Below, in pieces: positions 1-64,000 of a stretch of 64,000 nt of DNA. The translations under genes and the position numbers were made by a program. The notes beneath the pieces were generated by a model. The model did no database searches, had not been told where the DNA came from, and was given only the letters and a program-made list of their open reading frames with translations. The stretch is from the sequence record PV029540. One strand, written 5' to 3'. The stretch comes from Escherichia phage PBM-1. Numbering within the stretch: the stretch's first letter is position 1; each line of letters opens with the position of its first letter.

Positions 1-56
1 ACTGGCCATTCACACTTTTCGCAGTGGGCATTTTTAAGAATACTTGTTTGGCTCAT
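1..56 (-). CDS. hypothetical protein, N-terminal part only (continues past window start)
   Basis: Minus-strand ATG near 56 overlapping the stop of the upstream gene (ATGA coupling); truncated by the window edge. Confidence 0.25.
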   Translation of the reverse strand, partial: MSQTSILKNAHCEKCEWP

Positions 57-265
57 AACCATGTAACCTTTAAACAATATTCTTCTACGTGTTGTTTACG
101 ACCTTTCTTATCAATAAAGGTATATTCAACGAATGTTCCAATATAGTCTTTATCTACACCATGTGGACTATTAATTGGGCATTTAGTACGGCAAATGCGT
201 TCCCATTGACGAATAATTTCCACTTTGTTTTTAGGATCAAACGGATGCGGGTAATGTACTTTCAT
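53..265 (-). CDS. hypothetical protein (70 aa)
   Basis: ORF in the co-directional early gene chain; overlaps neighbour stop. Confidence 0.45.
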   Translation of the reverse strand: MKVHYPHPFDPKNKVEIIRQWERICRTKCPINSPHGVDKDYIGTFVEYTFIDKKGRKQHVEEYCLKVTWL

Positions 266-716
266 AATCCACCACTATTAAATCAATATCAGGAGTAAAC
301 ATGTCGATTAATTTAGAAACCTTATCCCAATCGCCGCCAGCAATACCGCAACCTATACGTGGAATGTAAATTACTGGTTTAAACAAAAGGGTTTCTGCCT
401 GTAGATTTAATTCTATCATGCAGTTTACTAAAGCACCATAATCAAGATTAGGACCCGGTTCGTATTGCGTATACAGGTTATAGCATATACCAAATCCCGT
501 AGGACTATGTTTAAAAACAATAGACATATCGCCTAATTTATCACGAGAACCGTACTCGGTAGTGGTTTTATCTATTTCTAAAATTTTGGGATAGGCTCTT
601 GCTAATTGACCCGCTACGCCAGAGCCCATTGTGTGGAAGCAATTGCACCCGTGCGCAATAATATTACCTTGAAGAAATAGGGCGACAATATCGCCCTTGA
701 TATATTTTACAATCAT
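237..716 (-). CDS. macro-domain-like protein (putative ADP-ribose binding/processing)
   Basis: 159 aa; N-terminal GDI..AHGCNC..GSGVAGQ and C-terminal IPRIGCGIAGGDW motifs resemble the two glycine-rich macro-domain motifs (compare E. coli YmdB); by-eye call. Confidence 0.55.
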   Translation of the reverse strand: MIVKYIKGDIVALFLQGNIIAHGCNCFHTMGSGVAGQLARAYPKILEIDKTTTEYGSRDKLGDMSIVFKHSPTGFGICYNLYTQYEPGPNLDYGALVNCMIELNLQAETLLFKPVIYIPRIGCGIAGGDWDKVSKLIDMFTPDIDLIVVDYESTLPASV

Positions 717-1060
717 CTAGTACTCAATCCTCGATTATAAGAATCTACTAAACGGTCAACCATTGAATGACAAGCGGCTTTATCTTTCTCCTCCGCAACT
801 GAACATTCTAAGGTATTCCACTTTTTAGCATATCGTTTTAACAATGTATCATTTTTGTATCTGCTTGATTTATCTCTTTCTCCGTCTTTATATGCATATA
901 TTAATTTCTGCGCAAATTCAGCTTGGCATGCTTTATTTTTCCCACAATAATCCGCGGCAGTACGGTTTACATACTCTCTAATTTCAGTATATGATGTATC
1001 TGCTAACGCAGAAGCAGAAAATGAAATTAATCCTATACATAAAACCAAAATTTTAGTCAT
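713..1060 (-). CDS. predicted secreted/periplasmic protein
   Basis: 115 aa; hydrophobic N-terminus MTKILVLCIGLISFSASALA looks like a cleavable signal peptide; 4 Cys in mature part. Confidence 0.55.
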   Translation of the reverse strand: MTKILVLCIGLISFSASALADTSYTEIREYVNRTAADYCGKNKACQAEFAQKLIYAYKDGERDKSSRYKNDTLLKRYAKKWNTLECSVAEEKDKAACHSMVDRLVDSYNRGLSTR

Positions 1061-1598
1061 TTACTATTTCCAAAAGTTTATTATTTTTAAGGTAATTAGC
1101 CTTTTCTAGGACTTCAGAAGCATATTTAGAACCTGCTTTAACATTCCATCCCGAATTATAAGAGGATATCGCCTTTCTTATATCGCCCTTATGTATATTT
1201 AACCAATAAGAAAGTTCAATGTACGCCCAGGAAGCTGAATTGGACCGTTTATTCAACATTCTTTTTATTTCAGCATCGGTCATATTATAACCAAGTTCCT
1301 TAACTCTTGCTCGCATAGTAGGCAAATAATTTTGGAACATTCCATAGGCATGATGCTTTGGTTTAGATTTTAAATTAACTCCGGCAGAGCTTTCTTGCCA
1401 CAAAATAGCAGCCATTATATGACCCAATCCGCTCTTATGGATGTTTTTGTGTGTTTTATATTTTCCATCCTTAGAAAATTGTTCCCCGAATTGATATGCG
1501 TAGCGCATGTTATCGAGTTGGACATTACTGAAAGTATGCTCGGAGCTATGCGCCATCATTGAAATGGCCAATAGACCAGCGAGTAGTGCTTTTCTCAT
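1053..1598 (-). CDS. predicted periplasmic lytic transglycosylase-like protein
   Basis: 181 aa; signal-peptide-like N-terminus MRKALLAGLLAISMMAHS; SLT-like motifs ILWQESS and YGMFQ. Confidence 0.55.
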   Translation of the reverse strand: MRKALLAGLLAISMMAHSSEHTFSNVQLDNMRYAYQFGEQFSKDGKYKTHKNIHKSGLGHIMAAILWQESSAGVNLKSKPKHHAYGMFQNYLPTMRARVKELGYNMTDAEIKRMLNKRSNSASWAYIELSYWLNIHKGDIRKAISSYNSGWNVKAGSKYASEVLEKANYLKNNKLLEIVND

Positions 1599-1605
1599 GC
1601 TTACC

Positions 1606-2067
1606 TCATTGAGTTTTAATTACTGCTTTAGAAGCCTTTCCTGGTAAACGACGACTGTTAATAATTGCCATCCTACATTGAAGTGACGGGTCTTTGAACT
1701 TCGCATTAGGTTTACAAACTGTAAATCCAAGCCAAAGATTTCCATCTGTGATTTCTAAACGTCCAGGACGGTATTCAACCCCATCAATAAAATCCTCATC
1801 AATGTCAGGACGCGGAGGCATACTCAGGAATTCATTAACTTCTAAAACATGGTCTTTTATTTTGTGGAATAATTCAAAAACATATGTCTCATCAATCTCC
1901 CGTTGAATTGCACGATCAAGAAGATGTTGAGAATATTTTAGATGAAACGATGAGACCCCTGCTGCTTTTGATGCCTCACGAATCTCATTGTTAATTTGAC
2001 GAAACTCCGACTCAAAGTGACGACGAAGCTTATTTCGACGGATAAAAACTTCTGTGTTGATAGTCAT
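1606..2067 (-). CDS. regB: RegB sequence-specific endoribonuclease
   Basis: 153 aa, near-identical to remembered T4 RegB (MTINTEVFIRRNKLRRHFESEFRQ...). Confidence 0.9.
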   Translation of the reverse strand: MTINTEVFIRRNKLRRHFESEFRQINNEIREASKAAGVSSFHLKYSQHLLDRAIQREIDETYVFELFHKIKDHVLEVNEFLSMPPRPDIDEDFIDGVEYRPGRLEITDGNLWLGFTVCKPNAKFKDPSLQCRMAIINSRRLPGKASKAVIKTQ

Positions 2068-2126
2068 GTTATTCTCCTCTTAACTGATAGAAAAATTATA
2101 CCACAGTCAAGAGGAAAAGTAAACAG

Positions 2127-2405
2127 TTATTCTTTAAATCTAATCAATTTATTCATAGACTTTGAAACTTCTGCACGGACCTCATGTAAGTTTTTAAGCT
2201 GTTCAAGACGCTGCTCATAGTAAGCAATTTCATCTTCTTCGAGACAGTCCTGTGAATCTTCTTTAAGATAACGTGCATAGTCCTGGAAAGCTTTACGGAC
2301 TACTTCTTGGAAGTCATCAAGACTTTGAATTTTCTTAGGAGCAACAGATACACGACGAGGGGCAGTATAATACTCATAACCAAACCCTGCGCTTAATTGA
2401 GCCAT
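2127..2405 (-). CDS. hypothetical protein (92 aa from second Met)
   Basis: ORF 2127-2447; internal ATG at 2405 overlaps upstream stop (TAATG coupling). Confidence 0.5.
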
Positions 2406-2707
2406 TAATATTTTTCCTCTGGTTGGAACACAGCACGACAAGCCCACATACTAGCTTCTTTGAGTTTCGTTTTAGCAATAGTTAACTGATCGAGGCTTTC
2501 AGCATAATTCTTTGCGAATTCGTAGTCTTCACAATTATCTAGTGCTTCCCAGAATTCATCATATAAAGCGTCAAAGATAAGTCCTAAACGAACTTCAGCG
2601 TCTTTGATAGCATTCACTTTATCGATTTTCTCTTCAGTGTGCGGCTTATAACCTTTAATATCTTCAATCATATTTGACTTCCTCGCCCGTTCCCAAATCA
2701 TATTCAA
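2405..2707 (-). CDS. hypothetical protein (100 aa)
   Basis: ORF in co-directional early chain. Confidence 0.5.
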
Positions 2708-2885
2708 CTAAACGAATAGGTTCATAAATGCCATATCCCTGAACAGAAATTTCTGTCGTAGGATAAATTCCACTAATATCACCCATATTCCACGCTTCAT
2801 TAAATTGCTGTTCGCCTGAATTACTAAACCATTCTGCGAAAGCATTTAACACATCTTTAGAACCTTCAATAATTATCTTTGCCAT
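2664..2885 (-). CDS. hypothetical protein (73 aa)
   Basis: ORF in co-directional early chain. Confidence 0.45.
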   Translation of the reverse strand: MAKIIIEGSKDVLNAFAEWFSNSGEQQFNEAWNMGDISGIYPTTEISVQGYGIYEPIRLVEYDLGTGEEVKYD

Positions 2886-3259
2886 TACAAGCTCTCAGTA
2901 AAGGTACGAGCGATAACGTCGCGCTGCTGTTCCGGAGTCAGAGAGTTAAAGCGAACTGCATAACCGGATACACGGATGGTCAGCTGCGGATATTTTTCCG
3001 GATGCTTAACTGCATCTTCCAGCGTTTCACGACGCAGAACGTTAACGTTCAAGTGTTGACCACCTTCAATTTTAACTGTAGGTTGTGTTTCAATTTCAAT
3101 TTCACGGGCATGCAAACCATAGAAAATTTCTGGGTCTACAAAAGAGTCCTCTTTAAAGGTTTTAGAGACAATAATTCGTGCTTGAATACCATCTTCAAAA
3201 TAAATAGTACCTTTATGTGTGCCTTCAAGAATTTGATATGCTTTCATATACCCTCTCAA
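2885..3259 (-). CDS. GrcA/YfiD-like autonomous glycyl radical cofactor
   Basis: 124 aa; C-terminal ~60 aa ([63 protein letters not shown]) matches E. coli GrcA glycine-radical domain; T4 is known to encode such a protein (Y06I). Confidence 0.85.
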
Positions 3260-3585
3260 TTAGAAAATAAATTTATCCAAGATTGCTCTTTAATTAAAAA
3301 TGGCTCAGAATCATATGCCATCAAACTTTGGGTGATTAGTCCTTTAAAAGGTCCATCAATAAATTCCATGGTAAAATATGGAATTTTATTCATTAATCTT
3401 GCATTAGGAGCAGTGCACAAAACTCTGCATCCTTTGAATACGCCTTTTTGTAATTTGTATTGCTTAGGATAAAATTCGCTCAAGACGTTGTTATTTGCCA
3501 AAATTTCAAAATGATTCACCAACTTATTTTTAATAGTTTTTGGTGAAAAATAAAGATATTCGAAAAGCTGTGTGTCTGTCATCAT
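3256..3585 (-). CDS. hypothetical protein
   Basis: ORF 3256-3636; likely start at the MM pair coupled to upstream stop. Confidence 0.5.
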
Positions 3586-4124
3586 TGCATTCCGATTACG
3601 AAAAACTGCGGACGAGTAATACCACCGATGCAGCATTTACTATTGCAACAGTATTGTACAGTTTCAATATGAATATCGTAAATTTTATCCATATCAGGAG
3701 ATTTAACAGGCTCATCGATTATATACAGAATTCGAGAAAGCGTTAAACCTCTGAACTTGCTACCTCTATTACCAACAAAACTACGGACAGAATCAGTAAA
3801 TAAACGGAATCGAATATCATCGCTAGAATAACGAGAAAATTCTTTTTTAATGTGGTCCGCAGAAATTTTAGCGTAAGATGAAGTATTAGAAAGAACAATA
3901 ACTGTTCCACCGTCATACAACCAATTAGCAGCAAAGTTAGTCACAGCAATTGATTTACCGGATTGACGTCCACCATCTAGTCGAAGTGTGCAGTATTCTT
4001 TAAATAAATGTGGCGAATCAGGTACATAAAATCCACTATTACAAATTTCTTCTACTCTAGCATCAGAATGGTGTGTAAAAACATTCATCAGGGATAGATA
4101 AGGACCAGTTAAAAATGTTCTCAT
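3582..4124 (-). CDS. hypothetical P-loop NTPase-like protein
   Basis: ORF 3582-4172; Walker A-like GGRQSGKS and Walker B-like ILYIIDEP; start set at Met17 to avoid overlap with denV. Confidence 0.45.
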   Translation of the reverse strand: MRTFLTGPYLSLMNVFTHHSDARVEEICNSGFYVPDSPHLFKEYCTLRLDGGRQSGKSIAVTNFAANWLYDGGTVIVLSNTSSYAKISADHIKKEFSRYSSDDIRFRLFTDSVRSFVGNRGSKFRGLTLSRILYIIDEPVKSPDMDKIYDIHIETVQYCCNSKCCIGGITRPQFFVIGMQ

Positions 4125-4134
4125 TTTGTTATCT

Positions 4135-4686
4135 CTAAATTTGGGCCATTCCATGGCGCATGAATTTTCCATTTCTGTATTTACCCATTACCGCACTTGG
4201 GCTCGACCTTATTACAGGTTGGCGGGAATCCCTCATAGAATCATGAGGTCCAGCTTGTTCCCATGTTATTTGAATGTAAATATTTTTGCCGTAGTATTTA
4301 TACCAGTGTGGCTTCATTAAAATTTTTTCATCGAGTCGTTGTTGACTCAACTTAATAGCTGATTTGCATGGGTTATAATCATTTTTCCATTCTGCTGGAA
4401 TATCGCTGATGTCAGGAACTTCAGTATCTTTTATACTAAACCCACGTTTTAAGCATTCCATTATAATGTCTGATTGACGCTTTCGCAAAAATTCTAACTT
4501 ATCGTAAAAGAACGTGACATGACCAGAACCTAAAATAAACTCGGAAGATATTTTAAAATCTTTAACCCGTTTACCATTTGCCACGTGTTTACGAACTATA
4601 CCAAAAACACGTGGCAATTCACGGTATTCCGCAATTAAATGTTGGTCAGCAAGTTCAGATACTAAAGTCAAATTAATACGAGTCAT
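4135..4686 (-). CDS. denV: endonuclease V (pyrimidine dimer DNA glycosylase), C-terminally extended relative to T4
   Basis: First ~136 aa about 75% identical to remembered T4 DenV ([17 protein letters not shown]...WYKYYGK); ORF continues ~45 codons beyond the T4 stop position. Confidence 0.8.
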
Positions 4687-4689
4687 TTT

Positions 4690-4740
4690 ATCTCTCCAAG
4701 TAACTGTGAATATACTATCACAATTCTAGGAGAAAATAAA
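4690..4740 (-). promoter_or_regulatory. sigma70-type early promoter-like element upstream of denV
   Basis: Minus strand GTTTAT-N18-TAGTAT then GGAGAG SD; near-duplicate of the element at 5050-5100. Confidence 0.4.
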
Positions 4741-4743
4741 CTG

Positions 4744-5046
4744 TTATTTACCTTTAATTACTTTAGCTGCTTCGATAGCCGCTTGCTGAAGGTCATCCAT
4801 AGACATACCGAATTTAGAAGCAAAGTTATCAATTTTCTTTTCGACAGCATTCAAAGGCTTGGCCTGTTTACCTTCATTAGCGCCAGGAAGAGCGAGAATA
4901 CGCTCTTTGTCAATATAAAGGCTTACAAGTTTCTTACGGTCTTTATCGGACAAATCGTGAAATGAATGGGCCTTTTTATTTATAGCGGCTTCTAATTTAC
5001 CTGCACTCACTCGCGCTTCAGTAATAAATTCTTGATATGTTTTCAT
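4744..5046 (-). CDS. ipII: internal protein II-like (capsid-targeted internal protein)
   Basis: 100 aa; N-terminal MKTYQEFITEA capsid-targeting sequence; position between denV and e. Confidence 0.7.
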   Translation of the reverse strand: MKTYQEFITEARVSAGKLEAAINKKAHSFHDLSDKDRKKLVSLYIDKERILALPGANEGKQAKPLNAVEKKIDNFASKFGMSMDDLQQAAIEAAKVIKGK

Positions 5047-5049
5047 ATG

Positions 5050-5100
5050 TTTCCTTTAAATATTTTAATTAGTAATTGTGAATATATTATCGCAGTTTTA
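5050..5100 (-). promoter_or_regulatory. sigma70-type early promoter-like element upstream of ipII
   Basis: Minus strand GTTTAT-N18-TAATAT; ~40-nt repeat shared with 4690-4740. Confidence 0.4.
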
Positions 5101-5117
5101 GGAGAAAATAAACAACT

Positions 5118-5648
<531 letters not shown>

Positions 5649-6089
5649 TTAAAAGAGGTTGTTCATTATTCTGTAAAGTGAAGGACCCATCACATATTGC
5701 CACTGAGTACGAGGAATAAGAGCAAAAGCATCCATCTCTGGAATCATAACGCCATCTTTATTTTCAAAATAAGACTCGCAATGGCAATTTCTAAACATCT
5801 CATGCTCTACTGGAATCGTATAATAAAATAACTGTAAGTCTTTATTACTAGAATATTTAAATACACCTAAGTCTTCTAGAAGGTCTGGATTATAATTGCT
5901 AAAGCCAGTCTCTTCTAAGCATTCTCTTCGTGCTGCATCTAGTGCGCTTAAATCAGAACTTTCTACACGCCCCTTTGGAATATCCCAGCGATGTGCCATC
6001 ATTCCATGTTTACGAGAACCAGTAACTCGTCCCATAAATAAATCTTTATCTTCTGTCATAAAGATAATACCAGCTGATAGTGTTTTCAT
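5649..6089 (-). CDS. nudE: Nudix hydrolase
   Basis: ORF 5649-6104; start at Met6 with AGGAAA SD and ATGA overlap with upstream stop; Nudix-box-like RECLEETG; position next to e. Confidence 0.8.
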   Translation of the reverse strand: MKTLSAGIIFMTEDKDLFMGRVTGSRKHGMMAHRWDIPKGRVESSDLSALDAARRECLEETGFSNYNPDLLEDLGVFKYSSNKDLQLFYYTIPVEHEMFRNCHCESYFENKDGVMIPEMDAFALIPRTQWQYVMGPSLYRIMNNLF

Positions 6090-6574
6090 TTTAATTTCCT
6101 GCATTCAGTGATAAAATTATTTAAATTTTGAGCATATTTCTTTTCATCAAAAATCTTTTGTTGTCTGCGCATCCGCCATGGCATTTCAATGAACATGTAC
6201 CATATTCCTGATAATATTGATGCTGTAAAAATATTAACAAGTATGGTTAAAAGAATCCAATCTCCTATTCTGTCCATTGGATTTTTTATAAAAAAGTAAA
6301 ATACGAATGATGACACAGGAAGACTAATGATATACCACAGAATCATAATCTTATCTGTGAACCATTCAGCATTCGTTAACTTAGCACGACCATTATGAAT
6401 ACACACGAATTTATCATCTGTTACAGTAGATGGCTTAACTGCTTGATATCCCATTCTAAACTCCCTAATTAATCGTTTCTTTGTATCTTCAGAACAGCCG
6501 CTCCAGTCAACTCTATCAACTGAAATGCCATCGTCCCCATCATCTAAATCATACCAGTGAGTTTTTAAAATCAT
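6086..6574 (-). CDS. hypothetical membrane protein
   Basis: 162 aa; hydrophobic segments; ATGA coupling at both ends. Confidence 0.55.
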   Translation of the reverse strand: MILKTHWYDLDDGDDGISVDRVDWSGCSEDTKKRLIREFRMGYQAVKPSTVTDDKFVCIHNGRAKLTNAEWFTDKIMILWYIISLPVSSFVFYFFIKNPMDRIGDWILLTILVNIFTASILSGIWYMFIEMPWRMRRQQKIFDEKKYAQNLNNFITECRKLK

Positions 6575-6945
6575 TTAATTTTCCTACAATCACTCACAAA
6601 CTCTTCCATTGATTCTTTTTCAATATAAGACATATAGCTATTATATTCCTTTAATTGTATTTTGTAATCCTTTTTTCTTTGCCAATTTATTTTAAAATTA
6701 TCATAATGAAAATATAACATGGTACCAAAGAATGAAAATAATGAAATTGCTATAGTATAATGAAGTTCACTCCAAACTTCTATTATATCTACTATACCGC
6801 TGACGTTACTGCGGATGTTTAAAATAAAACAGTCAATTAACAATCCAATAAAACTACCCGCAAGAGCTGCAGCCAATGCCACAGCAAAAATTGAAAATGA
6901 CTCAGAAAAAGAATATTTGACTTTATTTAGTTTTGGCTTTTGCAT
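6571..6945 (-). CDS. hypothetical membrane protein
   Basis: 124 aa; hydrophobic segments. Confidence 0.55.
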   Translation of the reverse strand: MQKPKLNKVKYSFSESFSIFAVALAAALAGSFIGLLIDCFILNIRSNVSGIVDIIEVWSELHYTIAISLFSFFGTMLYFHYDNFKINWQRKKDYKIQLKEYNSYMSYIEKESMEEFVSDCRKIK

Positions 6946-7319
6946 CGTGATTCCTTAACAAATTTCATAATTTCATCAAATTCATACATATCTAGCTTAA
7001 GCTGGTGTTCCTTTTTAATCTTTTTACACTGAGCTTTCCAATCACGTACACGTTTACGATAATGTCTTCCTTGATACCAGTATCCTACCCAATTTACAGG
7101 TACTAATAAAAGCGGAACTACCAATGGAAGAATTAGTGTTGCTCCAAATATTACACCAGATTCAATATCAGTCATAACGTCTATAACCATTCCAGCAATC
7201 ACCAAAATCACAAATGATACAGCTACCACAGGACCTATTAACACATCAGTAGAAATTAGCTGACGCTTTGGTTCATACTTCACAGGTTTACTTGGAAGGT
7301 ATAGTGATGGCTTTGACAT
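6927..7319 (-). CDS. hypothetical membrane protein
   Basis: ORF 6927-7340 begins at a non-ATG codon; first ATG is Met8; two hydrophobic helices. Confidence 0.5.
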   Translation of the reverse strand: MSKPSLYLPSKPVKYEPKRQLISTDVLIGPVVAVSFVILVIAGMVIDVMTDIESGVIFGATLILPLVVPLLLVPVNWVGYWYQGRHYRKRVRDWKAQCKKIKKEHQLKLDMYEFDEIMKFVKESRCKSQN

Positions 7320-7902
7320 ATTCTCTACATTCCTTAACAAATTTTTCTAATAATAAATCGCTTTCAAAATTGGGATTTTCTACGAATTTATCAAAAAGAT
7401 CATCAACAATAGTTAAGATATTCTTTTTACTAAGAATACGCTTATTTTCATATTTTGTTTCAGAGTCAACTATAAGAGTAAAGAAATATTTCTTTCCCTG
7501 AAATTTTACCGTAGTATCAATATAAAATAAATTTGATTTTTGTAAATTACGTTTAAACCATGCATCACTTAAACTATAAACGCCAAGATAATCATAATCG
7601 TCGTTTAAATAACAAACCGTCCATTCAGGGGAAATGAAATCAGTAAATTCAACATCAAAATCACACGTCAATGAATGAATTGATTCAATACTGTTAATGA
7701 GTATTCCAGGACGTATTAAAGACTTTTTACCTCTATAAAATCTTCCAGAAAGACTTTCATCAGTTTCATATGAAGACCCCCAATAGTAATTACGTCCTTC
7801 TGCCATGCGTTTAAGAGCATTTAGTAATTGGTCTGGAACATCAACCTGTCTTTGGAACTCTTCAAACATTGAATTGAAATCACTTTGCATTTTCATTTTC
7901 AT
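7288..7902 (-). CDS. hypothetical protein (204 aa)
   Basis: ORF in early chain. Confidence 0.55.
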   Translation of the reverse strand: MKMKMQSDFNSMFEEFQRQVDVPDQLLNALKRMAEGRNYYWGSSYETDESLSGRFYRGKKSLIRPGILINSIESIHSLTCDFDVEFTDFISPEWTVCYLNDDYDYLGVYSLSDAWFKRNLQKSNLFYIDTTVKFQGKKYFFTLIVDSETKYENKRILSKKNILTIVDDLFDKFVENPNFESDLLLEKFVKECREYVKAITIPSK

Positions 7903-7943
7903 TCCTATTTACTCCAAGTATAAGGGGCCGAAGCCCCTTATCA

Positions 7944-8537
7944 TTATTTCAGAGAATTAATGTATTCCTGAACATCGGCAGAGGTAGTTTCAACCCCAGA
8001 AATATTACCATTAAAGGTTTCAACTCGAGCAAGGGTATCTTCAATATCAACCTTAGTCAGTGCTGCAATTTCAACTACATCATCGGCAGTACTAATTCCA
8101 AGGGCATTTGCCGCACGAGTTTCACGGATATATTCCAATTTAACTGCAAGCTCTTGACGAGCATCATCTAACTCAACTACTTTCTTGGCGATTTCAATTC
8201 GCATTTCAGCATAACCGTCAGCCTTAGTAGTCAACTGCTCAGCTGTTCGACGATATAGTAAACCGAGTTTAGCATGCATTGTTACATCTTGACCTTCGGA
8301 AAGAAGTTTACGAATTTCACGCTCTTTTGATTCAGCCTGTCGATTCTTTTCGACAATAAGTTCACGAATACGTTTTTCTTCATTAATAGATTTAACAGAA
8401 GCAGTTTTTAGATCTTTAATTTTATCAAGCAGTTTTGCTGCTGCAGCAGTATACTGTTCTTCAACAGATAGATTTTTAGCCATAGCAGAACCAAGTTTAG
8501 TGCGAATAAACTCAACAATTTTCTTTAGTGTGTTCAT
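7944..8537 (-). CDS. hypothetical coiled-coil protein (197 aa)
   Basis: Charged heptad-like sequence; GC hairpin immediately downstream. Confidence 0.55.
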
Positions 8538-8579
8538 AGTATTTCCTTAGGTTGATTAAAAATAAAATCTGTGGAAGAA

Positions 8580-9110
8580 TTATATCATGCTATTTAAGAG
8601 GTGTAAACTATTTTTAATTTTACAAATTCGTTCAGCTTCTTCAACAGCGGCGGCGATAATGCTTTTAGCTATAGGAGTACTAATACTAGTAGCTTTTACA
8701 CTTAACACGATTTCTTTATCTTTACCAGGCCAACCCCACGTTTTTTCACCGTGAGTGCCTTTAATTACAGCAGACACCTCAAGTGAGCATCCATTATCAC
8801 ATGTTTTTACATTAACAACCCAAGGGTCACTTTTCTCAACCGGTTTATCAATCGGTTTATCCCAGTAAATATTAAGAATACGTGGGACATCAAATTTAGC
8901 AGGGCAAATCTTAACCGTAAGACCTTCGCTTTCTAGCCAATTAATAAGAGGGCGTTCATACATGCGGCGATGTGGGCTTCGGACTCGACAAGCCTTGTGC
9001 CCATTGCTTGCGGCTTCACTAAGCTGTTCTAATACCTGCTTTTGCATTATTGATAAGATACCATCAAAAGATTTTTCGGAAGTTTCATTCAGTTCTGTAT
9101 AAAGAGACAT
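8580..9110 (-). CDS. hypothetical protein (176 aa)
   Basis: ORF in early chain. Confidence 0.55.
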   Translation of the reverse strand: MSLYTELNETSEKSFDGILSIMQKQVLEQLSEAASNGHKACRVRSPHRRMYERPLINWLESEGLTVKICPAKFDVPRILNIYWDKPIDKPVEKSDPWVVNVKTCDNGCSLEVSAVIKGTHGEKTWGWPGKDKEIVLSVKATSISTPIAKSIIAAAVEEAERICKIKNSLHLLNSMI

Positions 9111-9165
9111 AACGGTTTCCTCAAGTTACAGGCTCATAATATCTCAATCATGAGCCTATGTAAAC

Positions 9166-9429
9166 TTATTTCATATTATTGAAATATTCTTCTGCGATTT
9201 CGTCGTTATCGTGGTAAACTTTAGAAGACAGTTTAACATAACCTTCAGCAGTGAACATATTAATCACAACCTTTACAGTATACCACTGACCGTCTTCATT
9301 ACCCATTACTGCGTAAGTTTCAAACATCGGATGATCAGGACCGATAACTTTAATATCATTCACTGTACGACCGAAATCTTCTGAAACGCATTTCATAAAG
9401 AAGTTGAACAGTTCGCCGTAATTATCCAT
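9166..9429 (-). CDS. hypothetical protein (87 aa)
   Basis: ORF 9166-9549; upstream 120 nt is a conserved promoter element, so start placed at Met41 with GGAGAA SD. Confidence 0.5.
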   Translation of the reverse strand: MDNYGELFNFFMKCVSEDFGRTVNDIKVIGPDHPMFETYAVMGNEDGQWYTVKVVINMFTAEGYVKLSSKVYHDNDEIAEEYFNNMK

Positions 9430-9469
9430 TTCATTCTCCAAGTTGTTTTCTGTATCAGTAGTTGATAGT

Positions 9470-9530
9470 TGTATAGTACCATGGAAGAACAGAGATGTAA
9501 ACAGTTTTGTGAAAAAATTTTTAGGGAATT
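9470..9530 (-). promoter_or_regulatory. T4-type early promoter
   Basis: Minus strand A/T-rich UP region, GTTTACA, 17-18 nt spacer, TACTATA. Confidence 0.5.
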
Positions 9531-9658
9531 CTAGGGCAGGGATGGGCAATTAAAGGATAGGATAATATATTATAAAGGGTATAAACTAAATGATGCCTAG
9601 AGAGGTCCAGAAAGGCCTAGATACCAAAAAGCCCTATCATTTAGATAGGGATTTAAAA

Positions 9659-10222
9659 TTATTTACCTAGTTTAGTTATTATAGCTTCTGCAGCAGCTTT
9701 TAGCTTAGATGCAGTGTTAATACGATTTTTAATTTCAGTATACGCATCGCCAAGAACATCAAGGCTATCAGAATAAACACTTACACTATTGCGTTCGCTA
9801 TTTGAAATAGAACCTTTAGTTTTACGATCAAAATCGGTGTACACGTCTTGAAGATCGCGGGCTGCCTTCTTTGCATCATCCAATGCATCAAGAGCTTTAT
9901 TCAAAGCATTAACGTATTTTTTAGTGTCGAACATATTCTTAGAAATTTTAACAGGTGCACGTTCAGGAGTAGCTAATACAGATTTAGGAACCTGAGCGCC
10001 AGATGCCAATTTCTTAGAAATTTTGAAAAATGCTTTATTGAATTTATTTTCTTGACTCATTGTAAAAGAACTATTATCGATGTTGTACATTTCAATAGCT
10101 TTAGCTTTCCACTTAAGAAAATCGCCGCGGTCTTTTGGGTCCAAGTGGAAGAATACTTTAGTAAGATCTGCTTCAGATGGTAATTTTGCTGCTTCGGTTA
10201 AAAATTCTGCATAGGTTTTCAT
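9659..10222 (-). CDS. internal-protein-like capsid-targeted protein (187 aa)
   Basis: N-terminal MKTYAEFLTEA matches the T4 capsid-targeting consensus; hairpin terminator downstream. Confidence 0.65.
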   Translation of the reverse strand: MKTYAEFLTEAAKLPSEADLTKVFFHLDPKDRGDFLKWKAKAIEMYNIDNSSFTMSQENKFNKAFFKISKKLASGAQVPKSVLATPERAPVKISKNMFDTKKYVNALNKALDALDDAKKAARDLQDVYTDFDRKTKGSISNSERNSVSVYSDSLDVLGDAYTEIKNRINTASKLKAAAEAIITKLGK

Positions 10223-10312
10223 TTAAAATCCTTGAAATAATCTATCGGTTGGTTATTAATTATTTATTACTTTGTTATTATCCGTAACAGCGTTATCCGA
10301 GTGATTCAAACT

Positions 10313-10340
10313 AAAAAGCCCCAACCTTTCGGCTGGGGCT
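10313..10340 (-). terminator. rho-independent terminator
   Basis: Minus strand AGCCCCAGCC-GAAAGG-TTGGGGCT hairpin followed by TTTTT. Confidence 0.6.
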
Positions 10341-10347
10341 AAGAATG

Positions 10348-10821
10348 TTATTTGATTTGTTTAGCAGACCAAATGCGGTCTTTAATAATTTTTTGGATGT
10401 CTTCAACATACTCAAGAGAGTGAACATGTGGGTTATCTTTGAAACTATAAGCACGGGCTAACTTTTGGCCTTCGGTTTTGATTACTAAAAGCTCTTTAAG
10501 GATAGCTTCATATTTAGCGATAATTCCTTTAACGATATTTTTTTCTTGTGCAGCTTTAGGATCTGCTTTAGGAGCAGGTTTACCCGAAGCCTTTGCAAAA
10601 GCAGCGCCAGTAGCAACTAAACTTTTCCAGGCCATACTAACTGCATTTCCCGTAAATCCTTCTGCTTTCATGTCGCGAGCAAACTGGAATCGTGATTCGT
10701 CAGAAGCATCTTTATAGGAATATTTACCCGCTGCAATGGCTGCTTTTGCGACAGCTTGAATTTCGGTGCTAGATGCTTCATTTAACACCGCTTCATTTAA
10801 AAATTGAGCATATGATTTCAT
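10348..10821 (-). CDS. internal-protein-like capsid-targeted protein (157 aa)
   Basis: N-terminal MKSYAQFLNEA capsid-targeting-like sequence; late-promoter TATAAATA upstream on minus strand; hairpin terminator downstream. Confidence 0.65.
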   Translation of the reverse strand: MKSYAQFLNEAVLNEASSTEIQAVAKAAIAAGKYSYKDASDESRFQFARDMKAEGFTGNAVSMAWKSLVATGAAFAKASGKPAPKADPKAAQEKNIVKGIIAKYEAILKELLVIKTEGQKLARAYSFKDNPHVHSLEYVEDIQKIIKDRIWSAKQIK

Positions 10822-10851
10822 CTTATTTCCTGTTTTAATTCGTGGATTTAA

Positions 10852-10859
10852 TATACTAC
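10852..10859 (-). promoter_or_regulatory. late promoter (TATAAATA) upstream of IP-like gene 10348-10821
   Basis: Exact TATAAATA on minus strand ~35 nt upstream of the ATG. Confidence 0.5.
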
Positions 10860-10872
10860 TGTATTTATACTA

Positions 10873-10900
10873 AAAAGCCCCAACCTTTCGGTCGGGGCTA
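10873..10900 (-). terminator. rho-independent terminator after the tRNA/stable-RNA transcript
   Basis: Minus strand GC hairpin (GCCCCGACC..GGTTGGGGC) followed by TTTTT. Confidence 0.6.
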
Positions 10901-11210
10901 AGCCTTGCGGCAACCTTGTCGGGGTTCCACCTGCTAAGGCAAGTGTTTGTACGAAACGCCGGGATTCGAACCCGGTTATTAAGCAGTTGACGCTACTCAA
11001 TATTTTTAAAAGGCCATATCTCGACCATATCCGAACGTTCCGTCAAAAACGCTACTCGGCTTACGGCAAAGATATTTCCTCGAATCGATAATTCTGCGCG
11101 CCGTTTCTGCTGTGATGTAAGGGGACATTAACAGATCATAAAGATTTGTTAATGCCAGTCCTTACCCAGGGAACATCAGTCCGACGACTTACCGGTAGCG
11201 ACCCGGTTTC
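10900..11210 (-). ncRNA. possible small stable RNA(s) or degenerate tRNA downstream of the tRNA cluster
   Basis: ~300 nt without ORFs between gene 11211-11561 and a terminator; tRNA T-arm-like CCGGG-TTCGAAT-CCCGG near 10959-10975 but no complete cloverleaf found. Confidence 0.3.
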
Positions 11211-11561
11211 TTAATATTCTTTTAAAGCATCAATCTGTTCACGGCGTTTACGCCATAAATCAATTACTTCATACGCAGATTCAGCATTTCGAATTGGACG
11301 GCATTTATATAAAGACTTGTGATTTTGATATTGCGTAGATAATGGAATTTTATCTAAAAGGTCTTTACGTTCAAAGTATTCGTAACCATCTAAGCCAAAT
11401 GAACGATTTTTGAGAAATTGCCAATGACCATATTCGTTTTCGACATAAACATAATCCGCGTGTTGATAAAGCAAATTAATTACACGTTCAGAAATAATAG
11501 TGTCATTGTGATTAAAATAAAATGTTAAATCATGAACTACTAAATAAACATTACCTTTCAT
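11211..11561 (-). CDS. hypothetical protein (116 aa)
   Basis: ORF just downstream of tRNA cluster in transcription direction. Confidence 0.45.
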   Translation of the reverse strand: MKGNVYLVVHDLTFYFNHNDTIISERVINLLYQHADYVYVENEYGHWQFLKNRSFGLDGYEYFERKDLLDKIPLSTQYQNHKSLYKCRPIRNAESAYEVIDLWRKRREQIDALKEY

Positions 11562-11577
11562 ATTTTCCTCACTTAAT

Positions 11578-11653
11578 TGGTCGAGGCAGTAGGGATCGAA
11601 CCTACGACCTAGGACTTAGAAGGTCCTTGCTCTTCCTTCTGAGCTATGCCCCG
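11578..11653 (-). tRNA. tRNA-Arg (anticodon TCT)
   Basis: Manual cloverleaf: acceptor CGGGGCA/TGCCTCG, anticodon stem AGGAC/GTCCT, loop CTTCTAA, T-loop TTCGATC, encoded CCA. Confidence 0.75.
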
Positions 11654-11657
11654 TAAT

Positions 11658-11733
11658 TGGGGTGACCGATGGGAGTCGAACCCATGACTACGAGAATCAC
11701 AATCTCGAGTTCTACCAACTGAACTACGGCCAC
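11658..11733 (-). tRNA. tRNA-His (anticodon GTG)
   Basis: Manual cloverleaf: anticodon stem CGAGA/TCTCG, loop TTGTGAT, T-arm ATGGG-TTCGACT-CCCAT, encoded CCA. Confidence 0.7.
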
Positions 11734-11846
11734 ATTAATACCTACTCCAACAATCAAGATGTCTTCACACGAAATTAAGAGAAGAGTGATCAGTTCAACC
11801 CTATAATCGCGTCAAGTAGATATTAATGTGACAGTTGTCACAAATT

Positions 11847-11922
11847 TGGCGGACGTGATAGGATTCGAACCTATAACCAATCGCTTAACAGGCGATCGCT
11901 CTGCCATTGAGCTACACATCCA
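11847..11922 (-). tRNA. tRNA-Asn (anticodon GTT)
   Basis: Manual cloverleaf: anticodon stem ATCGC/GCGAT, loop CTGTTAA, T-arm ATAGG-TTCGAAT-CCTAT, encoded CCA. Confidence 0.7.
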
Positions 11923-11926
11923 AATT

Positions 11927-12012
11927 GGTGGGGAGTGATGGAGTCGAACCACCCGAGTCGCAATGACAATGGATTTACAGTCCACACCGCTACCTCTACG
12001 GGATAACTCCCC
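11927..12012 (-). tRNA. tRNA-Tyr (anticodon GTA), long variable arm
   Basis: Manual cloverleaf: acceptor GGGGAGT/ACTCCCC, anticodon loop CTGTAAA, ~86 nt. Confidence 0.7.
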
Positions 12013-12018
12013 TTAATT

Positions 12019-12093
12019 TGGTGGCCCTGGGTGGAATTGAACCACCATCTGGCGATTATGAGTCGCTTGCTTGAACCTTCCAGCTACAGGGCC
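12019..12093 (-). tRNA. tRNA-Met or Ile2 (anticodon CAT)
   Basis: Manual cloverleaf: acceptor GGCCCTG/CAGGGCC, anticodon loop CTCATAA; not initiator-like. Confidence 0.65.
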
Positions 12094-12094
12094 T

Positions 12095-12170
12095 TGGTGC
12101 TGATTGACGGAATCGAACCGCCGACCTTCTCATTACAAGTGAGTTGCTCTACCTACTGAGCTAAATCAGC
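12095..12170 (-). tRNA. tRNA-Thr (anticodon TGT)
   Basis: Manual cloverleaf: acceptor GCTGATT/AATCAGC, anticodon loop CTTGTAA. Confidence 0.7.
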
Positions 12171-12175
12171 AAAAC

Positions 12176-12265
12176 TGGCGGAGGCGATAGGATTTGAACC
12201 TATGAGTCGCCGGAGCGACTGCCGGTTTTCAAGACCGGTGCATTAAACCACTCTGCCACGCCTCC
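12176..12265 (-). tRNA. tRNA-Ser (anticodon TGA), long variable arm
   Basis: Manual cloverleaf: anticodon stem CCGGT/ACCGG, loop CTTGAAA, ~90 nt. Confidence 0.7.
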
Positions 12266-12271
12266 AAATAT

Positions 12272-12880
12272 TTATATATTGTTAATTTGATTTAGAATTC
12301 TTTTTGCTTGAGTATGACTTACGCCAATATGCTTAGCATATTTAGATAATTCGCCTCGTTTAGAAAAATCATATAATTTAGAAATTTCTATTCTTCTTTT
12401 TCTTTCATCCGCAGAAACTTTTGCTTCGTTTGCTTTTGCTATTTTACGTTTAGCTTCTTGAGAATGAGTTTTACCAGCAAAGCCATTCTTCATTAATCCA
12501 TTTGAAGACCATCCTTTTAATTTTCCGTTAGAATGTGCCTTTTTAACACCCAATGAAATTAATTCACGTTGCTGATCTGTCATAGGATAATTATTTATAT
12601 GATCCCATCCACCTTCACCACCAAGTTTTAAATTATACACATCTGATCTATTTAAAAACTCTTCTGTGACAATATTTTTCTCGGCTTCAAGCATAGATTC
12701 TTTATCATCAAAATACTCTAATATTTCTTTAGAAAAATTTTCTATACCATACTTATCTTGGGCTCTTTTTAATAATTTACCGGAACCCATATATCCATCA
12801 TCTAAATTTTCGGTAGAATGCACACCAATATAAATTTTATTATTAATTTTATTTGTTATTTTATAAAGATAAAAATGCAT
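12272..12880 (-). CDS. GIY-YIG homing endonuclease (SegB-like)
   Basis: ORF 12272-12922; GIY-YIG motif YLYKITNKINNKIYIGVHS near N-terminus if started at Met15; embedded in tRNA cluster as segB is in T4. Confidence 0.75.
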   Translation of the reverse strand: MHFYLYKITNKINNKIYIGVHSTENLDDGYMGSGKLLKRAQDKYGIENFSKEILEYFDDKESMLEAEKNIVTEEFLNRSDVYNLKLGGEGGWDHINNYPMTDQQRELISLGVKKAHSNGKLKGWSSNGLMKNGFAGKTHSQEAKRKIAKANEAKVSADERKRRIEISKLYDFSKRGELSKYAKHIGVSHTQAKRILNQINNI

Positions 12881-12926
12881 ATCAGTCCCTAATAAAGAAC
12901 TGAGCGTCTCACGACGAGTCATAAAT

Positions 12927-12981
<55 letters not shown>

Positions 12982-12995
12982 GCCATTATACGATA

Positions 12996-13082
12996 TCCGC
13001 AAATTTGGTGCGAGAAGTGGGACTCGAACCCACAAGGAAATCATTCCGCAGCATTTTAAGTGCTGTGCCTTTACCAATTTGA
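12996..13082 (-). tRNA. tRNA-Leu (anticodon TAA), long variable arm
   Basis: Manual cloverleaf: acceptor GCGAGAA/TTCTCGC, anticodon stem CAGCA/TGCTG, loop CTTAAAA, T-arm GTGGG-TTCGAGT-CCCAC; lies under the spurious plus ORF 12926-13225. Confidence 0.7.
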
Positions 13083-13098
13083 CCATTCTCGCGCTATA

Positions 13099-13707
13099 TT
13101 ATTTATTACGTGAAAAAGATTGTTCTATCAGCTCTGGACACTTTCGTTCTATCCATTTTCTAGCTTTTTGTGGGCTTATACCTATTATTTTAGCAGCTTT
13201 ACTAACCCATCCAAATTTAGAATAATCAATTTTAACTAATTCTTCGTAAATTTCATCAGTTAAAATGTTTTCATTAATATTTACCAGTAAATGATATAAT
13301 TTATTATCATTAGCAATTTTAATGAATCTTTTATAGTTTCCGCCTTTACTTAAACCTAATGAAGTAATTGCAGATGATATAGTAGCCGAATTTAATAATG
13401 CGTTTAAAATTTCTTCATCACTAACATTATAACGCTTTTTATTATTTTTAATATTTTTACCAGCAAAAGTATCAGTTTGCGAATGGCAATTTGGACATAA
13501 TAATCTTAAATTTGATTTAAGATGATTTTTATTATTTCCGTCAATATGGTCTAATTGCAGAACAATATGTTTATTTTGCCATTTTGAAATTTTACAAATT
13601 GCGCACTCATATGGAAAAATATTTTCTTTTATTATTTTATCTTTCAGCTTTCCTGTACTAAAATTTGGATGTTTTCCTTCAAAAATTTCAGCTAATTTAG
13701 TATCCAT
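13099..13707 (-). CDS. HNH homing endonuclease
   Basis: ORF 13099-13731 (first codon TTG); HNH/zinc-finger signature CAICK...LQLDHIDGNNKNH...CPNCH. Confidence 0.7.
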   Translation of the reverse strand: MDTKLAEIFEGKHPNFSTGKLKDKIIKENIFPYECAICKISKWQNKHIVLQLDHIDGNNKNHLKSNLRLLCPNCHSQTDTFAGKNIKNNKKRYNVSDEEILNALLNSATISSAITSLGLSKGGNYKRFIKIANDNKLYHLLVNINENILTDEIYEELVKIDYSKFGWVSKAAKIIGISPQKARKWIERKCPELIEQSFSRNK

Positions 13708-13817
13708 AATATGATTCCCAATTATTAACAAAGGCTCTTAAGCAAGAACCCTTGATGATAGAGGGTATTAATCAGTACGGTATGAGTTAATAATAACAAA
13801 TAATTCTTAAAGCATAT

Positions 13818-14111
13818 TTACCATTTATGATAATACATATTTACGATGCATTCAAGATCTAAAGGATTCTTGAAAATATCATATTCAAGAGGACCTTTTT
13901 CCGTTTCAATAAAGAAATCAAAGTTAACTGTGTTAAATTTACGGTCTTCCTTCACTAATTTAACTTGAGAAGATGAACGGTCAATGTAAACCTTTTCAAC
14001 TTCAAAACATGTTAAAATGCCATAATCATCAATCAAGGCTTTAGCCGCGTCTTGATCATATTTATATCCATTTTCAATAGACGATACTTTAGCATAAAGA
14101 ATCATCATCAA
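13818..14111 (-). CDS. hypothetical protein (97 aa)
   Basis: ORF; ATGA coupling with upstream gene. Confidence 0.5.
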   Translation of the reverse strand: MMMILYAKVSSIENGYKYDQDAAKALIDDYGILTCFEVEKVYIDRSSSQVKLVKEDRKFNTVNFDFFIETEKGPLEYDIFKNPLDLECIVNMYYHKW

Positions 14112-14515
14112 CCTCTATCAACAATAGCATGAGTATGGGCATTTACGATTTGCCACCAGTCGAAACGATTAGAACCGTATTCTGGTTTATTTTCATTTTC
14201 TTTAATGATATCACGCAGTTTATCTTCCGTTTCAGCATACGCAATTAAATCATCATATCCACCGCAAGGATAATAATTATCACCTGCGAATAAAAGAAAA
14301 TTTACCTTAGATGGGTTTACGTAATAATGGTCTTTAGGATATTTAGTTCCTCTCCAATCAGTTACTTCAACATAACGATAAGAAAATCCATTTTTACTTT
14401 CAATCCAACTCCACGCTTCAAAAGGAGTATTAAAAACTTTATCAGGTATTAAATTACCTTCAAAATGAGAAGGATTTGCATAATCCCCAGCATAAACATA
14501 ATATTCGTTACTCAT
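14108..14515 (-). CDS. hypothetical protein (135 aa)
   Basis: ORF; aromatic-rich, no recognisable motif. Confidence 0.5.
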   Translation of the reverse strand: MSNEYYVYAGDYANPSHFEGNLIPDKVFNTPFEAWSWIESKNGFSYRYVEVTDWRGTKYPKDHYYVNPSKVNFLLFAGDNYYPCGGYDDLIAYAETEDKLRDIIKENENKPEYGSNRFDWWQIVNAHTHAIVDRG

Positions 14516-14701
14516 TTATTCACCTTTAGAAATTTTATCCATAACGATAGCAATTAAACCAATTAAAAATGCTACTACAAGTGAAAAAACATTTTCTGCC
14601 GTAGTCAATAATCCGCATATAAATCCAACAAACATTGAAAAACTGAAAGCGGAAGCAGAAATTGCAATAGCAACATTTCGAATTAATTCACAACGTTTCA
14701 T
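14516..14701 (-). CDS. small hydrophobic membrane protein (~61 aa)
   Basis: ORF 14516-14806; upstream part is a promoter element; start at Met36 with GAGGAG SD. Confidence 0.4.
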   Translation of the reverse strand: MKRCELIRNVAIAISASAFSFSMFVGFICGLLTTAENVFSLVVAFLIGLIAIVMDKISKGE

Positions 14702-14710
14702 TTTATTCTC

Positions 14711-14770
14711 CTCAGTAGTTGATAGGGTAATAGTATCACTACCCCATCTAAAAGTAAACTTATTTTTTAC
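14711..14770 (-). promoter_or_regulatory. T4-type early promoter
   Basis: Minus strand GTTTAC-N18-TACTAT upstream of small membrane ORF. Confidence 0.5.
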
Positions 14771-14993
14771 GAAAAATTGATTTATTTTCTGCTGCCCATT
14801 TTTCAATAACTACAGCAGGACCAGTAACAACAATTTTATCACCGTAATCTTCTGCGGCGAGTTGACCGAAATTATCTAATGCATCACGAAGAACTCCATG
14901 AGGCATTTCACCCATTTTATCTTTCTTGCCGGTGTAAATAAACTCAACTTTTACATCAGAAGATTCAGCGATAAACTCTTTGAAAGTTTTCAT
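14760..14993 (-). CDS. internal-protein-like capsid-targeted protein (~77 aa)
   Basis: N-terminal MKTFKEFIAES capsid-targeting-like sequence from Met5; conserved early promoter upstream. Confidence 0.6.
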   Translation of the reverse strand: MKTFKEFIAESSDVKVEFIYTGKKDKMGEMPHGVLRDALDNFGQLAAEDYGDKIVVTGPAVVIEKWAAENKSIFRKK

Positions 14994-15019
14994 TTTAGTT
15001 TCCATTCGATTGTTTTGTT

Positions 15020-15080
15020 TTGATAGGGTAATAGTATCACAACTAAAACCCTATGTAAACAACTTTGTGAAATTATTTTA
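15020..15080 (-). promoter_or_regulatory. T4-type early promoter
   Basis: Minus strand GTTTACA-N17-TACTAT upstream of IP-like gene; shares ~30 nt with 15350-15410. Confidence 0.5.
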
Positions 15081-15330
15081 AATCTTCTAATCGTTTCTTC
15101 ATCTTAGAACCATTTTTAGCAATTTCTCCTGCATCGGAGCATAACGCTAAAAGTGCTTTAACTTTAGTTTGGTCTCCTTTAAAAGATGAAGGATCGACTG
15201 CAGCAGCAAGTTCTTTAATACGAGAGAAAAGACGCTCAGCTTCAGCTAAAGCCATTCCAAGCTTTACTTCCATACCGTGGGAAGATTCAGTGATAGTAGT
15301 TTTTGCAGCAAACTCTTTGAAAGTTTTCAT
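15073..15330 (-). CDS. internal-protein-like capsid-targeted protein (85 aa)
   Basis: N-terminal MKTFKEFAAKT capsid-targeting-like sequence; conserved early promoter upstream, near-duplicate of the one at 15020-15080. Confidence 0.6.
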   Translation of the reverse strand: MKTFKEFAAKTTITESSHGMEVKLGMALAEAERLFSRIKELAAAVDPSSFKGDQTKVKALLALCSDAGEIAKNGSKMKKRLEDLK

Positions 15331-15349
15331 TTTATTTTCCTAATTAATT

Positions 15350-16099
<750 letters not shown>

Positions 16100-16100
<1 letters not shown>

Positions 16101-16825
16101 TATAGTACCTTTAGTGTATTTTTAATTTTAGAAAAAAGTTCTTCAAGAGAACCATCGTTTGTAATTACTAAATCGCCATCACGAATTGGCAATCCAGCTT
16201 CTGTAATATGAGTATCATTGGATTTTTGACCAGGACGAACTACATGAATTACTGTAGCACCCATCGCCCTAGCCGCATCCATTTCATGATCTTGACGAGT
16301 ATCAGGAACGATATAATAATCATAACCTGAGTTAAATTTATCAAGATAATCTAAAGCAAATAATTTTACCCAATACATGCGGTCGAAGTTATTAACAATC
16401 AAATCCGTACCTAGGGCTTGCATCAGACGACGGACTGACCATTGATCTTCAATATTATTTATAATGTCAGTAATCTTGTTAAATGCTACGAAATTAATTG
16501 ATTCTTTTCCTTCGTCATCAAAAACAAACACACCTTTAATTGGGCTTTTACTATTAAGATAGCAAAATGCTTGTTCCATAATCGTAATTACTTCTAATTT
16601 AGTCAGATTTAAATTAGTCTCACGATCATAGTCAATTCCTTCAAACTCTTTACGAGTTAAACAAGGATAGTCAGTGTTTGCTGCAAATACGCCCCATGCA
16701 TAAGCCAATGCATCCTTAATAGGACCAGCAAGTTGATATTTAGCTGCAGAATAATTATTCATGATAAAATCTGCAGTAGTATCTTTTCCACTACGCTTTA
16801 CACCACTTAAAAAGATTAGTTTCAT
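16100..16825 (-). CDS. 1: deoxynucleoside monophosphate kinase
   Basis: 241 aa; P-loop GVKRSGKDT; matches T4 gp1. Confidence 0.9.
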
Positions 16826-16874
16826 ATGTTTCTCCTCAAATTTAGTTAAGATTATAACACATGAAACTGAAGCA

Positions 16875-17405
16875 TTAAACTTCTGCTATAATTTTACCAT
16901 CTTTTTCTACTTGAAAATACGTATAAGGAATCGTTGCTGTGCATACTAAAGCTGGGTCTGAATCTTCCGTGTAGCTAAATTCTACTTCAGATAGGTCAGA
17001 AACCCAGGGCTTATAAAAATTTATTGACATCACGATTTCAGTTTTACTATTATCTAAAATGTAAAGCGTAATGTATTCAGGACCTGTTTTTTGGGCAGTA
17101 TTTTCACCTGTAAGATAGTTACTAGTTCCTAGCATCCATTCATACATTCCTATCCACGACTTAAGCTCTTCATCAACTATAAATCTCACGATGAGTGGAT
17201 CGTATTCAAATGTAACTCCTGGACGTTGTGCTCTGCCTAGTCCAAACGGCCCAGTCACGGTATCAGTAACAGGTATCCTAATTCCTGGAATAGGAACTGA
17301 CTGAGCATTTAAAGTAAAAGCAGATGTAGTGTTACTATGTGGTATTGATACTACAAAGTTAGTTGTATTTGCTTGGTTAAAAATTTGTTGCAGTGCTTGC
17401 GACAT
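16875..17405 (-). CDS. 3: gp3 tail tube terminator / tail completion protein
   Basis: ORF 16875-17486; 176 aa from Met28 (MSQALQQIF...) with GAGGA SD. Confidence 0.8.
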   Translation of the reverse strand: MSQALQQIFNQANTTNFVVSIPHSNTTSAFTLNAQSVPIPGIRIPVTDTVTGPFGLGRAQRPGVTFEYDPLIVRFIVDEELKSWIGMYEWMLGTSNYLTGENTAQKTGPEYITLYILDNSKTEIVMSINFYKPWVSDLSEVEFSYTEDSDPALVCTATIPYTYFQVEKDGKIIAEV

Positions 17406-17511
17406 ATATTCCTCATAATGCTTTATAAATGTTGGTGGTATAATGGGTCTAAGTCCCTTCCATTCAATTCCAATTAGAACAAACAATAGAAAAGAATGGA
17501 AGATAATAGAA

Positions 17512-18336
17512 TTAGATATTTGACCAGACTTTGTTTGCAGAGAAACGTTTTCCTTTTGAAACGAACTGCTGAAGTGGCATTAACACAACGTTCGCCCAGT
17601 CTTTCGGGGCGATTTCAACAAGGCTACCCATAATATTACCAGGTATATATGCCTTAATCATTTGGTCTGCACCTCTAAATCCTTTCACTTGACTCCAATC
17701 AATTTTTAATTTCGTTTTATTAGTAATAGTAGGTGTATTTGAATATTGCTTTAAAAGCTCTTCTAGAAATTGCTGACGAGCTTTAGGTGGAATATAGTGC
17801 AAGTTCAATCCATACATTAAATTATGTTTACCTAAACCAAGGTAAATTATCAAAGGAAATTTATCCCAGTAAGGAAGAGTTTCCTTGTGTTTAGCATCAT
17901 AAGCAAAAGCATATATTCGTCCCGGCTGCGGGCGAACAACTTTATGTCCTTTTACTTGCTTAATAGTTTCAGCAAACCACTTTCTGGTTTTATTATTAAT
18001 TGCTGCGCCTTCATTACGAATTTTATCACGCAATGTTTGCCTGAATGAATTTATCATAAGCAGTTGTCTTTCTTGCTTATTGAGTTTATTCATTGGTTTT
18101 GATTCAAGCTTTTGAATCTTTTCAGCTGTTTTAATTCCTGAAGCATATTTTGACATTGCCGAAGTAAACGTAGAGTATTTGATTCCTCTTTCTTCAGCAA
18201 ATTTCTTTCCTGTCATTCCTTTTGCTTTGGCCTTTTTGTATTCAAGACCTATCTGAATCCATTTCTTTTCGTTTAATGATTGCTTAACCTTTGGAACTTG
18301 GGGAGTGCTTTCATTAATTATTTGAAAAATAGCCAT
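17512..18336 (-). CDS. 2: gp2 DNA end protector
   Basis: 274 aa, size and position as in T4. Confidence 0.8.
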
Positions 18337-18788
18337 TATGCCCCCTTAAAGCCAAGAGCTCGTAATCCATCTTCTGTTAAAATTCTAAATTTTATTCCAC
18401 GCTTTTCAGCTAAAGATTGCGCTGCTTTCCATTTGTCAGTATTAACGGAATATGTATAAATTTCATTCATAAATCTTTTCTTCGCTGCAGTTGTTAGATG
18501 TGCCGGTTTAACTGGTGGTTGTGTTTCTTTTTTAGGTTTTATTTCAATAAAAAATTCTTGTCCAGAAGAATCTTTCATCCAAATATCCATGAAGTATCTA
18601 CGTTTTTTCCCTTCTGCATTACAAAAATAAGGAATTACTGCTGTTTCACTACCCCATGCAATAATTTCTGGATTTTTATCTAACCATTCAAAAAAGAATT
18701 TTTCCCAATTTGATCTATACGTAATTTTTTTAGGGTCACCTCTATATTTTGATATATTTTTAGGAACCCATTTTCCAGAATATGCCAT
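18336..18788 (-). CDS. 4: gp4 head completion protein
   Basis: 150 aa, size and position as in T4. Confidence 0.8.
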
Positions 18789-18799
18789 TGGATTCTCCT

Positions 18800-18807
18800 T
18801 ATAAATA
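18800..18807 (+). promoter_or_regulatory. late promoter (TATAAATA) for gene 53
   Basis: Exact TATAAATA ~30 nt upstream of gene 53. Confidence 0.6.
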
Positions 18808-18814
18808 GATAATA

Positions 18815-18822
18815 TATTTATA
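18815..18822 (-). promoter_or_regulatory. late promoter (TATAAATA) for genes 4-2-3
   Basis: Exact TATAAATA on minus strand in the divergent 4/53 intergenic region. Confidence 0.55.
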
Positions 18823-18835
18823 AACAGGAGGGCCC

Positions 18836-19426
18836 ATGCTCTTTACATTTTTTGATCCGATTGAATATGCGGCCAAAACGGTGAATAAAAACGCGCCGAC
18901 TATTCCTATGACAGATATTTTTAGAAACTATAAAGACTATTTCAAACGTGCTCTTGCGGGATACCGCTTACGTACTTATTATATTAAAGGTTCACCGCGC
19001 CCGGAAGAATTAGCAAATGCTATATATGGAAATCCGCAGTTGTATTGGGTTTTATTGATGTGTAATGATAATTATGATCCGTATTATGGATGGATTACTT
19101 CGCAAGAAGCTGCTTATCAAGCATCTATACAAAAATACAAAAACGTAGGTGGAGACCAAATAGTATATCATGTGAATGAAAACGGTGAAAAATTTTATAA
19201 TTTAGTATCATACGATGATAATCCATATGTTTGGTATGACAAAGGCGATAAAGCTAGAAAATATCCTCAATATGAAGGAGCACTTGCTGCGGTCGATACG
19301 TATGAAGCTGCTGTTCTTGAAAATGAAAAACTTCGTCAAATAAAAATAATAGCAAAATCAGACATCAATTCATTTATGAACGACCTTATACGTATAATGG
19401 AGAAATCTTATGGAAATGATAAGTAA
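18836..19426 (+). CDS. 53: gp53 baseplate wedge protein
   Basis: 196 aa; late promoter upstream; precedes gene 5. Confidence 0.9.
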   Translation: MLFTFFDPIEYAAKTVNKNAPTIPMTDIFRNYKDYFKRALAGYRLRTYYIKGSPRPEELANAIYGNPQLYWVLLMCNDNYDPYYGWITSQEAAYQASIQKYKNVGGDQIVYHVNENGEKFYNLVSYDDNPYVWYDKGDKARKYPQYEGALAAVDTYEAAVLENEKLRQIKIIAKSDINSFMNDLIRIMEKSYGNDK

Positions 19427-21137
19427 TAACCTTAATTGGTTTGTTGGTGTTGTTGAAGATAGAATGGACCCATTAAAATTAGGTCGTGTTCGTGTTCGTG
19501 TGGTTGGTCTGCATCCACCTCAAAGAGCGCAAGGTGATGTAATGGGTATTCCAACTGATAAATTACCGTGGATGTCAGTTATTCAACCCATAACTTCCGC
19601 AGCAATGTCTGGAATTGGAGGCTCCGTTACTGGTCCTGTAGAAGGAACTAGAGTCTATGGTCATTTTTTAGACAAATGGAAAACTAACGGAATTGTCCTT
19701 GGCACGTATGGTGGAATAGTTCGCGAAAAACCTAATAGACTTGAAGGATTTTCTGATCCGACTGGACAGTATCCTAGACGTCTAGGAAATGATACTAACG
19801 TATTAAACCAAGGCGGAGAAGTAGGATATGATTCGTCTTCTAATATTATCCAAGATAGCAATCTAGACACTGCGATAAATCCCGATGATAGACCGCTATC
19901 AGAAATTCCAACTGATGATAATCCAAATATGTCAATGGCTGAAATGCTTCGCCGTGATGAAGGATTAAGACTAAAAGTTTATTGGGATACCGAAGGATAT
20001 CCGACAATTGGTATTGGTCATCTTATCATGAAGCAGCCAGTTCGTGATATGACCCAAATTAATAAAGTTTTATCAAAACAAGTTGGTCGTGAAATTACTG
20101 GAAATCCAGGTTCTATTACAATGGAAGAAGCGGTAACTTTATTTGAACGTGATTTGGCTGATATGCAACGTGACATTAAATCACATTCTAAAGTTGGCCC
20201 AGTTTGGCAGGCAGTTAATCGTTCTCGTCAAATGGCATTAGAAAATATGGCATTTCAGATGGGCGTTGGTGGTGTAGCTAAATTTAACACAATGTTAACT
20301 GCTATGTTAGCTGGAGATTGGGAAAAGGCATATAAAGCTGGTCGTGATTCATTGTGGTATCAACAAACAAAAGGCCGTGCATCTCGTGTTACCATGATTA
20401 TTCTTACAGGTAATTTGGAATCATACGGTATTGAAGTGAAAACACCGTCTAGGTCTTTGTCAGCAATGGCTGCTACTGTAGCAAAGTCTTCTGATCCAGC
20501 TGATCCTCCTATTCCGAATGATTCGAGAATTTTATTTAAAGAACCTGTTTCTTCATATAAAGGTGAATATCCGTATGTTCACACAATGGAAACTGAAAGC
20601 GGTCATATTCAGGAATTTGATGATACCCCTGGGCAAGAACGATACAGATTAGTTCATCCGACTGGAACATATGAGGAAGTATCACCCTCAGGAAGAAGAA
20701 CAAGAAAAACTGTTGATAATTTGTATGATATAACAAATGCTGATGGTAATTTTTTGGTAGCCGGTGATAAAAAGACTAACGTCGGTGGGTCAGAAATTTA
20801 TTACAACATGGATAATCGTCTCCACCAAATAGATGGAAGCAATACAATATTTGTACGTGGCGATGAAACTAAGACGGTTGAAGGTAATGGAACTATCCTA
20901 GTCAAAGGTAATGTTACTATTGTAGTTGAAGGTAATGCTGACATTACAGTTAAAGGAGATGCTACCACTTTAGTTGAAGGAAACCAGACTAATACAGTAA
21001 ATGGAAATCTTTCTTGGAAAGTTGCTGGGACAGTTGATTGGGACGTTGGTGGTGATTGGACGGAAAAAATGGCATCTATGAGTTCTATTTCATCTGGTCA
21101 ATACACAATTGATGGATCGAGGATTGACATTGGCTAA
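19410..21137 (+). CDS. 5: gp5 baseplate hub / tail-associated lysozyme
   Basis: 575 aa; N-terminal OB domain, central lysozyme domain, C-terminal VxGxxxxx beta-helix repeats. Confidence 0.97.
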   Translation: MEMISNNLNWFVGVVEDRMDPLKLGRVRVRVVGLHPPQRAQGDVMGIPTDKLPWMSVIQPITSAAMSGIGGSVTGPVEGTRVYGHFLDKWKTNGIVLGTYGGIVREKPNRLEGFSDPTGQYPRRLGNDTNVLNQGGEVGYDSSSNIIQDSNLDTAINPDDRPLSEIPTDDNPNMSMAEMLRRDEGLRLKVYWDTEGYPTIGIGHLIMKQPVRDMTQINKVLSKQVGREITGNPGSITMEEAVTLFERDLADMQRDIKSHSKVGPVWQAVNRSRQMALENMAFQMGVGGVAKFNTMLTAMLAGDWEKAYKAGRDSLWYQQTKGRASRVTMIILTGNLESYGIEVKTPSRSLSAMAATVAKSSDPADPPIPNDSRILFKEPVSSYKGEYPYVHTMETESGHIQEFDDTPGQERYRLVHPTGTYEEVSPSGRRTRKTVDNLYDITNADGNFLVAGDKKTNVGGSEIYYNMDNRLHQIDGSNTIFVRGDETKTVEGNGTILVKGNVTIVVEGNADITVKGDATTLVEGNQTNTVNGNLSWKVAGTVDWDVGGDWTEKMASMSSISSGQYTIDGSRIDIG

Positions 21138-21171
21138 TATACTTCCAATGAGCGCTGATTTAGGAGAATCC

Positions 21172-21666
21172 ATGGAAGGTTCTTCTATCGACGTCACCTT
21201 TACCGCTCAATTAGAAACAGGTGAAACGTTAGTATCTATAAATATAACTAGTTACGAAGAAACTCCTGGGGTTTTAGTAGAAGAAAATCGTTTATATGGA
21301 ACGTATGAATCTGTGTTTGGATTTGGAAATGATGCGTTGAAATATCGTTTAGATAATGAATTTAAAACTGCTGCTTCATGGGAAGACCTTCCAACTGATT
21401 CTAATACCCAATTGTATTTATGGAAAGCTCCTCAGAACCTCCAGAAGACATTCACTTACGAAGTAACATTAATATATGACTACCAAGAACAAAGTGAATC
21501 TGGAGGTTCTGGTAGTAATTCTAGGTCATCTTCTGATACCACTGAACCAACTGATCCTCCAGCTCCAATAAGAAAAACTCTTGTTAAAAATTATACAAAA
21601 ACTATAGTTGGAAATTGGAGTCGTTGGGCTAATAAATTGAGAAGCTACGTGTATGAGAGGCAATAA
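21172..21666 (+). CDS. 5.1: gene 5.1-like hypothetical protein
   Basis: ORF 21109-21666 overlaps gene 5; Met22 has strong SD TAGGAGA; start ambiguous. Confidence 0.6.
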
Positions 21667-21960
21667 ATGTCAGGATTAAGCTATGATAAGTGTGTTACTG
21701 CTGGCCATGAAGCATGGCCTCCAACAGTTGTGAATGCTACACAAAGTAAAGTATTCACTGGAGGAATTGCTGTTCTCGTAGCAGGCGATCCAATTACAGA
21801 ACATACAGAAATTAAAAAGCCATATGAAACACATGGCGGAGTGACACAACCTAGAACTTCTAAGGTATATGTCACTGGAAAGAAAGCTGTTCAAATGGCT
21901 GATCCAATATCATGCGGTGATACTGTGGCTCAGGCATCATCTAAAGTATTCATTAAATAG
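21667..21960 (+). CDS. 5.4: gp5.4 PAAR-repeat spike tip protein
   Basis: 97 aa, matches T4 gp5.4 size and position. Confidence 0.85.
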
Positions 21961-21968
21961 GATTTAAA

Positions 21969-23951
21969 ATGGCAAATACCCCTGTAAATTATCAATTAAC
22001 AAGAACAGCAAATGCTATTCCCGAGATATTCGTCGGGGGTACATTTGCTGAAATAAAACAAAACCTCATTGAATGGCTTAATGGCCAAAATGAATTTTTG
22101 GATTATGATTTTGAAGGCTCAAGATTAAACGTTCTGTGTGACCTTTTGGCTTATAATACATTGTACATTCAGCAGTTTGGTAATGCTGCCTTGTATGAAA
22201 GCTTTATGCGTACTGCTAATTTACGTAGTTCAGTAGTTCAAGCTGCACAAGATAATGGATATTTACCTACTTCAAAATCAGCTGCTCAAACTGAAATTAT
22301 GCTAACTTGTACAGATGCATTGAATAGAAATTACATTACTATTCCTCGTGGTACTCGCTTTTTAGCATATGCAAAGGATACTTCCGTTAATCCTTACAAC
22401 TTTGTATCTACCGAAGATGTTATTGCTATTCGTGATAAAAATAACCAATATTTTCCACGTTTAAAATTGGCCCAGGGGCGTATAGTAAGAACTGAAATCA
22501 TTTATGATAAATTAACACCTATTATCATTTATGACAAAAATATAGATAGAAACCAAGTTAAACTATACGTTGATGGAGCAGAATGGATTAACTGGACAAG
22601 AAAGTCAATGGTTCATGCTGGTTCTACATCAACAATTTACTACATGCGTGAAACTATTGATGGAAATACTGAGTTTTATTTTGGTGAAGGCGAGATTTCT
22701 GTTAATGCGGCAGAAGGAGCATTGACTGCTAATTATATTGGAGGTCTTAAACCTACCCAGAACTCTACGATTGTTATTGAGTACATCAGTACTAACGGTG
22801 CAGATGCGAATGGCGCAGTCGGATTTTCATATGCAGATACATTAACAAATATAACTGTCATCAACATTAATGAAAATCCAAACGATGACCCAGATTTTGT
22901 TGGGGCAGATGGCGGCGGCGATCCAGAAGATATTGAACGTATTCGCGAATTGGGTACTATTAAACGCGAAACCCAGCAACGTTGCGTAACTGCAACTGAC
23001 TATGATACATTCGTTTCAGAGAGATTTGGTTCTATTATTCAAGCGGTTCAGACGTTCACTGATTCTACTAAACCCGGTTATGCATTTATTGCTGCTAAAC
23101 CTAAATCAGGTCTGTATTTAACTACCGTACAGCGTGAAGATATTAAAAATTATCTCAAAGACTATAATTTAGCTCCTATTACACCGTCAATTATTTCTCC
23201 TAATTATCTTTTTATTAAGACTAATTTAAAAGTCACATATGCTTTAAATAAGCTGCAAGAATCCGAACAGTGGCTCGAAGGTCAAATAATTGATAAAATT
23301 GATCGTTATTATACCGAAGATGTAGAAATTTTTAACTCATCTTTCGCTAAATCTAAGATGTTGACATATGTAGATGATGCAGATCATTCTATCATTGGTT
23401 CATCAGCGACAATTCAAATTGTTCGTGAAGTACAAAACTTCTATAAAACGCCTGAAGCAGGTATTAAATACAATAATCAAATAAAAGATCGTTCTATGGA
23501 ATCTAATACGTTTTCATTTAATTCTGGACGAAAGGTTGTAAATCCTGATACTGGTTTAGAAGAAGATGTATTATATGACGTTCGCATAGTATCAACAGAC
23601 CGAGATTCTAAAGGAATTGGTAAAGTTATTATTGGTCCATTTGCTTCTGGCGATGTTACAGAAAATGAAAACATTCAGCCATATACAGGCAACGATTTTA
23701 ACAAATTAGCAAATTCTGATGGACGCGACAAATACTATGTTATCGGTGAAATAAATTATCCAGCTGATGTGATTTATTGGAATATCGCTAAAATTAATTT
23801 AACATCTGAAAAATTTGAAGTTCAGACCATCGAATTATATTCTGACCCAACCAATGATGTTATCTTTACTCGCGACGGTTCACTGATTGTATTTGAAAAT
23901 GACTTACGTCCACAATACTTAACTATCGATTTGGAGCCTATATCACAATGA
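21969..23951 (+). CDS. 6: gp6 baseplate wedge protein
   Basis: 660 aa as in T4. Confidence 0.9.
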   Translation: MANTPVNYQLTRTANAIPEIFVGGTFAEIKQNLIEWLNGQNEFLDYDFEGSRLNVLCDLLAYNTLYIQQFGNAALYESFMRTANLRSSVVQAAQDNGYLPTSKSAAQTEIMLTCTDALNRNYITIPRGTRFLAYAKDTSVNPYNFVSTEDVIAIRDKNNQYFPRLKLAQGRIVRTEIIYDKLTPIIIYDKNIDRNQVKLYVDGAEWINWTRKSMVHAGSTSTIYYMRETIDGNTEFYFGEGEISVNAAEGALTANYIGGLKPTQNSTIVIEYISTNGADANGAVGFSYADTLTNITVININENPNDDPDFVGADGGGDPEDIERIRELGTIKRETQQRCVTATDYDTFVSERFGSIIQAVQTFTDSTKPGYAFIAAKPKSGLYLTTVQREDIKNYLKDYNLAPITPSIISPNYLFIKTNLKVTYALNKLQESEQWLEGQIIDKIDRYYTEDVEIFNSSFAKSKMLTYVDDADHSIIGSSATIQIVREVQNFYKTPEAGIKYNNQIKDRSMESNTFSFNSGRKVVNPDTGLEEDVLYDVRIVSTDRDSKGIGKVIIGPFASGDVTENENIQPYTGNDFNKLANSDGRDKYYVIGEINYPADVIYWNIAKINLTSEKFEVQTIELYSDPTNDVIFTRDGSLIVFENDLRPQYLTIDLEPISQ

Positions 23952-26900
23952 CAGTAAAAGCACCTTCAGTCACTAGTCTCAGAATTTCCAAGTTATCCGC
24001 AAATCAGGTGCAAGTACGCTGGGATGACGTTGGTGCTAATTTCTACTATTTTGTAGAAATCGCTGAGACAAAAACAAACTCGGGGGAAAATCTCCCGAGT
24101 AATCAATATAGATGGATTAACTTAGGATATACTGCAAATAACAGCTTCTTTTTTGACGATGCTGACCCATTGACATCATACATTATTAGAGTAGCTACAG
24201 CTGCACAAGATTTTGAGCAGTCTGATTGGATTTATACCGAAGAGTTTGAAACTTTTGCTACAAATGCTTATACATTTCAAAACATGATTGAAATGCAATT
24301 AGCTAATAAATTCATTCAGGAAAAATTTACTCTTAATAATTCTGACTATGTTAATTTTAATAATGACACTATAATGGCTGCATTGATGAATGAATCATTC
24401 CAATTCAGCCCATCATATGCTGATGTTTCATCAATAAGTAATTTTATTATTGGTGAAAATGAGTATCATGAAATACAAGGTTCTATTCAGCAAGTATGTA
24501 AGGATATTAATCGAGTTTATTTGATGGAATCAGAAGGGATTCTATATCTTTTTGAGCGTTATCAACCTGTAGTTAAAGTATCCAATGATAAAGGTCAAAC
24601 CTGGAAAGCTGTAAAGCTCTTCAATGACCGTGTAGGATATCCTTTATCTAAGACTGTATATTACCAATCTGCGAGCACAACATATGTTCTAGGATACGAC
24701 AAGATTTTCTATGGCCGCAAATCTACTGATGTTAGATGGTCAGCTGATGATGTCAGATTTAGTTCGCAGGACATAACATTCGCTAAACTTGGTGATCAAC
24801 TTCATTTGGGATTTGATGTTGAAATCTTTGGTACTTATGCTACATTACCTGCAAACGTGTATCGTATAGCTGAAGCTATTACTTGCACCGATGATTACAT
24901 TTACGTTGTCGCCAGAGACAAAGTTAGATACATAAAAACGAGCAATGCACCTATAGATTCTGATCCATTATCTCCAACATATTCAGAAAGGCTATTTGAA
25001 CCTGATACTATGACTATAACTGGAAATCCTAAAGCAGTATGCTATAAAATGGATTCTATCGGTGATAAAGTTTTTGCTCTTATTATTGGCGAAGTTGAAA
25101 CATTAAATGCTAATCCTAGAACATCAAAAATAATTGATTCTGCTGATAAAGGAATATATGTTTTAAATCATGACACAAAAACATGGAAAAGAGTTTTTGG
25201 CAACACTGAAGAAGAAAGAAGACGTATTCAACCAGGGTATGCGAATATGTCAACTGATGGTAAATTAGTTTCTCTATCTTCGAGTAATTTTAAATTTTTA
25301 AGTGATAATATTGTTAATGACCCTGAAACTGTAGCAAAATATCAGTTAATCGGTGCCGTTAAATATGAATTTCCTCGTGAATGGTTAGCTGATAAGCATT
25401 ATCATATGATGGCATTTATAGCAGATGAAAAGTCTGATTGGGAAACTTTTACGCCTCAGCCGATGAAATACTATGCAGAACCATTCTTTAACTGGTCTAA
25501 AAAGTCTAATACACGGTGCTGGATAAACAACTCTAATAGGGCTGTAGTAGTTTATGCAGATTTAAAATATACTAAAGTTATTGAAAATTTTCCAGAAACA
25601 TCGCCAGATAGATTAGTTCATGAATACTGGGATGACGGCGATTGCACTATAGTAATGCCAAACGTTAAATTCACGGGATTTAAAAAATATGCGTCTGGGA
25701 TGCTTTTTTATAAATCCTCTGGTGAAATAATTTCTTATTATGATTTTAACTATCGAGTGAGAGACACGGTTGAAATAATTTGGAAGCCAACTGGAATATT
25801 TTTAAAAGCATTTTTACAAAACCAAGAGCATGAAACTCCTTGGTCACCAGAAGAAGAGCATGGATTAGCTGACCCTGATTTAAGACCATTGATTGGCACA
25901 ATGATGCCTGATTCTTATTTACTACAAGATTCGAATTTTGAGGCATTTTGCGAAGCATATATTCAATATCTTTCTGATGGATATGGAACTCAGTATAACA
26001 ATTTACGAAATTTAATTCGTAACAAATATCCACGAGAAGAGCATGCATGGGAATATTTGTGGTCAGAGATATATAAAAGAAACATTTATTTAAATGCTGA
26101 CAAACGTGATGCTGTTGCAAGATTTTTTGAATCACGTAGCTATGATTTTTATTCTACTAAAGGAATTGAAGCATCATATAAATTTCTTTTTAAAGTTCTT
26201 TATAATGAAGAAGTTGAAATTGAAATTGAATCTGGTGCTGGTACTGAATACGATATAATCGTTCAATCTGATTCTTTAACTGAAGATTTGGTAGGACAAA
26301 CGATTTATACAGCTACAGGAAGATGTAATGTTACTTATATAGAAAGAAGTTATTCTAATGGTAAATTGCAATGGACCGTAACTATTCATAATCTTTTGGG
26401 AAGATTAATTGCTGGTCAAGAAGTTAAAGCAGAAAGACTTCCGAGTTTTGAAGGCGAAATTATTCGTGGTGTTAAAGGAAAGGATTTGCTTCAAAATAAT
26501 ATAGACTATATTAATAGAAGCCGATCATATTATGTAATGAAAATTAAATCCAATTTACCTTCTTCTCGCTGGAAATCTGACGTTATTCGTTTTGTTCATC
26601 CAGTAGGATTTGGATTTATAGCAATTACCCTTTTAACGATGTTTATTAATGTTGGTTTAACTCTTAAACACACAGAGACTATAATTAATAAATACAAAAA
26701 CTACAAATGGGATTCTGGATTGCCTACTGAATATGCTGATAGAGTAGCTAAATTAACTCCAACTGGCGAAATTGAACATGATTCAGTAACAGGAGAAGCA
26801 ATTTATGAACCTGGCCCAATGGCTGGTGTAAAATATCCTCTTCCTGATGACTATAATGCTGAAAATAATAATTCAATATTTCAAGGTCAATTGCCTTCTG

Positions 26901-27046
26901 AACGACGCAAGTTAATGAGTCCTCTATTTGACGCATCTGGAACAACATTTGCACAGTTTAGGGATTTAGTTAATAAACGTCTAAAAGATAATATAGGAAA
27001 TCCAAGAGACCCTGAAAATCCAACACAGGTTAAAATAGATGAATGA
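23948..27046 (+). CDS. 7: gp7 baseplate wedge protein
   Basis: 1032 aa as in T4. Confidence 0.9.
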   Translation: MTVKAPSVTSLRISKLSANQVQVRWDDVGANFYYFVEIAETKTNSGENLPSNQYRWINLGYTANNSFFFDDADPLTSYIIRVATAAQDFEQSDWIYTEEFETFATNAYTFQNMIEMQLANKFIQEKFTLNNSDYVNFNNDTIMAALMNESFQFSPSYADVSSISNFIIGENEYHEIQGSIQQVCKDINRVYLMESEGILYLFERYQPVVKVSNDKGQTWKAVKLFNDRVGYPLSKTVYYQSASTTYVLGYDKIFYGRKSTDVRWSADDVRFSSQDITFAKLGDQLHLGFDVEIFGTYATLPANVYRIAEAITCTDDYIYVVARDKVRYIKTSNAPIDSDPLSPTYSERLFEPDTMTITGNPKAVCYKMDSIGDKVFALIIGEVETLNANPRTSKIIDSADKGIYVLNHDTKTWKRVFGNTEEERRRIQPGYANMSTDGKLVSLSSSNFKFLSDNIVNDPETVAKYQLIGAVKYEFPREWLADKHYHMMAFIADEKSDWETFTPQPMKYYAEPFFNWSKKSNTRCWINNSNRAVVVYADLKYTKVIENFPETSPDRLVHEYWDDGDCTIVMPNVKFTGFKKYASGMLFYKSSGEIISYYDFNYRVRDTVEIIWKPTGIFLKAFLQNQEHETPWSPEEEHGLADPDLRPLIGTMMPDSYLLQDSNFEAFCEAYIQYLSDGYGTQYNNLRNLIRNKYPREEHAWEYLWSEIYKRNIYLNADKRDAVARFFESRSYDFYSTKGIEASYKFLFKVLYNEEVEIEIESGAGTEYDIIVQSDSLTEDLVGQTIYTATGRCNVTYIERSYSNGKLQWTVTIHNLLGRLIAGQEVKAERLPSFEGEIIRGVKGKDLLQNNIDYINRSRSYYVMKIKSNLPSSRWKSDVIRFVHPVGFGFIAITLLTMFINVGLTLKHTETIINKYKNYKWDSGLPTEYADRVAKLTPTGEIEHDSVTGEAIYEPGPMAGVKYPLPDDYNAENNNSIFQGQLPSERRKLMSPLFDASGTTFAQFRDLVNKRLKDNIGNPRDPENPTQVKIDE

Positions 27047-28043
27047 TTCAAGTGTTATCTATCGTGCGATAGTTACTTCAAAATTTAGAACAGAAAAAAT
27101 GTTGAATTTTTATAATTCAATTGGGAGTGGTCCGGATAAAAACACTATCTTTATCACATTTGGAAGATCAGAACCGTGGTCATCAAATGAAAATGAGGTG
27201 GGCTTTGCTCCACCTTATCCAACTGATTCTGTATTGGGTGTAACTGACATGTGGACTCATATGATGGGAACCGTAAAGGTTCTTCCATCTATGCTTGATG
27301 CGGTTATTCCTCGTAGAGATTGGGGAGATACTAGATATCCGGATCCATACACATTTAGAATTAACGATATTGTAGTATGTAACTCAGCTCCTTACAATGC
27401 TACTGAATCAGGCGCAGGCTGGCTAGTATATCGTTGTTTAGATGTTCCTGACACAGGAACATGCTCAATAACATCTTTGACTGACAAGGATGAATGTATT
27501 AAGTTAGGTGGAAAATGGACTCCTTCTGTTAGGTCAATGACTCCTCCTGAAGGTCGAGGAGACGCGGAAGGAACAATCGAACCTGGAGACGGATATGTTT
27601 GGGAATATCTTTTTGAGATTCCGCCTGATGTATCTATAAATAGATGCACAAATGAATATATCGTAGTTCCTTGGCCTGAGGAATTAAAAGAAGACCCAAC
27701 TAGATGGGGGTATGAAGATAATCTCACTTGGCAACAAGATGATTTTGGATTAATTTATCGCGTTAAGGCAAATACTATCCGTTTTAAAGCATATTTAGAT
27801 TCAGTTTACTTTCCTGATGCTGCATTACCGGGAAATAAAGGATTTAGACAAATATCAATAATCACCAATCCTCTTGAAGCTAAAGTTCATCCAAATGACC
27901 CAAACGTTAAAGCTGAAAAGGATTATTATGATCCGGAAGATTTAATGAGGCATTCGGGCGAAATGATTTATATGGAAAATAGGCCACCTATTATCATGGC
28001 AATGGATCAAACAGAAGAAATCAATATTCTGTTTACATTTTAA
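27039..28043 (+). CDS. 8: gp8 baseplate wedge protein
   Basis: 334 aa as in T4. Confidence 0.9.
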   Translation: MNDSSVIYRAIVTSKFRTEKMLNFYNSIGSGPDKNTIFITFGRSEPWSSNENEVGFAPPYPTDSVLGVTDMWTHMMGTVKVLPSMLDAVIPRRDWGDTRYPDPYTFRINDIVVCNSAPYNATESGAGWLVYRCLDVPDTGTCSITSLTDKDECIKLGGKWTPSVRSMTPPEGRGDAEGTIEPGDGYVWEYLFEIPPDVSINRCTNEYIVVPWPEELKEDPTRWGYEDNLTWQQDDFGLIYRVKANTIRFKAYLDSVYFPDAALPGNKGFRQISIITNPLEAKVHPNDPNVKAEKDYYDPEDLMRHSGEMIYMENRPPIIMAMDQTEEINILFTF

Positions 28044-28048
28044 ATTAA

Positions 28049-28072
28049 GGGAGCCCATGGGCTCCCTTTTTT
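28049..28072 (+). terminator. rho-independent terminator after gene 8
   Basis: Palindrome GGGAGCCCATGGGCTCCC followed by TTTTTT. Confidence 0.65.
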
Positions 28073-28075
28073 CTT

Positions 28076-28083
28076 TATAAATA
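28076..28083 (+). promoter_or_regulatory. late promoter (TATAAATA) for gene 9
   Basis: Exact TATAAATA after the gene 8 terminator. Confidence 0.6.
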
Positions 28084-28107
28084 CTATAAACTCATAAGGA
28101 AACCGCT

Positions 28108-28974
28108 ATGTTCATTCAAGAACCAAAGAAATTGATTGATACCGGCGAAATTGGTAACGCTTCTACTGGTGATATCTTATTCGACGGTGGTAATAAAATT
28201 AATAGTGATTTTAACGCAATTTATAATGCGTTTGGCGATCAGCGCAAAATGGCAGTAGCAAATGGCACTGGAGCAAATGGCCAAATTATCCATGCTACTG
28301 GATATTATCAAAAGCACTCTATAGCAGAGTACGCAACTCCAGTAAAAGTTGGCACTAGACATGATATTGATACCTCTACTGTAGGTGTTAAAGTTATCAT
28401 TGAAAAAGGCGAACTTGGCGACTGTGTTGAATTTATTAACTCAAATGGATCAATATCAGTTACTAATCCTTTAACAATTCAGGCTATTGATTCAATCAAA
28501 GGTGTTTCGGGTAATTTGGTAGTAACTAGCCCATATAGTAAAGTTACTTTACGATGTATTTCATCTGATAATTCTACATCTGTTTGGAATTATTCTATTG
28601 AAAGTATGTTTGGACAAAAGGAATCACCAGCTGAAGGTACATGGAATATTTCTACATCTGGATCAGTTGACATTCCACTATTTCACCGTACTGAATATAA
28701 CATGGCTAAATTGTTAGTTACGTGCCAATCGATAGATGGAAGAAAAATTAAAACAGCAGAAATAAATATTCTTGTGGATAATGTTAATTCAGAGGTCATT
28801 TCTTCTGAATATGCTGTCATGCGAGTTGGGAATGAAACTGAAGAAGACGAAATCGCTAATATTGCATTTAGTATTAAAACAAATTATGTAACAGCGACTA
28901 TAAGTTCTTCAACTGTCGGTATGAGAGCAGCAGTTAAAGTTATCGCTACGCAGAAAATCGGGGTGGCTCAATAA
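28108..28974 (+). CDS. 9: gp9 baseplate protein (long tail fibre socket)
   Basis: 288 aa as in T4; terminator and late promoter upstream. Confidence 0.9.
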   Translation: MFIQEPKKLIDTGEIGNASTGDILFDGGNKINSDFNAIYNAFGDQRKMAVANGTGANGQIIHATGYYQKHSIAEYATPVKVGTRHDIDTSTVGVKVIIEKGELGDCVEFINSNGSISVTNPLTIQAIDSIKGVSGNLVVTSPYSKVTLRCISSDNSTSVWNYSIESMFGQKESPAEGTWNISTSGSVDIPLFHRTEYNMAKLLVTCQSIDGRKIKTAEINILVDNVNSEVISSEYAVMRVGNETEEDEIANIAFSIKTNYVTATISSSTVGMRAAVKVIATQKIGVAQ

Positions 28975-30779
28975 TGAAACAAAATATTAATATCGGTAAT
29001 GTTGTTGATGATGGTACCGGTGACTACCTGCGTAAAGGTGGTATAAAAATAAATGAAAACTTTGATGAACTTTATTATGAACTTGGCGATGGAGATGTTC
29101 CATATTCAGCCGGTGCCTGGAAAACTTATAATGCTTCATCCGGTCAAACATTAAAAGCTAAGTGGGGAAAATCATACGCTATTAATACCTCTTCTGGAAG
29201 AGTAACTTTACAACTTCCTAAAGGAACTGTTAATGATTATAATAAAGTAATTAGAGCTAGGGATGTATTTGCAACATGGAACATTAATCCAGTTACTTTA
29301 GTAGCTGCTTCTGGGGATACAATTAAAGGGTCGTCATCGTCAGTTGAAATTAATATTCAATTTAGTGATTTAGAGCTTGTTTATTGCGCTCCAGGACGTT
29401 GGGAGTATGTCAAAAACAAGCAAATTGATAAAATTATTAGTTCAGATATTAGTAATGTAGCTCGCAAAGAATTTTTAGTAGAAGTTCAAGGACAAACTGA
29501 CTTTTTAGATGTTTTCCATGGAACTAGTTATAATGTCAATAACATCAGAGTAAAACACCGCGGTAACGAATTATATTACGGCGATGTATTTAGTGAAAAC
29601 AGTGACTTTGGCTCTCCGGGGGAAAATGAAGGAGAATTAATTCCTCTTGATGGATTTAATATTAGGTTAAGACAGCCTTGTAATATTGGCGACACTGTTC
29701 AAATTGAAACGTTTATGGATGGTGTATCACAATGGAGAAGTTCATATACAAGACGCCAAATAAAAGTATTAGATTCAAAACTAACATCAAAGACTTCTTT
29801 AGAAGGAAGCATTTATGTTACTGATTTATCGGCGATGAAATCAATTCCATTCTCTGCGTTTGGATTAATTCCTGGCGAACCCATTAATCCTAATTCTCTC
29901 GAGGTTCGTTTTAATGGAATTTTACAGCAACAGGCTGGAACAGCTGGGTATCCTCTGTTTTTGTGCGAAGGCGCTAATTCAGATACGCAAGAAGGATGTA
30001 TATCTCTTGGTGGCGAATGGAAAGAATCAAACACAGATTATTCTATAGAATATGAAGAGGGAAAACCTACAAGTCTTTTATTTGATAGAAAATTTGAATC
30101 AGGCGATATAATCGTTATAACGTGGTTCAATAATGATTTAGGAACTCTTTTAGAAAAAGATGACATCATTGAATTAACGGATGACCGTTATGTTAGTAAA
30201 GGATCATCTACCGAAGTTACTGGCGATGTAGCCTTAACAGATTTTGATAAAATTGGTTGGCCAAATGTTGAAAAAGTTGATTCTTATACTAGAACGTATA
30301 ATTCAATATCATCTATTTTCGATAGCATTTATCCTGTAGGTTCAATTTATGAAAATGCTATAAACCCAAATAATCCGGTGACTTATATGGGGTTTGGTTC
30401 GTGGAAATTATTTGGTAAAGGACAAGTTTTAGTAGGATGGAATGATGATGTTACGGATCCAAACTTTGCTTTAAACAATAATGATTTAGATTCTAGTGGA
30501 AATCCTTCACACACTGCCGGTGGAACAGTTGGAACAACATCAGTAACGCTTGAAACCGCAAATCTTCCTGCGACTAAAACTGATGAAAGAGTTTTAATTG
30601 AAGATGAAAATGGATCAGTTATTATTGGAGGTTGTCAATATGACCCAGATGAAACTGGTCCTATATATACAAAATATCGTGAAGACTATGCAACAACAAA
30701 CTCTTCACATACTCCTCCTACTAATATTAGTAATATTCAACCGTCTATTACTGTATACCGTTGGATAAGGATTGCATAA
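28974..30779 (+). CDS. 10: gp10 baseplate wedge protein
   Basis: 601 aa; position. Confidence 0.9.
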
Positions 30780-31438
30780 TGAGTTTACTTAATAATAAAG
30801 CGGGAGTTATTTCCCGCTTAGCGGATTTTCTTGGTTTTAGAACTAAGAAAAATGATATTTCGATTATGAATAATCAGCCAGTAGGCGCTGTAACAATTTC
30901 ACAAATATCAAAAGGTTTTTATGATTCAAATGTAGAATCTGCTATCAATGACGTTAGAAATATGGCAGAGCAACCGGTTGGAGCTGTATTAGTTAATATA
31001 AGCGGCGTATCTCCTACTGGCGTGCAACAAACCGACTATTGGTCATTTGAAGGAACTGTTACTGATACTTCAGTCAAATCAGGTGACCCAGTTATTGTTA
31101 ACATGTTTGGTATTCCAGTTAAAGCTACTAATGGAATGACTTCAATTGAATTTACTAGTGCCGTTAGAATAGCTCTACAGGAAATGGTTGTAAAATTTAT
31201 TGCAATTGATTCATTTGAAGACCATCCTACCATAGGAAATAAAATACAAGTTAAGTATTTAGATAACCAAGAACATATCTTAGAACAATACTCTGATAAA
31301 GGAATTACTTTCAAACAGGAAATAATTTCTCCTTCTAAACCTGGGTATGGAACTTGGCAATTATTAGGTGCGCAAACTGTTACGCTAGATAGTCACACAC
31401 AACCTACAGTATTTTATTATTTTGAGAGAGTAGCATGA
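30779..31438 (+). CDS. 11: gp11 baseplate wedge protein (short tail fibre attachment)
   Basis: ORF 30761-31438 starts at TTG; true ATG at Met7 gives 219 aa ([20 protein letters not shown]...). Confidence 0.9.
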
Positions 31439-32985
31439 GTAACAATACATATCAGCACGTATCAAATGAATCAAAGTATGTTAAATTCGATCCTACTGGA
31501 TCGAATTTTCCTGGCACTGTTACGACAGTACAGTCTGCATTATCAAAAATAAGTAATATCGGCGTAAATGGTATTCCTGATGCAACTATGGAAGTTAAAG
31601 GAATAGCAATGATTGCGTCAGAACAAGAGGTTTTAGATGGAACTAATAACTCTAAAATCGTTACACCAGCTACATTAGCAACAAGATTATTGTATCCAAA
31701 TGCTACTGAAACTAAATATGGTTTAACGCGTTATTCAACAAATGAAGAAACATTAAAAGGCTCAGATAATAATTCATCAATAACACCACAAAAACTGAAA
31801 TACCACACTGACGATGTGTTCAAAAATAGATATTCGTCTGAGTCATCAAACGGGGTTATTAAAATATCATCTACACCTGCAGCTTTGGCTGGAGTTGATG
31901 ATACTACTGCGATGACTCCGCTAAAAACCCAAAAACTTGCAATAAAATTAATTTCGCAAATAGCTCCTTCAGAAGACACTGCAACAGAATCGGTGAGAGG
32001 AGTAGTTCAATTATCTACTGTTGCACAAATTCGTCAAGGAACTCTCCGCGAAGGATATGCAATTTCCCCGTATACCTTTATGAATTCTGTTGCAACACAT
32101 GAATATAAAGGTGTTATACGCCTAGGAACGCAGACTGAAATTAATAATAATTTGGGTGGTGTTGCAGTAACAGGTGAAACACTAAATGGTCGAGGAGCTA
32201 CCGGTTCTATGCGTGGAGTAGTTAAATTAACGACGCAAGCCGGTATTGCCCCTGAAGGTGATAGCTCTGGAGCATTAGCATGGAACGCAGATGTAATTAA
32301 TACTCGTGGTGGACAAACTATTAATGGTTCTTTAAATTTAGACCATCTTACAGCAAATGGAATTTGGTCACGCGGTGGAATGTGGAAAAATGGCGATCAA
32401 CCTGTTGCCACTGAAAGATATGCGTCCGAAAGGGTTCCAGTTGGAACTATTATGATGTTTGCGGGTGATTCAGCACCTCCAGGTTGGATTATGTGTCACG
32501 GTGGAACCGTGTCAGGTGACCAATTTCCTGATTATAGAAACGTAGTTGGATCAAGATTTGGTGGTGATTGGAATAATCCTGGTATTCCTGATATGCGAGG
32601 TCTTTTCGTCAGAGGAGCCGGTACTGGCGGTCATATTTTAAATCAACGAGGACAAGATGGTTATGGAAAGGATAGACTTGGTGTAGGATGTGACGGAATG
32701 CATGTTGGTGGTGTCCAGGCACAACAAATGTCATACCATAAACACGCCGGTGGTTGGGGAGAATATAACAGAAGTGAAGGCCCATTTGGCGCGTCAGTTT
32801 ATCAAGGATATCTTGGAACTAGAAAATATTCCGACTGGGATAATGCTTCATACTTCACTAATGATGGATTTGAATTAGGTGGACCGAGAGATGCTCATGG
32901 TACACTTAATCGTGAAGGATTAATTGGTTATGAAACTAGACCATGGAATATATCATTAAACTATATTATTAAAATTCATTACTAA
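31435..32985 (+). CDS. 12: gp12 short tail fibre
   Basis: 516 aa; N-terminus [26 protein letters not shown]. Confidence 0.9.
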
Positions 32986-32994
32986 GGATTACAA

Positions 32995-34452
32995 ATGATT
33001 GAATTAAAAGAGTTACCTTTTGTTGATAGCGCTCCTGACGAAGGTCAAGAGCGTATTTCATGGATTAAAAATGGTGAAGAAATATTAGGAGCTAGTACTA
33101 AGTATGGAAATGATGGATCAATGAATAGACCTATTGTTTCCGTGTTTAAAAATGTCGAAGTTCTTGATGAAAATGTGGGAATTCTTAAAACTGCCATTGA
33201 AACATCACAGAAAGATATTAAAACAATTCAAGGAGTTTTAGATGTATCAGGAGATATAGAAGCACTAGCACAGATCAGTGTTAATAAAAATGACATATCA
33301 AATTTAAAGACACTTACTAATGAACACACTGATATATTAACTGGAACTAATAATACAGTTGACAAAATTATTGCTGATATAGGTCCATTTAATGATGAAG
33401 AAAACTCTGTTTACAGAACAATTAGAAATGATTTATTGTGGATTAAACAGGAATTAGGACAATATTCTGGTCAAGACATTAACGGTCTTCCTGTTGTTGG
33501 TAATGCTAGCACAGGAATGAAACACAGAATAATAACAAATAGTACGTTATTATCTTCACAAGGCATTCGTTTAAGCGAATTAGAAACTAAATTTACTGAA
33601 TCTGACGTAGGATCATTAACTGTTGAAGTTGGTAAATTACGCGATGAACTTGGTAATAAACCGGTAGATTTTGGGCCAAATATTTATAATAGATTAAACA
33701 CCATAGATGATAAACAAACTTTAATAAATTCTGATATAGCAGAAATTAAATCTTCTATTGGATACCCAGAAAATGTTTCTATAATAACAGAAATTAATAA
33801 TAACAAAAGTAGCATTGAAGCTATTAATAATGAATTAAATCAGAGTGAAGGTGTTAAACAGCGCTTAACGGCTATTGAAACTTCTATAGGTTCAGATGAT
33901 ATTCCTTCTAGTATTAAAGGAAAAATTAAAAATCACACAACTTCTATTGAGTCTTTAAATGGAATTGTCGGTGAAAACACTTCGTCTGGTTTAAGAGCAA
34001 ATGTTTCGTGGTTAAATCAAATTGTTGGAACTGACTCCAGCGGAGGACAACCGTCTCCTTCTGGATCTCTATTAAATAGAGTTTCAGTGATTGAAGGAGA
34101 AGTTTCAGTTTTAAACAATAATGTTCAAAATATACAAGTTGAAATAGGAAATAATAGAACAGGAATTAAAGGTCAAGTTATTGAACTTACTTCACTTATA
34201 AATGGAAATAATCCTGACGGATCAACTGTTGAAGAACGAGGATTAACTAATTCTGTAAAAACGAATGAAACTAACATTGCGGCAGTCACACAGGAAGTAA
34301 ATACAGTTAAAGAAAATATATCCTCTTTACAGAGTAGTGTTCAAGATCTACAAGAAGCAGGTTATATTCCTGAAGCTCCAAAAGATGGCCAAGCTTACGT
34401 TCGTAAAGACGGCGAATGGGTATTGCTTTCTACCTTTTTATCACCAGCATAA
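32995..34452 (+). CDS. wac: fibritin (whisker antigen control)
   Basis: 485 aa; coiled coil; C-terminal foldon [27 protein letters not shown]. Confidence 0.95.
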
Positions 34453-34483
34453 CATGGGGCCGCAAGGCCCCAAAGGATTTTAA

Positions 34484-36185
<1,702 letters not shown>

Positions 36186-36226
36186 TAAATATTATAAACT
36201 AATTAAAGCCCAGATTAGGAGAAATC

Positions 36227-39367
<3,141 letters not shown>

Positions 39368-39395
39368 TATTAAAGCATATTAAAGAGGATTAAAA

Positions 39396-41375
39396 ATGAC
39401 TTTATTATCTCCGGGCATTGAGCTCAAAGAAACTACGGTTCAAAGCACCGTGGTTAATAACTCTACTGGTACAGCAGCTTTGGCCGGTAAATTCCAGTGG
39501 GGTCCTGCTTTTCAAATTAAACAGGTTACAAATGAAGTAGATTTAGTTAATACTTTTGGTCAACCTACAGCTGAAACTGCTGACTATTTTATGTCTGCAA
39601 TGAATTTCTTACAATACGGAAATGATTTGCGAGTTGTGCGTGCTGTCGATAGAGATACCGCTAAAAACTCATCTCCGATTGCCGGTAATATTGAATACAC
39701 TATTTCTACCCCAGGTAGTAACTACGCGGTTGGAGATAAAATCACGGTTAAGTATGTTTCAGAAGATGTTGAAACAGAATGTAAAGTTACCGAAGTAGAT
39801 GCTGATGGAAAAATTAAGAAAATTAATATTCCTACCGCAAAAATTATCGCTAAAGCGAAAGAAGTAGGCGAATATCCAGCATTAGGTTCTAACTGGACCG
39901 CGGAAATTTCTTCGTCTTCCTCTGGTTTAGCTGCAGTAATAACTCTTGGAAAAATTATTACTGATTCTGGTATTTTATTAGCTGAAATTGAAAATGCTGA
40001 AGCTGCTATGACAGCTGTTGACTTTCAAGCAAATCTCGAAAAATATGGAATTCCAGGAGTAGTAGCTCTTTATCCAGGCGAGTTGGGCGATAAAATCGAA
40101 ATTGAAATCGTATCTAAAGCTGACTACGCAAAAGGTGCTTCTGCATTACTTCCAATTTATCCAGGTGGCGGAACACGCGCATCTACTGCCAAAGCAGTGT
40201 TTGGATATGGACCACAAACTGATTCACAATACGCTATCATAGTTCGTCGCAATGATGCTATTGTTCAAAGCGTTGTTCTTTCGACAAAGCGAGGTGAAAA
40301 AGATATTTACGATAGTAACATCTATATTGACGACTTTTTCGCAAAAGGTGGTTCAGAATATATTTTCGCAACTGCACAAAACTGGCCAGAAGGCTTCTCT
40401 GGAATTTTAACTCTGTCTGGTGGATTATCATCAAATGCTGAAGTAACAGCAGGAGATTTGATGGAAGCTTGGGACTTCTTTGCTGACCGTGAATCTGTTG
40501 ATGTTCAGTTGTTTATTGCGGGTTCTTGTGCTGGTGAATCTTTAGAAACAGCATCTACTGTCCAAAAACACGTCGTCTCAATTGGGGATGCTCGCCAAGA
40601 TTGCTTAGTACTGTGCTCGCCACCGCGTGAAACTGTAGTTGGAATTCCTGTAACTCGTGCTGTTGATAACTTAGTCAATTGGAGAACCGCATCAGGTTCA
40701 TACACTGATAATAACTTTAATATCAGTTCAACCTACGCAGCAATTGATGGTAACTACAAGTATCAGTATGACAAATATAATGATGTAAATCGTTGGGTTC
40801 CATTAGCAGCTGACATTGCTGGTTTATGCGCGAGAACTGATAACGTTTCTCAGACTTGGATGTCTCCAGCTGGTTATAATCGTGGCCAGATTCTTAACGT
40901 TATTAAACTTGCTATTGAAACTCGCCAAGCTCAGCGCGACCGTTTATATCAAGAAGCTATCAACCCAGTAACTGGTACAGGTGGTGATGGTTACGTATTG
41001 TATGGTGATAAAACAGCTACTTCTGTTCCTTCTCCATTTGATCGTATTAACGTTCGTCGTCTGTTTAATATGTTGAAAACGAATATCGGACGTAGTTCAA
41101 AATATCGTTTGTTCGAATTAAACAACGCGTTTACTCGTTCATCGTTCCGCACAGAAACTTCCCAGTACTTGCAGGGAATTAAAGCTCTCGGTGGAATTTA
41201 TGAATATCGTGTAGTTTGCGATACAACAAATAACACTCCGTCAGTAATTGATAGAAATGAGTTTGTTGCAACATTCTACATCCAACCGGCGCGCAGTATA
41301 AATTATATTACTTTGAATTTCGTCGCAACTGCTACTGGTGCAGATTTCGATGAGTTAACTGGTCTTGCAGGTTAA
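39396..41375 (+). CDS. 18: gp18 tail sheath protein
   Basis: 659 aa as in T4. Confidence 0.95.
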   Translation: MTLLSPGIELKETTVQSTVVNNSTGTAALAGKFQWGPAFQIKQVTNEVDLVNTFGQPTAETADYFMSAMNFLQYGNDLRVVRAVDRDTAKNSSPIAGNIEYTISTPGSNYAVGDKITVKYVSEDVETECKVTEVDADGKIKKINIPTAKIIAKAKEVGEYPALGSNWTAEISSSSSGLAAVITLGKIITDSGILLAEIENAEAAMTAVDFQANLEKYGIPGVVALYPGELGDKIEIEIVSKADYAKGASALLPIYPGGGTRASTAKAVFGYGPQTDSQYAIIVRRNDAIVQSVVLSTKRGEKDIYDSNIYIDDFFAKGGSEYIFATAQNWPEGFSGILTLSGGLSSNAEVTAGDLMEAWDFFADRESVDVQLFIAGSCAGESLETASTVQKHVVSIGDARQDCLVLCSPPRETVVGIPVTRAVDNLVNWRTASGSYTDNNFNISSTYAAIDGNYKYQYDKYNDVNRWVPLAADIAGLCARTDNVSQTWMSPAGYNRGQILNVIKLAIETRQAQRDRLYQEAINPVTGTGGDGYVLYGDKTATSVPSPFDRINVRRLFNMLKTNIGRSSKYRLFELNNAFTRSSFRTETSQYLQGIKALGGIYEYRVVCDTTNNTPSVIDRNEFVATFYIQPARSINYITLNFVATATGADFDELTGLAG

Positions 41376-41383
41376 TTGATTAT

Positions 41384-41397
41384 GGGGCTTCGGCCCC
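41384..41397 (+). other. GC hairpin with UUCG tetraloop after gene 18
   Basis: GGGGC-TTCG-GCCCC directly after the gene 18 stop, covering the first codons of the HNH ORF. Confidence 0.6.
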
Positions 41398-41414
41398 TAT
41401 TCTCGAGGAAACAA

Positions 41415-42032
41415 GTGATTATTTCTAAGTTTGTTAAAGTGAAAATTGTACCATCAAATTTTAAACATTATCAATCAAAGGGTTATAAATTAACACCTCT
41501 TGGAGCGGTTAAACACGGATTTAGGTATTATGAAATTGATGTTAAAGTTGAAGACATTAAAGGTAATACCGCGTATGTAAAATGCCGTTGCGATAAATGT
41601 GGAATTGAATATAACCAACGCATTGGAAGAAACACTGATATTTGTCGTGATTGCCGTCATAAAGATAAAATGCGCAATAATTCATATGGTTCCGCGAATA
41701 AAGGAAAAACAGTAGAATGTATGCATGGCGTAAATCATCCAAGATGGAACCCAAATAAATCTGAAATGCGTGAATATATTTCATTGGTATATAAAGAAAC
41801 TCGTAAGCATAAGAAAATTTGGTCAAAATGGCCAAATGCTGATAAAATAGGAGTGTGCGGTACAAAAGGTGCTTACCAACTTGATCATAAGGTATCTATC
41901 AAATACGGTTTTGATAATTTAATTCCTGCTGAAATAATTGGCGGTATTAATAATTTAGAAATAATCACTTGGGAATCTAACCGAGAAAAATCAAAAAGAA
42001 ATAGTGTAGATCTTTGGGATTTACTAGAATGA
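41415..42032 (+). CDS. HNH homing endonuclease inserted between genes 18 and 19
   Basis: ORF 41376-42032 (first codon TTG, inside a GC hairpin); GTG at 41415 has GAGGA SD; CxxC...CxxC zinc-finger-like motifs and HNH-like YQLDHKVSIKYGFDN...N. Confidence 0.7.
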   Translation: MIISKFVKVKIVPSNFKHYQSKGYKLTPLGAVKHGFRYYEIDVKVEDIKGNTAYVKCRCDKCGIEYNQRIGRNTDICRDCRHKDKMRNNSYGSANKGKTVECMHGVNHPRWNPNKSEMREYISLVYKETRKHKKIWSKWPNADKIGVCGTKGAYQLDHKVSIKYGFDNLIPAEIIGGINNLEIITWESNREKSKRNSVDLWDLLE

Positions 42033-42039
42033 TTCTAAA

Positions 42040-42057
42040 GGCCTGTTTCGGCAGGCC
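42040..42057 (+). other. hairpin after the HNH gene
   Basis: GGCCTG-TTTCGG-CAGGCC just after the HNH stop and before the gene 19 late promoters. Confidence 0.5.
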
Positions 42058-42058
42058 A

Positions 42059-42066
42059 TATAAATA
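42059..42066 (+). promoter_or_regulatory. late promoter (TATAAATA), distal, for gene 19
   Basis: Exact TATAAATA right after the hairpin that follows the HNH gene. Confidence 0.55.
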
Positions 42067-42117
42067 CACTATATCCTTAATTCTTTAATTCTATATGCCC
42101 TAGGTTAAACATAGGGA

Positions 42118-42125
42118 TATAAATA
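42118..42125 (+). promoter_or_regulatory. late promoter (TATAAATA), proximal, for gene 19
   Basis: Exact TATAAATA ~15 nt upstream of the gene 19 ATG. Confidence 0.6.
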
Positions 42126-42139
42126 CTACAGAGGCTAAT

Positions 42140-42631
42140 ATGTTTGTAGATGATGTAACACGAGCGTTTGAATCTGGTGATTTTGCTCGACCTAACTTAT
42201 TCCAAGTAGAAATTTCTTATCTTGGACAAAATTTTACGTTTCAATGTAAAGCCACTGCTTTACCAGCTGGCATTGTAGAAAAAATTCCAGTCGGATTCAT
42301 GAACCGTAAAATTAACGTAGCAGGCGATCGTACATTCGATGACTGGACTGTTACAGTAATGAACGATGAGGCACATGATGCTCGCCAGAAGTTTGTTGAT
42401 TGGCAAAGCATTGCTGCTGGGCAAGGGAACGAAATTACTGGTGGAAAACCAGCAGAATATAAAAAGAGCGCTGTTGTTCGCCAATATGCTCGTGACGCTA
42501 AAACTGTAACAAAAGAAGTCGAAATTAAAGGCCTGTGGCCTACTAACGTGGGTGAACTTCAATTAGATTGGGATTCAAACAATGAAATCCAAACATTTGA
42601 AGTAACTCTTGCTCTCGATTATTGGGAATAA
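42140..42631 (+). CDS. 19: gp19 tail tube protein
   Basis: 163 aa; two late promoters upstream. Confidence 0.95.
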   Translation: MFVDDVTRAFESGDFARPNLFQVEISYLGQNFTFQCKATALPAGIVEKIPVGFMNRKINVAGDRTFDDWTVTVMNDEAHDARQKFVDWQSIAAGQGNEITGGKPAEYKKSAVVRQYARDAKTVTKEVEIKGLWPTNVGELQLDWDSNNEIQTFEVTLALDYWE

Positions 42632-42663
42632 AATGAATGGGGAGAAATCCCCATCCTGCTTAA

Positions 42664-44288
<1,625 letters not shown>

Positions 44289-44289
<1 letters not shown>

Positions 44290-44546
44290 TGGAAGGTTTA
44301 ATTGAAGCTATTAAATCAAACGACCTCGTAGCCGCTCGTAAATTCTTTGCTGAAGCCATGGCTGCAAGAACGATTGATTTAATTAAAGAAGAAAAAATCG
44401 CTATCGCTCGTAATTTCTTAATCGAAGGTGAAGAACCTGATGATGAGGATGACGAAGACGAGGATGATGACGAAGATAGCGATGATAAAGACGACAAAAA
44501 AGACAAAGACTCTGACGAAGATGACGAAGACGAGGATGATGAATAA
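44289..44546 (+). CDS. 67: gp67 prohead core protein
   Basis: 85 aa; highly acidic D/E-rich C-terminal half; position. Confidence 0.8.
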
Positions 44547-44971
44547 TGCTTCTGATCCCTGAAACTCATGAATTAGTTCTCGAGAATGTCGAAGCACTTA
44601 TTCCTGAAGCACAGGGTCGCTTTGACGAATTGTCTTCTGCTTTAAATAAAGACGATATAAATACAATTGTCGAGAATATGCTTGATGATGAAACTGATTT
44701 AGCGATTGCATTAGCTTCTATTAATGAAGATATGCCGCTAAATGAATTCATCGTTAAACATGTTTCTGCTCGTGGTGAAATTACACGTACTAAAGACCGC
44801 AAGACGCGTGAACGTAATGCATTTCAAACCACCGGGCTGTCTAAAGCAAAACGTAGACAAATTGCTCGCAAAGCTACCAAAACGAAGATTGCCAACCCAG
44901 CAGGTCAATCTCGTGCTCAGCGTAAGCGTAAAAAAGCTCTTAAACGCCGTAAAGCATTAGGATTAAGCTAA
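44546..44971 (+). CDS. 68: gp68 prohead core protein
   Basis: 141 aa; position. Confidence 0.8.
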
Positions 44972-45603
44972 TGAATGAACCCCAATTACTAATTGAAACT
45001 TGGGGTCAACCTGGCGAAATTATTGATGGTGTGCCAATGCTTGAATCTCATGATGGAAAAGACCTCGGTTTAAAACCTGGTTTATACATCGAAGGAATAT
45101 TCATGCAAGCGGAAGTCGTCAATAGAAATAAACGTCTTTATCCAAAACGCATATTAGAAAAAGCGGTAAAAGACTATATCAATGAGCAAGTTTTAACAAA
45201 ACAAGCTCTCGGAGAATTAAATCATCCTCCACGCGCTAAAGTTGACCCGATGCAAGCCGCTATCATTATAGAAGATATGTGGTGGAAAGGAAATGACGTA
45301 TACGGACGAGCTCGTGTTATTGAAGGTGACCATGGTCCTGGAGATAAATTAGCAGCTAATATTCGTGCCGGATGGATTCCAGGAGTTTCTTCTCGTGGAT
45401 TAGGTTCATTGACTGACACAAATAAAGGTTATCGTATCGTAAACGAAGGATTCAAATTAACTGTAGGTGTTGATGCAGTATGGGGTCCAAGTGCTCCAGA
45501 TGCATGGGTAACCGTGCTTTTCCGCGGTTTTTCTTATAATAATAAGCGAAATCACGACGCCAGTATCCAGATTTCGCGTTATCAATACACAATACAATTT
45601 TAG
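44971..45603 (+). CDS. 21: gp21 prohead core protease, C-terminus replaced by read-through into antisense rnh
   Basis: Position and size fit T4 gp21 through about aa 181 (~45513); the remaining 29 aa are the reverse-complement reading of rnh codons. Confidence 0.7.
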   Translation: MNEPQLLIETWGQPGEIIDGVPMLESHDGKDLGLKPGLYIEGIFMQAEVVNRNKRLYPKRILEKAVKDYINEQVLTKQALGELNHPPRAKVDPMQAAIIIEDMWWKGNDVYGRARVIEGDHGPGDKLAANIRAGWIPGVSSRGLGSLTDTNKGYRIVNEGFKLTVGVDAVWGPSAPDAWVTVLFRGFSYNNKRNHDASIQISRYQYTIQF

Positions 45604-45808
45604 TGTATCCAAGAGTTTTTGCTTTTTTAACATTGAACTTAATTGAGTTCAATATCAAATGACGAACCATTGATAAATTAATTTTTTCTTTATCTGGGAA
45701 GTTTACCAGAGCAGTTGAAAGCGCAATCTGACTAAAGTCAATTAAGCAAATTCCTTCTTTGTAATCTTCATCCAGCATCATTTCTAAATCCATATGAACC
45801 TCGTTCAA
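45452..45808 (-). pseudogene. rnh: RNase H (rnh) 5' fragment: first ~94 codons only
   Basis: From Met6 (45793) matches T4 RNase H MDLEMMLDEDYKEGICLIDFSQ...KKNRGKAR, then diverges at ~45512 into antisense of gene 21; full rnh is 305 aa. Confidence 0.85.
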
Positions 45809-45819
45809 TTAGTGAGATT

Positions 45820-45865
45820 TCTATTATATACTATCTAAATCTTAAAGTAAACAAGTATAAATACT
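45820..45865 (-). promoter_or_regulatory. early promoter for rnh
   Basis: Minus strand GTTTAC-N16/17-TATATAAT upstream of the rnh start. Confidence 0.5.
45856..45863 (+). promoter_or_regulatory. late promoter (TATAAATA) for gene 34
   Basis: Exact TATAAATA ~35 nt upstream of the gene 34 ATG. Confidence 0.6.
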
Positions 45866-45897
45866 TATTATTGAAAACACAATAGGAGCCCGGGAGA

Positions 45898-48800
45898 ATG
45901 GCCGAGATTAAAAGAAAGTTCAGAGCAGAAGATGGTCTGGACGCAGGTGGCGATAAAATAATCAACGTAGCTTTAGCTGATCGTACCGTAGGAACTGACG
46001 GTGTTAACGTTGATTACTTAATTCAAGAAAACACAGTTCAACAATATGATCCAACTCGTGGATATTTAAAAGATTTTGTAATCATTTATAATAATCGTTT
46101 TTGGGCAGCAACGGATAATATTCCAAAACCTGCTGGAAGTTTTAATAGAATTCGTTGGAAAGCATTACGTACTGATGCTGTATATACAACCGTATCATCT
46201 GGACCGTATCAATTAAAATCCGGAGAAGCAATTTCAGTAGATACATCAGTTGGTAATGACATTGAGTTTACTTTACCACCTTCTCCGCTCGATGGAGAAA
46301 CAGTAATAATTCAAGATATCGGTGGAAAACCTGGTATAAATCAGGTTAAAATAAGTTCTTCAAATCAGAGCATTGTTAATTTTAGAGGTGAACAAGTACG
46401 TTCAGTTTTAATGACTCATCCAAAGTCACAGATGATATTCATTTTTAATAATCGTTTGTGGCAAATGTATGTTGCTGATTATAGCAGAGAAGCTGCAATT
46501 GTTACTCCATCGACTGCATATCAAGCACAATCTAATGATTTTATTGTGCGTAGATTTACTTCCGCAGCGCCGATTAATATTAAACTTCCGAGATTTGCTA
46601 ATCATGGCGATATTATTAATTTCGTTGATTTAGATAAATTAAATCCACTTTATCATACAATTGTCACGACATATGATGAAACAACTTCAGTACAAGAAGT
46701 TGGAACTCATTCCATTGAAGGCCGTACATCTATTGATGGTTTCTTGATGTATGATGATAATGAGAAATTATGGAGATTATTTGACGGGGATAGTAAAGCA
46801 CGTTTACGTGTTATAACAACTAATTCTAATATTCGTCCAAACGAAGAAGTTATGGTATTTAGTGCGAATAATGGAACAACTCAAACAATTGAACTTCAGC
46901 TTCCGACCGATATTTCCATTGGCGATACTGTTAAAATTTCCATGAATTACATGAGAAAAGGCCAAACAGTTAAAATCAAAGCTGCCGGTGAAGATAAAAT
47001 TGCTTCTTCAGTTCAATTGCTGCAATTCCCAAAACGTTCAGAATATCCACCTGAAGCTGAATGGGTGACTGTTCAAGAATTAGTTTTTAACGGTGAAACT
47101 AATTATGTTCCAGTTTTACAACTTGCTTATATCGAAGATTCTGACGGAAAATACTGGGTTGTACAGCAAAACGTTCCAACAGTTGAAAGAGTCGATTCTT
47201 TAAATAATTCTACTAGAGCAAGATTAGGCGTAATTGCTTTAGCTACACAAGCTCAAGCTAATGCTGATTTAGAAAATTCTCCACAAAAAGAATTGGCAAT
47301 TACTCCAGAAACGTTAGCTAATCGTACTGCTACAGAAACTCGCAGAGGTATCGCAAGAATAGCAACTACTGCTCAAGTTAACCAGGATACTACATTCTCT
47401 TTTGCTGATGATATTATCATCACTCCTAAAAAGCTGAATGAAAGAACTGCTACAGAAACTCGCAGAGGTGTTGCTGAAATTGCTACGCAACAAGAAACTA
47501 ATGCAGGAACCGATGATACTACAATCATCACTCCTAAAAAGCTTCAAGCTCGTCAAGGTTCTGAATCATTATCTGGTATTGTAACCTTTGTATCTACTGC
47601 AGGTGCTACTCCAGCTTCTAGCCGTGAATTAAATGGTACGAATGTTTATAATAAAAACACTAATAATTTAGTTGTTTCACCTAAAGCTTTAGATCAGTAT
47701 AAAGCTACTCCAACACAACAAGGTGCAGTAATTTTAGCAGTTGAAAGTGAAGTAATTGCTGGACAGAGTCAAGAAGGATGGGCAAATGCGGTTGTAACGC
47801 CAGAAACGTTACATAAAAAGACATCAACTGATGCAAGAATTGGTTTAATTGAAATTGCTACGCAAAGTGAAGTTAATACAGGAACTGATTATACTCGCGC
47901 AGTCACTCCTAAAACTTTAAATGACCGTAAAGCAACTGAAAGTTTAAGTGGTATAGCTGAAATTGCTACGCAAGTTGAATTCGACGCAGGCGTCGACGAT
48001 ACTCGTATCTCTACACCATTAAAAATTAAAACCAGATTTAATAGTACTGATCGTACTTCTGTTGTTGCTCTATCTGGATTAGTTGAATCAGGAACTCTCT
48101 GGGACCATTATACCCTTAATATTCTTGAAGCAAATGAGACACAGCGTGGTACACTTCGTGTGGCTACACAAGTTGAATCTGCTGCAGGAATATTAGATAA
48201 TGTTCTAATAACTCCTAAAAAGCTTTTAGGTACTAAATCTACTGAAGCGCAAGAAGGCGTTATTAAAGTTGCAACTCAATCTGAAACTGTAGCTGGAACG
48301 TCAGCAAATACTGCTGTATCTCCAAAAAATTTAAAATGGATTGTGCAGAGCGAACCTACTTGGGCAGCAACTACTTTGGTAAGAGGTTTTGTTAAAACTT
48401 CATCTGGTTCAATTACATTCGTTGGTAATGATACAGTTGGTTCAACGCAGCCATTAGACTTGTACGAGAAAAATAGCTATGCAGTATCACCATATGAATT
48501 AAACCGTGTATTAGCAAATTATTTGCCGTTAAAAGCAAAAGCTGCTGACGCAAATTTATTAGATGGTCTAGATTCATCTCAGTTCATTCGTAGGGATATT
48601 GCCCAGACAGTTAATGGTTCACTAACCTTAACCAAACAAACGAACCTGAGTGCCCCTCTTGTATCATCTAGTACTGCTACGTTTGGTGGATCAGTTTCAG
48701 CAAATAGTACACTAACTATTTCTAATACTGGAACGGCAACTCAATTAATTTTTGAGAAAGGACCTCAAACTGGAACAAACCCGACTCAAACAATGACTGT

Positions 48801-49767
48801 AAAAGTGTGGGGAAATCAATTTAGCGGGGAGTCAGACACAACACGTTCTACTGTATTTGAAGTTAGTGATGAAACTTCTAGTCATTTTTATTCTCAGCGT
48901 AATAAAGCTGGTAATATAACATTTAATATCAACGGTACAGTAACACCGATAAATGTGAATGCTTCAGGAACATTGAATGCGAATGGCGTTGCAACATTTG
49001 GTAATTCAGTCACTGCAACTGGTGAAATTATTTCTCGAAGCGCAAATGCTTTCCGTGCTATTAATGGAAATTACGGTTTCATTATTCGTAATGACGGGTC
49101 AGTAACGAATTTTATGCTTACTGCATCAGGCAATCAAACTGGTGGATTTAATGGATTGCGTCCATTGTCCATTAATAATCAATCTGGGCAGGTCACAATT
49201 GGTGAAAGCTTGATCATTGCTAAAGGTGCTACTATAAATTCAGGTGGTTTAACTGTTAACTCGAGAATTCGTTCTCAAGGTGTTAAAACATCTGATTTAT
49301 ATACCCGTGCGCCGACATCTGATACTGTAGGATTCTGGTCAATCGATATTAATGATTCAGCCACTTATAACCAGTTCCCGGGTTATTTTAAAATGGTTGA
49401 AAAAACTAATGAAGTTACTGGACTTCCATACTTAGAACGTGGCGAAGAAGTTAAATCTCCTGGTACATTGACTCAGTTTGGTAACACACTTGATTCACTT
49501 TACCAAGATTGGATTACTTATCCAACGACTCCAGAAGCACGTACCACTCGCTGGACACGTACATGGCAAAAAACTAAAAACTCTTGGTCAAGTTTTGTTC
49601 AGGTATTTGATGGAGGTAACCCTCCTCAACCTTCGGATATAGGAGCAATTCCATCTGATAATGGAATAATAGGTAATCTTACTATTCGTGATTTCTTACG
49701 AATTGGTAATGTTCGCATTATTCCTGACCCAGTGAATAAAACTGTTAAATTTGAATGGGTTGAATAA
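45898..49767 (+). CDS. 34: gp34 long tail fibre proximal subunit
   Basis: 1289 aa as in T4; late promoter upstream. Confidence 0.95.
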   Translation: MAEIKRKFRAEDGLDAGGDKIINVALADRTVGTDGVNVDYLIQENTVQQYDPTRGYLKDFVIIYNNRFWAATDNIPKPAGSFNRIRWKALRTDAVYTTVSSGPYQLKSGEAISVDTSVGNDIEFTLPPSPLDGETVIIQDIGGKPGINQVKISSSNQSIVNFRGEQVRSVLMTHPKSQMIFIFNNRLWQMYVADYSREAAIVTPSTAYQAQSNDFIVRRFTSAAPINIKLPRFANHGDIINFVDLDKLNPLYHTIVTTYDETTSVQEVGTHSIEGRTSIDGFLMYDDNEKLWRLFDGDSKARLRVITTNSNIRPNEEVMVFSANNGTTQTIELQLPTDISIGDTVKISMNYMRKGQTVKIKAAGEDKIASSVQLLQFPKRSEYPPEAEWVTVQELVFNGETNYVPVLQLAYIEDSDGKYWVVQQNVPTVERVDSLNNSTRARLGVIALATQAQANADLENSPQKELAITPETLANRTATETRRGIARIATTAQVNQDTTFSFADDIIITPKKLNERTATETRRGVAEIATQQETNAGTDDTTIITPKKLQARQGSESLSGIVTFVSTAGATPASSRELNGTNVYNKNTNNLVVSPKALDQYKATPTQQGAVILAVESEVIAGQSQEGWANAVVTPETLHKKTSTDARIGLIEIATQSEVNTGTDYTRAVTPKTLNDRKATESLSGIAEIATQVEFDAGVDDTRISTPLKIKTRFNSTDRTSVVALSGLVESGTLWDHYTLNILEANETQRGTLRVATQVESAAGILDNVLITPKKLLGTKSTEAQEGVIKVATQSETVAGTSANTAVSPKNLKWIVQSEPTWAATTLVRGFVKTSSGSITFVGNDTVGSTQPLDLYEKNSYAVSPYELNRVLANYLPLKAKAADANLLDGLDSSQFIRRDIAQTVNGSLTLTKQTNLSAPLVSSSTATFGGSVSANSTLTISNTGTATQLIFEKGPQTGTNPTQTMTVKVWGNQFSGESDTTRSTVFEVSDETSSHFYSQRNKAGNITFNINGTVTPINVNASGTLNANGVATFGNSVTATGEIISRSANAFRAINGNYGFIIRNDGSVTNFMLTASGNQTGGFNGLRPLSINNQSGQVTIGESLIIAKGATINSGGLTVNSRIRSQGVKTSDLYTRAPTSDTVGFWSIDINDSATYNQFPGYFKMVEKTNEVTGLPYLERGEEVKSPGTLTQFGNTLDSLYQDWITYPTTPEARTTRWTRTWQKTKNSWSSFVQVFDGGNPPQPSDIGAIPSDNGIIGNLTIRDFLRIGNVRIIPDPVNKTVKFEWVE

Positions 49768-49775
49768 GAGGTATT

Positions 49776-50891
49776 ATGGAAAAATTTATGGCAGAGTTTG
49801 GACAAGGATATGTCCAAACGCCATTTTTATCGGAAAGCAATTCAGTAAGATATAAAATAAGCATAGCGGGCTCTTGCCCGCTTTCTACTGCAGAGCCATA
49901 TGTTAAATTTCAGGATAATCCCATTGGAAATCAAACATTTAGTGCAGGTCTTCATTTAAGAGTTTTTGACCCTTCTACGGGAGCATTAGTTGATAGTAAG
50001 TCATATGCTTTTTCTGCTTCAAACAATACAACATCTGCCGCTTTTGTCAGTTTTATGAATTCTTTGTCAAACAATAGACTTGTTGCTATATTAACTAGCG
50101 GAAAGGTTAATTTTCCTCCTGAAGTGGTATCTTGGTTAAGGGGAGCAGGAACTTCAGTTTTTCCATCAGATTCAGTATTGTCAAGATTTGACGTATCATA
50201 TGCTGCTTTTTATACTTCTTCTAAAAGAGCTATTGCATTAGAGCATGTTAAACTAAGTAATAGAAAAAGCACAGATGATTATCAAACTATTTTAGATGTT
50301 GTATTTGATAGTTTAGAAGACGTCGGAGCTACGGGATTTCCTAAAAGAACATATGAAAGTGTCGAGCAATTTATGTCAGCGGTTGGTGGAACTAACAACG
50401 AAATTGCGCGATTACCAACTTCAGCTGCTATAAGTAAACTATCTGATTATAATTTAATTCCTGGTGATGTTCTTTATCTTAAAGCACAGTTATATGCTGA
50501 TGCTGATTTACTTGATCTTGGAACTACAAATATATCTATCCGTTTTTATAATGCATCAAATGGATATATTTCTTCAACACAGGCTGAGTTTACTGGGCAA
50601 GCTGGGTCATGGGAATTAAAGGAAGATTATGTAGTTGTTCCTGAAAATGCAGTCGGATTTACTATATATGCGCAGAGAACTGCTCAAGCTGGTCAAGGCG
50701 GACTGAGGAATTTAAGCTTTTCTGAAGTATCAAGAAATGGCGGCATTTCAAAACCTGCCGAATTTGGCGTCAACGGTATTCGCGTTAATTATGTCTGTGA
50801 ATCGGCTTCACCTCCAGATATAATGGTACTTCCTACACAAGCCTCTTCTAAAACTGGCAAAGTGTTTGGGCAAGAATTTAGAGAAGTTTAA
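49776..50891 (+). CDS. 35: gp35 long tail fibre hinge protein
   Basis: 371 aa; position. Confidence 0.9.
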   Translation: MEKFMAEFGQGYVQTPFLSESNSVRYKISIAGSCPLSTAEPYVKFQDNPIGNQTFSAGLHLRVFDPSTGALVDSKSYAFSASNNTTSAAFVSFMNSLSNNRLVAILTSGKVNFPPEVVSWLRGAGTSVFPSDSVLSRFDVSYAAFYTSSKRAIALEHVKLSNRKSTDDYQTILDVVFDSLEDVGATGFPKRTYESVEQFMSAVGGTNNEIARLPTSAAISKLSDYNLIPGDVLYLKAQLYADADLLDLGTTNISIRFYNASNGYISSTQAEFTGQAGSWELKEDYVVVPENAVGFTIYAQRTAQAGQGGLRNLSFSEVSRNGGISKPAEFGVNGIRVNYVCESASPPDIMVLPTQASSKTGKVFGQEFREV

Positions 50892-50897
50892 ACTGAG

Positions 50898-50920
50898 GGA
50901 GCCTTCGGGTTCCCTTTTTC
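50898..50920 (+). terminator. rho-independent terminator after gene 35
   Basis: GGGAGCC-TTCG-GGTTCCC hairpin followed by TTTTT. Confidence 0.6.
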
Positions 50921-50923
50921 TTT

Positions 50924-50931
50924 ATAAATAA
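50924..50931 (+). promoter_or_regulatory. late promoter (TATAAATA) for gene 36
   Basis: Exact TATAAATA after the gene 35 terminator. Confidence 0.6.
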
Positions 50932-50953
50932 TATTAAAATAAAGGGGCATATA

Positions 50954-51604
50954 ATGGCTGATTTAAAAGTAGGTTCAACTGTGGGTGGATCTGTCATTTG
51001 GCATCAAGGAAATTTTCCATTGAATTCAGCCGGTGACGATGTACTCTACAAATCATTTAAAATATATTCAGAATATAATAAACCACAGGCAGCTGATAAC
51101 GATTTCGTTTCTAAAGCTAATGGTGGTACTTACACCGGTCCAATTACTATTAATTACGGGGTAAATAGTTATCTTCAATTAAGTAATAATGAAACCCCCA
51201 TTCGAATTCGTTCTGGTGGCGGTACCGGCAATACTCTTGTAGTTGGCGGCTCTTCTGGCGGTATTAGTTTTAGACCTGCAGGTAGTGAAATCACTACTGG
51301 ACAAATTACTATTACGCCAGAAGGTTTGACAACATTTACCAGGGCTGTAACGGCTCCATCTGTAACTGTTACATCTACTCCTTCAGCAGCATCTGATGTT
51401 ACTCGTAAAGATTATGTCGATGGAGCAATAAATACTGTTACGGCAAATGCGAATTCTAGAGTTTTGCGTAAAGGTGACACCATGACAGGTAATTTAACAG
51501 CGCCAAACTTTTTCTCGCAGAATCCTGCATCTCAACCCTCGCATGTTCCACGATTTGACCAAATCGTGATTAAGGATTCTGTTCAAGATTTCGGCTATTA
51601 TTAA
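50954..51604 (+). CDS. 36: gp36 long tail fibre distal connector
   Basis: 216 aa; position; terminator and late promoter upstream. Confidence 0.9.
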
Positions 51605-51612
51605 GAGGACTT

Positions 51613-54597
51613 ATGGCTACTTTAAAACAAATACAATTTAAAAGAAGCAAAACTGCAGGTCAACGTCCTGCTGCTTCAGTATTAGCCGAAGGTGAATTGG
51701 CTATTAATTTAAAAGATAAAACAATTTTCACAAAAGATGACTCAGGCAGTGTTATAGAATTAGGTTTAAAATATGGAGGAACAATTGATGGTTCTTTAAC
51801 TGTTAATGGAAGTATAATTGGAAATTTAACAGGTAACGCTGCAACTGCAACGAAATTGCAAACACCTAGGAAAATTAATGGTATATCTTTTGATGGGTCA
51901 AAGGACATTACCTTAACTCCATCTGACATAAATGTCAATAGCACAACGTTTATAAAAAATAACGGCGAATTACCGGTTGATGCTAATTTAGATGAGTATG
52001 GGCCTGTTGAAGAATATCTTGGAGTTTGGTCGAAAGCAACTTCAACCAACGCTCAACCAGCAAATAAATTTCCAGAAAAAAATGCCGTAGGTGTGCTAGA
52101 AGTATTTGTGGCCGGTCAATTTGCTGGTACTCAGAGATATACAACCAGATACGGAAATGTTTATATTCGTTCCTTGACTGCTACATGGAACGGAGTAAAT
52201 GGTCCGTGGAGTGTGTGGCGAAATATTCAATCCGGTACTCGTCCACTGTCAACAACAATTGATCTTAATGATCTAGGAGGTGCTGAACACTTTGGCTTGT
52301 GGAGGAATAGTTCAAATTCCATTGCTACCTTTGACAGAAATTTCCCAGAAGAGGGGTCGTCCGCTCAAGGTCTTTTGGAAGTATATGAAGGTGGAAACTA
52401 TTCTCGCACACAGAGATATACAACCAGATTTGGTGTTGTTTATACTCGCTGTCTTACTGCTGCGTGGAATGCTTCTGCGCCTAAATGGGGACCGTGGCAA
52501 CAAGTCGGTAATGTCACACCGGCGACTTTCTATGACGGAGACCTGAATGATTTTAAAACTCCTGGGTTATATAATATTTTAGGTACTGATGCCGTTATTA
52601 ACTGTCCTACAGGTGAAGGTTTACCAGCCGTTATTGTTGGTTTGCTGGAAGTTAAACAGCGTGCTTCTGGTGGTGCTATTTTCCAAAAATTTACTACTGC
52701 CGGAACAGGTACAACTACTCGCGGACGTATTTTTGAGCGTGCATACACTAATGGTGTTTGGGGTACATGGAACGAAGTATATACATCTTATTCTCTGCCA
52801 ATTACTTTGGGTATGGGTGGTATTAAAGCTCAATTAGCGGAGTTAGATTGGCAAGCCTTTGATTTTGTCCCTGGTAGTATGTTTAGCGTTCCTTTGAATA
52901 AAATAAAGAACATGCCAGCAAATATGGATTGGGGGACGATTGATGGAAACTTGGTTATGTTTTCTGTCGGTCCTAGCGAACATACTAGCACAGGGCGTAC
53001 TGTTCAGGTTTGGCGTGGTACTGTATCCCAGACAAACTACCGTTATTTTGTCGTTCGTGTATTCGGTAATTCAGGAAATAGAACTTGCACAGTTCGTCGT
53101 GTTGTTCTTGAAGATGGTCGCCACAAATGGACAGCGCAGCAAGATTTTAATGGCGCAGTTAACTTCGGTGCTCCTACCAATTTTAACTCTACTGTTAACC
53201 TTAATAACACTACCACTTTTAAAACAGAAGTTAAATTCCGCTCATTGAATGCATTTAAAATGTACGGCGGTAAGTTTGGCGCAATTTTCCGTAATGATGG
53301 AGAGAGTCTTTATATTCTTTCCACCGACGAAGATGATCAAGATGGAAACTTTAATACAAATAGACCTTTCCGTTATGAATTGAGAACTGGTGATGTTACT
53401 TTAGGTGGTACTAGTGGTGCTAACGTTTTAAAATTAAAACGTGATTCTCTCACCGCATTTTTTGGTGGTGATATTAATATAAAAGGCTTGATGACTTTTG
53501 ACGCTGGACGTTTAGGATCACGAGATTATTTTAAATTTAACCATTGGGGTGATAGTAATAATGCGCGTGATAACATTATTCAGTTAGAAGACAGCAAAGG
53601 AGTTCATTTTTCTACTGAACGTACTTTAGCGACTGGTGCAATTAAAACTAAATTCTTTGGTGAAGTTGAATCCGATGGTAGATTGATTATTAAACGTCCG
53701 GGTGATTCTATTGTATTATCAGCACCTGCTAGTAATTCTTTGCATATTCGTGGTGACGTAGACGGGACTAATAACTGGTATATTGGTAAGGGTGGTGATG
53801 ATAATGGATTAGCGTTCTATAGTTATGCTACTAATGCTGGTGTATACATTACAAACGCAGGAGATATCACGCTAAGTCCAAAAGGCGTCGAAATGGCTCA
53901 TGTTAATAACGTTCGATTATATGTTCATGGTGAACGTTGGACCGCTAGTCAACCAGGTGATTGGGGCAACCAATGGCGAGTAGAAGCGCCAATATTCGTC
54001 GATCATGGTTATGTTGGACCAGATAGTTATTATCCAATTATTAAAGGAAGAAGTGTAGTCACCAATCAAGGGTTTGTAACTGCCGTCGATCTTGGTATTC
54101 GTCGTATCCCTAATAATTGGGGACAAGCAATTATTCGTGTTGGATCTGCGGAGGCTTCTCCTGATGCTGGTCATCCTAACGCGATATTCGAGTTCCACTA
54201 TGATGGGTTCTTTTATGCACCAGGAAATGGAAGTTTTAATGATGTGTATATTCGTTCCGATGGTCGTCTTAAGATTAATAAAAAAGAGCTAGAAAACGGA
54301 GCGGTTGAAAAAGTTTGCCGACTGAAAGTTTATACTTACGATAAAGTTAAGTCTATTAAAGACCGTAGTGTTATTAAACATGAAGTTGGTATTATTGCGC
54401 AGGATCTTGAAAAGGAATTGCCAGAAGCTGTATCTAAAGTTGAAGTTGATGGATCTGATGTTCTGACAATTTCTAACTCTGCTGTGAATGCTCTTTTAAT
54501 TAAGGCCATTCAGGAAATGAGCGAAGAAATTAAAGAATTGAAAACACCTTTCTTCACTAAAATTGCTCGTAAAATTAGAAATTATTTTAAATTCTAA
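51613..54597 (+). CDS. 37: gp37 long tail fibre distal subunit with C-terminal intramolecular-chaperone-like domain
   Basis: 994 aa; N-terminal 50 aa conserved with T4 gp37; C-terminal ~110 aa carry an auto-processing chaperone-like signature ([16 protein letters not shown]). Confidence 0.85.
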
Positions 54598-54629
54598 CAA
54601 CACGGGGCTTTGCCCCTTTGGAGAAAATT

Positions 54630-55430
54630 ATGGCAGTAGTTGGTGTTCCTGGTTGGATTGGAAGTTCATCCGTAAATGAAACAGGACAACGATGGATGAG
54701 TCAAGCGGCTGGTCAATTAAGATTGGGTGTTCCTTGCTGGATGAGTCAATTTGCAGGTCGCTCAAGAGAAATTATTCACACACTTGGAGCAGACCATAAC
54801 TTCAATGGTCAATGGTTCCGAGATAGATGTTTTGAGGCAGGTAGTGCACCTATAGTGTTTAATATCACCGGAAATTTGGTATCATATTCTAGAGATGTTC
54901 CTTTATTCTTCATGTATGGAGATACACCAAATGAATATGTTCAGTTGAATATTAGCGGTGGAGCTCATATGTGGGGCAGAGGTGGACAAGGTGGATGGAC
55001 TCATTCTGGTGGGGATGGTAATGGTCAACAGGGTGGGCATTGTATTCAAAATGACATTGGTGGTCGATTAAGAATTAATAATGGTGGAGTAATTTGTGGC
55101 GGTGGCGGCGGTGGCGGCGGTATCGCTTATCGTCCTCACTCTGGTGCAAACTGGCAAGATATTGGTGGCGGTGGAGGAAGACCATTTGGCCCAGGAGGTG
55201 GCGGTGGTTATTCAGGAGGCGCTGCTTCTTACGATGGCCCAGGAGGTGGTTATAATTATGGTAATGCTCACTCCGGTCAGGGTGGTGATGCTGGTGCAAA
55301 TGGACAAAATGCCTGGTATGATGGCGGTAAAGTACTAAAAGTCGGCGCTGGCGGCGCTGCTGGTTATGCCGTCATAGGATCAGCACCAACATGGCAAAAT
55401 GTTGGAATAATATATGGTCCAAGAGTATAA
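54630..55430 (+). CDS. 38: gp38 receptor-binding adhesin (T2-type, glycine-rich motifs)
   Basis: ORF 54618-55430 starts at TTG; ATG at Met5 with GGAGAA SD; conserved N-terminal [13 protein letters not shown]...; C-terminal poly-Gly islands separated by short variable segments. Confidence 0.85.
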
Positions 55431-55461
55431 TTTTGAATAAATATCCTTAAAAGGAGGGTCT

Positions 55462-56118
55462 ATGGCAGCACCTAGAATATCATTTTCGCCCTCTGATATT
55501 CTGTTTGGTGTTCTAGATCGCTTGTTCAAAGATAACGCTACCGGGAAAGTTCTTGCTTCCCGGGTAGCTGTCGTAATTCTTTTGTTTATAATGGCGATTG
55601 TTTGGTATAGGGGAGATAGTTTCTTTGAGTACTATAAGCAATCAAAGTATGAAACATACAGCGAAATTATTGAAAAGGAAAGAAATGCACGCTTTGAATC
55701 TGTCGCCCTGGAACAACTCCAGATAGTTCATATATCATCTGAGGCAGACTTTAGTGCGGTGTATTCTTTCCGCCCTAAAAACTTAAACTATTTTGTTGAT
55801 ATTATAGCATATGAAGGAAAATTACCTTCAACAATAAGTGAAAAATCACTTGGAGGATATCCTGTTGATAAAACTATGGATGAATATGCAGTTCATTTAA
55901 ATGGACGTCATTATTATTCCAACTCAAAATTTGCTTTTTTACCAACTAAAAAGCCTACTCCCGAAATAAATTACATGTACAGTTGTCCATATTTTAATTT
56001 GGATAATATCTATGCTGGAACAATAACCATGTACTGGTATAGAAATGATCATATAAGTAATGACCGCCTTGAATCAATATGTGCTCAGGCGGCCAGAATA
56101 TTAGGAAGGGCTAAATAA
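55462..56118 (+). CDS. t: holin
   Basis: 218 aa, near-identical to T4 holin T. Confidence 0.95.
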   Translation: MAAPRISFSPSDILFGVLDRLFKDNATGKVLASRVAVVILLFIMAIVWYRGDSFFEYYKQSKYETYSEIIEKERNARFESVALEQLQIVHISSEADFSAVYSFRPKNLNYFVDIIAYEGKLPSTISEKSLGGYPVDKTMDEYAVHLNGRHYYSNSKFAFLPTKKPTPEINYMYSCPYFNLDNIYAGTITMYWYRNDHISNDRLESICAQAARILGRAK

Positions 56119-56391
56119 TTATTTGTTCGTATACATCTCTAGATATCGATATACACCCTCAAAACCCTCGTTGAATTCGTCGATGAGGGTTTTCTTATCT
56201 TCTTGAGTTAATTCAGAAACAATTTTACGGAATGAATTCTGATTTAACTTTCTACCTTCATGCGTTACTCCAATCTCATTCAGAAATGCAATAAAATTAG
56301 CGCGATTCTCAACAATATCTTCTCTGGAAAATTTAATCAAAATAGACGCAACAGTAATAATTTCACGAACTGTATCAATATTTTTATTCAT
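56119..56391 (-). CDS. asiA: anti-sigma70 factor AsiA
   Basis: 90 aa matching T4 AsiA (MNKNIDTVREIITVASILIKFSRED...). Confidence 0.9.
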   Translation of the reverse strand: MNKNIDTVREIITVASILIKFSREDIVENRANFIAFLNEIGVTHEGRKLNQNSFRKIVSELTQEDKKTLIDEFNEGFEGVYRYLEMYTNK

Positions 56392-56403
56392 TAACTATAC
56401 CAC

Positions 56404-56556
56404 TCAATTAGTTGACTTTGTTATAATATCATCAGACGCTTGATTTGTAAACTGGTCTGTGGTATTTTCTTCAAAAATTTTTTCTACGAATTCCTTGAAC
56501 GACTTACGTTCCTGAGCTACATTATGCTCGATTACTTTTTCAAGATTATGACTCAT
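56404..56556 (-). CDS. small hypothetical protein (~50 aa)
   Basis: Hand-found ORF below the 60-aa track cutoff; ATG overlaps arn stop (ATGA); coordinates approximate. Confidence 0.3.
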   Translation of the reverse strand: MSHNLEKVIEHNVAQERKSFKEFVEKIFEENTTDQFTNQASDDIITKSTN

Positions 56557-56831
56557 TCGAAATAATCTTCAATTTCATAATCAAGGACATAAATCATTAT
56601 AGTTTTTAATACATCATCAATACTTTTTCCTGGAGCTGGAATTACGTAAAAATATCCTGCTTTTGAGAGGTCTTTATAAGTTCCAACCAAGAAATCATTA
56701 TTCTCAAGATGCAGTTCTTCAACTAATTCATTAACAATTGAGTGGTATAAATTTGGTAGAAACTTATATAGCTTTTCTAGAATATCAATTTTGATTGTGT
56801 ATTGAACCACAGATTGAGAATCAATAATCAT
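56553..56831 (-). CDS. arn: Arn-like anti-restriction protein
   Basis: 92 aa acidic protein at the arn position between asiA and motA. Confidence 0.65.
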   Translation of the reverse strand: MIIDSQSVVQYTIKIDILEKLYKFLPNLYHSIVNELVEELHLENNDFLVGTYKDLSKAGYFYVIPAPGKSIDDVLKTIMIYVLDYEIEDYFE

Positions 56832-56908
56832 AGACCTTCCCCTTATGTTTCTGTTTGCGATTAGATTCTTTAAACGCTTTCTTCTTATCCTTATGGACAG
56901 AAGCTTTA

Positions 56909-57133
56909 TTAAAATTGTGTTTTGCGACTAAATTGTTCATAGTGCTGAATTACCTCTCTCAAACACTTGCATGTGAATGAAAACTTTTTAGCTACACCAC
57001 ATTCAAATATATGTTCTCTTAAATCACGTGTGTCAGTATATCCCATCTCAACAATAAAATGTCTTATTAGATTTTTATCTTTATCATTGAGAGAATTAAA
57101 ATAATCGGATTTTGAATTAATTTCCCTGGCCAA
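56909..57133 (-). CDS. hypothetical protein (74 aa)
   Basis: ORF between arn and motA. Confidence 0.5.
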   Translation of the reverse strand: MAREINSKSDYFNSLNDKDKNLIRHFIVEMGYTDTRDLREHIFECGVAKKFSFTCKCLREVIQHYEQFSRKTQF

Positions 57134-57413
57134 ATTGAATCACCTTCAGTTGACGTTTTAGTTCTTTTATCATTTCTTCGTTCATCGCAATATAAAGATC
57201 GCGTAAAGCAGGTTTTAACATTCCATTTACTGGAGAACTAAATGGACATACATAATCTTTTCCTACGAGCTTTTTGGTGAATTCCATATCACAGAACTGA
57301 AATGCCGGTTCATTGGCATAAATTCCCCAATTAGATGACATCATTTTATTGGCATATTCCAACGCCTGGATTTGATTCTTAATTCCATCAATTTGAAACT
57401 TTTTAATATTCAT
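57117..57413 (-). CDS. hypothetical protein (98 aa)
   Basis: ORF between arn and motA. Confidence 0.5.
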   Translation of the reverse strand: MNIKKFQIDGIKNQIQALEYANKMMSSNWGIYANEPAFQFCDMEFTKKLVGKDYVCPFSSPVNGMLKPALRDLYIAMNEEMIKELKRQLKVIQFGQGN

Positions 57414-57874
57414 TAGTAAAGGTCCTCAGAGTAAAGTTCTTTTTCACTACCACCGCGTTCAATACGTACTTGTCCGGCGTAAGTTGCAATAATCATTGCT
57501 TCTTCACGTGTCCAGTAATTGCTATACTGATCAATAAACCCTTGGTCATCATCACAAACTTGCTGAGTAACTAATTGAGGTTTAACTACATCTAAAACTT
57601 CTGCCATATCTTTAGAATAATGACGAGCACCTGGAATAACAAGAGTTCGTCCATCTTTTAATTTAAAACGGTTGGCGGCACAAACAATTCGTCGTTGATA
57701 CTTTTGGTTTTCATCCCAGTATGCGGTCTGCCAACAGATTTCAGGAACTTCTTTCAGAATATCTTCTTCTGTGCATTTATAACCATGTGCTTTAAATTTT
57801 TCAACAAGACTTTCTGGAGTTTCACGAGATAAAGGAACATTCAGCATTTTTAAACGATTAATAAATGGGTTCAT
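57413..57874 (-). CDS. hypothetical protein (153 aa)
   Basis: ORF; TAATG coupling with neighbours. Confidence 0.55.
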
Positions 57875-58200
57875 TTAAACCATCCTTTAATACGCTGCCA
57901 CAGAGTTTTCTGTTGAGCTTTGTTAACACCAATTGAGCGAATAACTGGTTGAGATTCCTGGAATTCTTTATAATCAGCAAGGTAAATTTCGTAAGCTGCA
58001 TCCGTAAATGAACTTATCGCCGCCATAAAATTATTGCGAATACCTACTGGTGCATCTTTACTTTCACGAATAATCATGTATTTACCAGTCTTAATCTTTA
58101 CGATAGTTCCAAGATAAGCTCCATGATACCAGATATCCCACCCCTCTTGAGTGGGTTCTGCACAACGACGAAGTTCATTAACAATTTCTAACTTGTTCAT
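57871..58200 (-). CDS. hypothetical protein (109 aa)
   Basis: ORF; ATGA coupling. Confidence 0.55.
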
Positions 58201-58210
58201 TATTTATTCC

Positions 58211-58846
58211 TCACAGTTCAGATGCTACGGTGATTACTGCTTCAATGTTTTCTGCCGAGCGTTTAATGTCAAGATACACATTGCCGTTTTTAGCGATTTT
58301 ACATGACATTCCAATATTAGTAAATTTCTGAATATGGTGTTCCATCATTTTGTATCCAAAAATTCGCATATTTCCATTGTTATTAATTTCAAAATTACGA
58401 ATTCCGTGAGTGCGTTTTTCTAAAATAGCAAGATAGTTACTGCGGTAAGTTTCAACCTTTTTAAGAACAAATCCATTTTCATCTAAAAGTTTTAGCATAA
58501 GGTCTTTATCTTCTTCCATATCGGAAGTAATCTCACGAGCTTTACGAGTTGCTCGTTTTTTCAGTAGTTCAGGAGCATTTTCCTGTGCATATAAAGTTGC
58601 TGCATTTGAAATAATATCCTGAGCTTCTCCTGTAATGATTAATCCATCACCAGATTTCTCTACCAGACCTTTTTTAATCAATACCCCAATATTACTATTA
58701 ACTACTGCATTACCTAAATCTGGATGCACCTCACGAACTTCTGCGGCTGTAATGAAATCTTTCTTAGCAATGGTAATTAAAATCGCAGCAGTTTTTTCAT
58801 TCAGAACATCGTTAGAAGCTTTGATGATGTAAGTTACTTTAGACAT
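58211..58846 (-). CDS. motA: MotA middle-transcription activator
   Basis: 211 aa matching T4 MotA (MSKVTYIIKASNDVLNEKTAAILITIAKKDF...). Confidence 0.9.
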   Translation of the reverse strand: MSKVTYIIKASNDVLNEKTAAILITIAKKDFITAAEVREVHPDLGNAVVNSNIGVLIKKGLVEKSGDGLIITGEAQDIISNAATLYAQENAPELLKKRATRKAREITSDMEEDKDLMLKLLDENGFVLKKVETYRSNYLAILEKRTHGIRNFEINNNGNMRIFGYKMMEHHIQKFTNIGMSCKIAKNGNVYLDIKRSAENIEAVITVASEL

Positions 58847-58869
58847 TTTAATCTCCGTTTCAGTTCATT

Positions 58870-58925
58870 TATTTGATAGGTCTATAGTATCATGTTTAAA
58901 GCAGAAGTAAACACTTTTTTGCACT
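58870..58925 (-). promoter_or_regulatory. T4-type early promoter upstream of motA
   Basis: Minus strand GTTTAC-N18-TACTAT. Confidence 0.5.
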
Positions 58926-58951
58926 CTTTTTCAAGAGCTCTAATAAAGTAC

Positions 58952-59179
58952 TTACTTAATGTTCAGATTACGAACTTCGATTTCGTCTTCATGGGCAAAA
59001 TCAAACTGTTTGAATTCTGTGTCACCTTTAAATTTAAAAATCATTGTGAAGAAAGTCAGAACACCAGGTTTTTCTTCACGAACTCCACAGATGTCATATT
59101 CAATACCATCTACAACCAGTTTGTTAGCAGTCAGAGCATTTTTAGCTTTAACGATTTCGTTTTCGATTTTAAATTTCAT
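58952..59179 (-). CDS. hypothetical protein (75 aa)
   Basis: ORF with conserved early promoter upstream. Confidence 0.5.
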   Translation of the reverse strand: MKFKIENEIVKAKNALTANKLVVDGIEYDICGVREEKPGVLTFFTMIFKFKGDTEFKQFDFAHEDEIEVRNLNIK

Positions 59180-59214
59180 TTTTGTATCTCCGGGTTGTTT
59201 GTTTCAGTTCATTT

Positions 59215-59280
59215 ATTTGATAGTTGTATAGTACCACAGTATGCTTTGGTTGTAAACCGTTTTGTGAAAAAATTTTTGAA
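59215..59280 (-). promoter_or_regulatory. T4-type early promoter
   Basis: Minus strand AAAAATTTTTTCACAAAAC-GGTTTACA-N17-TACTATA. Confidence 0.5.
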
Positions 59281-59286
59281 ATAAAA

Positions 59287-59310
59287 AAGGGAGAGCCGAG
59301 GCTCTCCCTA
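59287..59310 (-). terminator. rho-independent terminator downstream of gene 52 unit
   Basis: Minus strand GGGAGAGCC-TCGG-CTCTCCC hairpin followed by TTTTTT. Confidence 0.6.
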
Positions 59311-59313
59311 AAA

Positions 59314-59463
59314 TTACTGCATGACTGTGATAACTGTCATGATAACACGTTGAATTCCGAACGCAAGAAGACCTCCTGCTACGGCAGGAACAACACCTAA
59401 ACCCGCCAGTAAAATGCCACCAGATACTAATGCAGCGCTTGTAATACCTATGAATGGACTCAT
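59314..59463 (-). CDS. small hydrophobic membrane peptide (~49 aa)
   Basis: Hand-found ORF below track cutoff; ATG overlaps gene 52 stop (ATGA); Gly/Ala-rich helix; coordinates approximate. Confidence 0.35.
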   Translation of the reverse strand: MSPFIGITSAALVSGGILLAGLGVVPAVAGGLLAFGIQRVIMTVITVMQ

Positions 59464-60788
59464 TTGATTTCCTCTAAATCTTTGGTGTATTCTGTAACTA
59501 CATCAGTAGTTTTCCAATATTCGTTTTCTTCTTTTTTAGCTTTAGCTTCTTCAGCAAGTTTCTTTGCTTCGTCGGAAGTCATATGAAAAATATTCATTCC
59601 AACTAGTTTATCAACATAAGAAGAATACATATCAATTTTAGAAAGTTCTTCGGTCAGTTCTTTGCGAGTTTTACCTTGTACAACAATTTCACCTGAAATT
59701 ACTTTCTTAATGAAATGCGCCTTGGCAAAGGCTAAACGAAATGCTGATTCAGTTTCTTTGATTTTGTTATCAATTCGTTTTTGGACATAAGTTTTACGAA
59801 CTTCAACGAAGTCTTTGATTAAATCAACTACGTTATCGTAAACTTGTAGTTTTCCTTTCTCATTAATAACGGTAATATTCTGGGAACGACGCTCAATCAA
59901 CCCGAAGTCTTTCATAATTTTTGCATGGCGTTCTTCTTCGTTATCGCTCAAGGAATATTCTTTACGGAATTTAACTTTGAAGCCAAAACCATGCTCACCA
60001 CAAGCATCATCCCATGTAATGAAGCCTTTATCTTCAAGCGGGTCTAAGATTTTACTCACATAAGTTTCACGATCATACTTATACGGAATCTCAGTGATAT
60101 GCATTTGAGTTCGTGAAGTAAACTTGTACGTTCCACGAATTTCATATTGACCGTCAATTTCAACGACTTCACCGCGAAATTCTGGAAATTCTACCTTCGG
60201 TTTAGTTACTTTCTTTCCTTGAAGAGCTTGCAATACAGCTTTCTTGACAGAAGAAACACTATGAGGAAGAATATAAGTTGCATAACCAGTTGCAATACCG
60301 GAAACACCATTAAGAAGAACAGTAGGAATAATAGGCAAATAGAAAGCAGGCGGAATGTGTTCTTTATCTTGATGTACCGGAGCATATTCAGTATCTTTAT
60401 ATACGCTATAGAAATTTTTACTTACACGAGCAAAAATATAACGACTTGCCGCTGCTTTTTGAACGGTACGAGAACCAAAGTTTCCTTGACCATCTAACAG
60501 AGGAAAGTTATTATTCCAAGTATTAGCCATCAAAGCACCTGCGTCTTGTGCAGAGTTTTCACCATGATGATATCCAAGGTCTGCTACACCACCTGCAATA
60601 GAAGCGAGTTTGTGAAACTTATCTTTATTTCCTCGTGCCAAATCAAGAGCTCGAGCAATAACAAATCGTTGAACTGGCTTAAATCCATCAATCATATTTG
60701 GGATAGCACGATTTTCAACCGTGTACATAGCATAAGCCAATGCTTCGTTATCAATGATACTTTTTAAATCGCGATTATTCAGTTGCAT
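59460..60788 (-). CDS. 52: gp52 DNA topoisomerase II medium subunit
   Basis: 442 aa; gyrase A-like motifs; size as in T4. Confidence 0.95.
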   Translation of the reverse strand: MQLNNRDLKSIIDNEALAYAMYTVENRAIPNMIDGFKPVQRFVIARALDLARGNKDKFHKLASIAGGVADLGYHHGENSAQDAGALMANTWNNNFPLLDGQGNFGSRTVQKAAASRYIFARVSKNFYSVYKDTEYAPVHQDKEHIPPAFYLPIIPTVLLNGVSGIATGYATYILPHSVSSVKKAVLQALQGKKVTKPKVEFPEFRGEVVEIDGQYEIRGTYKFTSRTQMHITEIPYKYDRETYVSKILDPLEDKGFITWDDACGEHGFGFKVKFRKEYSLSDNEEERHAKIMKDFGLIERRSQNITVINEKGKLQVYDNVVDLIKDFVEVRKTYVQKRIDNKIKETESAFRLAFAKAHFIKKVISGEIVVQGKTRKELTEELSKIDMYSSYVDKLVGMNIFHMTSDEAKKLAEEAKAKKEENEYWKTTDVVTEYTKDLEEIK

Positions 60789-60792
60789 AAAT

Positions 60793-60933
60793 TTACCATA
60801 CTAGTGAATGTAGTGCCATAATAACATCAGAAATGAAAAGCACGACTTGAATTAATCCGAACATTACTCCATAATATAGTGCTACCAATAAAGTAGCAAG
60901 GGCTAATGAATAGCCCAAGATTTTCTTAATCAT
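60793..60933 (-). CDS. small hydrophobic peptide (~46 aa)
   Basis: Hand-found ORF below track cutoff, upstream of gene 52; coordinates approximate. Confidence 0.25.
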   Translation of the reverse strand: MIKKILGYSLALATLLVALYYGVMFGLIQVVLFISDVIMALHSLVW

Positions 60934-61083
60934 TAGTAGATAACAACACAAATGTTAAATATGCACACATACCCTGAGATAAAGCTTGTGAAAACACGCT
61001 GTTAGCATCGGTGCAGATAGTTAAAACACATGCTACTATCCAACAAATCATTGAAATAATTCCAATAATTTTCGTAATATTCA
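60925..61083 (-). CDS. small hydrophobic peptide (~52 aa)
   Basis: Hand-found ORF below track cutoff; coordinates approximate. Confidence 0.25.
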
Positions 61084-61180
61084 TAATATTCTCCTCGATT
61101 GTTTTTAAAACCTAAAACACCGAAATTTTTAAGATTGTTACGATAGAACTGCATCACATGTTCGTTATGGAAATTACTCA

Positions 61181-61636
61181 TTAGTATACCTGCAAAACAA
61201 ATTTAAAGTTATCAGCCAACATACGGTTCATTTCTTCAAGTGTTTGATACTCAGAATGATGATTACGAGTAAACGCTAAAGCTAACTGACCTTTTCCAAA
61301 TCCAGTCGTTAGAGGTTTCATCTTAGAAGCAGGCAAATAAAATACTGTGTATGGAACATTATTATTTGCAATAGTACGCGCAAGCTGAGACCGACGTTGA
61401 CGAATATGACTTAGAACTGCACTGAACCCTTGCTTAGAACGCTGATTACCTACATAAAATCGCGCAGATACACATGGACTATCAAATGGACCACCAAATT
61501 TGCTCACTAAAAAGTAAAATCCAGGTTTAGACAAAATGTCTTTATGTGGAGTTCCAAAAACCCATTCACCGCCCTTGATTGTACCAATAACAGTTGCGCC
61601 TGCATTATTCAGATCAGTAACAGTCATGTATTTCAT
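61181..61636 (-). CDS. ndd: Ndd nucleoid disruption protein
   Basis: ORF 61181-61684; 151 aa from Met17 ([19 protein letters not shown]...) matching T4 Ndd. Confidence 0.85.
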
Positions 61637-61696
61637 ATTAATTTCCTCTAAATTATTTTCTACTCCAAGGCCGCATGAATACACACGGCCGATAAA

Positions 61697-61912
61697 TTAA
61701 TCGTCGCAGTCGACGCTCAATTCCCAAAACTCTTCTACGGTATATGTTTCAGTATCATTTTCAATACAGAAACGTTTATTACTGTTGTTTTCTAAAGTAG
61801 CGTTAACTGTCATTTTCTCGCTAGTGCTCTTAAGAGGTGAAATACGAATTAACTGATCACCATTATCTAAACAAAAAATTTCACCAACTTTTACATCTTT
61901 AAAAATTTTCAT
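61697..61912 (-). CDS. hypothetical protein (71 aa)
   Basis: ORF with GAGGTG SD. Confidence 0.5.
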   Translation of the reverse strand: MKIFKDVKVGEIFCLDNGDQLIRISPLKSTSEKMTVNATLENNSNKRFCIENDTETYTVEEFWELSVDCDD

Positions 61913-61920
61913 AATTCACC

Positions 61921-62031
61921 TCAAGGAGTATAAAATCCGAATGCAGTTGTTGACCATCCCATCCAATACGGAAAATTTGCACCAATGTAAAACATGAGAA
62001 TATAAAACCAACCGCTCAGCAAATTCATCAT
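61921..62031 (-). CDS. small hydrophobic peptide (~36 aa)
   Basis: Hand-found ORF; ATGA overlap with upstream stop; coordinates approximate. Confidence 0.3.
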   Translation of the reverse strand: MMNLLSGWFYILMFYIGANFPYWMGWSTTAFGFYTP

Positions 62032-62246
62032 TTTACACCATTCCAAATTGTTTCAACTACAGATTTTAAGCCATTTTGGTGAATATCCATTCCGACAACT
62101 GCCATCAAATAAATTCCAACTACAACTGAACCTAAGGCAAAAATCAGCATGAAAATGAATAAAGCCGGAAAAATATTATCGAAAAACCATTCAATAAATG
62201 TAAAAGCACTGCGTTTACGCTTCATATTTTCCTCACATAAATCCAA
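62028..62246 (-). CDS. small membrane protein (72 aa)
   Basis: ORF with a long hydrophobic helix. Confidence 0.5.
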   Translation of the reverse strand: MDLCEENMKRKRSAFTFIEWFFDNIFPALFIFMLIFALGSVVVGIYLMAVVGMDIHQNGLKSVVETIWNGVK

Positions 62247-62346
62247 AGTAAGCGTTTAATACATCAATCATTAAAACGATTGGGAATATACTCAAAACTA
62301 CTAGTATTATAACTACATTCCATATAGCTTTAACAATCTTTTTCAT
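62233..62346 (-). CDS. small hydrophobic peptide (~37 aa)
   Basis: ORF 62233-62442; upstream part is a promoter element; start at Met33. Confidence 0.4.
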   Translation of the reverse strand: MKKIVKAIWNVVIILVVLSIFPIVLMIDVLNAYFGFM

Positions 62347-62359
62347 TTTCTGTTCCTCC

Positions 62360-62420
62360 GTAGTTGATAGGATAATAATACCACAGAGGAACAGTCTTGT
62401 AAACAACTTTTTAAAAATAT
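62360..62420 (-). promoter_or_regulatory. T4-type early promoter
   Basis: Minus strand GTTTACA-N17-TATTAT. Confidence 0.5.
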
Positions 62421-62588
62421 TCGTAATAAATGTGAATACCAATCACTACCGCTGAAACTTGCGCAACCCACCACGCACAAGCAATAAGTACAGAATTCAA
62501 AATTTTCATAATAACCTCATTACAAAAGTAAATGTTAAACAAATTAATGGAATACTAATTAACCAAACAAAACACCACCACAATGAAC

Positions 62589-62852
62589 TCATAGTTCAAT
62601 CTCAGCGATTTTCATTTCATTACTATTAATAGCCGCTTTAAGACTATCTGAAAGAATTACACACCAGTGGTCATTCATATGACCATTAACTAAACGTGTA
62701 ATTTCTTCAGGAGTTGAAAAATAAGGCGTATCAGACTCCCAATGCGATAATCCCAAGCGAGTATAAATCATACCTTCATCATCGCTAGAATATTCAACTG
62801 ACACAAACTCATCAGTTATTTTATGTTTAGCGTAATAAAATTTAAATTTCAT
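62589..62852 (-). CDS. hypothetical protein (~87 aa)
   Basis: ORF 62589-62945; conserved early promoter covers the first 31 codons, so start at Met32. Confidence 0.45.
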   Translation of the reverse strand: MKFKFYYAKHKITDEFVSVEYSSDDEGMIYTRLGLSHWESDTPYFSTPEEITRLVNGHMNDHWCVILSDSLKAAINSNEMKIAEIEL

Positions 62853-62867
62853 TTTTACTCCTCCGTA

Positions 62868-62930
62868 GCTGATAGTTGTATAGTACCACAGTCCTTGTGG
62901 TATGTAAACCATTTTGTGAAAATTTTTTAA
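62868..62930 (-). promoter_or_regulatory. T4-type early promoter
   Basis: Minus strand GTTTACA-N17-TACTATA. Confidence 0.5.
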
Positions 62931-63484
62931 ATGGAAAGATACCATCCGTTGTAGTTGCTTTTTCTTACAACCTTACGAAGGTCTTCTCTATCACCGATGA
63001 ACTTCGGAGTGTACTGGATGACACCTGGATGAATTTCTTTAGTGTTGAATATAATTATACAGTCAGCGACCTGATGATTCAGAATGGGCCCTAGATTTAT
63101 TCCAGAACCGTATGGATACTCTCCGCTGCATCCTGTTGTTACAGAAATCCAACGTGAGTCAGTTTGATGTGTCTTAACTTCTACACGAAGCCCGCAGTAT
63201 CTTGGATGCGCCAATACATCCCATGCGTATGTATACGGGTCATTAACATCCTCTTGGCCTTTGTTAACATACCCGCTTAGCCAATCTGCTACAAAAAACT
63301 CTGCGTACACCGCGATACGGCATCTTTCGATGACTTCTGCTTTATCCTGATTAGGATTTTGTTTTAAAGAGTATCTTGCTGTATCAGCAATTTTGACCTT
63401 CATTTCACTAGTCAAGTCGCTGTTCGATAGGGTAAATGTCGGAATCTGAAATAGTCTCTGTAAACCTGGATTCGTTTTCTGCAT
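62927..63484 (-). CDS. denB: endonuclease IV-like (DenB)
   Basis: 185 aa, size and position as T4 denB; identity from synteny only. Confidence 0.6.
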   Translation of the reverse strand: MQKTNPGLQRLFQIPTFTLSNSDLTSEMKVKIADTARYSLKQNPNQDKAEVIERCRIAVYAEFFVADWLSGYVNKGQEDVNDPYTYAWDVLAHPRYCGLRVEVKTHQTDSRWISVTTGCSGEYPYGSGINLGPILNHQVADCIIIFNTKEIHPGVIQYTPKFIGDREDLRKVVRKSNYNGWYLSI

Positions 63485-63794
63485 TTAGACTTTCCTTTTT
63501 ACCGCTGAGATAAGCGTTATATACTTTAAGAGTGCCGTAATAAATTCGGTCATTTTCATCTAAAGACTCACGGTCAAGTTCATCGAGTTCCTTTTTATCC
63601 ATGACTATAACATCATTGCAGTAAAGAAACCCAAGTTTTTCGTGACCAAACTCAAATTTATTGCAGTACACAATATTAGCGTGATGATTTCCGTGTAGAT
63701 TAATCTCTTTTATGTCGGAATCACCGATATTCATACAATAAATCATAATTTCCCTTAAAACAAAAGGGCCGAAGCCCTTATTTAAATTGTGCAA
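63408..63794 (-). CDS. hypothetical protein
   Basis: 128-aa ORF overlapping denB 5' end out of frame; start uncertain. Confidence 0.4.
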   Translation of the reverse strand: MHNLNKGFGPFVLREIMIYCMNIGDSDIKEINLHGNHHANIVYCNKFEFGHEKLGFLYCNDVIVMDKKELDELDRESLDENDRIYYGTLKVYNAYLSGKKESLNAENESRFTETISDSDIYPIEQRLD

Positions 63795-63972
63795 TTCTTT
63801 TTTCTAAACAATCTGCATAAGATTTCATTGAGATGAGCTGCGAAAGCATCAGTTCTTGCTCAACTTCATTAATCGTTAGAAACTTTGTGCTTTCTAAAAA
63901 TTTGCTCAGTGCATTAATTTTGAGCATTAATTGATCGTATTCTTCTTTTACTCGTGCTTGATAACCTAACAT
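63778..63972 (-). CDS. hypothetical protein (64 aa)
   Basis: ORF flanked by GGGCCGAAGCCC hairpins. Confidence 0.4.
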   Translation of the reverse strand: MLGYQARVKEEYDQLMLKINALSKFLESTKFLTINEVEQELMLSQLISMKSYADCLEKRIAQFK

Positions 63973-64000
63973 AATTTTCCTTAGTTAAGGGCCGAAGCCC

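Follow-up and report, generated by a model that had tools for sequence, protein, structure and literature searches.

In the 64,000-nucleotide stretch of the Escherichia phage PBM-1 record PV029540 analyzed here (hereafter, the window), gene 21 and rnh are fused tail-to-tail through a blunt join, at which 45,362 bp present in the closest relative, Escherichia phage EPIMAM01 (PQ493298.1, 166,845 bp), are absent. From the character of the two flanks and of the switch between them, we infer that this join is probably a non-biological omission with a technical cause, that is, assembly, scaffolding, concatenation, or editing. The result matters chiefly for quality control: it would be wrong to take the window for a phage without capsid genes or to annotate the two fusion open reading frames (ORFs) as new proteins, and gene-content, synteny, or "novel fusion protein" analyses of the record would be misled.

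A blunt join between gene 21 and rnh

Homology to gene 21 stops and antisense homology to rnh starts at adjacent bases of the window (Table 1). When positions 45000-46000 were compared by megablast with 50,697 phage records, 556 records matched; the gene 21 match ends at query base 513 (window 45512) in every one of them, and none (0/556) covers at least 80% of the query in one place, i.e., with both halves no more than 1 kb apart. Because all 556 records match one flank or the other and none matches both within 1 kb, this is not a chance pattern. With positions 45500-46100 as the query, the matches to rnh and gene 34 start at query base 14 (window 45513), and a three-way alignment with both parental regions of Shigella phage Sfk20 places the switch point between GGGTAAC and CGTGCTTTTCC. 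Both flanks were found in nine records among the matches listed, including EPIMAM01, UGKSEcP1/2, Sfk20, RB3, P922, ZCEC14, Ec_YwIITB1, and vB_SsoM_113, and in all nine the flanks lie on one strand, 45.4-49.4 kb apart. An earlier reading of this DNA, made from the sequence only, had recognized the tail-to-tail fusion and predicted two BLAST matches tens of kilobases apart that abut at ~45512; the alignments bear this out, but not the further expectation that the two matches would lie on opposite strands. Gene 21 and rnh naturally face each other, and their tail-to-tail fusion therefore requires nothing more than a collinear gap.

The complete EPIMAM01 sequence was compared locally with the whole window by blastn. 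Window positions 1-45512 correspond to EPIMAM01 57058-101928 and positions 45513-64000 to EPIMAM01 147291-165905, with all high-scoring segment pairs (HSPs) in plus/plus orientation, in order, and 95.3-99.5% identical, and with the gap at the join as the single large break. EPIMAM01 is the closest relative on both sides of the join, and the nucleotide identity of the window to EPIMAM01 and UGKSEcP1/2 is 98.3-99.5%. Thus, outside the join, the window displays the high identity and collinear gene order of Tequatrovirus, whereas the order 21-22-23-24 and the genes 32/59/33/dsbA preceding rnh, all present in the references, are missing from it. The ordinary Tequatrovirus members EPIMAM01 and UGKSEcP1/2 share gene order and strand with the window over both 1-45512 and 45513-64000, and differ from it in having the 45.4-45.9-kb block that runs between the ends of gene 21 and rnh, as well as in small cassettes (homing-endonuclease ORFs, two tRNA genes, and gp38 repeats); in other relatives, the equivalent gap amounts to 45.4-49.4 kb. 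The alignment to EPIMAM01 is free of indels over 23.8 kb to the left (17524-41376) and 9.7 kb to the right (45513-55230) of the join, the few remaining indels being confined to divergent stretches. Identity to EPIMAM01 is patchy on both flanks, as is usual for mosaic T4-like phages, and there is no step at the join.

Table 1. Features at the join and in the tRNA cluster of the window
Feature	Position	Strand	Basis or remark
GIY-YIG/NUMOD3 Seg-like homing endonuclease	12272-12922	-	tRNA cluster
HNH endonuclease (phrog_14736)	13099-13731	-	tRNA cluster
Gene 68, intact	44546..44971	+	ORF; identical protein in public contigs
Gene 21 (prohead core protease), codons 1-181 of 212	44971..45512	+	Peptidase_S77, PDB 5JBL, comparison with EPIMAM01 gp21
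rnh-frame tail: 19 codons of antisense gene 21 (LPMHLEHLDPILHQHLQLI) and stop	45452..45512	-	ORFs, breakpoint comparison
Terminator-like hairpin and T-run	45510..45529	+	partly made by the join
Blunt join	45512..45513		left, EPIMAM01 101928; right, EPIMAM01 147291; 45,362 bp absent
Gene 21-frame tail: 29 codons of antisense rnh (VLFRGFSYNNKRNHDASIQISRYQYTIQF) and stop	45513..45603	+	ORFs, breakpoint comparison
rnh (T4 RNase H, FEN-type 5'-3' exonuclease), codons 1-94 of 305	45513..45793	-	PDB 1TFR/2IHN
rnh early-promoter-like site TTTACT-17-TATAAT, intact	45823..45851	-	sequence motif
Late-promoter box TATAAATA, intact, 5' of the gene 34 ATG (45898)	45856..45863	+	read from the sequence
Gene 34 (long tail fibre proximal subunit), intact, 1289 aa	45898..49767	+	ORF, matches to phage records

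The fused gene 21 ORF (44971-45603, plus strand) encodes 210 aa, of which residues 1-181 are gp21, in agreement with the boundary at about codon 181 (~45513) given by the sequence-only reading. This stub covers profile positions 1-189 of 198 in Pfam Peptidase_S77 (E = 3e-105), is nearly identical over these residues to T4 gp21 (PDB 5JBL), and retains the domain with His85 and Ser140. These two are the known catalytic residues of gp21, and the crystal chain of 5JBL, in keeping with that role, has Ala at exactly these two positions. What the stub lacks are the 31 C-terminal residues of native gp21 (182-212, PKEITESQTAEADTSADDAYMALAEAMKKAL), the segment with the I-T-E motif, in place of which it carries 29 residues of antisense rnh. 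The lost I-T-E conforms to the L/I-x-E cleavage rule and agrees with the C-terminal processing reported for gp21 (PMC9026906). The codon split by the gene 21 breakpoint is synonymous by coincidence (Thr181, ACT to ACC), and so is the one split by the rnh breakpoint (Arg94, CGA to CGG). Immediately upstream, gene 68 encodes a protein with identical copies in 10 public contigs, in all 10 of which the next gene encodes a 212-aa gp21 and genes 22, 23, and 24 come after it.

On the minus strand, the rnh ORF (45452-45808; ATG at 45793, stop codon ending at 45452) encodes 113 aa and overlaps the gene 21 ORF tail-to-tail. Its residues 1-94 are identical to those of T4 RNase H (PDB 1TFR/2IHN, 305 aa), so that the description of rnh as intact from 45793 to about codon 94 and antisense gene 21 from there on holds. 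The remaining 211 of the 305 residues, among them the entire C-terminal domain and the greater part of the nuclease domain, are lost. The full-length reference matches the 5_3_exonuc_N and RNaseH_C (H3TH) domains that characterize T4 RNase H and FEN-type nucleases, whereas the 113-aa stub has no Pfam match. Both neighboring promoters are intact, as had been claimed: the early-promoter-like site of rnh and, upstream of the intact gene 34, the box TATAAATA, which is a late-promoter box by the established T4 consensus.

Comparison of the breakpoints with the parental sequences revealed 0 shared bases in either direction at the join, where the two pieces do not overlap; nor do the parental sequences have any 12-mer in common up to 150 nt to the left and right of the breakpoints. 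Accordingly, the join shows neither the microhomology of a repeat-mediated deletion nor the shared k-mer of tens of bases at the switch that would mark a repeat misassembly in a de Bruijn graph; by our estimate, zero microhomology is expected ~56% of the time under random abutment. One 11-mer, TTCTTCTCGTG, is present in gene 21 at 45387-45397, 126 nt upstream of the left breakpoint, and its second copy spans the rnh breakpoint in the reference genomes (positions -7 to +4); a shared, breakpoint-spanning word of at least 10 nt was found for 1.2% of 40,000 random pairs of reference positions (empirical p ~0.012). This repeat was rejected as the cause because the join lies away from its copy in gene 21, and we record it as a coincidence that explains neither recombination nor misassembly. 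Two further features belong to the junction itself. The BstEII-like GGTAACC at the join is a product of the join and occurs in neither parent. The junction hairpin was rejected as a functional terminator, being within chance (1 found vs. 1.3 expected in shuffles).

There is no independent second occurrence of the join. Junction 29-40-mers are absent from IMG/VR, JGI metagenomes, and GTDB genomes; megablast with window 45300-45750 did not detect the join in complete E. coli genomes; and searches by exact sequence in an index of 153 billion genes retrieved neither the two fusion ORFs nor the gp34 of the window. Flank 40-mers match five IMG/VR contigs (two from one metagenome) that are 96-98% identical to the window, and all five read through the breakpoints into the normal neighboring genes; none of them is therefore the source of the window.

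Content of the absent block

According to the annotation of EPIMAM01, the gap comprises 69 whole coding sequences (CDS) together with the 3'-terminal 31 codons of gene 21 and 211 codons of rnh, that is, the whole interval from gene 22 to dsbA that the sequence-only reading had pronounced missing. Among the head genes, those for the scaffold gp22, major capsid gp23, vertex gp24, hoc, and capsid assembly protein gp31 are absent, as are those for the baseplate hub and tail tube junction gp25, gp27, gp28, gp48, and gp54, and the unnamed EPIMAM01 neighbors at the positions of genes 26, 51, and 29. The block further contains genes of replication, recombination, and late transcription (uvsW, uvsY, DNA ligase [gene 30], gp32, gp59, and gp33, a late-transcription co-activator), genes of nucleotide metabolism (cd, nrdA with its neighbor, td, and frd), and RNA ligases 1 and 2, alt, rIII, pseT, denA, and dsbA. 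Of the head genes, 21, 22, and 23 belong to the essential core (PMC9026906, PMC9958956). A genome with this join cannot replicate, transcribe its late genes, or build heads; the statement that a phage so arranged could not make capsids is thus correct, with genes 22, 23, and 24 among those lost. Given the loss of essential head and other genes, such a genome cannot be the consensus of a propagating phage.

Relocation of the block within the window was rejected: the missing interval was not found elsewhere in the window, where it is matched by repeats of 40-80 nt of regulatory type only. These dispersed repeats, located in early regions (9464-9522, 59219-59291, 62868-62932, and others), match EPIMAM01 144288-144363, an intergenic segment between the gp32 gene and the neighboring ORF. 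By analogy, they resemble the mobile promoter or regulatory cassettes that have reportedly been described for T4-type phages.

Origin of the join

The sequence-only reading had offered a deletion endpoint, an engineered construct, and an assembly or concatenation chimera as explanations of the join; these three are the proper candidates, and they cannot be told apart completely from the sequence alone. Under a technical omission, the phage behind the sequence would have the normal Tequatrovirus order 68-21-22-23-...-dsbA-rnh-34, ~45.4 kb from the middle of gene 21 to the middle of rnh would have been left out of the sequence, and the two remaining pieces would have been placed end to end, with no spacer, in the order and orientation of the reference. 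Candidate causes include the joining of contigs without Ns, reference-guided scaffolding, treatment of a contig as circular, use of a chimeric long read as the backbone, and deliberate editing of the record. The fusion ORFs (gp21 residues 1-181 plus 29 aa, and RNase H residues 1-94 plus 19 aa) would then be read-through by-products, and the join would have no biological role.

This explanation is favored because the join is a blunt, homology-free abutment, in reference order, of two undamaged pieces of the same lineage; because the only large break relative to EPIMAM01 is a gap on one strand that removes 69 whole CDS, essential genes included; because no microhomology is present at the join; and because the join is unique, all 10 contigs with an identical gp68 having the normal order. 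Both stubs are otherwise undamaged, with no sign of decay or compensation, which implies either that the event happened very recently or that selection never acted on it. The same relatives (EPIMAM01 and UGKSEcP1/2) are closest on both sides, with no identity step, which speaks for an omission within one genome; a chimera of two phages is not supported on the same grounds. Unspaced contig joins and chimeric contigs in draft phage assemblies likewise display an abrupt, homology-free switch between perfect flanks and a join confined to one record. Here, in addition, the join follows the order and orientation of the reference, pointing to reference-guided ordering or circular treatment, not to random concatenation.

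Some of the evidence weighs against a technical origin. Collinear order and orientation are equally expected of a real deletion, and flanks of such very high quality are not what a noisy long-read draft would yield; this option was rejected given the near absence of indels (zero in the 23.8 kb to the left and the 9.7 kb to the right). Moreover, where no k-mer is shared, a de Bruijn-graph assembler can make a join only from reads that span it. Hence, if the record was produced by de Bruijn assembly with no later scaffolding, molecules bearing the join existed, either in vivo or as library chimeras.

A genuine in vivo deletion, in which illegitimate, homology-free end joining (for example, mediated by a topoisomerase or a break) removed 45.4 kb, is an unlikely but substantial alternative to technical omission. 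It would yield a defective genome of ~121.5 kb (73% of full length) that requires coinfection with a wild-type helper for replication, late transcription, and headful packaging, would be packaged with ~50 kb of terminal redundancy, and would have been sequenced from a subpopulation or a single molecule. The gap is compatible with such an event, being collinear, on one strand, and bounded by two points of one lineage, with clean flanks of high quality and both neighboring promoters intact; furthermore, all the lost functions act in trans, and a helper could provide them. Classical T4 deletion mutants (rII, 39-56, and other non-essential regions) also arose by collinear loss that fused the flanking frames. 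Known viable T4 deletions, however, extend to ~10-18 kb in non-essential regions and lie mostly between short direct repeats, as described in the T4 rII deletion literature, homology-free deletions being a known minority class, whereas here 45 kb of largely essential genes are lost at a blunt join without shared bases. There is no microhomology at the join even though most T4 deletions use direct repeats, and the available 11-bp direct repeat was not used. Headful packaging would give a shorter genome no advantage, so that quick loss would be expected, not dominance of an assembly. In addition, many essential genes would have been removed (PMC9026906), and the join was not encountered in the phage records, IMG/VR, JGI, GTDB, the E. 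coli genomes, or the gene index. If true, a real deletion would by itself amount to an ordinary dead mutant. It is quite improbable that the join is both real and recurrent, representing a natural T4-like deletion genome of ~121 kb that maintains itself at the expense of its wild-type parent as a helper-dependent, defective-interfering or satellite-like parasite, devoid of head-shell, baseplate-hub, replication-accessory, and late-transcription genes and packaged by the headful mechanism into helper capsids. A join both real and abundant would reveal an unusual helper-dependent deletion genome in a T4-like population, which is unlikely on the present evidence.

The precision of the blunt, scarless join, made without homology and found nowhere in public data, would also suit an engineered or cloned partial genome, such as an in vitro- or yeast-assembled backbone without the 45-kb block, or a test sequence edited in silico. 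We consider this very improbable: the breakpoints fall inside two genes and not at gene boundaries, the join carries no vector, selection marker, recombination-site, or linker sequence, and the BstEII-like site is created by the join instead of being inherited from either parent. Published T4 engineering is not known to have gone beyond the deletion of non-essential blocks. Scarcely credible, finally, is a viable phage in which the 45-kb block has moved into the ~58 kb beyond the window and the truncation of gp21 and loss of rnh are tolerated. The window does span only EPIMAM01 57058-101928 and 147291-165905, the catalytic body of gp21 with His85 and Ser140 is kept, and T4 can do without rnh provided that host Pol I is present. 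Nevertheless, all 556 related records keep the block in place, no part of it lies within the window, both genes are cut in mid-domain, and the C-terminal propeptide of gp21 is conserved and processed (PMC9026906).

Smaller differences from EPIMAM01

Outside the join, the window differs from EPIMAM01 at several sites. The tRNA cluster at 11578-13731 contains 9 tRNA genes (Arg, His, Asn, Tyr, Met, Thr, Ser, Gly, and Leu), compared with 11 in EPIMAM01, and two endonuclease ORFs (Table 1) occupy the positions of the EPIMAM01 tRNA-Pro and tRNA-Gln genes. The window has 656 bp more than EPIMAM01 between genes 18 and 19 (41376-42032, plus strand), and this insertion encodes a Cys-rich ORF of 218 aa (phrog_5104, function unknown) with no Pfam match; ORFs of 185-216 aa are found at the matching gene 18/19 site in some relatives, and the insertion is probably a free-standing mobile cassette of the endonuclease type. 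Conversely, ~670 bp of EPIMAM01 in the gene 3/2 region (hypothetical CDS, 73935-74594), an optional cassette, are absent at window 17514-17524.

The gp38 adhesin (54618-55430, plus strand) consists of 270 aa, compared with 250 aa in EPIMAM01, and has extra Gly-rich repeats at ~55100-55380. This additional repeat material accounts for a 127-nt overlap of BLAST HSPs at gp38, which is not an assembly artifact; a 127-bp end duplication of the SPAdes type at 55103-55230 was rejected, given that the region shows Gly-rich repeat variation and no exact duplication. Finally, an in-frame insertion of 18 nt relative to EPIMAM01 (GATGATGAGGATGACGAA, 44439-44456) in the acidic Asp/Glu tail of gp67 looks like variation in the repeat length of the acidic tract.

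Follow-up and report, generated by a model that had tools for sequence, protein, structure and literature searches.

The distal long-tail-fibre module of Escherichia phage PBM-1: an S74 chaperone-bearing gp37 and a gp38 adhesin of the T2/RB32 type

The genes between 36 and t in Escherichia phage PBM-1 (PV029540; the window analysed here is a 64,000-nucleotide stretch) raise the question of how the tip of its long tail fibre is built, which receptor it is likely to recognize and whether the module arrived by recent exchange. An earlier note, made from the sequence alone, had read the pair as a host-range module composed of a gp37 with a self-cleaving C-terminus and a glycine-rich gp38 adhesin, and this interpretation proved essentially right. 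The two points on which that reading was said to stand or fall, S74 homology in gp37 and a conserved N-terminal domain in gp38, were both examined and neither contradicted it. We consider it highly probable that this is the distal long-tail-fibre module of a Tequatrovirus in its standard T2/RB32 form, with an S74-cleaved gp37 and a gp38 adhesin.

Both open reading frames were confirmed on the plus strand, gp37 at 51613-54597 (994 aa, 109.2 kDa) and gp38 at 54630-55430 (266 aa, 27.0 kDa), in agreement with the gp37 coordinates and the gp38 end given previously. The start of gp38 was placed at the ATG at 54630, which has a Shine-Dalgarno sequence (GGAG, 54620-54623) and agrees with the annotation of RB32; a TTG at 54618 was dropped, being merely the mechanically first start codon. 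The 32-nt spacer between the gp37 stop codon and gp38 contains a hairpin (GGGGCTTTGCCCC, 54604-54616) followed by the GGAG (together 54604-54623, plus strand). As a functional terminator this hairpin was rejected, its folding energy being close to that of shuffled sequence (z = −0.98) and the T-run after it short. Upstream on the same strand, gene 36 (50954-51604) encodes the 216-aa hinge/distal connector gp36 (98.6% identity to RB32 gp36, 66% to T4 gp36). It is preceded by a T4-type late promoter (TATAAATA, 50923-50930, plus strand), itself preceded by a terminator-like hairpin (50895-50916). No other exact match to a late promoter lies between genes 35 and t, and genes 36-37-38 are therefore probably transcribed as a single late unit. 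Downstream lies the holin gene t (55462-56118, plus strand; 99% identity to T4 t and 99.5% to RB32 t). The order 36-37-38-t is common to the window, RB32, T2 and AV119, with gp38 directly downstream of the chaperone-bearing gp37.

As a long tail fibre distal subunit precursor, gp37 matched PHROG 1699 (long tail fiber distal subunit) from end to end (E = 1.5e-227). Only its conserved N-terminus (51613-51767, plus strand), presumably the end that joins gp36, has DNA homology to gp37 of T4 and T2; aa 1-66 are 79% identical to T4 gp37, and DNA homology to T4 stops at 51767 (codon 52). The earlier claim that only the N-terminal ∼50 aa of T4 gp37 were kept therefore stands as to the shared N-terminus (52-66 aa) but was slightly too strong, since a second, weak match to T4 gp37 was found at aa 544-598 (33%, E = 9e-6). 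A Pfam gp37_trimer match was sub-threshold. The shaft carries two tandem domains of ∼87 aa (aa 120-205 and 212-298; 51970-52506, plus strand) with a mutual identity of 39% (E = 2e-20), for which no Pfam family was found even at E ≤ 1. A third copy suspected by eye at aa 300-395 was not significant (E = 0.099). Further along, a Gp34_trimer-like domain (aa 521-587; 53173-53373, plus strand; PF21446, E = 4e-12) also aligns with the solved C-terminal region of T4 gp34. The distal part of gp37, from about aa 685 to 874 (53665-54233, plus strand), has no DNA homology to RB32 (Tequatrovirus RB32, NC_008515), whereas its flanks are 91-92% identical; this patch reflects recombination within the gene, a process typical of T-even fibre genes. 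Overall, gp37 shares 69.7% identity with its RB32 counterpart and differs in length (994 versus 1,027 aa).

The last 113 of the 994 residues (aa 882-994, 12.9 kDa; 54256-54594, plus strand) constitute a Peptidase_S74 intramolecular chaperone domain, predicted to be released after trimerisation. The suggestion of a chaperone-like, auto-proteolytic C-terminus was borne out by a Pfam match above the gathering score (PF13884, aa 882-940; 41.4 bits against a cutoff of 22, E = 1.7e-10; profile positions 1-57 of 58), which encloses the 18-residue motif that had prompted it (aa 923-940; 54379-54432). When the S74 domains of four phages were combined in a profile, it matched 6f45_A (S16 gp37, E = 1.1e-29), 7dc3 (the intramolecular-chaperone autoprocessing domain of MYRF, E = 1.4e-8) and 8jov (a further tail fibre, E = 3.2e-8); in these matches the SD-R-K motifs lined up. 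A direct phmmer search of the PDB with the C-terminal domain found nothing beyond 6f45_A and 8jov, and even the four-sequence profile did not extend to the chaperone structures of endosialidase or the T5 fibre. An AlphaFold2 model of the C-terminal 135 aa from the single sequence was unusable (mean pLDDT of 40.5).

Autocleavage is predicted between Arg881 and Ser882 in DVYIR^SDGRLK (54253-54258, plus strand), with Ser882 and Lys887 (codon 54271-54273) of S882-D-G-R-L-K887 as the putative catalytic pair. In the endosialidase literature, a serine at the cleavage site and a lysine five residues downstream form a Ser-Lys dyad. The Val, Tyr, Arg, Ser, Asp, Arg and Lys of the motif VY(I/V)RSDxRxK are invariant in all four aligned sequences (window, RB32, T2 and AV119), and RB32 has the same S74 C-terminus, including the extended 16-residue tail. 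DVYIR^SDGRLKI has been given as the cleavage site of the Gp37 homologues of fPS phages, by alignment to the experimentally cleaved site of S16 (PMC7917993). Salmonella phage S16 has the same two-gene system (gp37 tip and gp38, PDB 6F45), and its chaperone, likewise of 113 residues, is cut before SD-R-K (PMC7917993); the SDGRLK site of the window aligns to its cleavage motif, S^SDRRIK. Ahead of the cleavage site, S16 gp37 is unrelated to gp37 of the window except for the last few residues. Cleavage would be expected to yield products of 96.3 and 12.9 kDa.

The adhesin, gp38 (54630-55430, plus strand), is 97.7% identical to that of RB32 (6 substitutions) and 99.2% identical to that of SHFML-11. 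It matched PHROG 2056 (tail fiber protein; host specificity) at E = 1e-112, Pfam GP38 (PF05268; E = 1.9e-68, 231 bits against a cutoff of 25) over profile positions 1-218 of 218, and Gp38_N (PF21721; E = 3.3e-19, 69.1 bits against a cutoff of 25); these two Pfam matches, like those of Peptidase_S74 and Gp34_trimer in gp37, were above their cutoffs. The N-terminal attachment domain (aa 1-42; 54630-54755, plus strand) corresponds to Gp38_N and contains Trp9, Trp22 and Trp37, which align with tryptophans of S16, as expected from the conserved gp37-binding region proposed in the earlier note; the conserved N-terminal tryptophans of gp38 insert into the gp37 tip (PMC7917993). This domain is of the RB32 type, unlike that of AV119, whose DNA homology to the window starts only at 54716 and whose gp37 is largely unrelated.

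Glycine makes up 37% of aa 115-266 of gp38, compared with 12% of the N-terminal part, and includes runs of 8, 5 and 5 residues. An alignment of the window sequence with T2, S16, PP01, RB32 and AV119 resolved the glycine islands and variable loops already noticed at this locus into five conserved blocks and four variable segments, which alternate in per-column conservation. The receptor-binding region, with boundaries drawn by us from the alignment, spans 54975-55379 (plus strand). Within it, the conserved glycine-rich motifs occupy aa 116-122 (54975-54995), 135-164 (55032-55121), 179-193 (55164-55208), 216-225 (55275-55304) and 239-250 (55344-55379), and the variable loops aa 123-134 (54996-55031), 165-178 (55122-55163), 194-215 (55209-55274) and 226-238 (55305-55343), all on the plus strand. 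Among solved structures, the best match was gp38 of PP01 (PDB 9v85, a GFP fusion; E = 6.5e-72, aa 38-266), in which the core from the attachment domain to the glycine motifs is nearly identical while the loops differ throughout the receptor-binding region. S16 gp38 (6f45_D) could be aligned over aa 5-263 (E = 1.8e-49), with tryptophans and glycine motifs kept and variable loops differing. Trojet et al. describe gp38 as apparently trimeric (PMC3157838), whereas Lutz et al. describe the Gp38 structure as monomeric (PMC12032242).

These features suggest how the fibre tip may mature. By analogy with S16 and T2, gp37 would join gp36 through its conserved N-terminus and form a trimeric distal half-fibre. 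Its 113-aa S74 chaperone would assist trimer folding and then remove itself between Arg881 and Ser882, through Ser882 and Lys887, baring a hydrophobic tip on the mature 881-aa gp37. There gp38 would dock through its tryptophan-bearing N-terminal attachment domain, its polyglycine-rich C-terminal domain offering the variable loops to the host outer membrane. Gene structure, family membership, conservation of the catalytic and contact residues and the mosaic boundaries can be read directly from the sequence; for cleavage and docking, as for receptor use below, we infer function from sequence likeness to characterized systems.

Alternatively, gp38 might only help gp37 to assemble, like the T4 gp38 chaperone, rather than being a virion adhesin, or the S74 domain might be a degenerate, non-cleaving remnant. 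The gene order and name do follow T4, in which gp37 and gp38 occupy the same place between 36 and t, and homologues appear in some database records under the name “distal long tail fiber assembly catalyst”. However, the 183-aa gp38 of T4 is an assembly factor of unrelated sequence, to which gp38 of the window has no BLASTP hit at E ≤ 1e-3. The matches of the latter over its full length are with the adhesin family and with adhesins of known structure, and the T4 annotation itself calls gp38 of the T2 subfamily an unrelated adhesin. The Ser/Lys pair and its surrounding motif are invariant, which argues against a remnant, and either version of this alternative is scarcely credible. The variable loops of gp38 hardly differ from those of RB32 and AV119, two phages shown by experiment to depend on OmpA, and OmpA is accordingly predicted as the primary receptor, with LPS contributing to some extent as it does in RB32. 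RB32 needs OmpA, shows sensitivity to LPS and passes that specificity to RB5 with its HVS segment (PMC3157838); AV119, a phage of OmpA “type 1” with broad host range, is also OmpA-dependent (PMC12032242) and shares 95.5% identity with the window in the receptor-binding half of gp38. Delineating the loops and predicting a receptor from them had been proposed as a follow-up at this locus; for this, RB32 and AV119 were preferred to K3 and Ox2, being much closer and having receptors established by experiment. A retargeted adhesin, with the same architecture but loop substitutions directing it to another receptor (e.g., Tsx, OmpF, OmpC, FadL or OmpW), is nevertheless conceivable, if unlikely. A single loop change in RB68 gp38 (Q206L) switches its receptor from OmpF to OmpW (bioRxiv 10.64898/2026.04.02.716166), and the loops here differ from those of RB32 at two positions (N174K and Y230H, window residue first) and from those of AV119 at P169V, D202V, G203A, N209Q, A223G and Y230S, with seven differing positions in the receptor-binding half as a whole. 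Against this, two independently characterized relatives with receptor-binding domains 95-98% identical to that of the window both use OmpA, a receptor common to RB32 and AV119 even though these two diverge from one another at similar sites. The residues of AV119 reported to contact OmpA (R165, S168-A170, R181, D217 and R262; PMC12032242) are all conserved in gp38 of the window, with numbering shifted by +3, and Gp38 phylogeny is reported in the same paper to predict receptor class. We give only a slim chance to the substitutions relative to RB32 and AV119 altering which OmpA loop variants are recognized, or adding or switching a receptor; if they did, the host range of this allele would not be predictable from its relatives.

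The same comparisons bear on whether a T4-like backbone recently gained the module through horizontal exchange, an origin that we regard as very unlikely. Homology to T4 does break sharply at 51767 and resumes at 55437, with flanks 89-97% identical, and the GC content of the module (0.40-0.48) exceeds that of its flanks (∼0.35). Identity to T4 is 95% for gp35, 99% for t and 100% for asiA. Mosaicism is further evident in the patch relative to RB32 (53665-54233) and the break relative to AV119 (54716). However, the nearest genome in the database, Escherichia phage EPIMAM01 (PQ493298), is as close to the module (99.7% DNA identity) as to the window from 45514 to 64000 (99.2%), which gives no hint that PBM-1 swapped its module recently, and many phages are collinear with the window at 94-96% across 45514-64000. 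EPIMAM01 gp37 is equal in length to that of the window and 99.7% identical; in its deposited gp38, a 128-bp tandem duplication shifts the frame, giving an annotated 250-aa hypothetical protein, whereas gp38 of the window is intact. Adhesin-type gp38 is the majority form, found in 786 records of the phage collection compared with 297 for T4-type gp38, as Trojet et al. also described it as predominant (PMC3157838). A foreign origin for the raised GC content was ruled out: third-position GC of gp38 (0.24) lies within flank values (0.19-0.27), and it is the first and second positions that carry the excess (0.67 and 0.63, respectively, for the glycine-rich half), so that the raised GC reflects GGN glycine codons rather than foreign codon usage. 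Given the majority status of the adhesin form, the equal closeness of module and flanks to the nearest relative and the flank-like third-position GC, the exchange is best read as old and lineage-wide, with T4 the unusual one. The description of the module as clearly exchanged relative to T4-like flanking genes thus holds with T4 as the reference, but does not extend to a recent event, and of the two flanking genes named, t is T4-like (99%) whereas the middle of gp36 (51133-51374) is without DNA homology to T4.

The architecture, the autocleaving chaperone, the design of glycine motifs and variable loops and the mosaic recombination are all already in the literature. The module occurs in hundreds of Tequatrovirus genomes (628 phage records contain similar DNA, the best at 99.7%), near-identical sequences have already been deposited, and the arrangement is common and well studied; beyond correct annotation, its significance is small and no new question is opened. 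Since the module sets host range, the prediction of OmpA, with LPS sensitivity, is useful to those using or engineering the phage, and the gene pair could provide one more natural allele for collections relating gp38 loop sequence to receptor choice.

The gp37-gp38 module at 51613-55430, encoding the distal long tail fibre and its tip adhesin, is a textbook T2/RB32-type host-range module; for near-identical proteins the structure, the cleavage site, the logic of the modules and data on the receptor have all been published. The earlier note described it accurately. The module forms part of the canonical long-tail-fibre block of T-even phages, which lies on the + strand (45898-56118) and comprises gp34 (45898-49767; 1289 aa), gp35 (49776-50891; 371 aa), gp36 (50954-51604; 216 aa), gp37 (51613-54597; 994 aa), gp38 (54630-55430; 266 aa) and holin t (55462-56118; 218 aa). 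For gp38, the TTG at 54618 taken from a mechanical ORF list was replaced by the ATG at 54630, because this codon lies six bases downstream of a GGAG (54620-54623), the Pfam Gp38_N match starts at its Met, and RB32 is annotated with a gp38 gene of the same size (801 nt). gp35 also scores above the Pfam threshold for the ILEI family (PF15711, interleukin-like EMT inducer; E = 8e-8, aa 58-112); the name is surprising in a phage hinge protein, and a common small fold presumably accounts for the match.

Shortly before gene 36, at 50923, there is an exact T4 late-promoter motif (TATAAATA), and a motif search found none ahead of gene 37 or gene 38; genes 36-37-38 are therefore probably one late co-transcribed unit. 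The motif directly follows a terminator-like hairpin (GAGGGAGCCTTCGGGTTCCCTT) and T-run, and this arrangement (50895-50930) has the look of a boundary separating the transcription units of genes 35 and 36. In the gp37-gp38 spacer, ahead of the gp38 Shine-Dalgarno sequence, lies a small GC-rich hairpin (54604-54616; GGGGC-TTT-GCCCC, then TTT), whose folding energy was not unusual relative to shuffled sequences (z = -0.98). Just past the gp38 stop codon, TTTGAATAAATA (55432-55442) spans position 55437, where T4 homology resumes, and contains a late-promoter-like motif with one mismatch (AATAAATA) ~20 nt ahead of the start codon of the holin gene.

gp37 was assigned to PHROG 1699 (long tail fiber distal subunit; E = 1.5e-227). 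Its shaft carries two tandem domains of ~87 aa (aa 120-205 and 212-298; 51970-52506, + strand; 39% mutual identity, E = 2e-20), for which a Pfam search found no family; a match to PHROG 4618 ("tail collar fiber protein") falls on aa 120-298, and statistical support was not found for a possible degenerate third copy after them. Further along is a Gp34_trimer-like Pfam domain (aa 521-587, + strand), which also aligns to the solved C-terminal region of T4 gp34. The proposal that gp37 ends in an intramolecular chaperone/auto-proteolytic module is supported by a Pfam match to Peptidase_S74 ("chaperone of endosialidase") at aa 882-940 (41.4 bits, cut-off 22; E = 1.7e-10), which encloses the 18-aa motif originally singled out (aa 923-940). 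Ser882 and Lys887 are present at the start of the domain, and an alignment of gp37 C-termini (window, RB32, T2 and AV119) showed V-Y-x-R-S-D-x-R-x-K to be invariant, with G-x-x-A-Q and L-P-E-x-V of the 18-aa motif likewise unchanged. When a profile built from this alignment was run against all PDB sequences, the SD-R-K motif aligned in three matches: 6f45_A, which is S16 gp37 (E = 1.1e-29); 7dc3, the intramolecular-chaperone autoprocessing domain of myelin regulatory factor (E = 1.4e-8); and 8jov, a further phage tail fibre (E = 3.2e-8). Salem et al. (PMC7917993) report that in S16 autocleavage at DLNVS^SDRRIKK follows trimerisation, removes the last 113 residues and exposes the gp38 docking surface; the counterpart site by alignment in fPS phages is DVYIR^SDGRLKI. 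The fPS sequence is identical to the gp37 sequence here, and the predicted fragment is likewise 113 aa, giving predicted products of 96.3 kDa (aa 1-881) and 12.9 kDa. An AlphaFold model made from the single sequence of the domain reached a pLDDT of 40.5, too low to be of use, so the S74 assignment is a sequence-level one.

gp38 matched Pfam GP38 over the full profile (E = 1.9e-68), Gp38_N (E = 3.3e-19) and PHROG 2056 (tail fiber protein; host specificity, E = 1e-112), and aligned over almost its full length with the solved structures 9v85 (E = 6.5e-72; PP01 gp38, by a 100% tblastn match) and 6f45_D (S16 gp38; E = 1.8e-49). The N-terminal attachment domain contains Trp9, Trp22 and Trp37, aligned with tryptophans of S16. 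Thus both the S74 homology and the conserved gp37-binding region, on which the earlier note had staked its reading, were searched for and found. The glycine content of gp38 is 37% in aa 115-266 and 12% in aa 1-114. Alignment with T2, S16, PP01, RB32 and AV119 resolved the expected glycine islands and loops as five conserved glycine-rich blocks (by our own delineation, aa 116-122, 135-164, 179-193, 216-225 and 239-250) alternating with four variable segments (aa 123-134, 165-178, 194-215 and 226-238). This layout matches the design of glycine-rich motifs and hypervariable segments (HVS) of Trojet et al. (PMC3157838) and the polyglycine-motif and hypervariable-loop arrangement of S16 (PMC7917993).

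The primary receptor is predicted, with good confidence, to be OmpA, because gp38 is close to those of two OmpA users and retains the interface residues of one. Six substitutions separate it from RB32 gp38 (S14A, S109G, A112V, N174K, Y230H and I260V), only two of them within variable loops. Work with Keio mutants showed RB32 to be OmpA-dependent and affected by LPS composition, and a 400-bp HVS-containing segment of its gene 38 confers RB32 specificity on RB5 (Trojet et al., PMC3157838). The receptor-binding half is 95.5% identical to that of AV119, an OmpA-dependent phage of the broad "type 1" whose reported OmpA-interface residues are R165, S168, G169, A170, R181, D217 and R262 (Lutz et al., PMC12032242); all seven are kept here, with numbering shifted by +3. 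Some doubt is left because one loop substitution, Q206L in RB68, can switch the receptor (bioRxiv 10.64898/2026.04.02.716166).

The module had also been called clearly exchanged relative to its T4-like flanks. Against T4 this stands: gp35, t and asiA are 95, 99 and 100% identical to their T4 counterparts, whereas gp37 shares 79% identity over aa 1-66 and is otherwise essentially unrelated apart from one weak 33% stretch, and protein comparison found no match between the two gp38s. DNA homology to T4 reaches 51132, is lost mid-gene 36, returns at 51375-51767 (gp37 codon 52) and is then absent until 55437, six bases past the gp38 stop codon. Real and sharply bounded as it is against T4, the replacement is not particular to PBM-1: module DNA occurs in 628 phage records (over at least 80% of its length in 108 of them). 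The adhesin form of gp38 is the predominant one (Trojet et al., PMC3157838), in agreement with 786 records carrying it vs 297 with T4-type gp38 in the phage collection. The module's raised GC was rejected as a foreign-DNA signature: GC3 of gp38 (0.24) resembles that of the flanks (0.19-0.27), and the excess comes from the glycine-rich half, at 0.67 for codon position 1 and 0.63 for position 2.

In Escherichia phage EPIMAM01 (PQ493298), the nearest database genome, the module is 99.7% and the flanks 99.2% identical. Its gp38 contains a 128-bp tandem duplication (locus 6018-6976; window 55103-55230) that shifts the frame, leaving an annotated 250-aa "hypothetical protein" and a 207-bp gap before the holin; gp38 here is intact, without the duplication, which could be an assembly artefact in the glycine-codon repeat region or a genuine inactivating mutation. 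The record OR584013 ("Pseudomonas phage PsgM02F") has Pseudomonas coronafaciens as its labelled host; it contains the Tequatrovirus module with 91% identity, and over 18 kb it is collinear with the window at 94.7%, which points to a wrong host label or contamination by an E. coli phage. Relative to RB32, a patch in distal gp37 (53665-54233) is unrelated between flanks of 91-92% identity, and DNA homology with AV119 starts only at 54716. This mosaicism is of the usual T-even kind and finer than the module; judging by the AV119 boundary, the attachment domain of gp38 moves together with the gp37 type and the receptor-binding half is shuffled independently.
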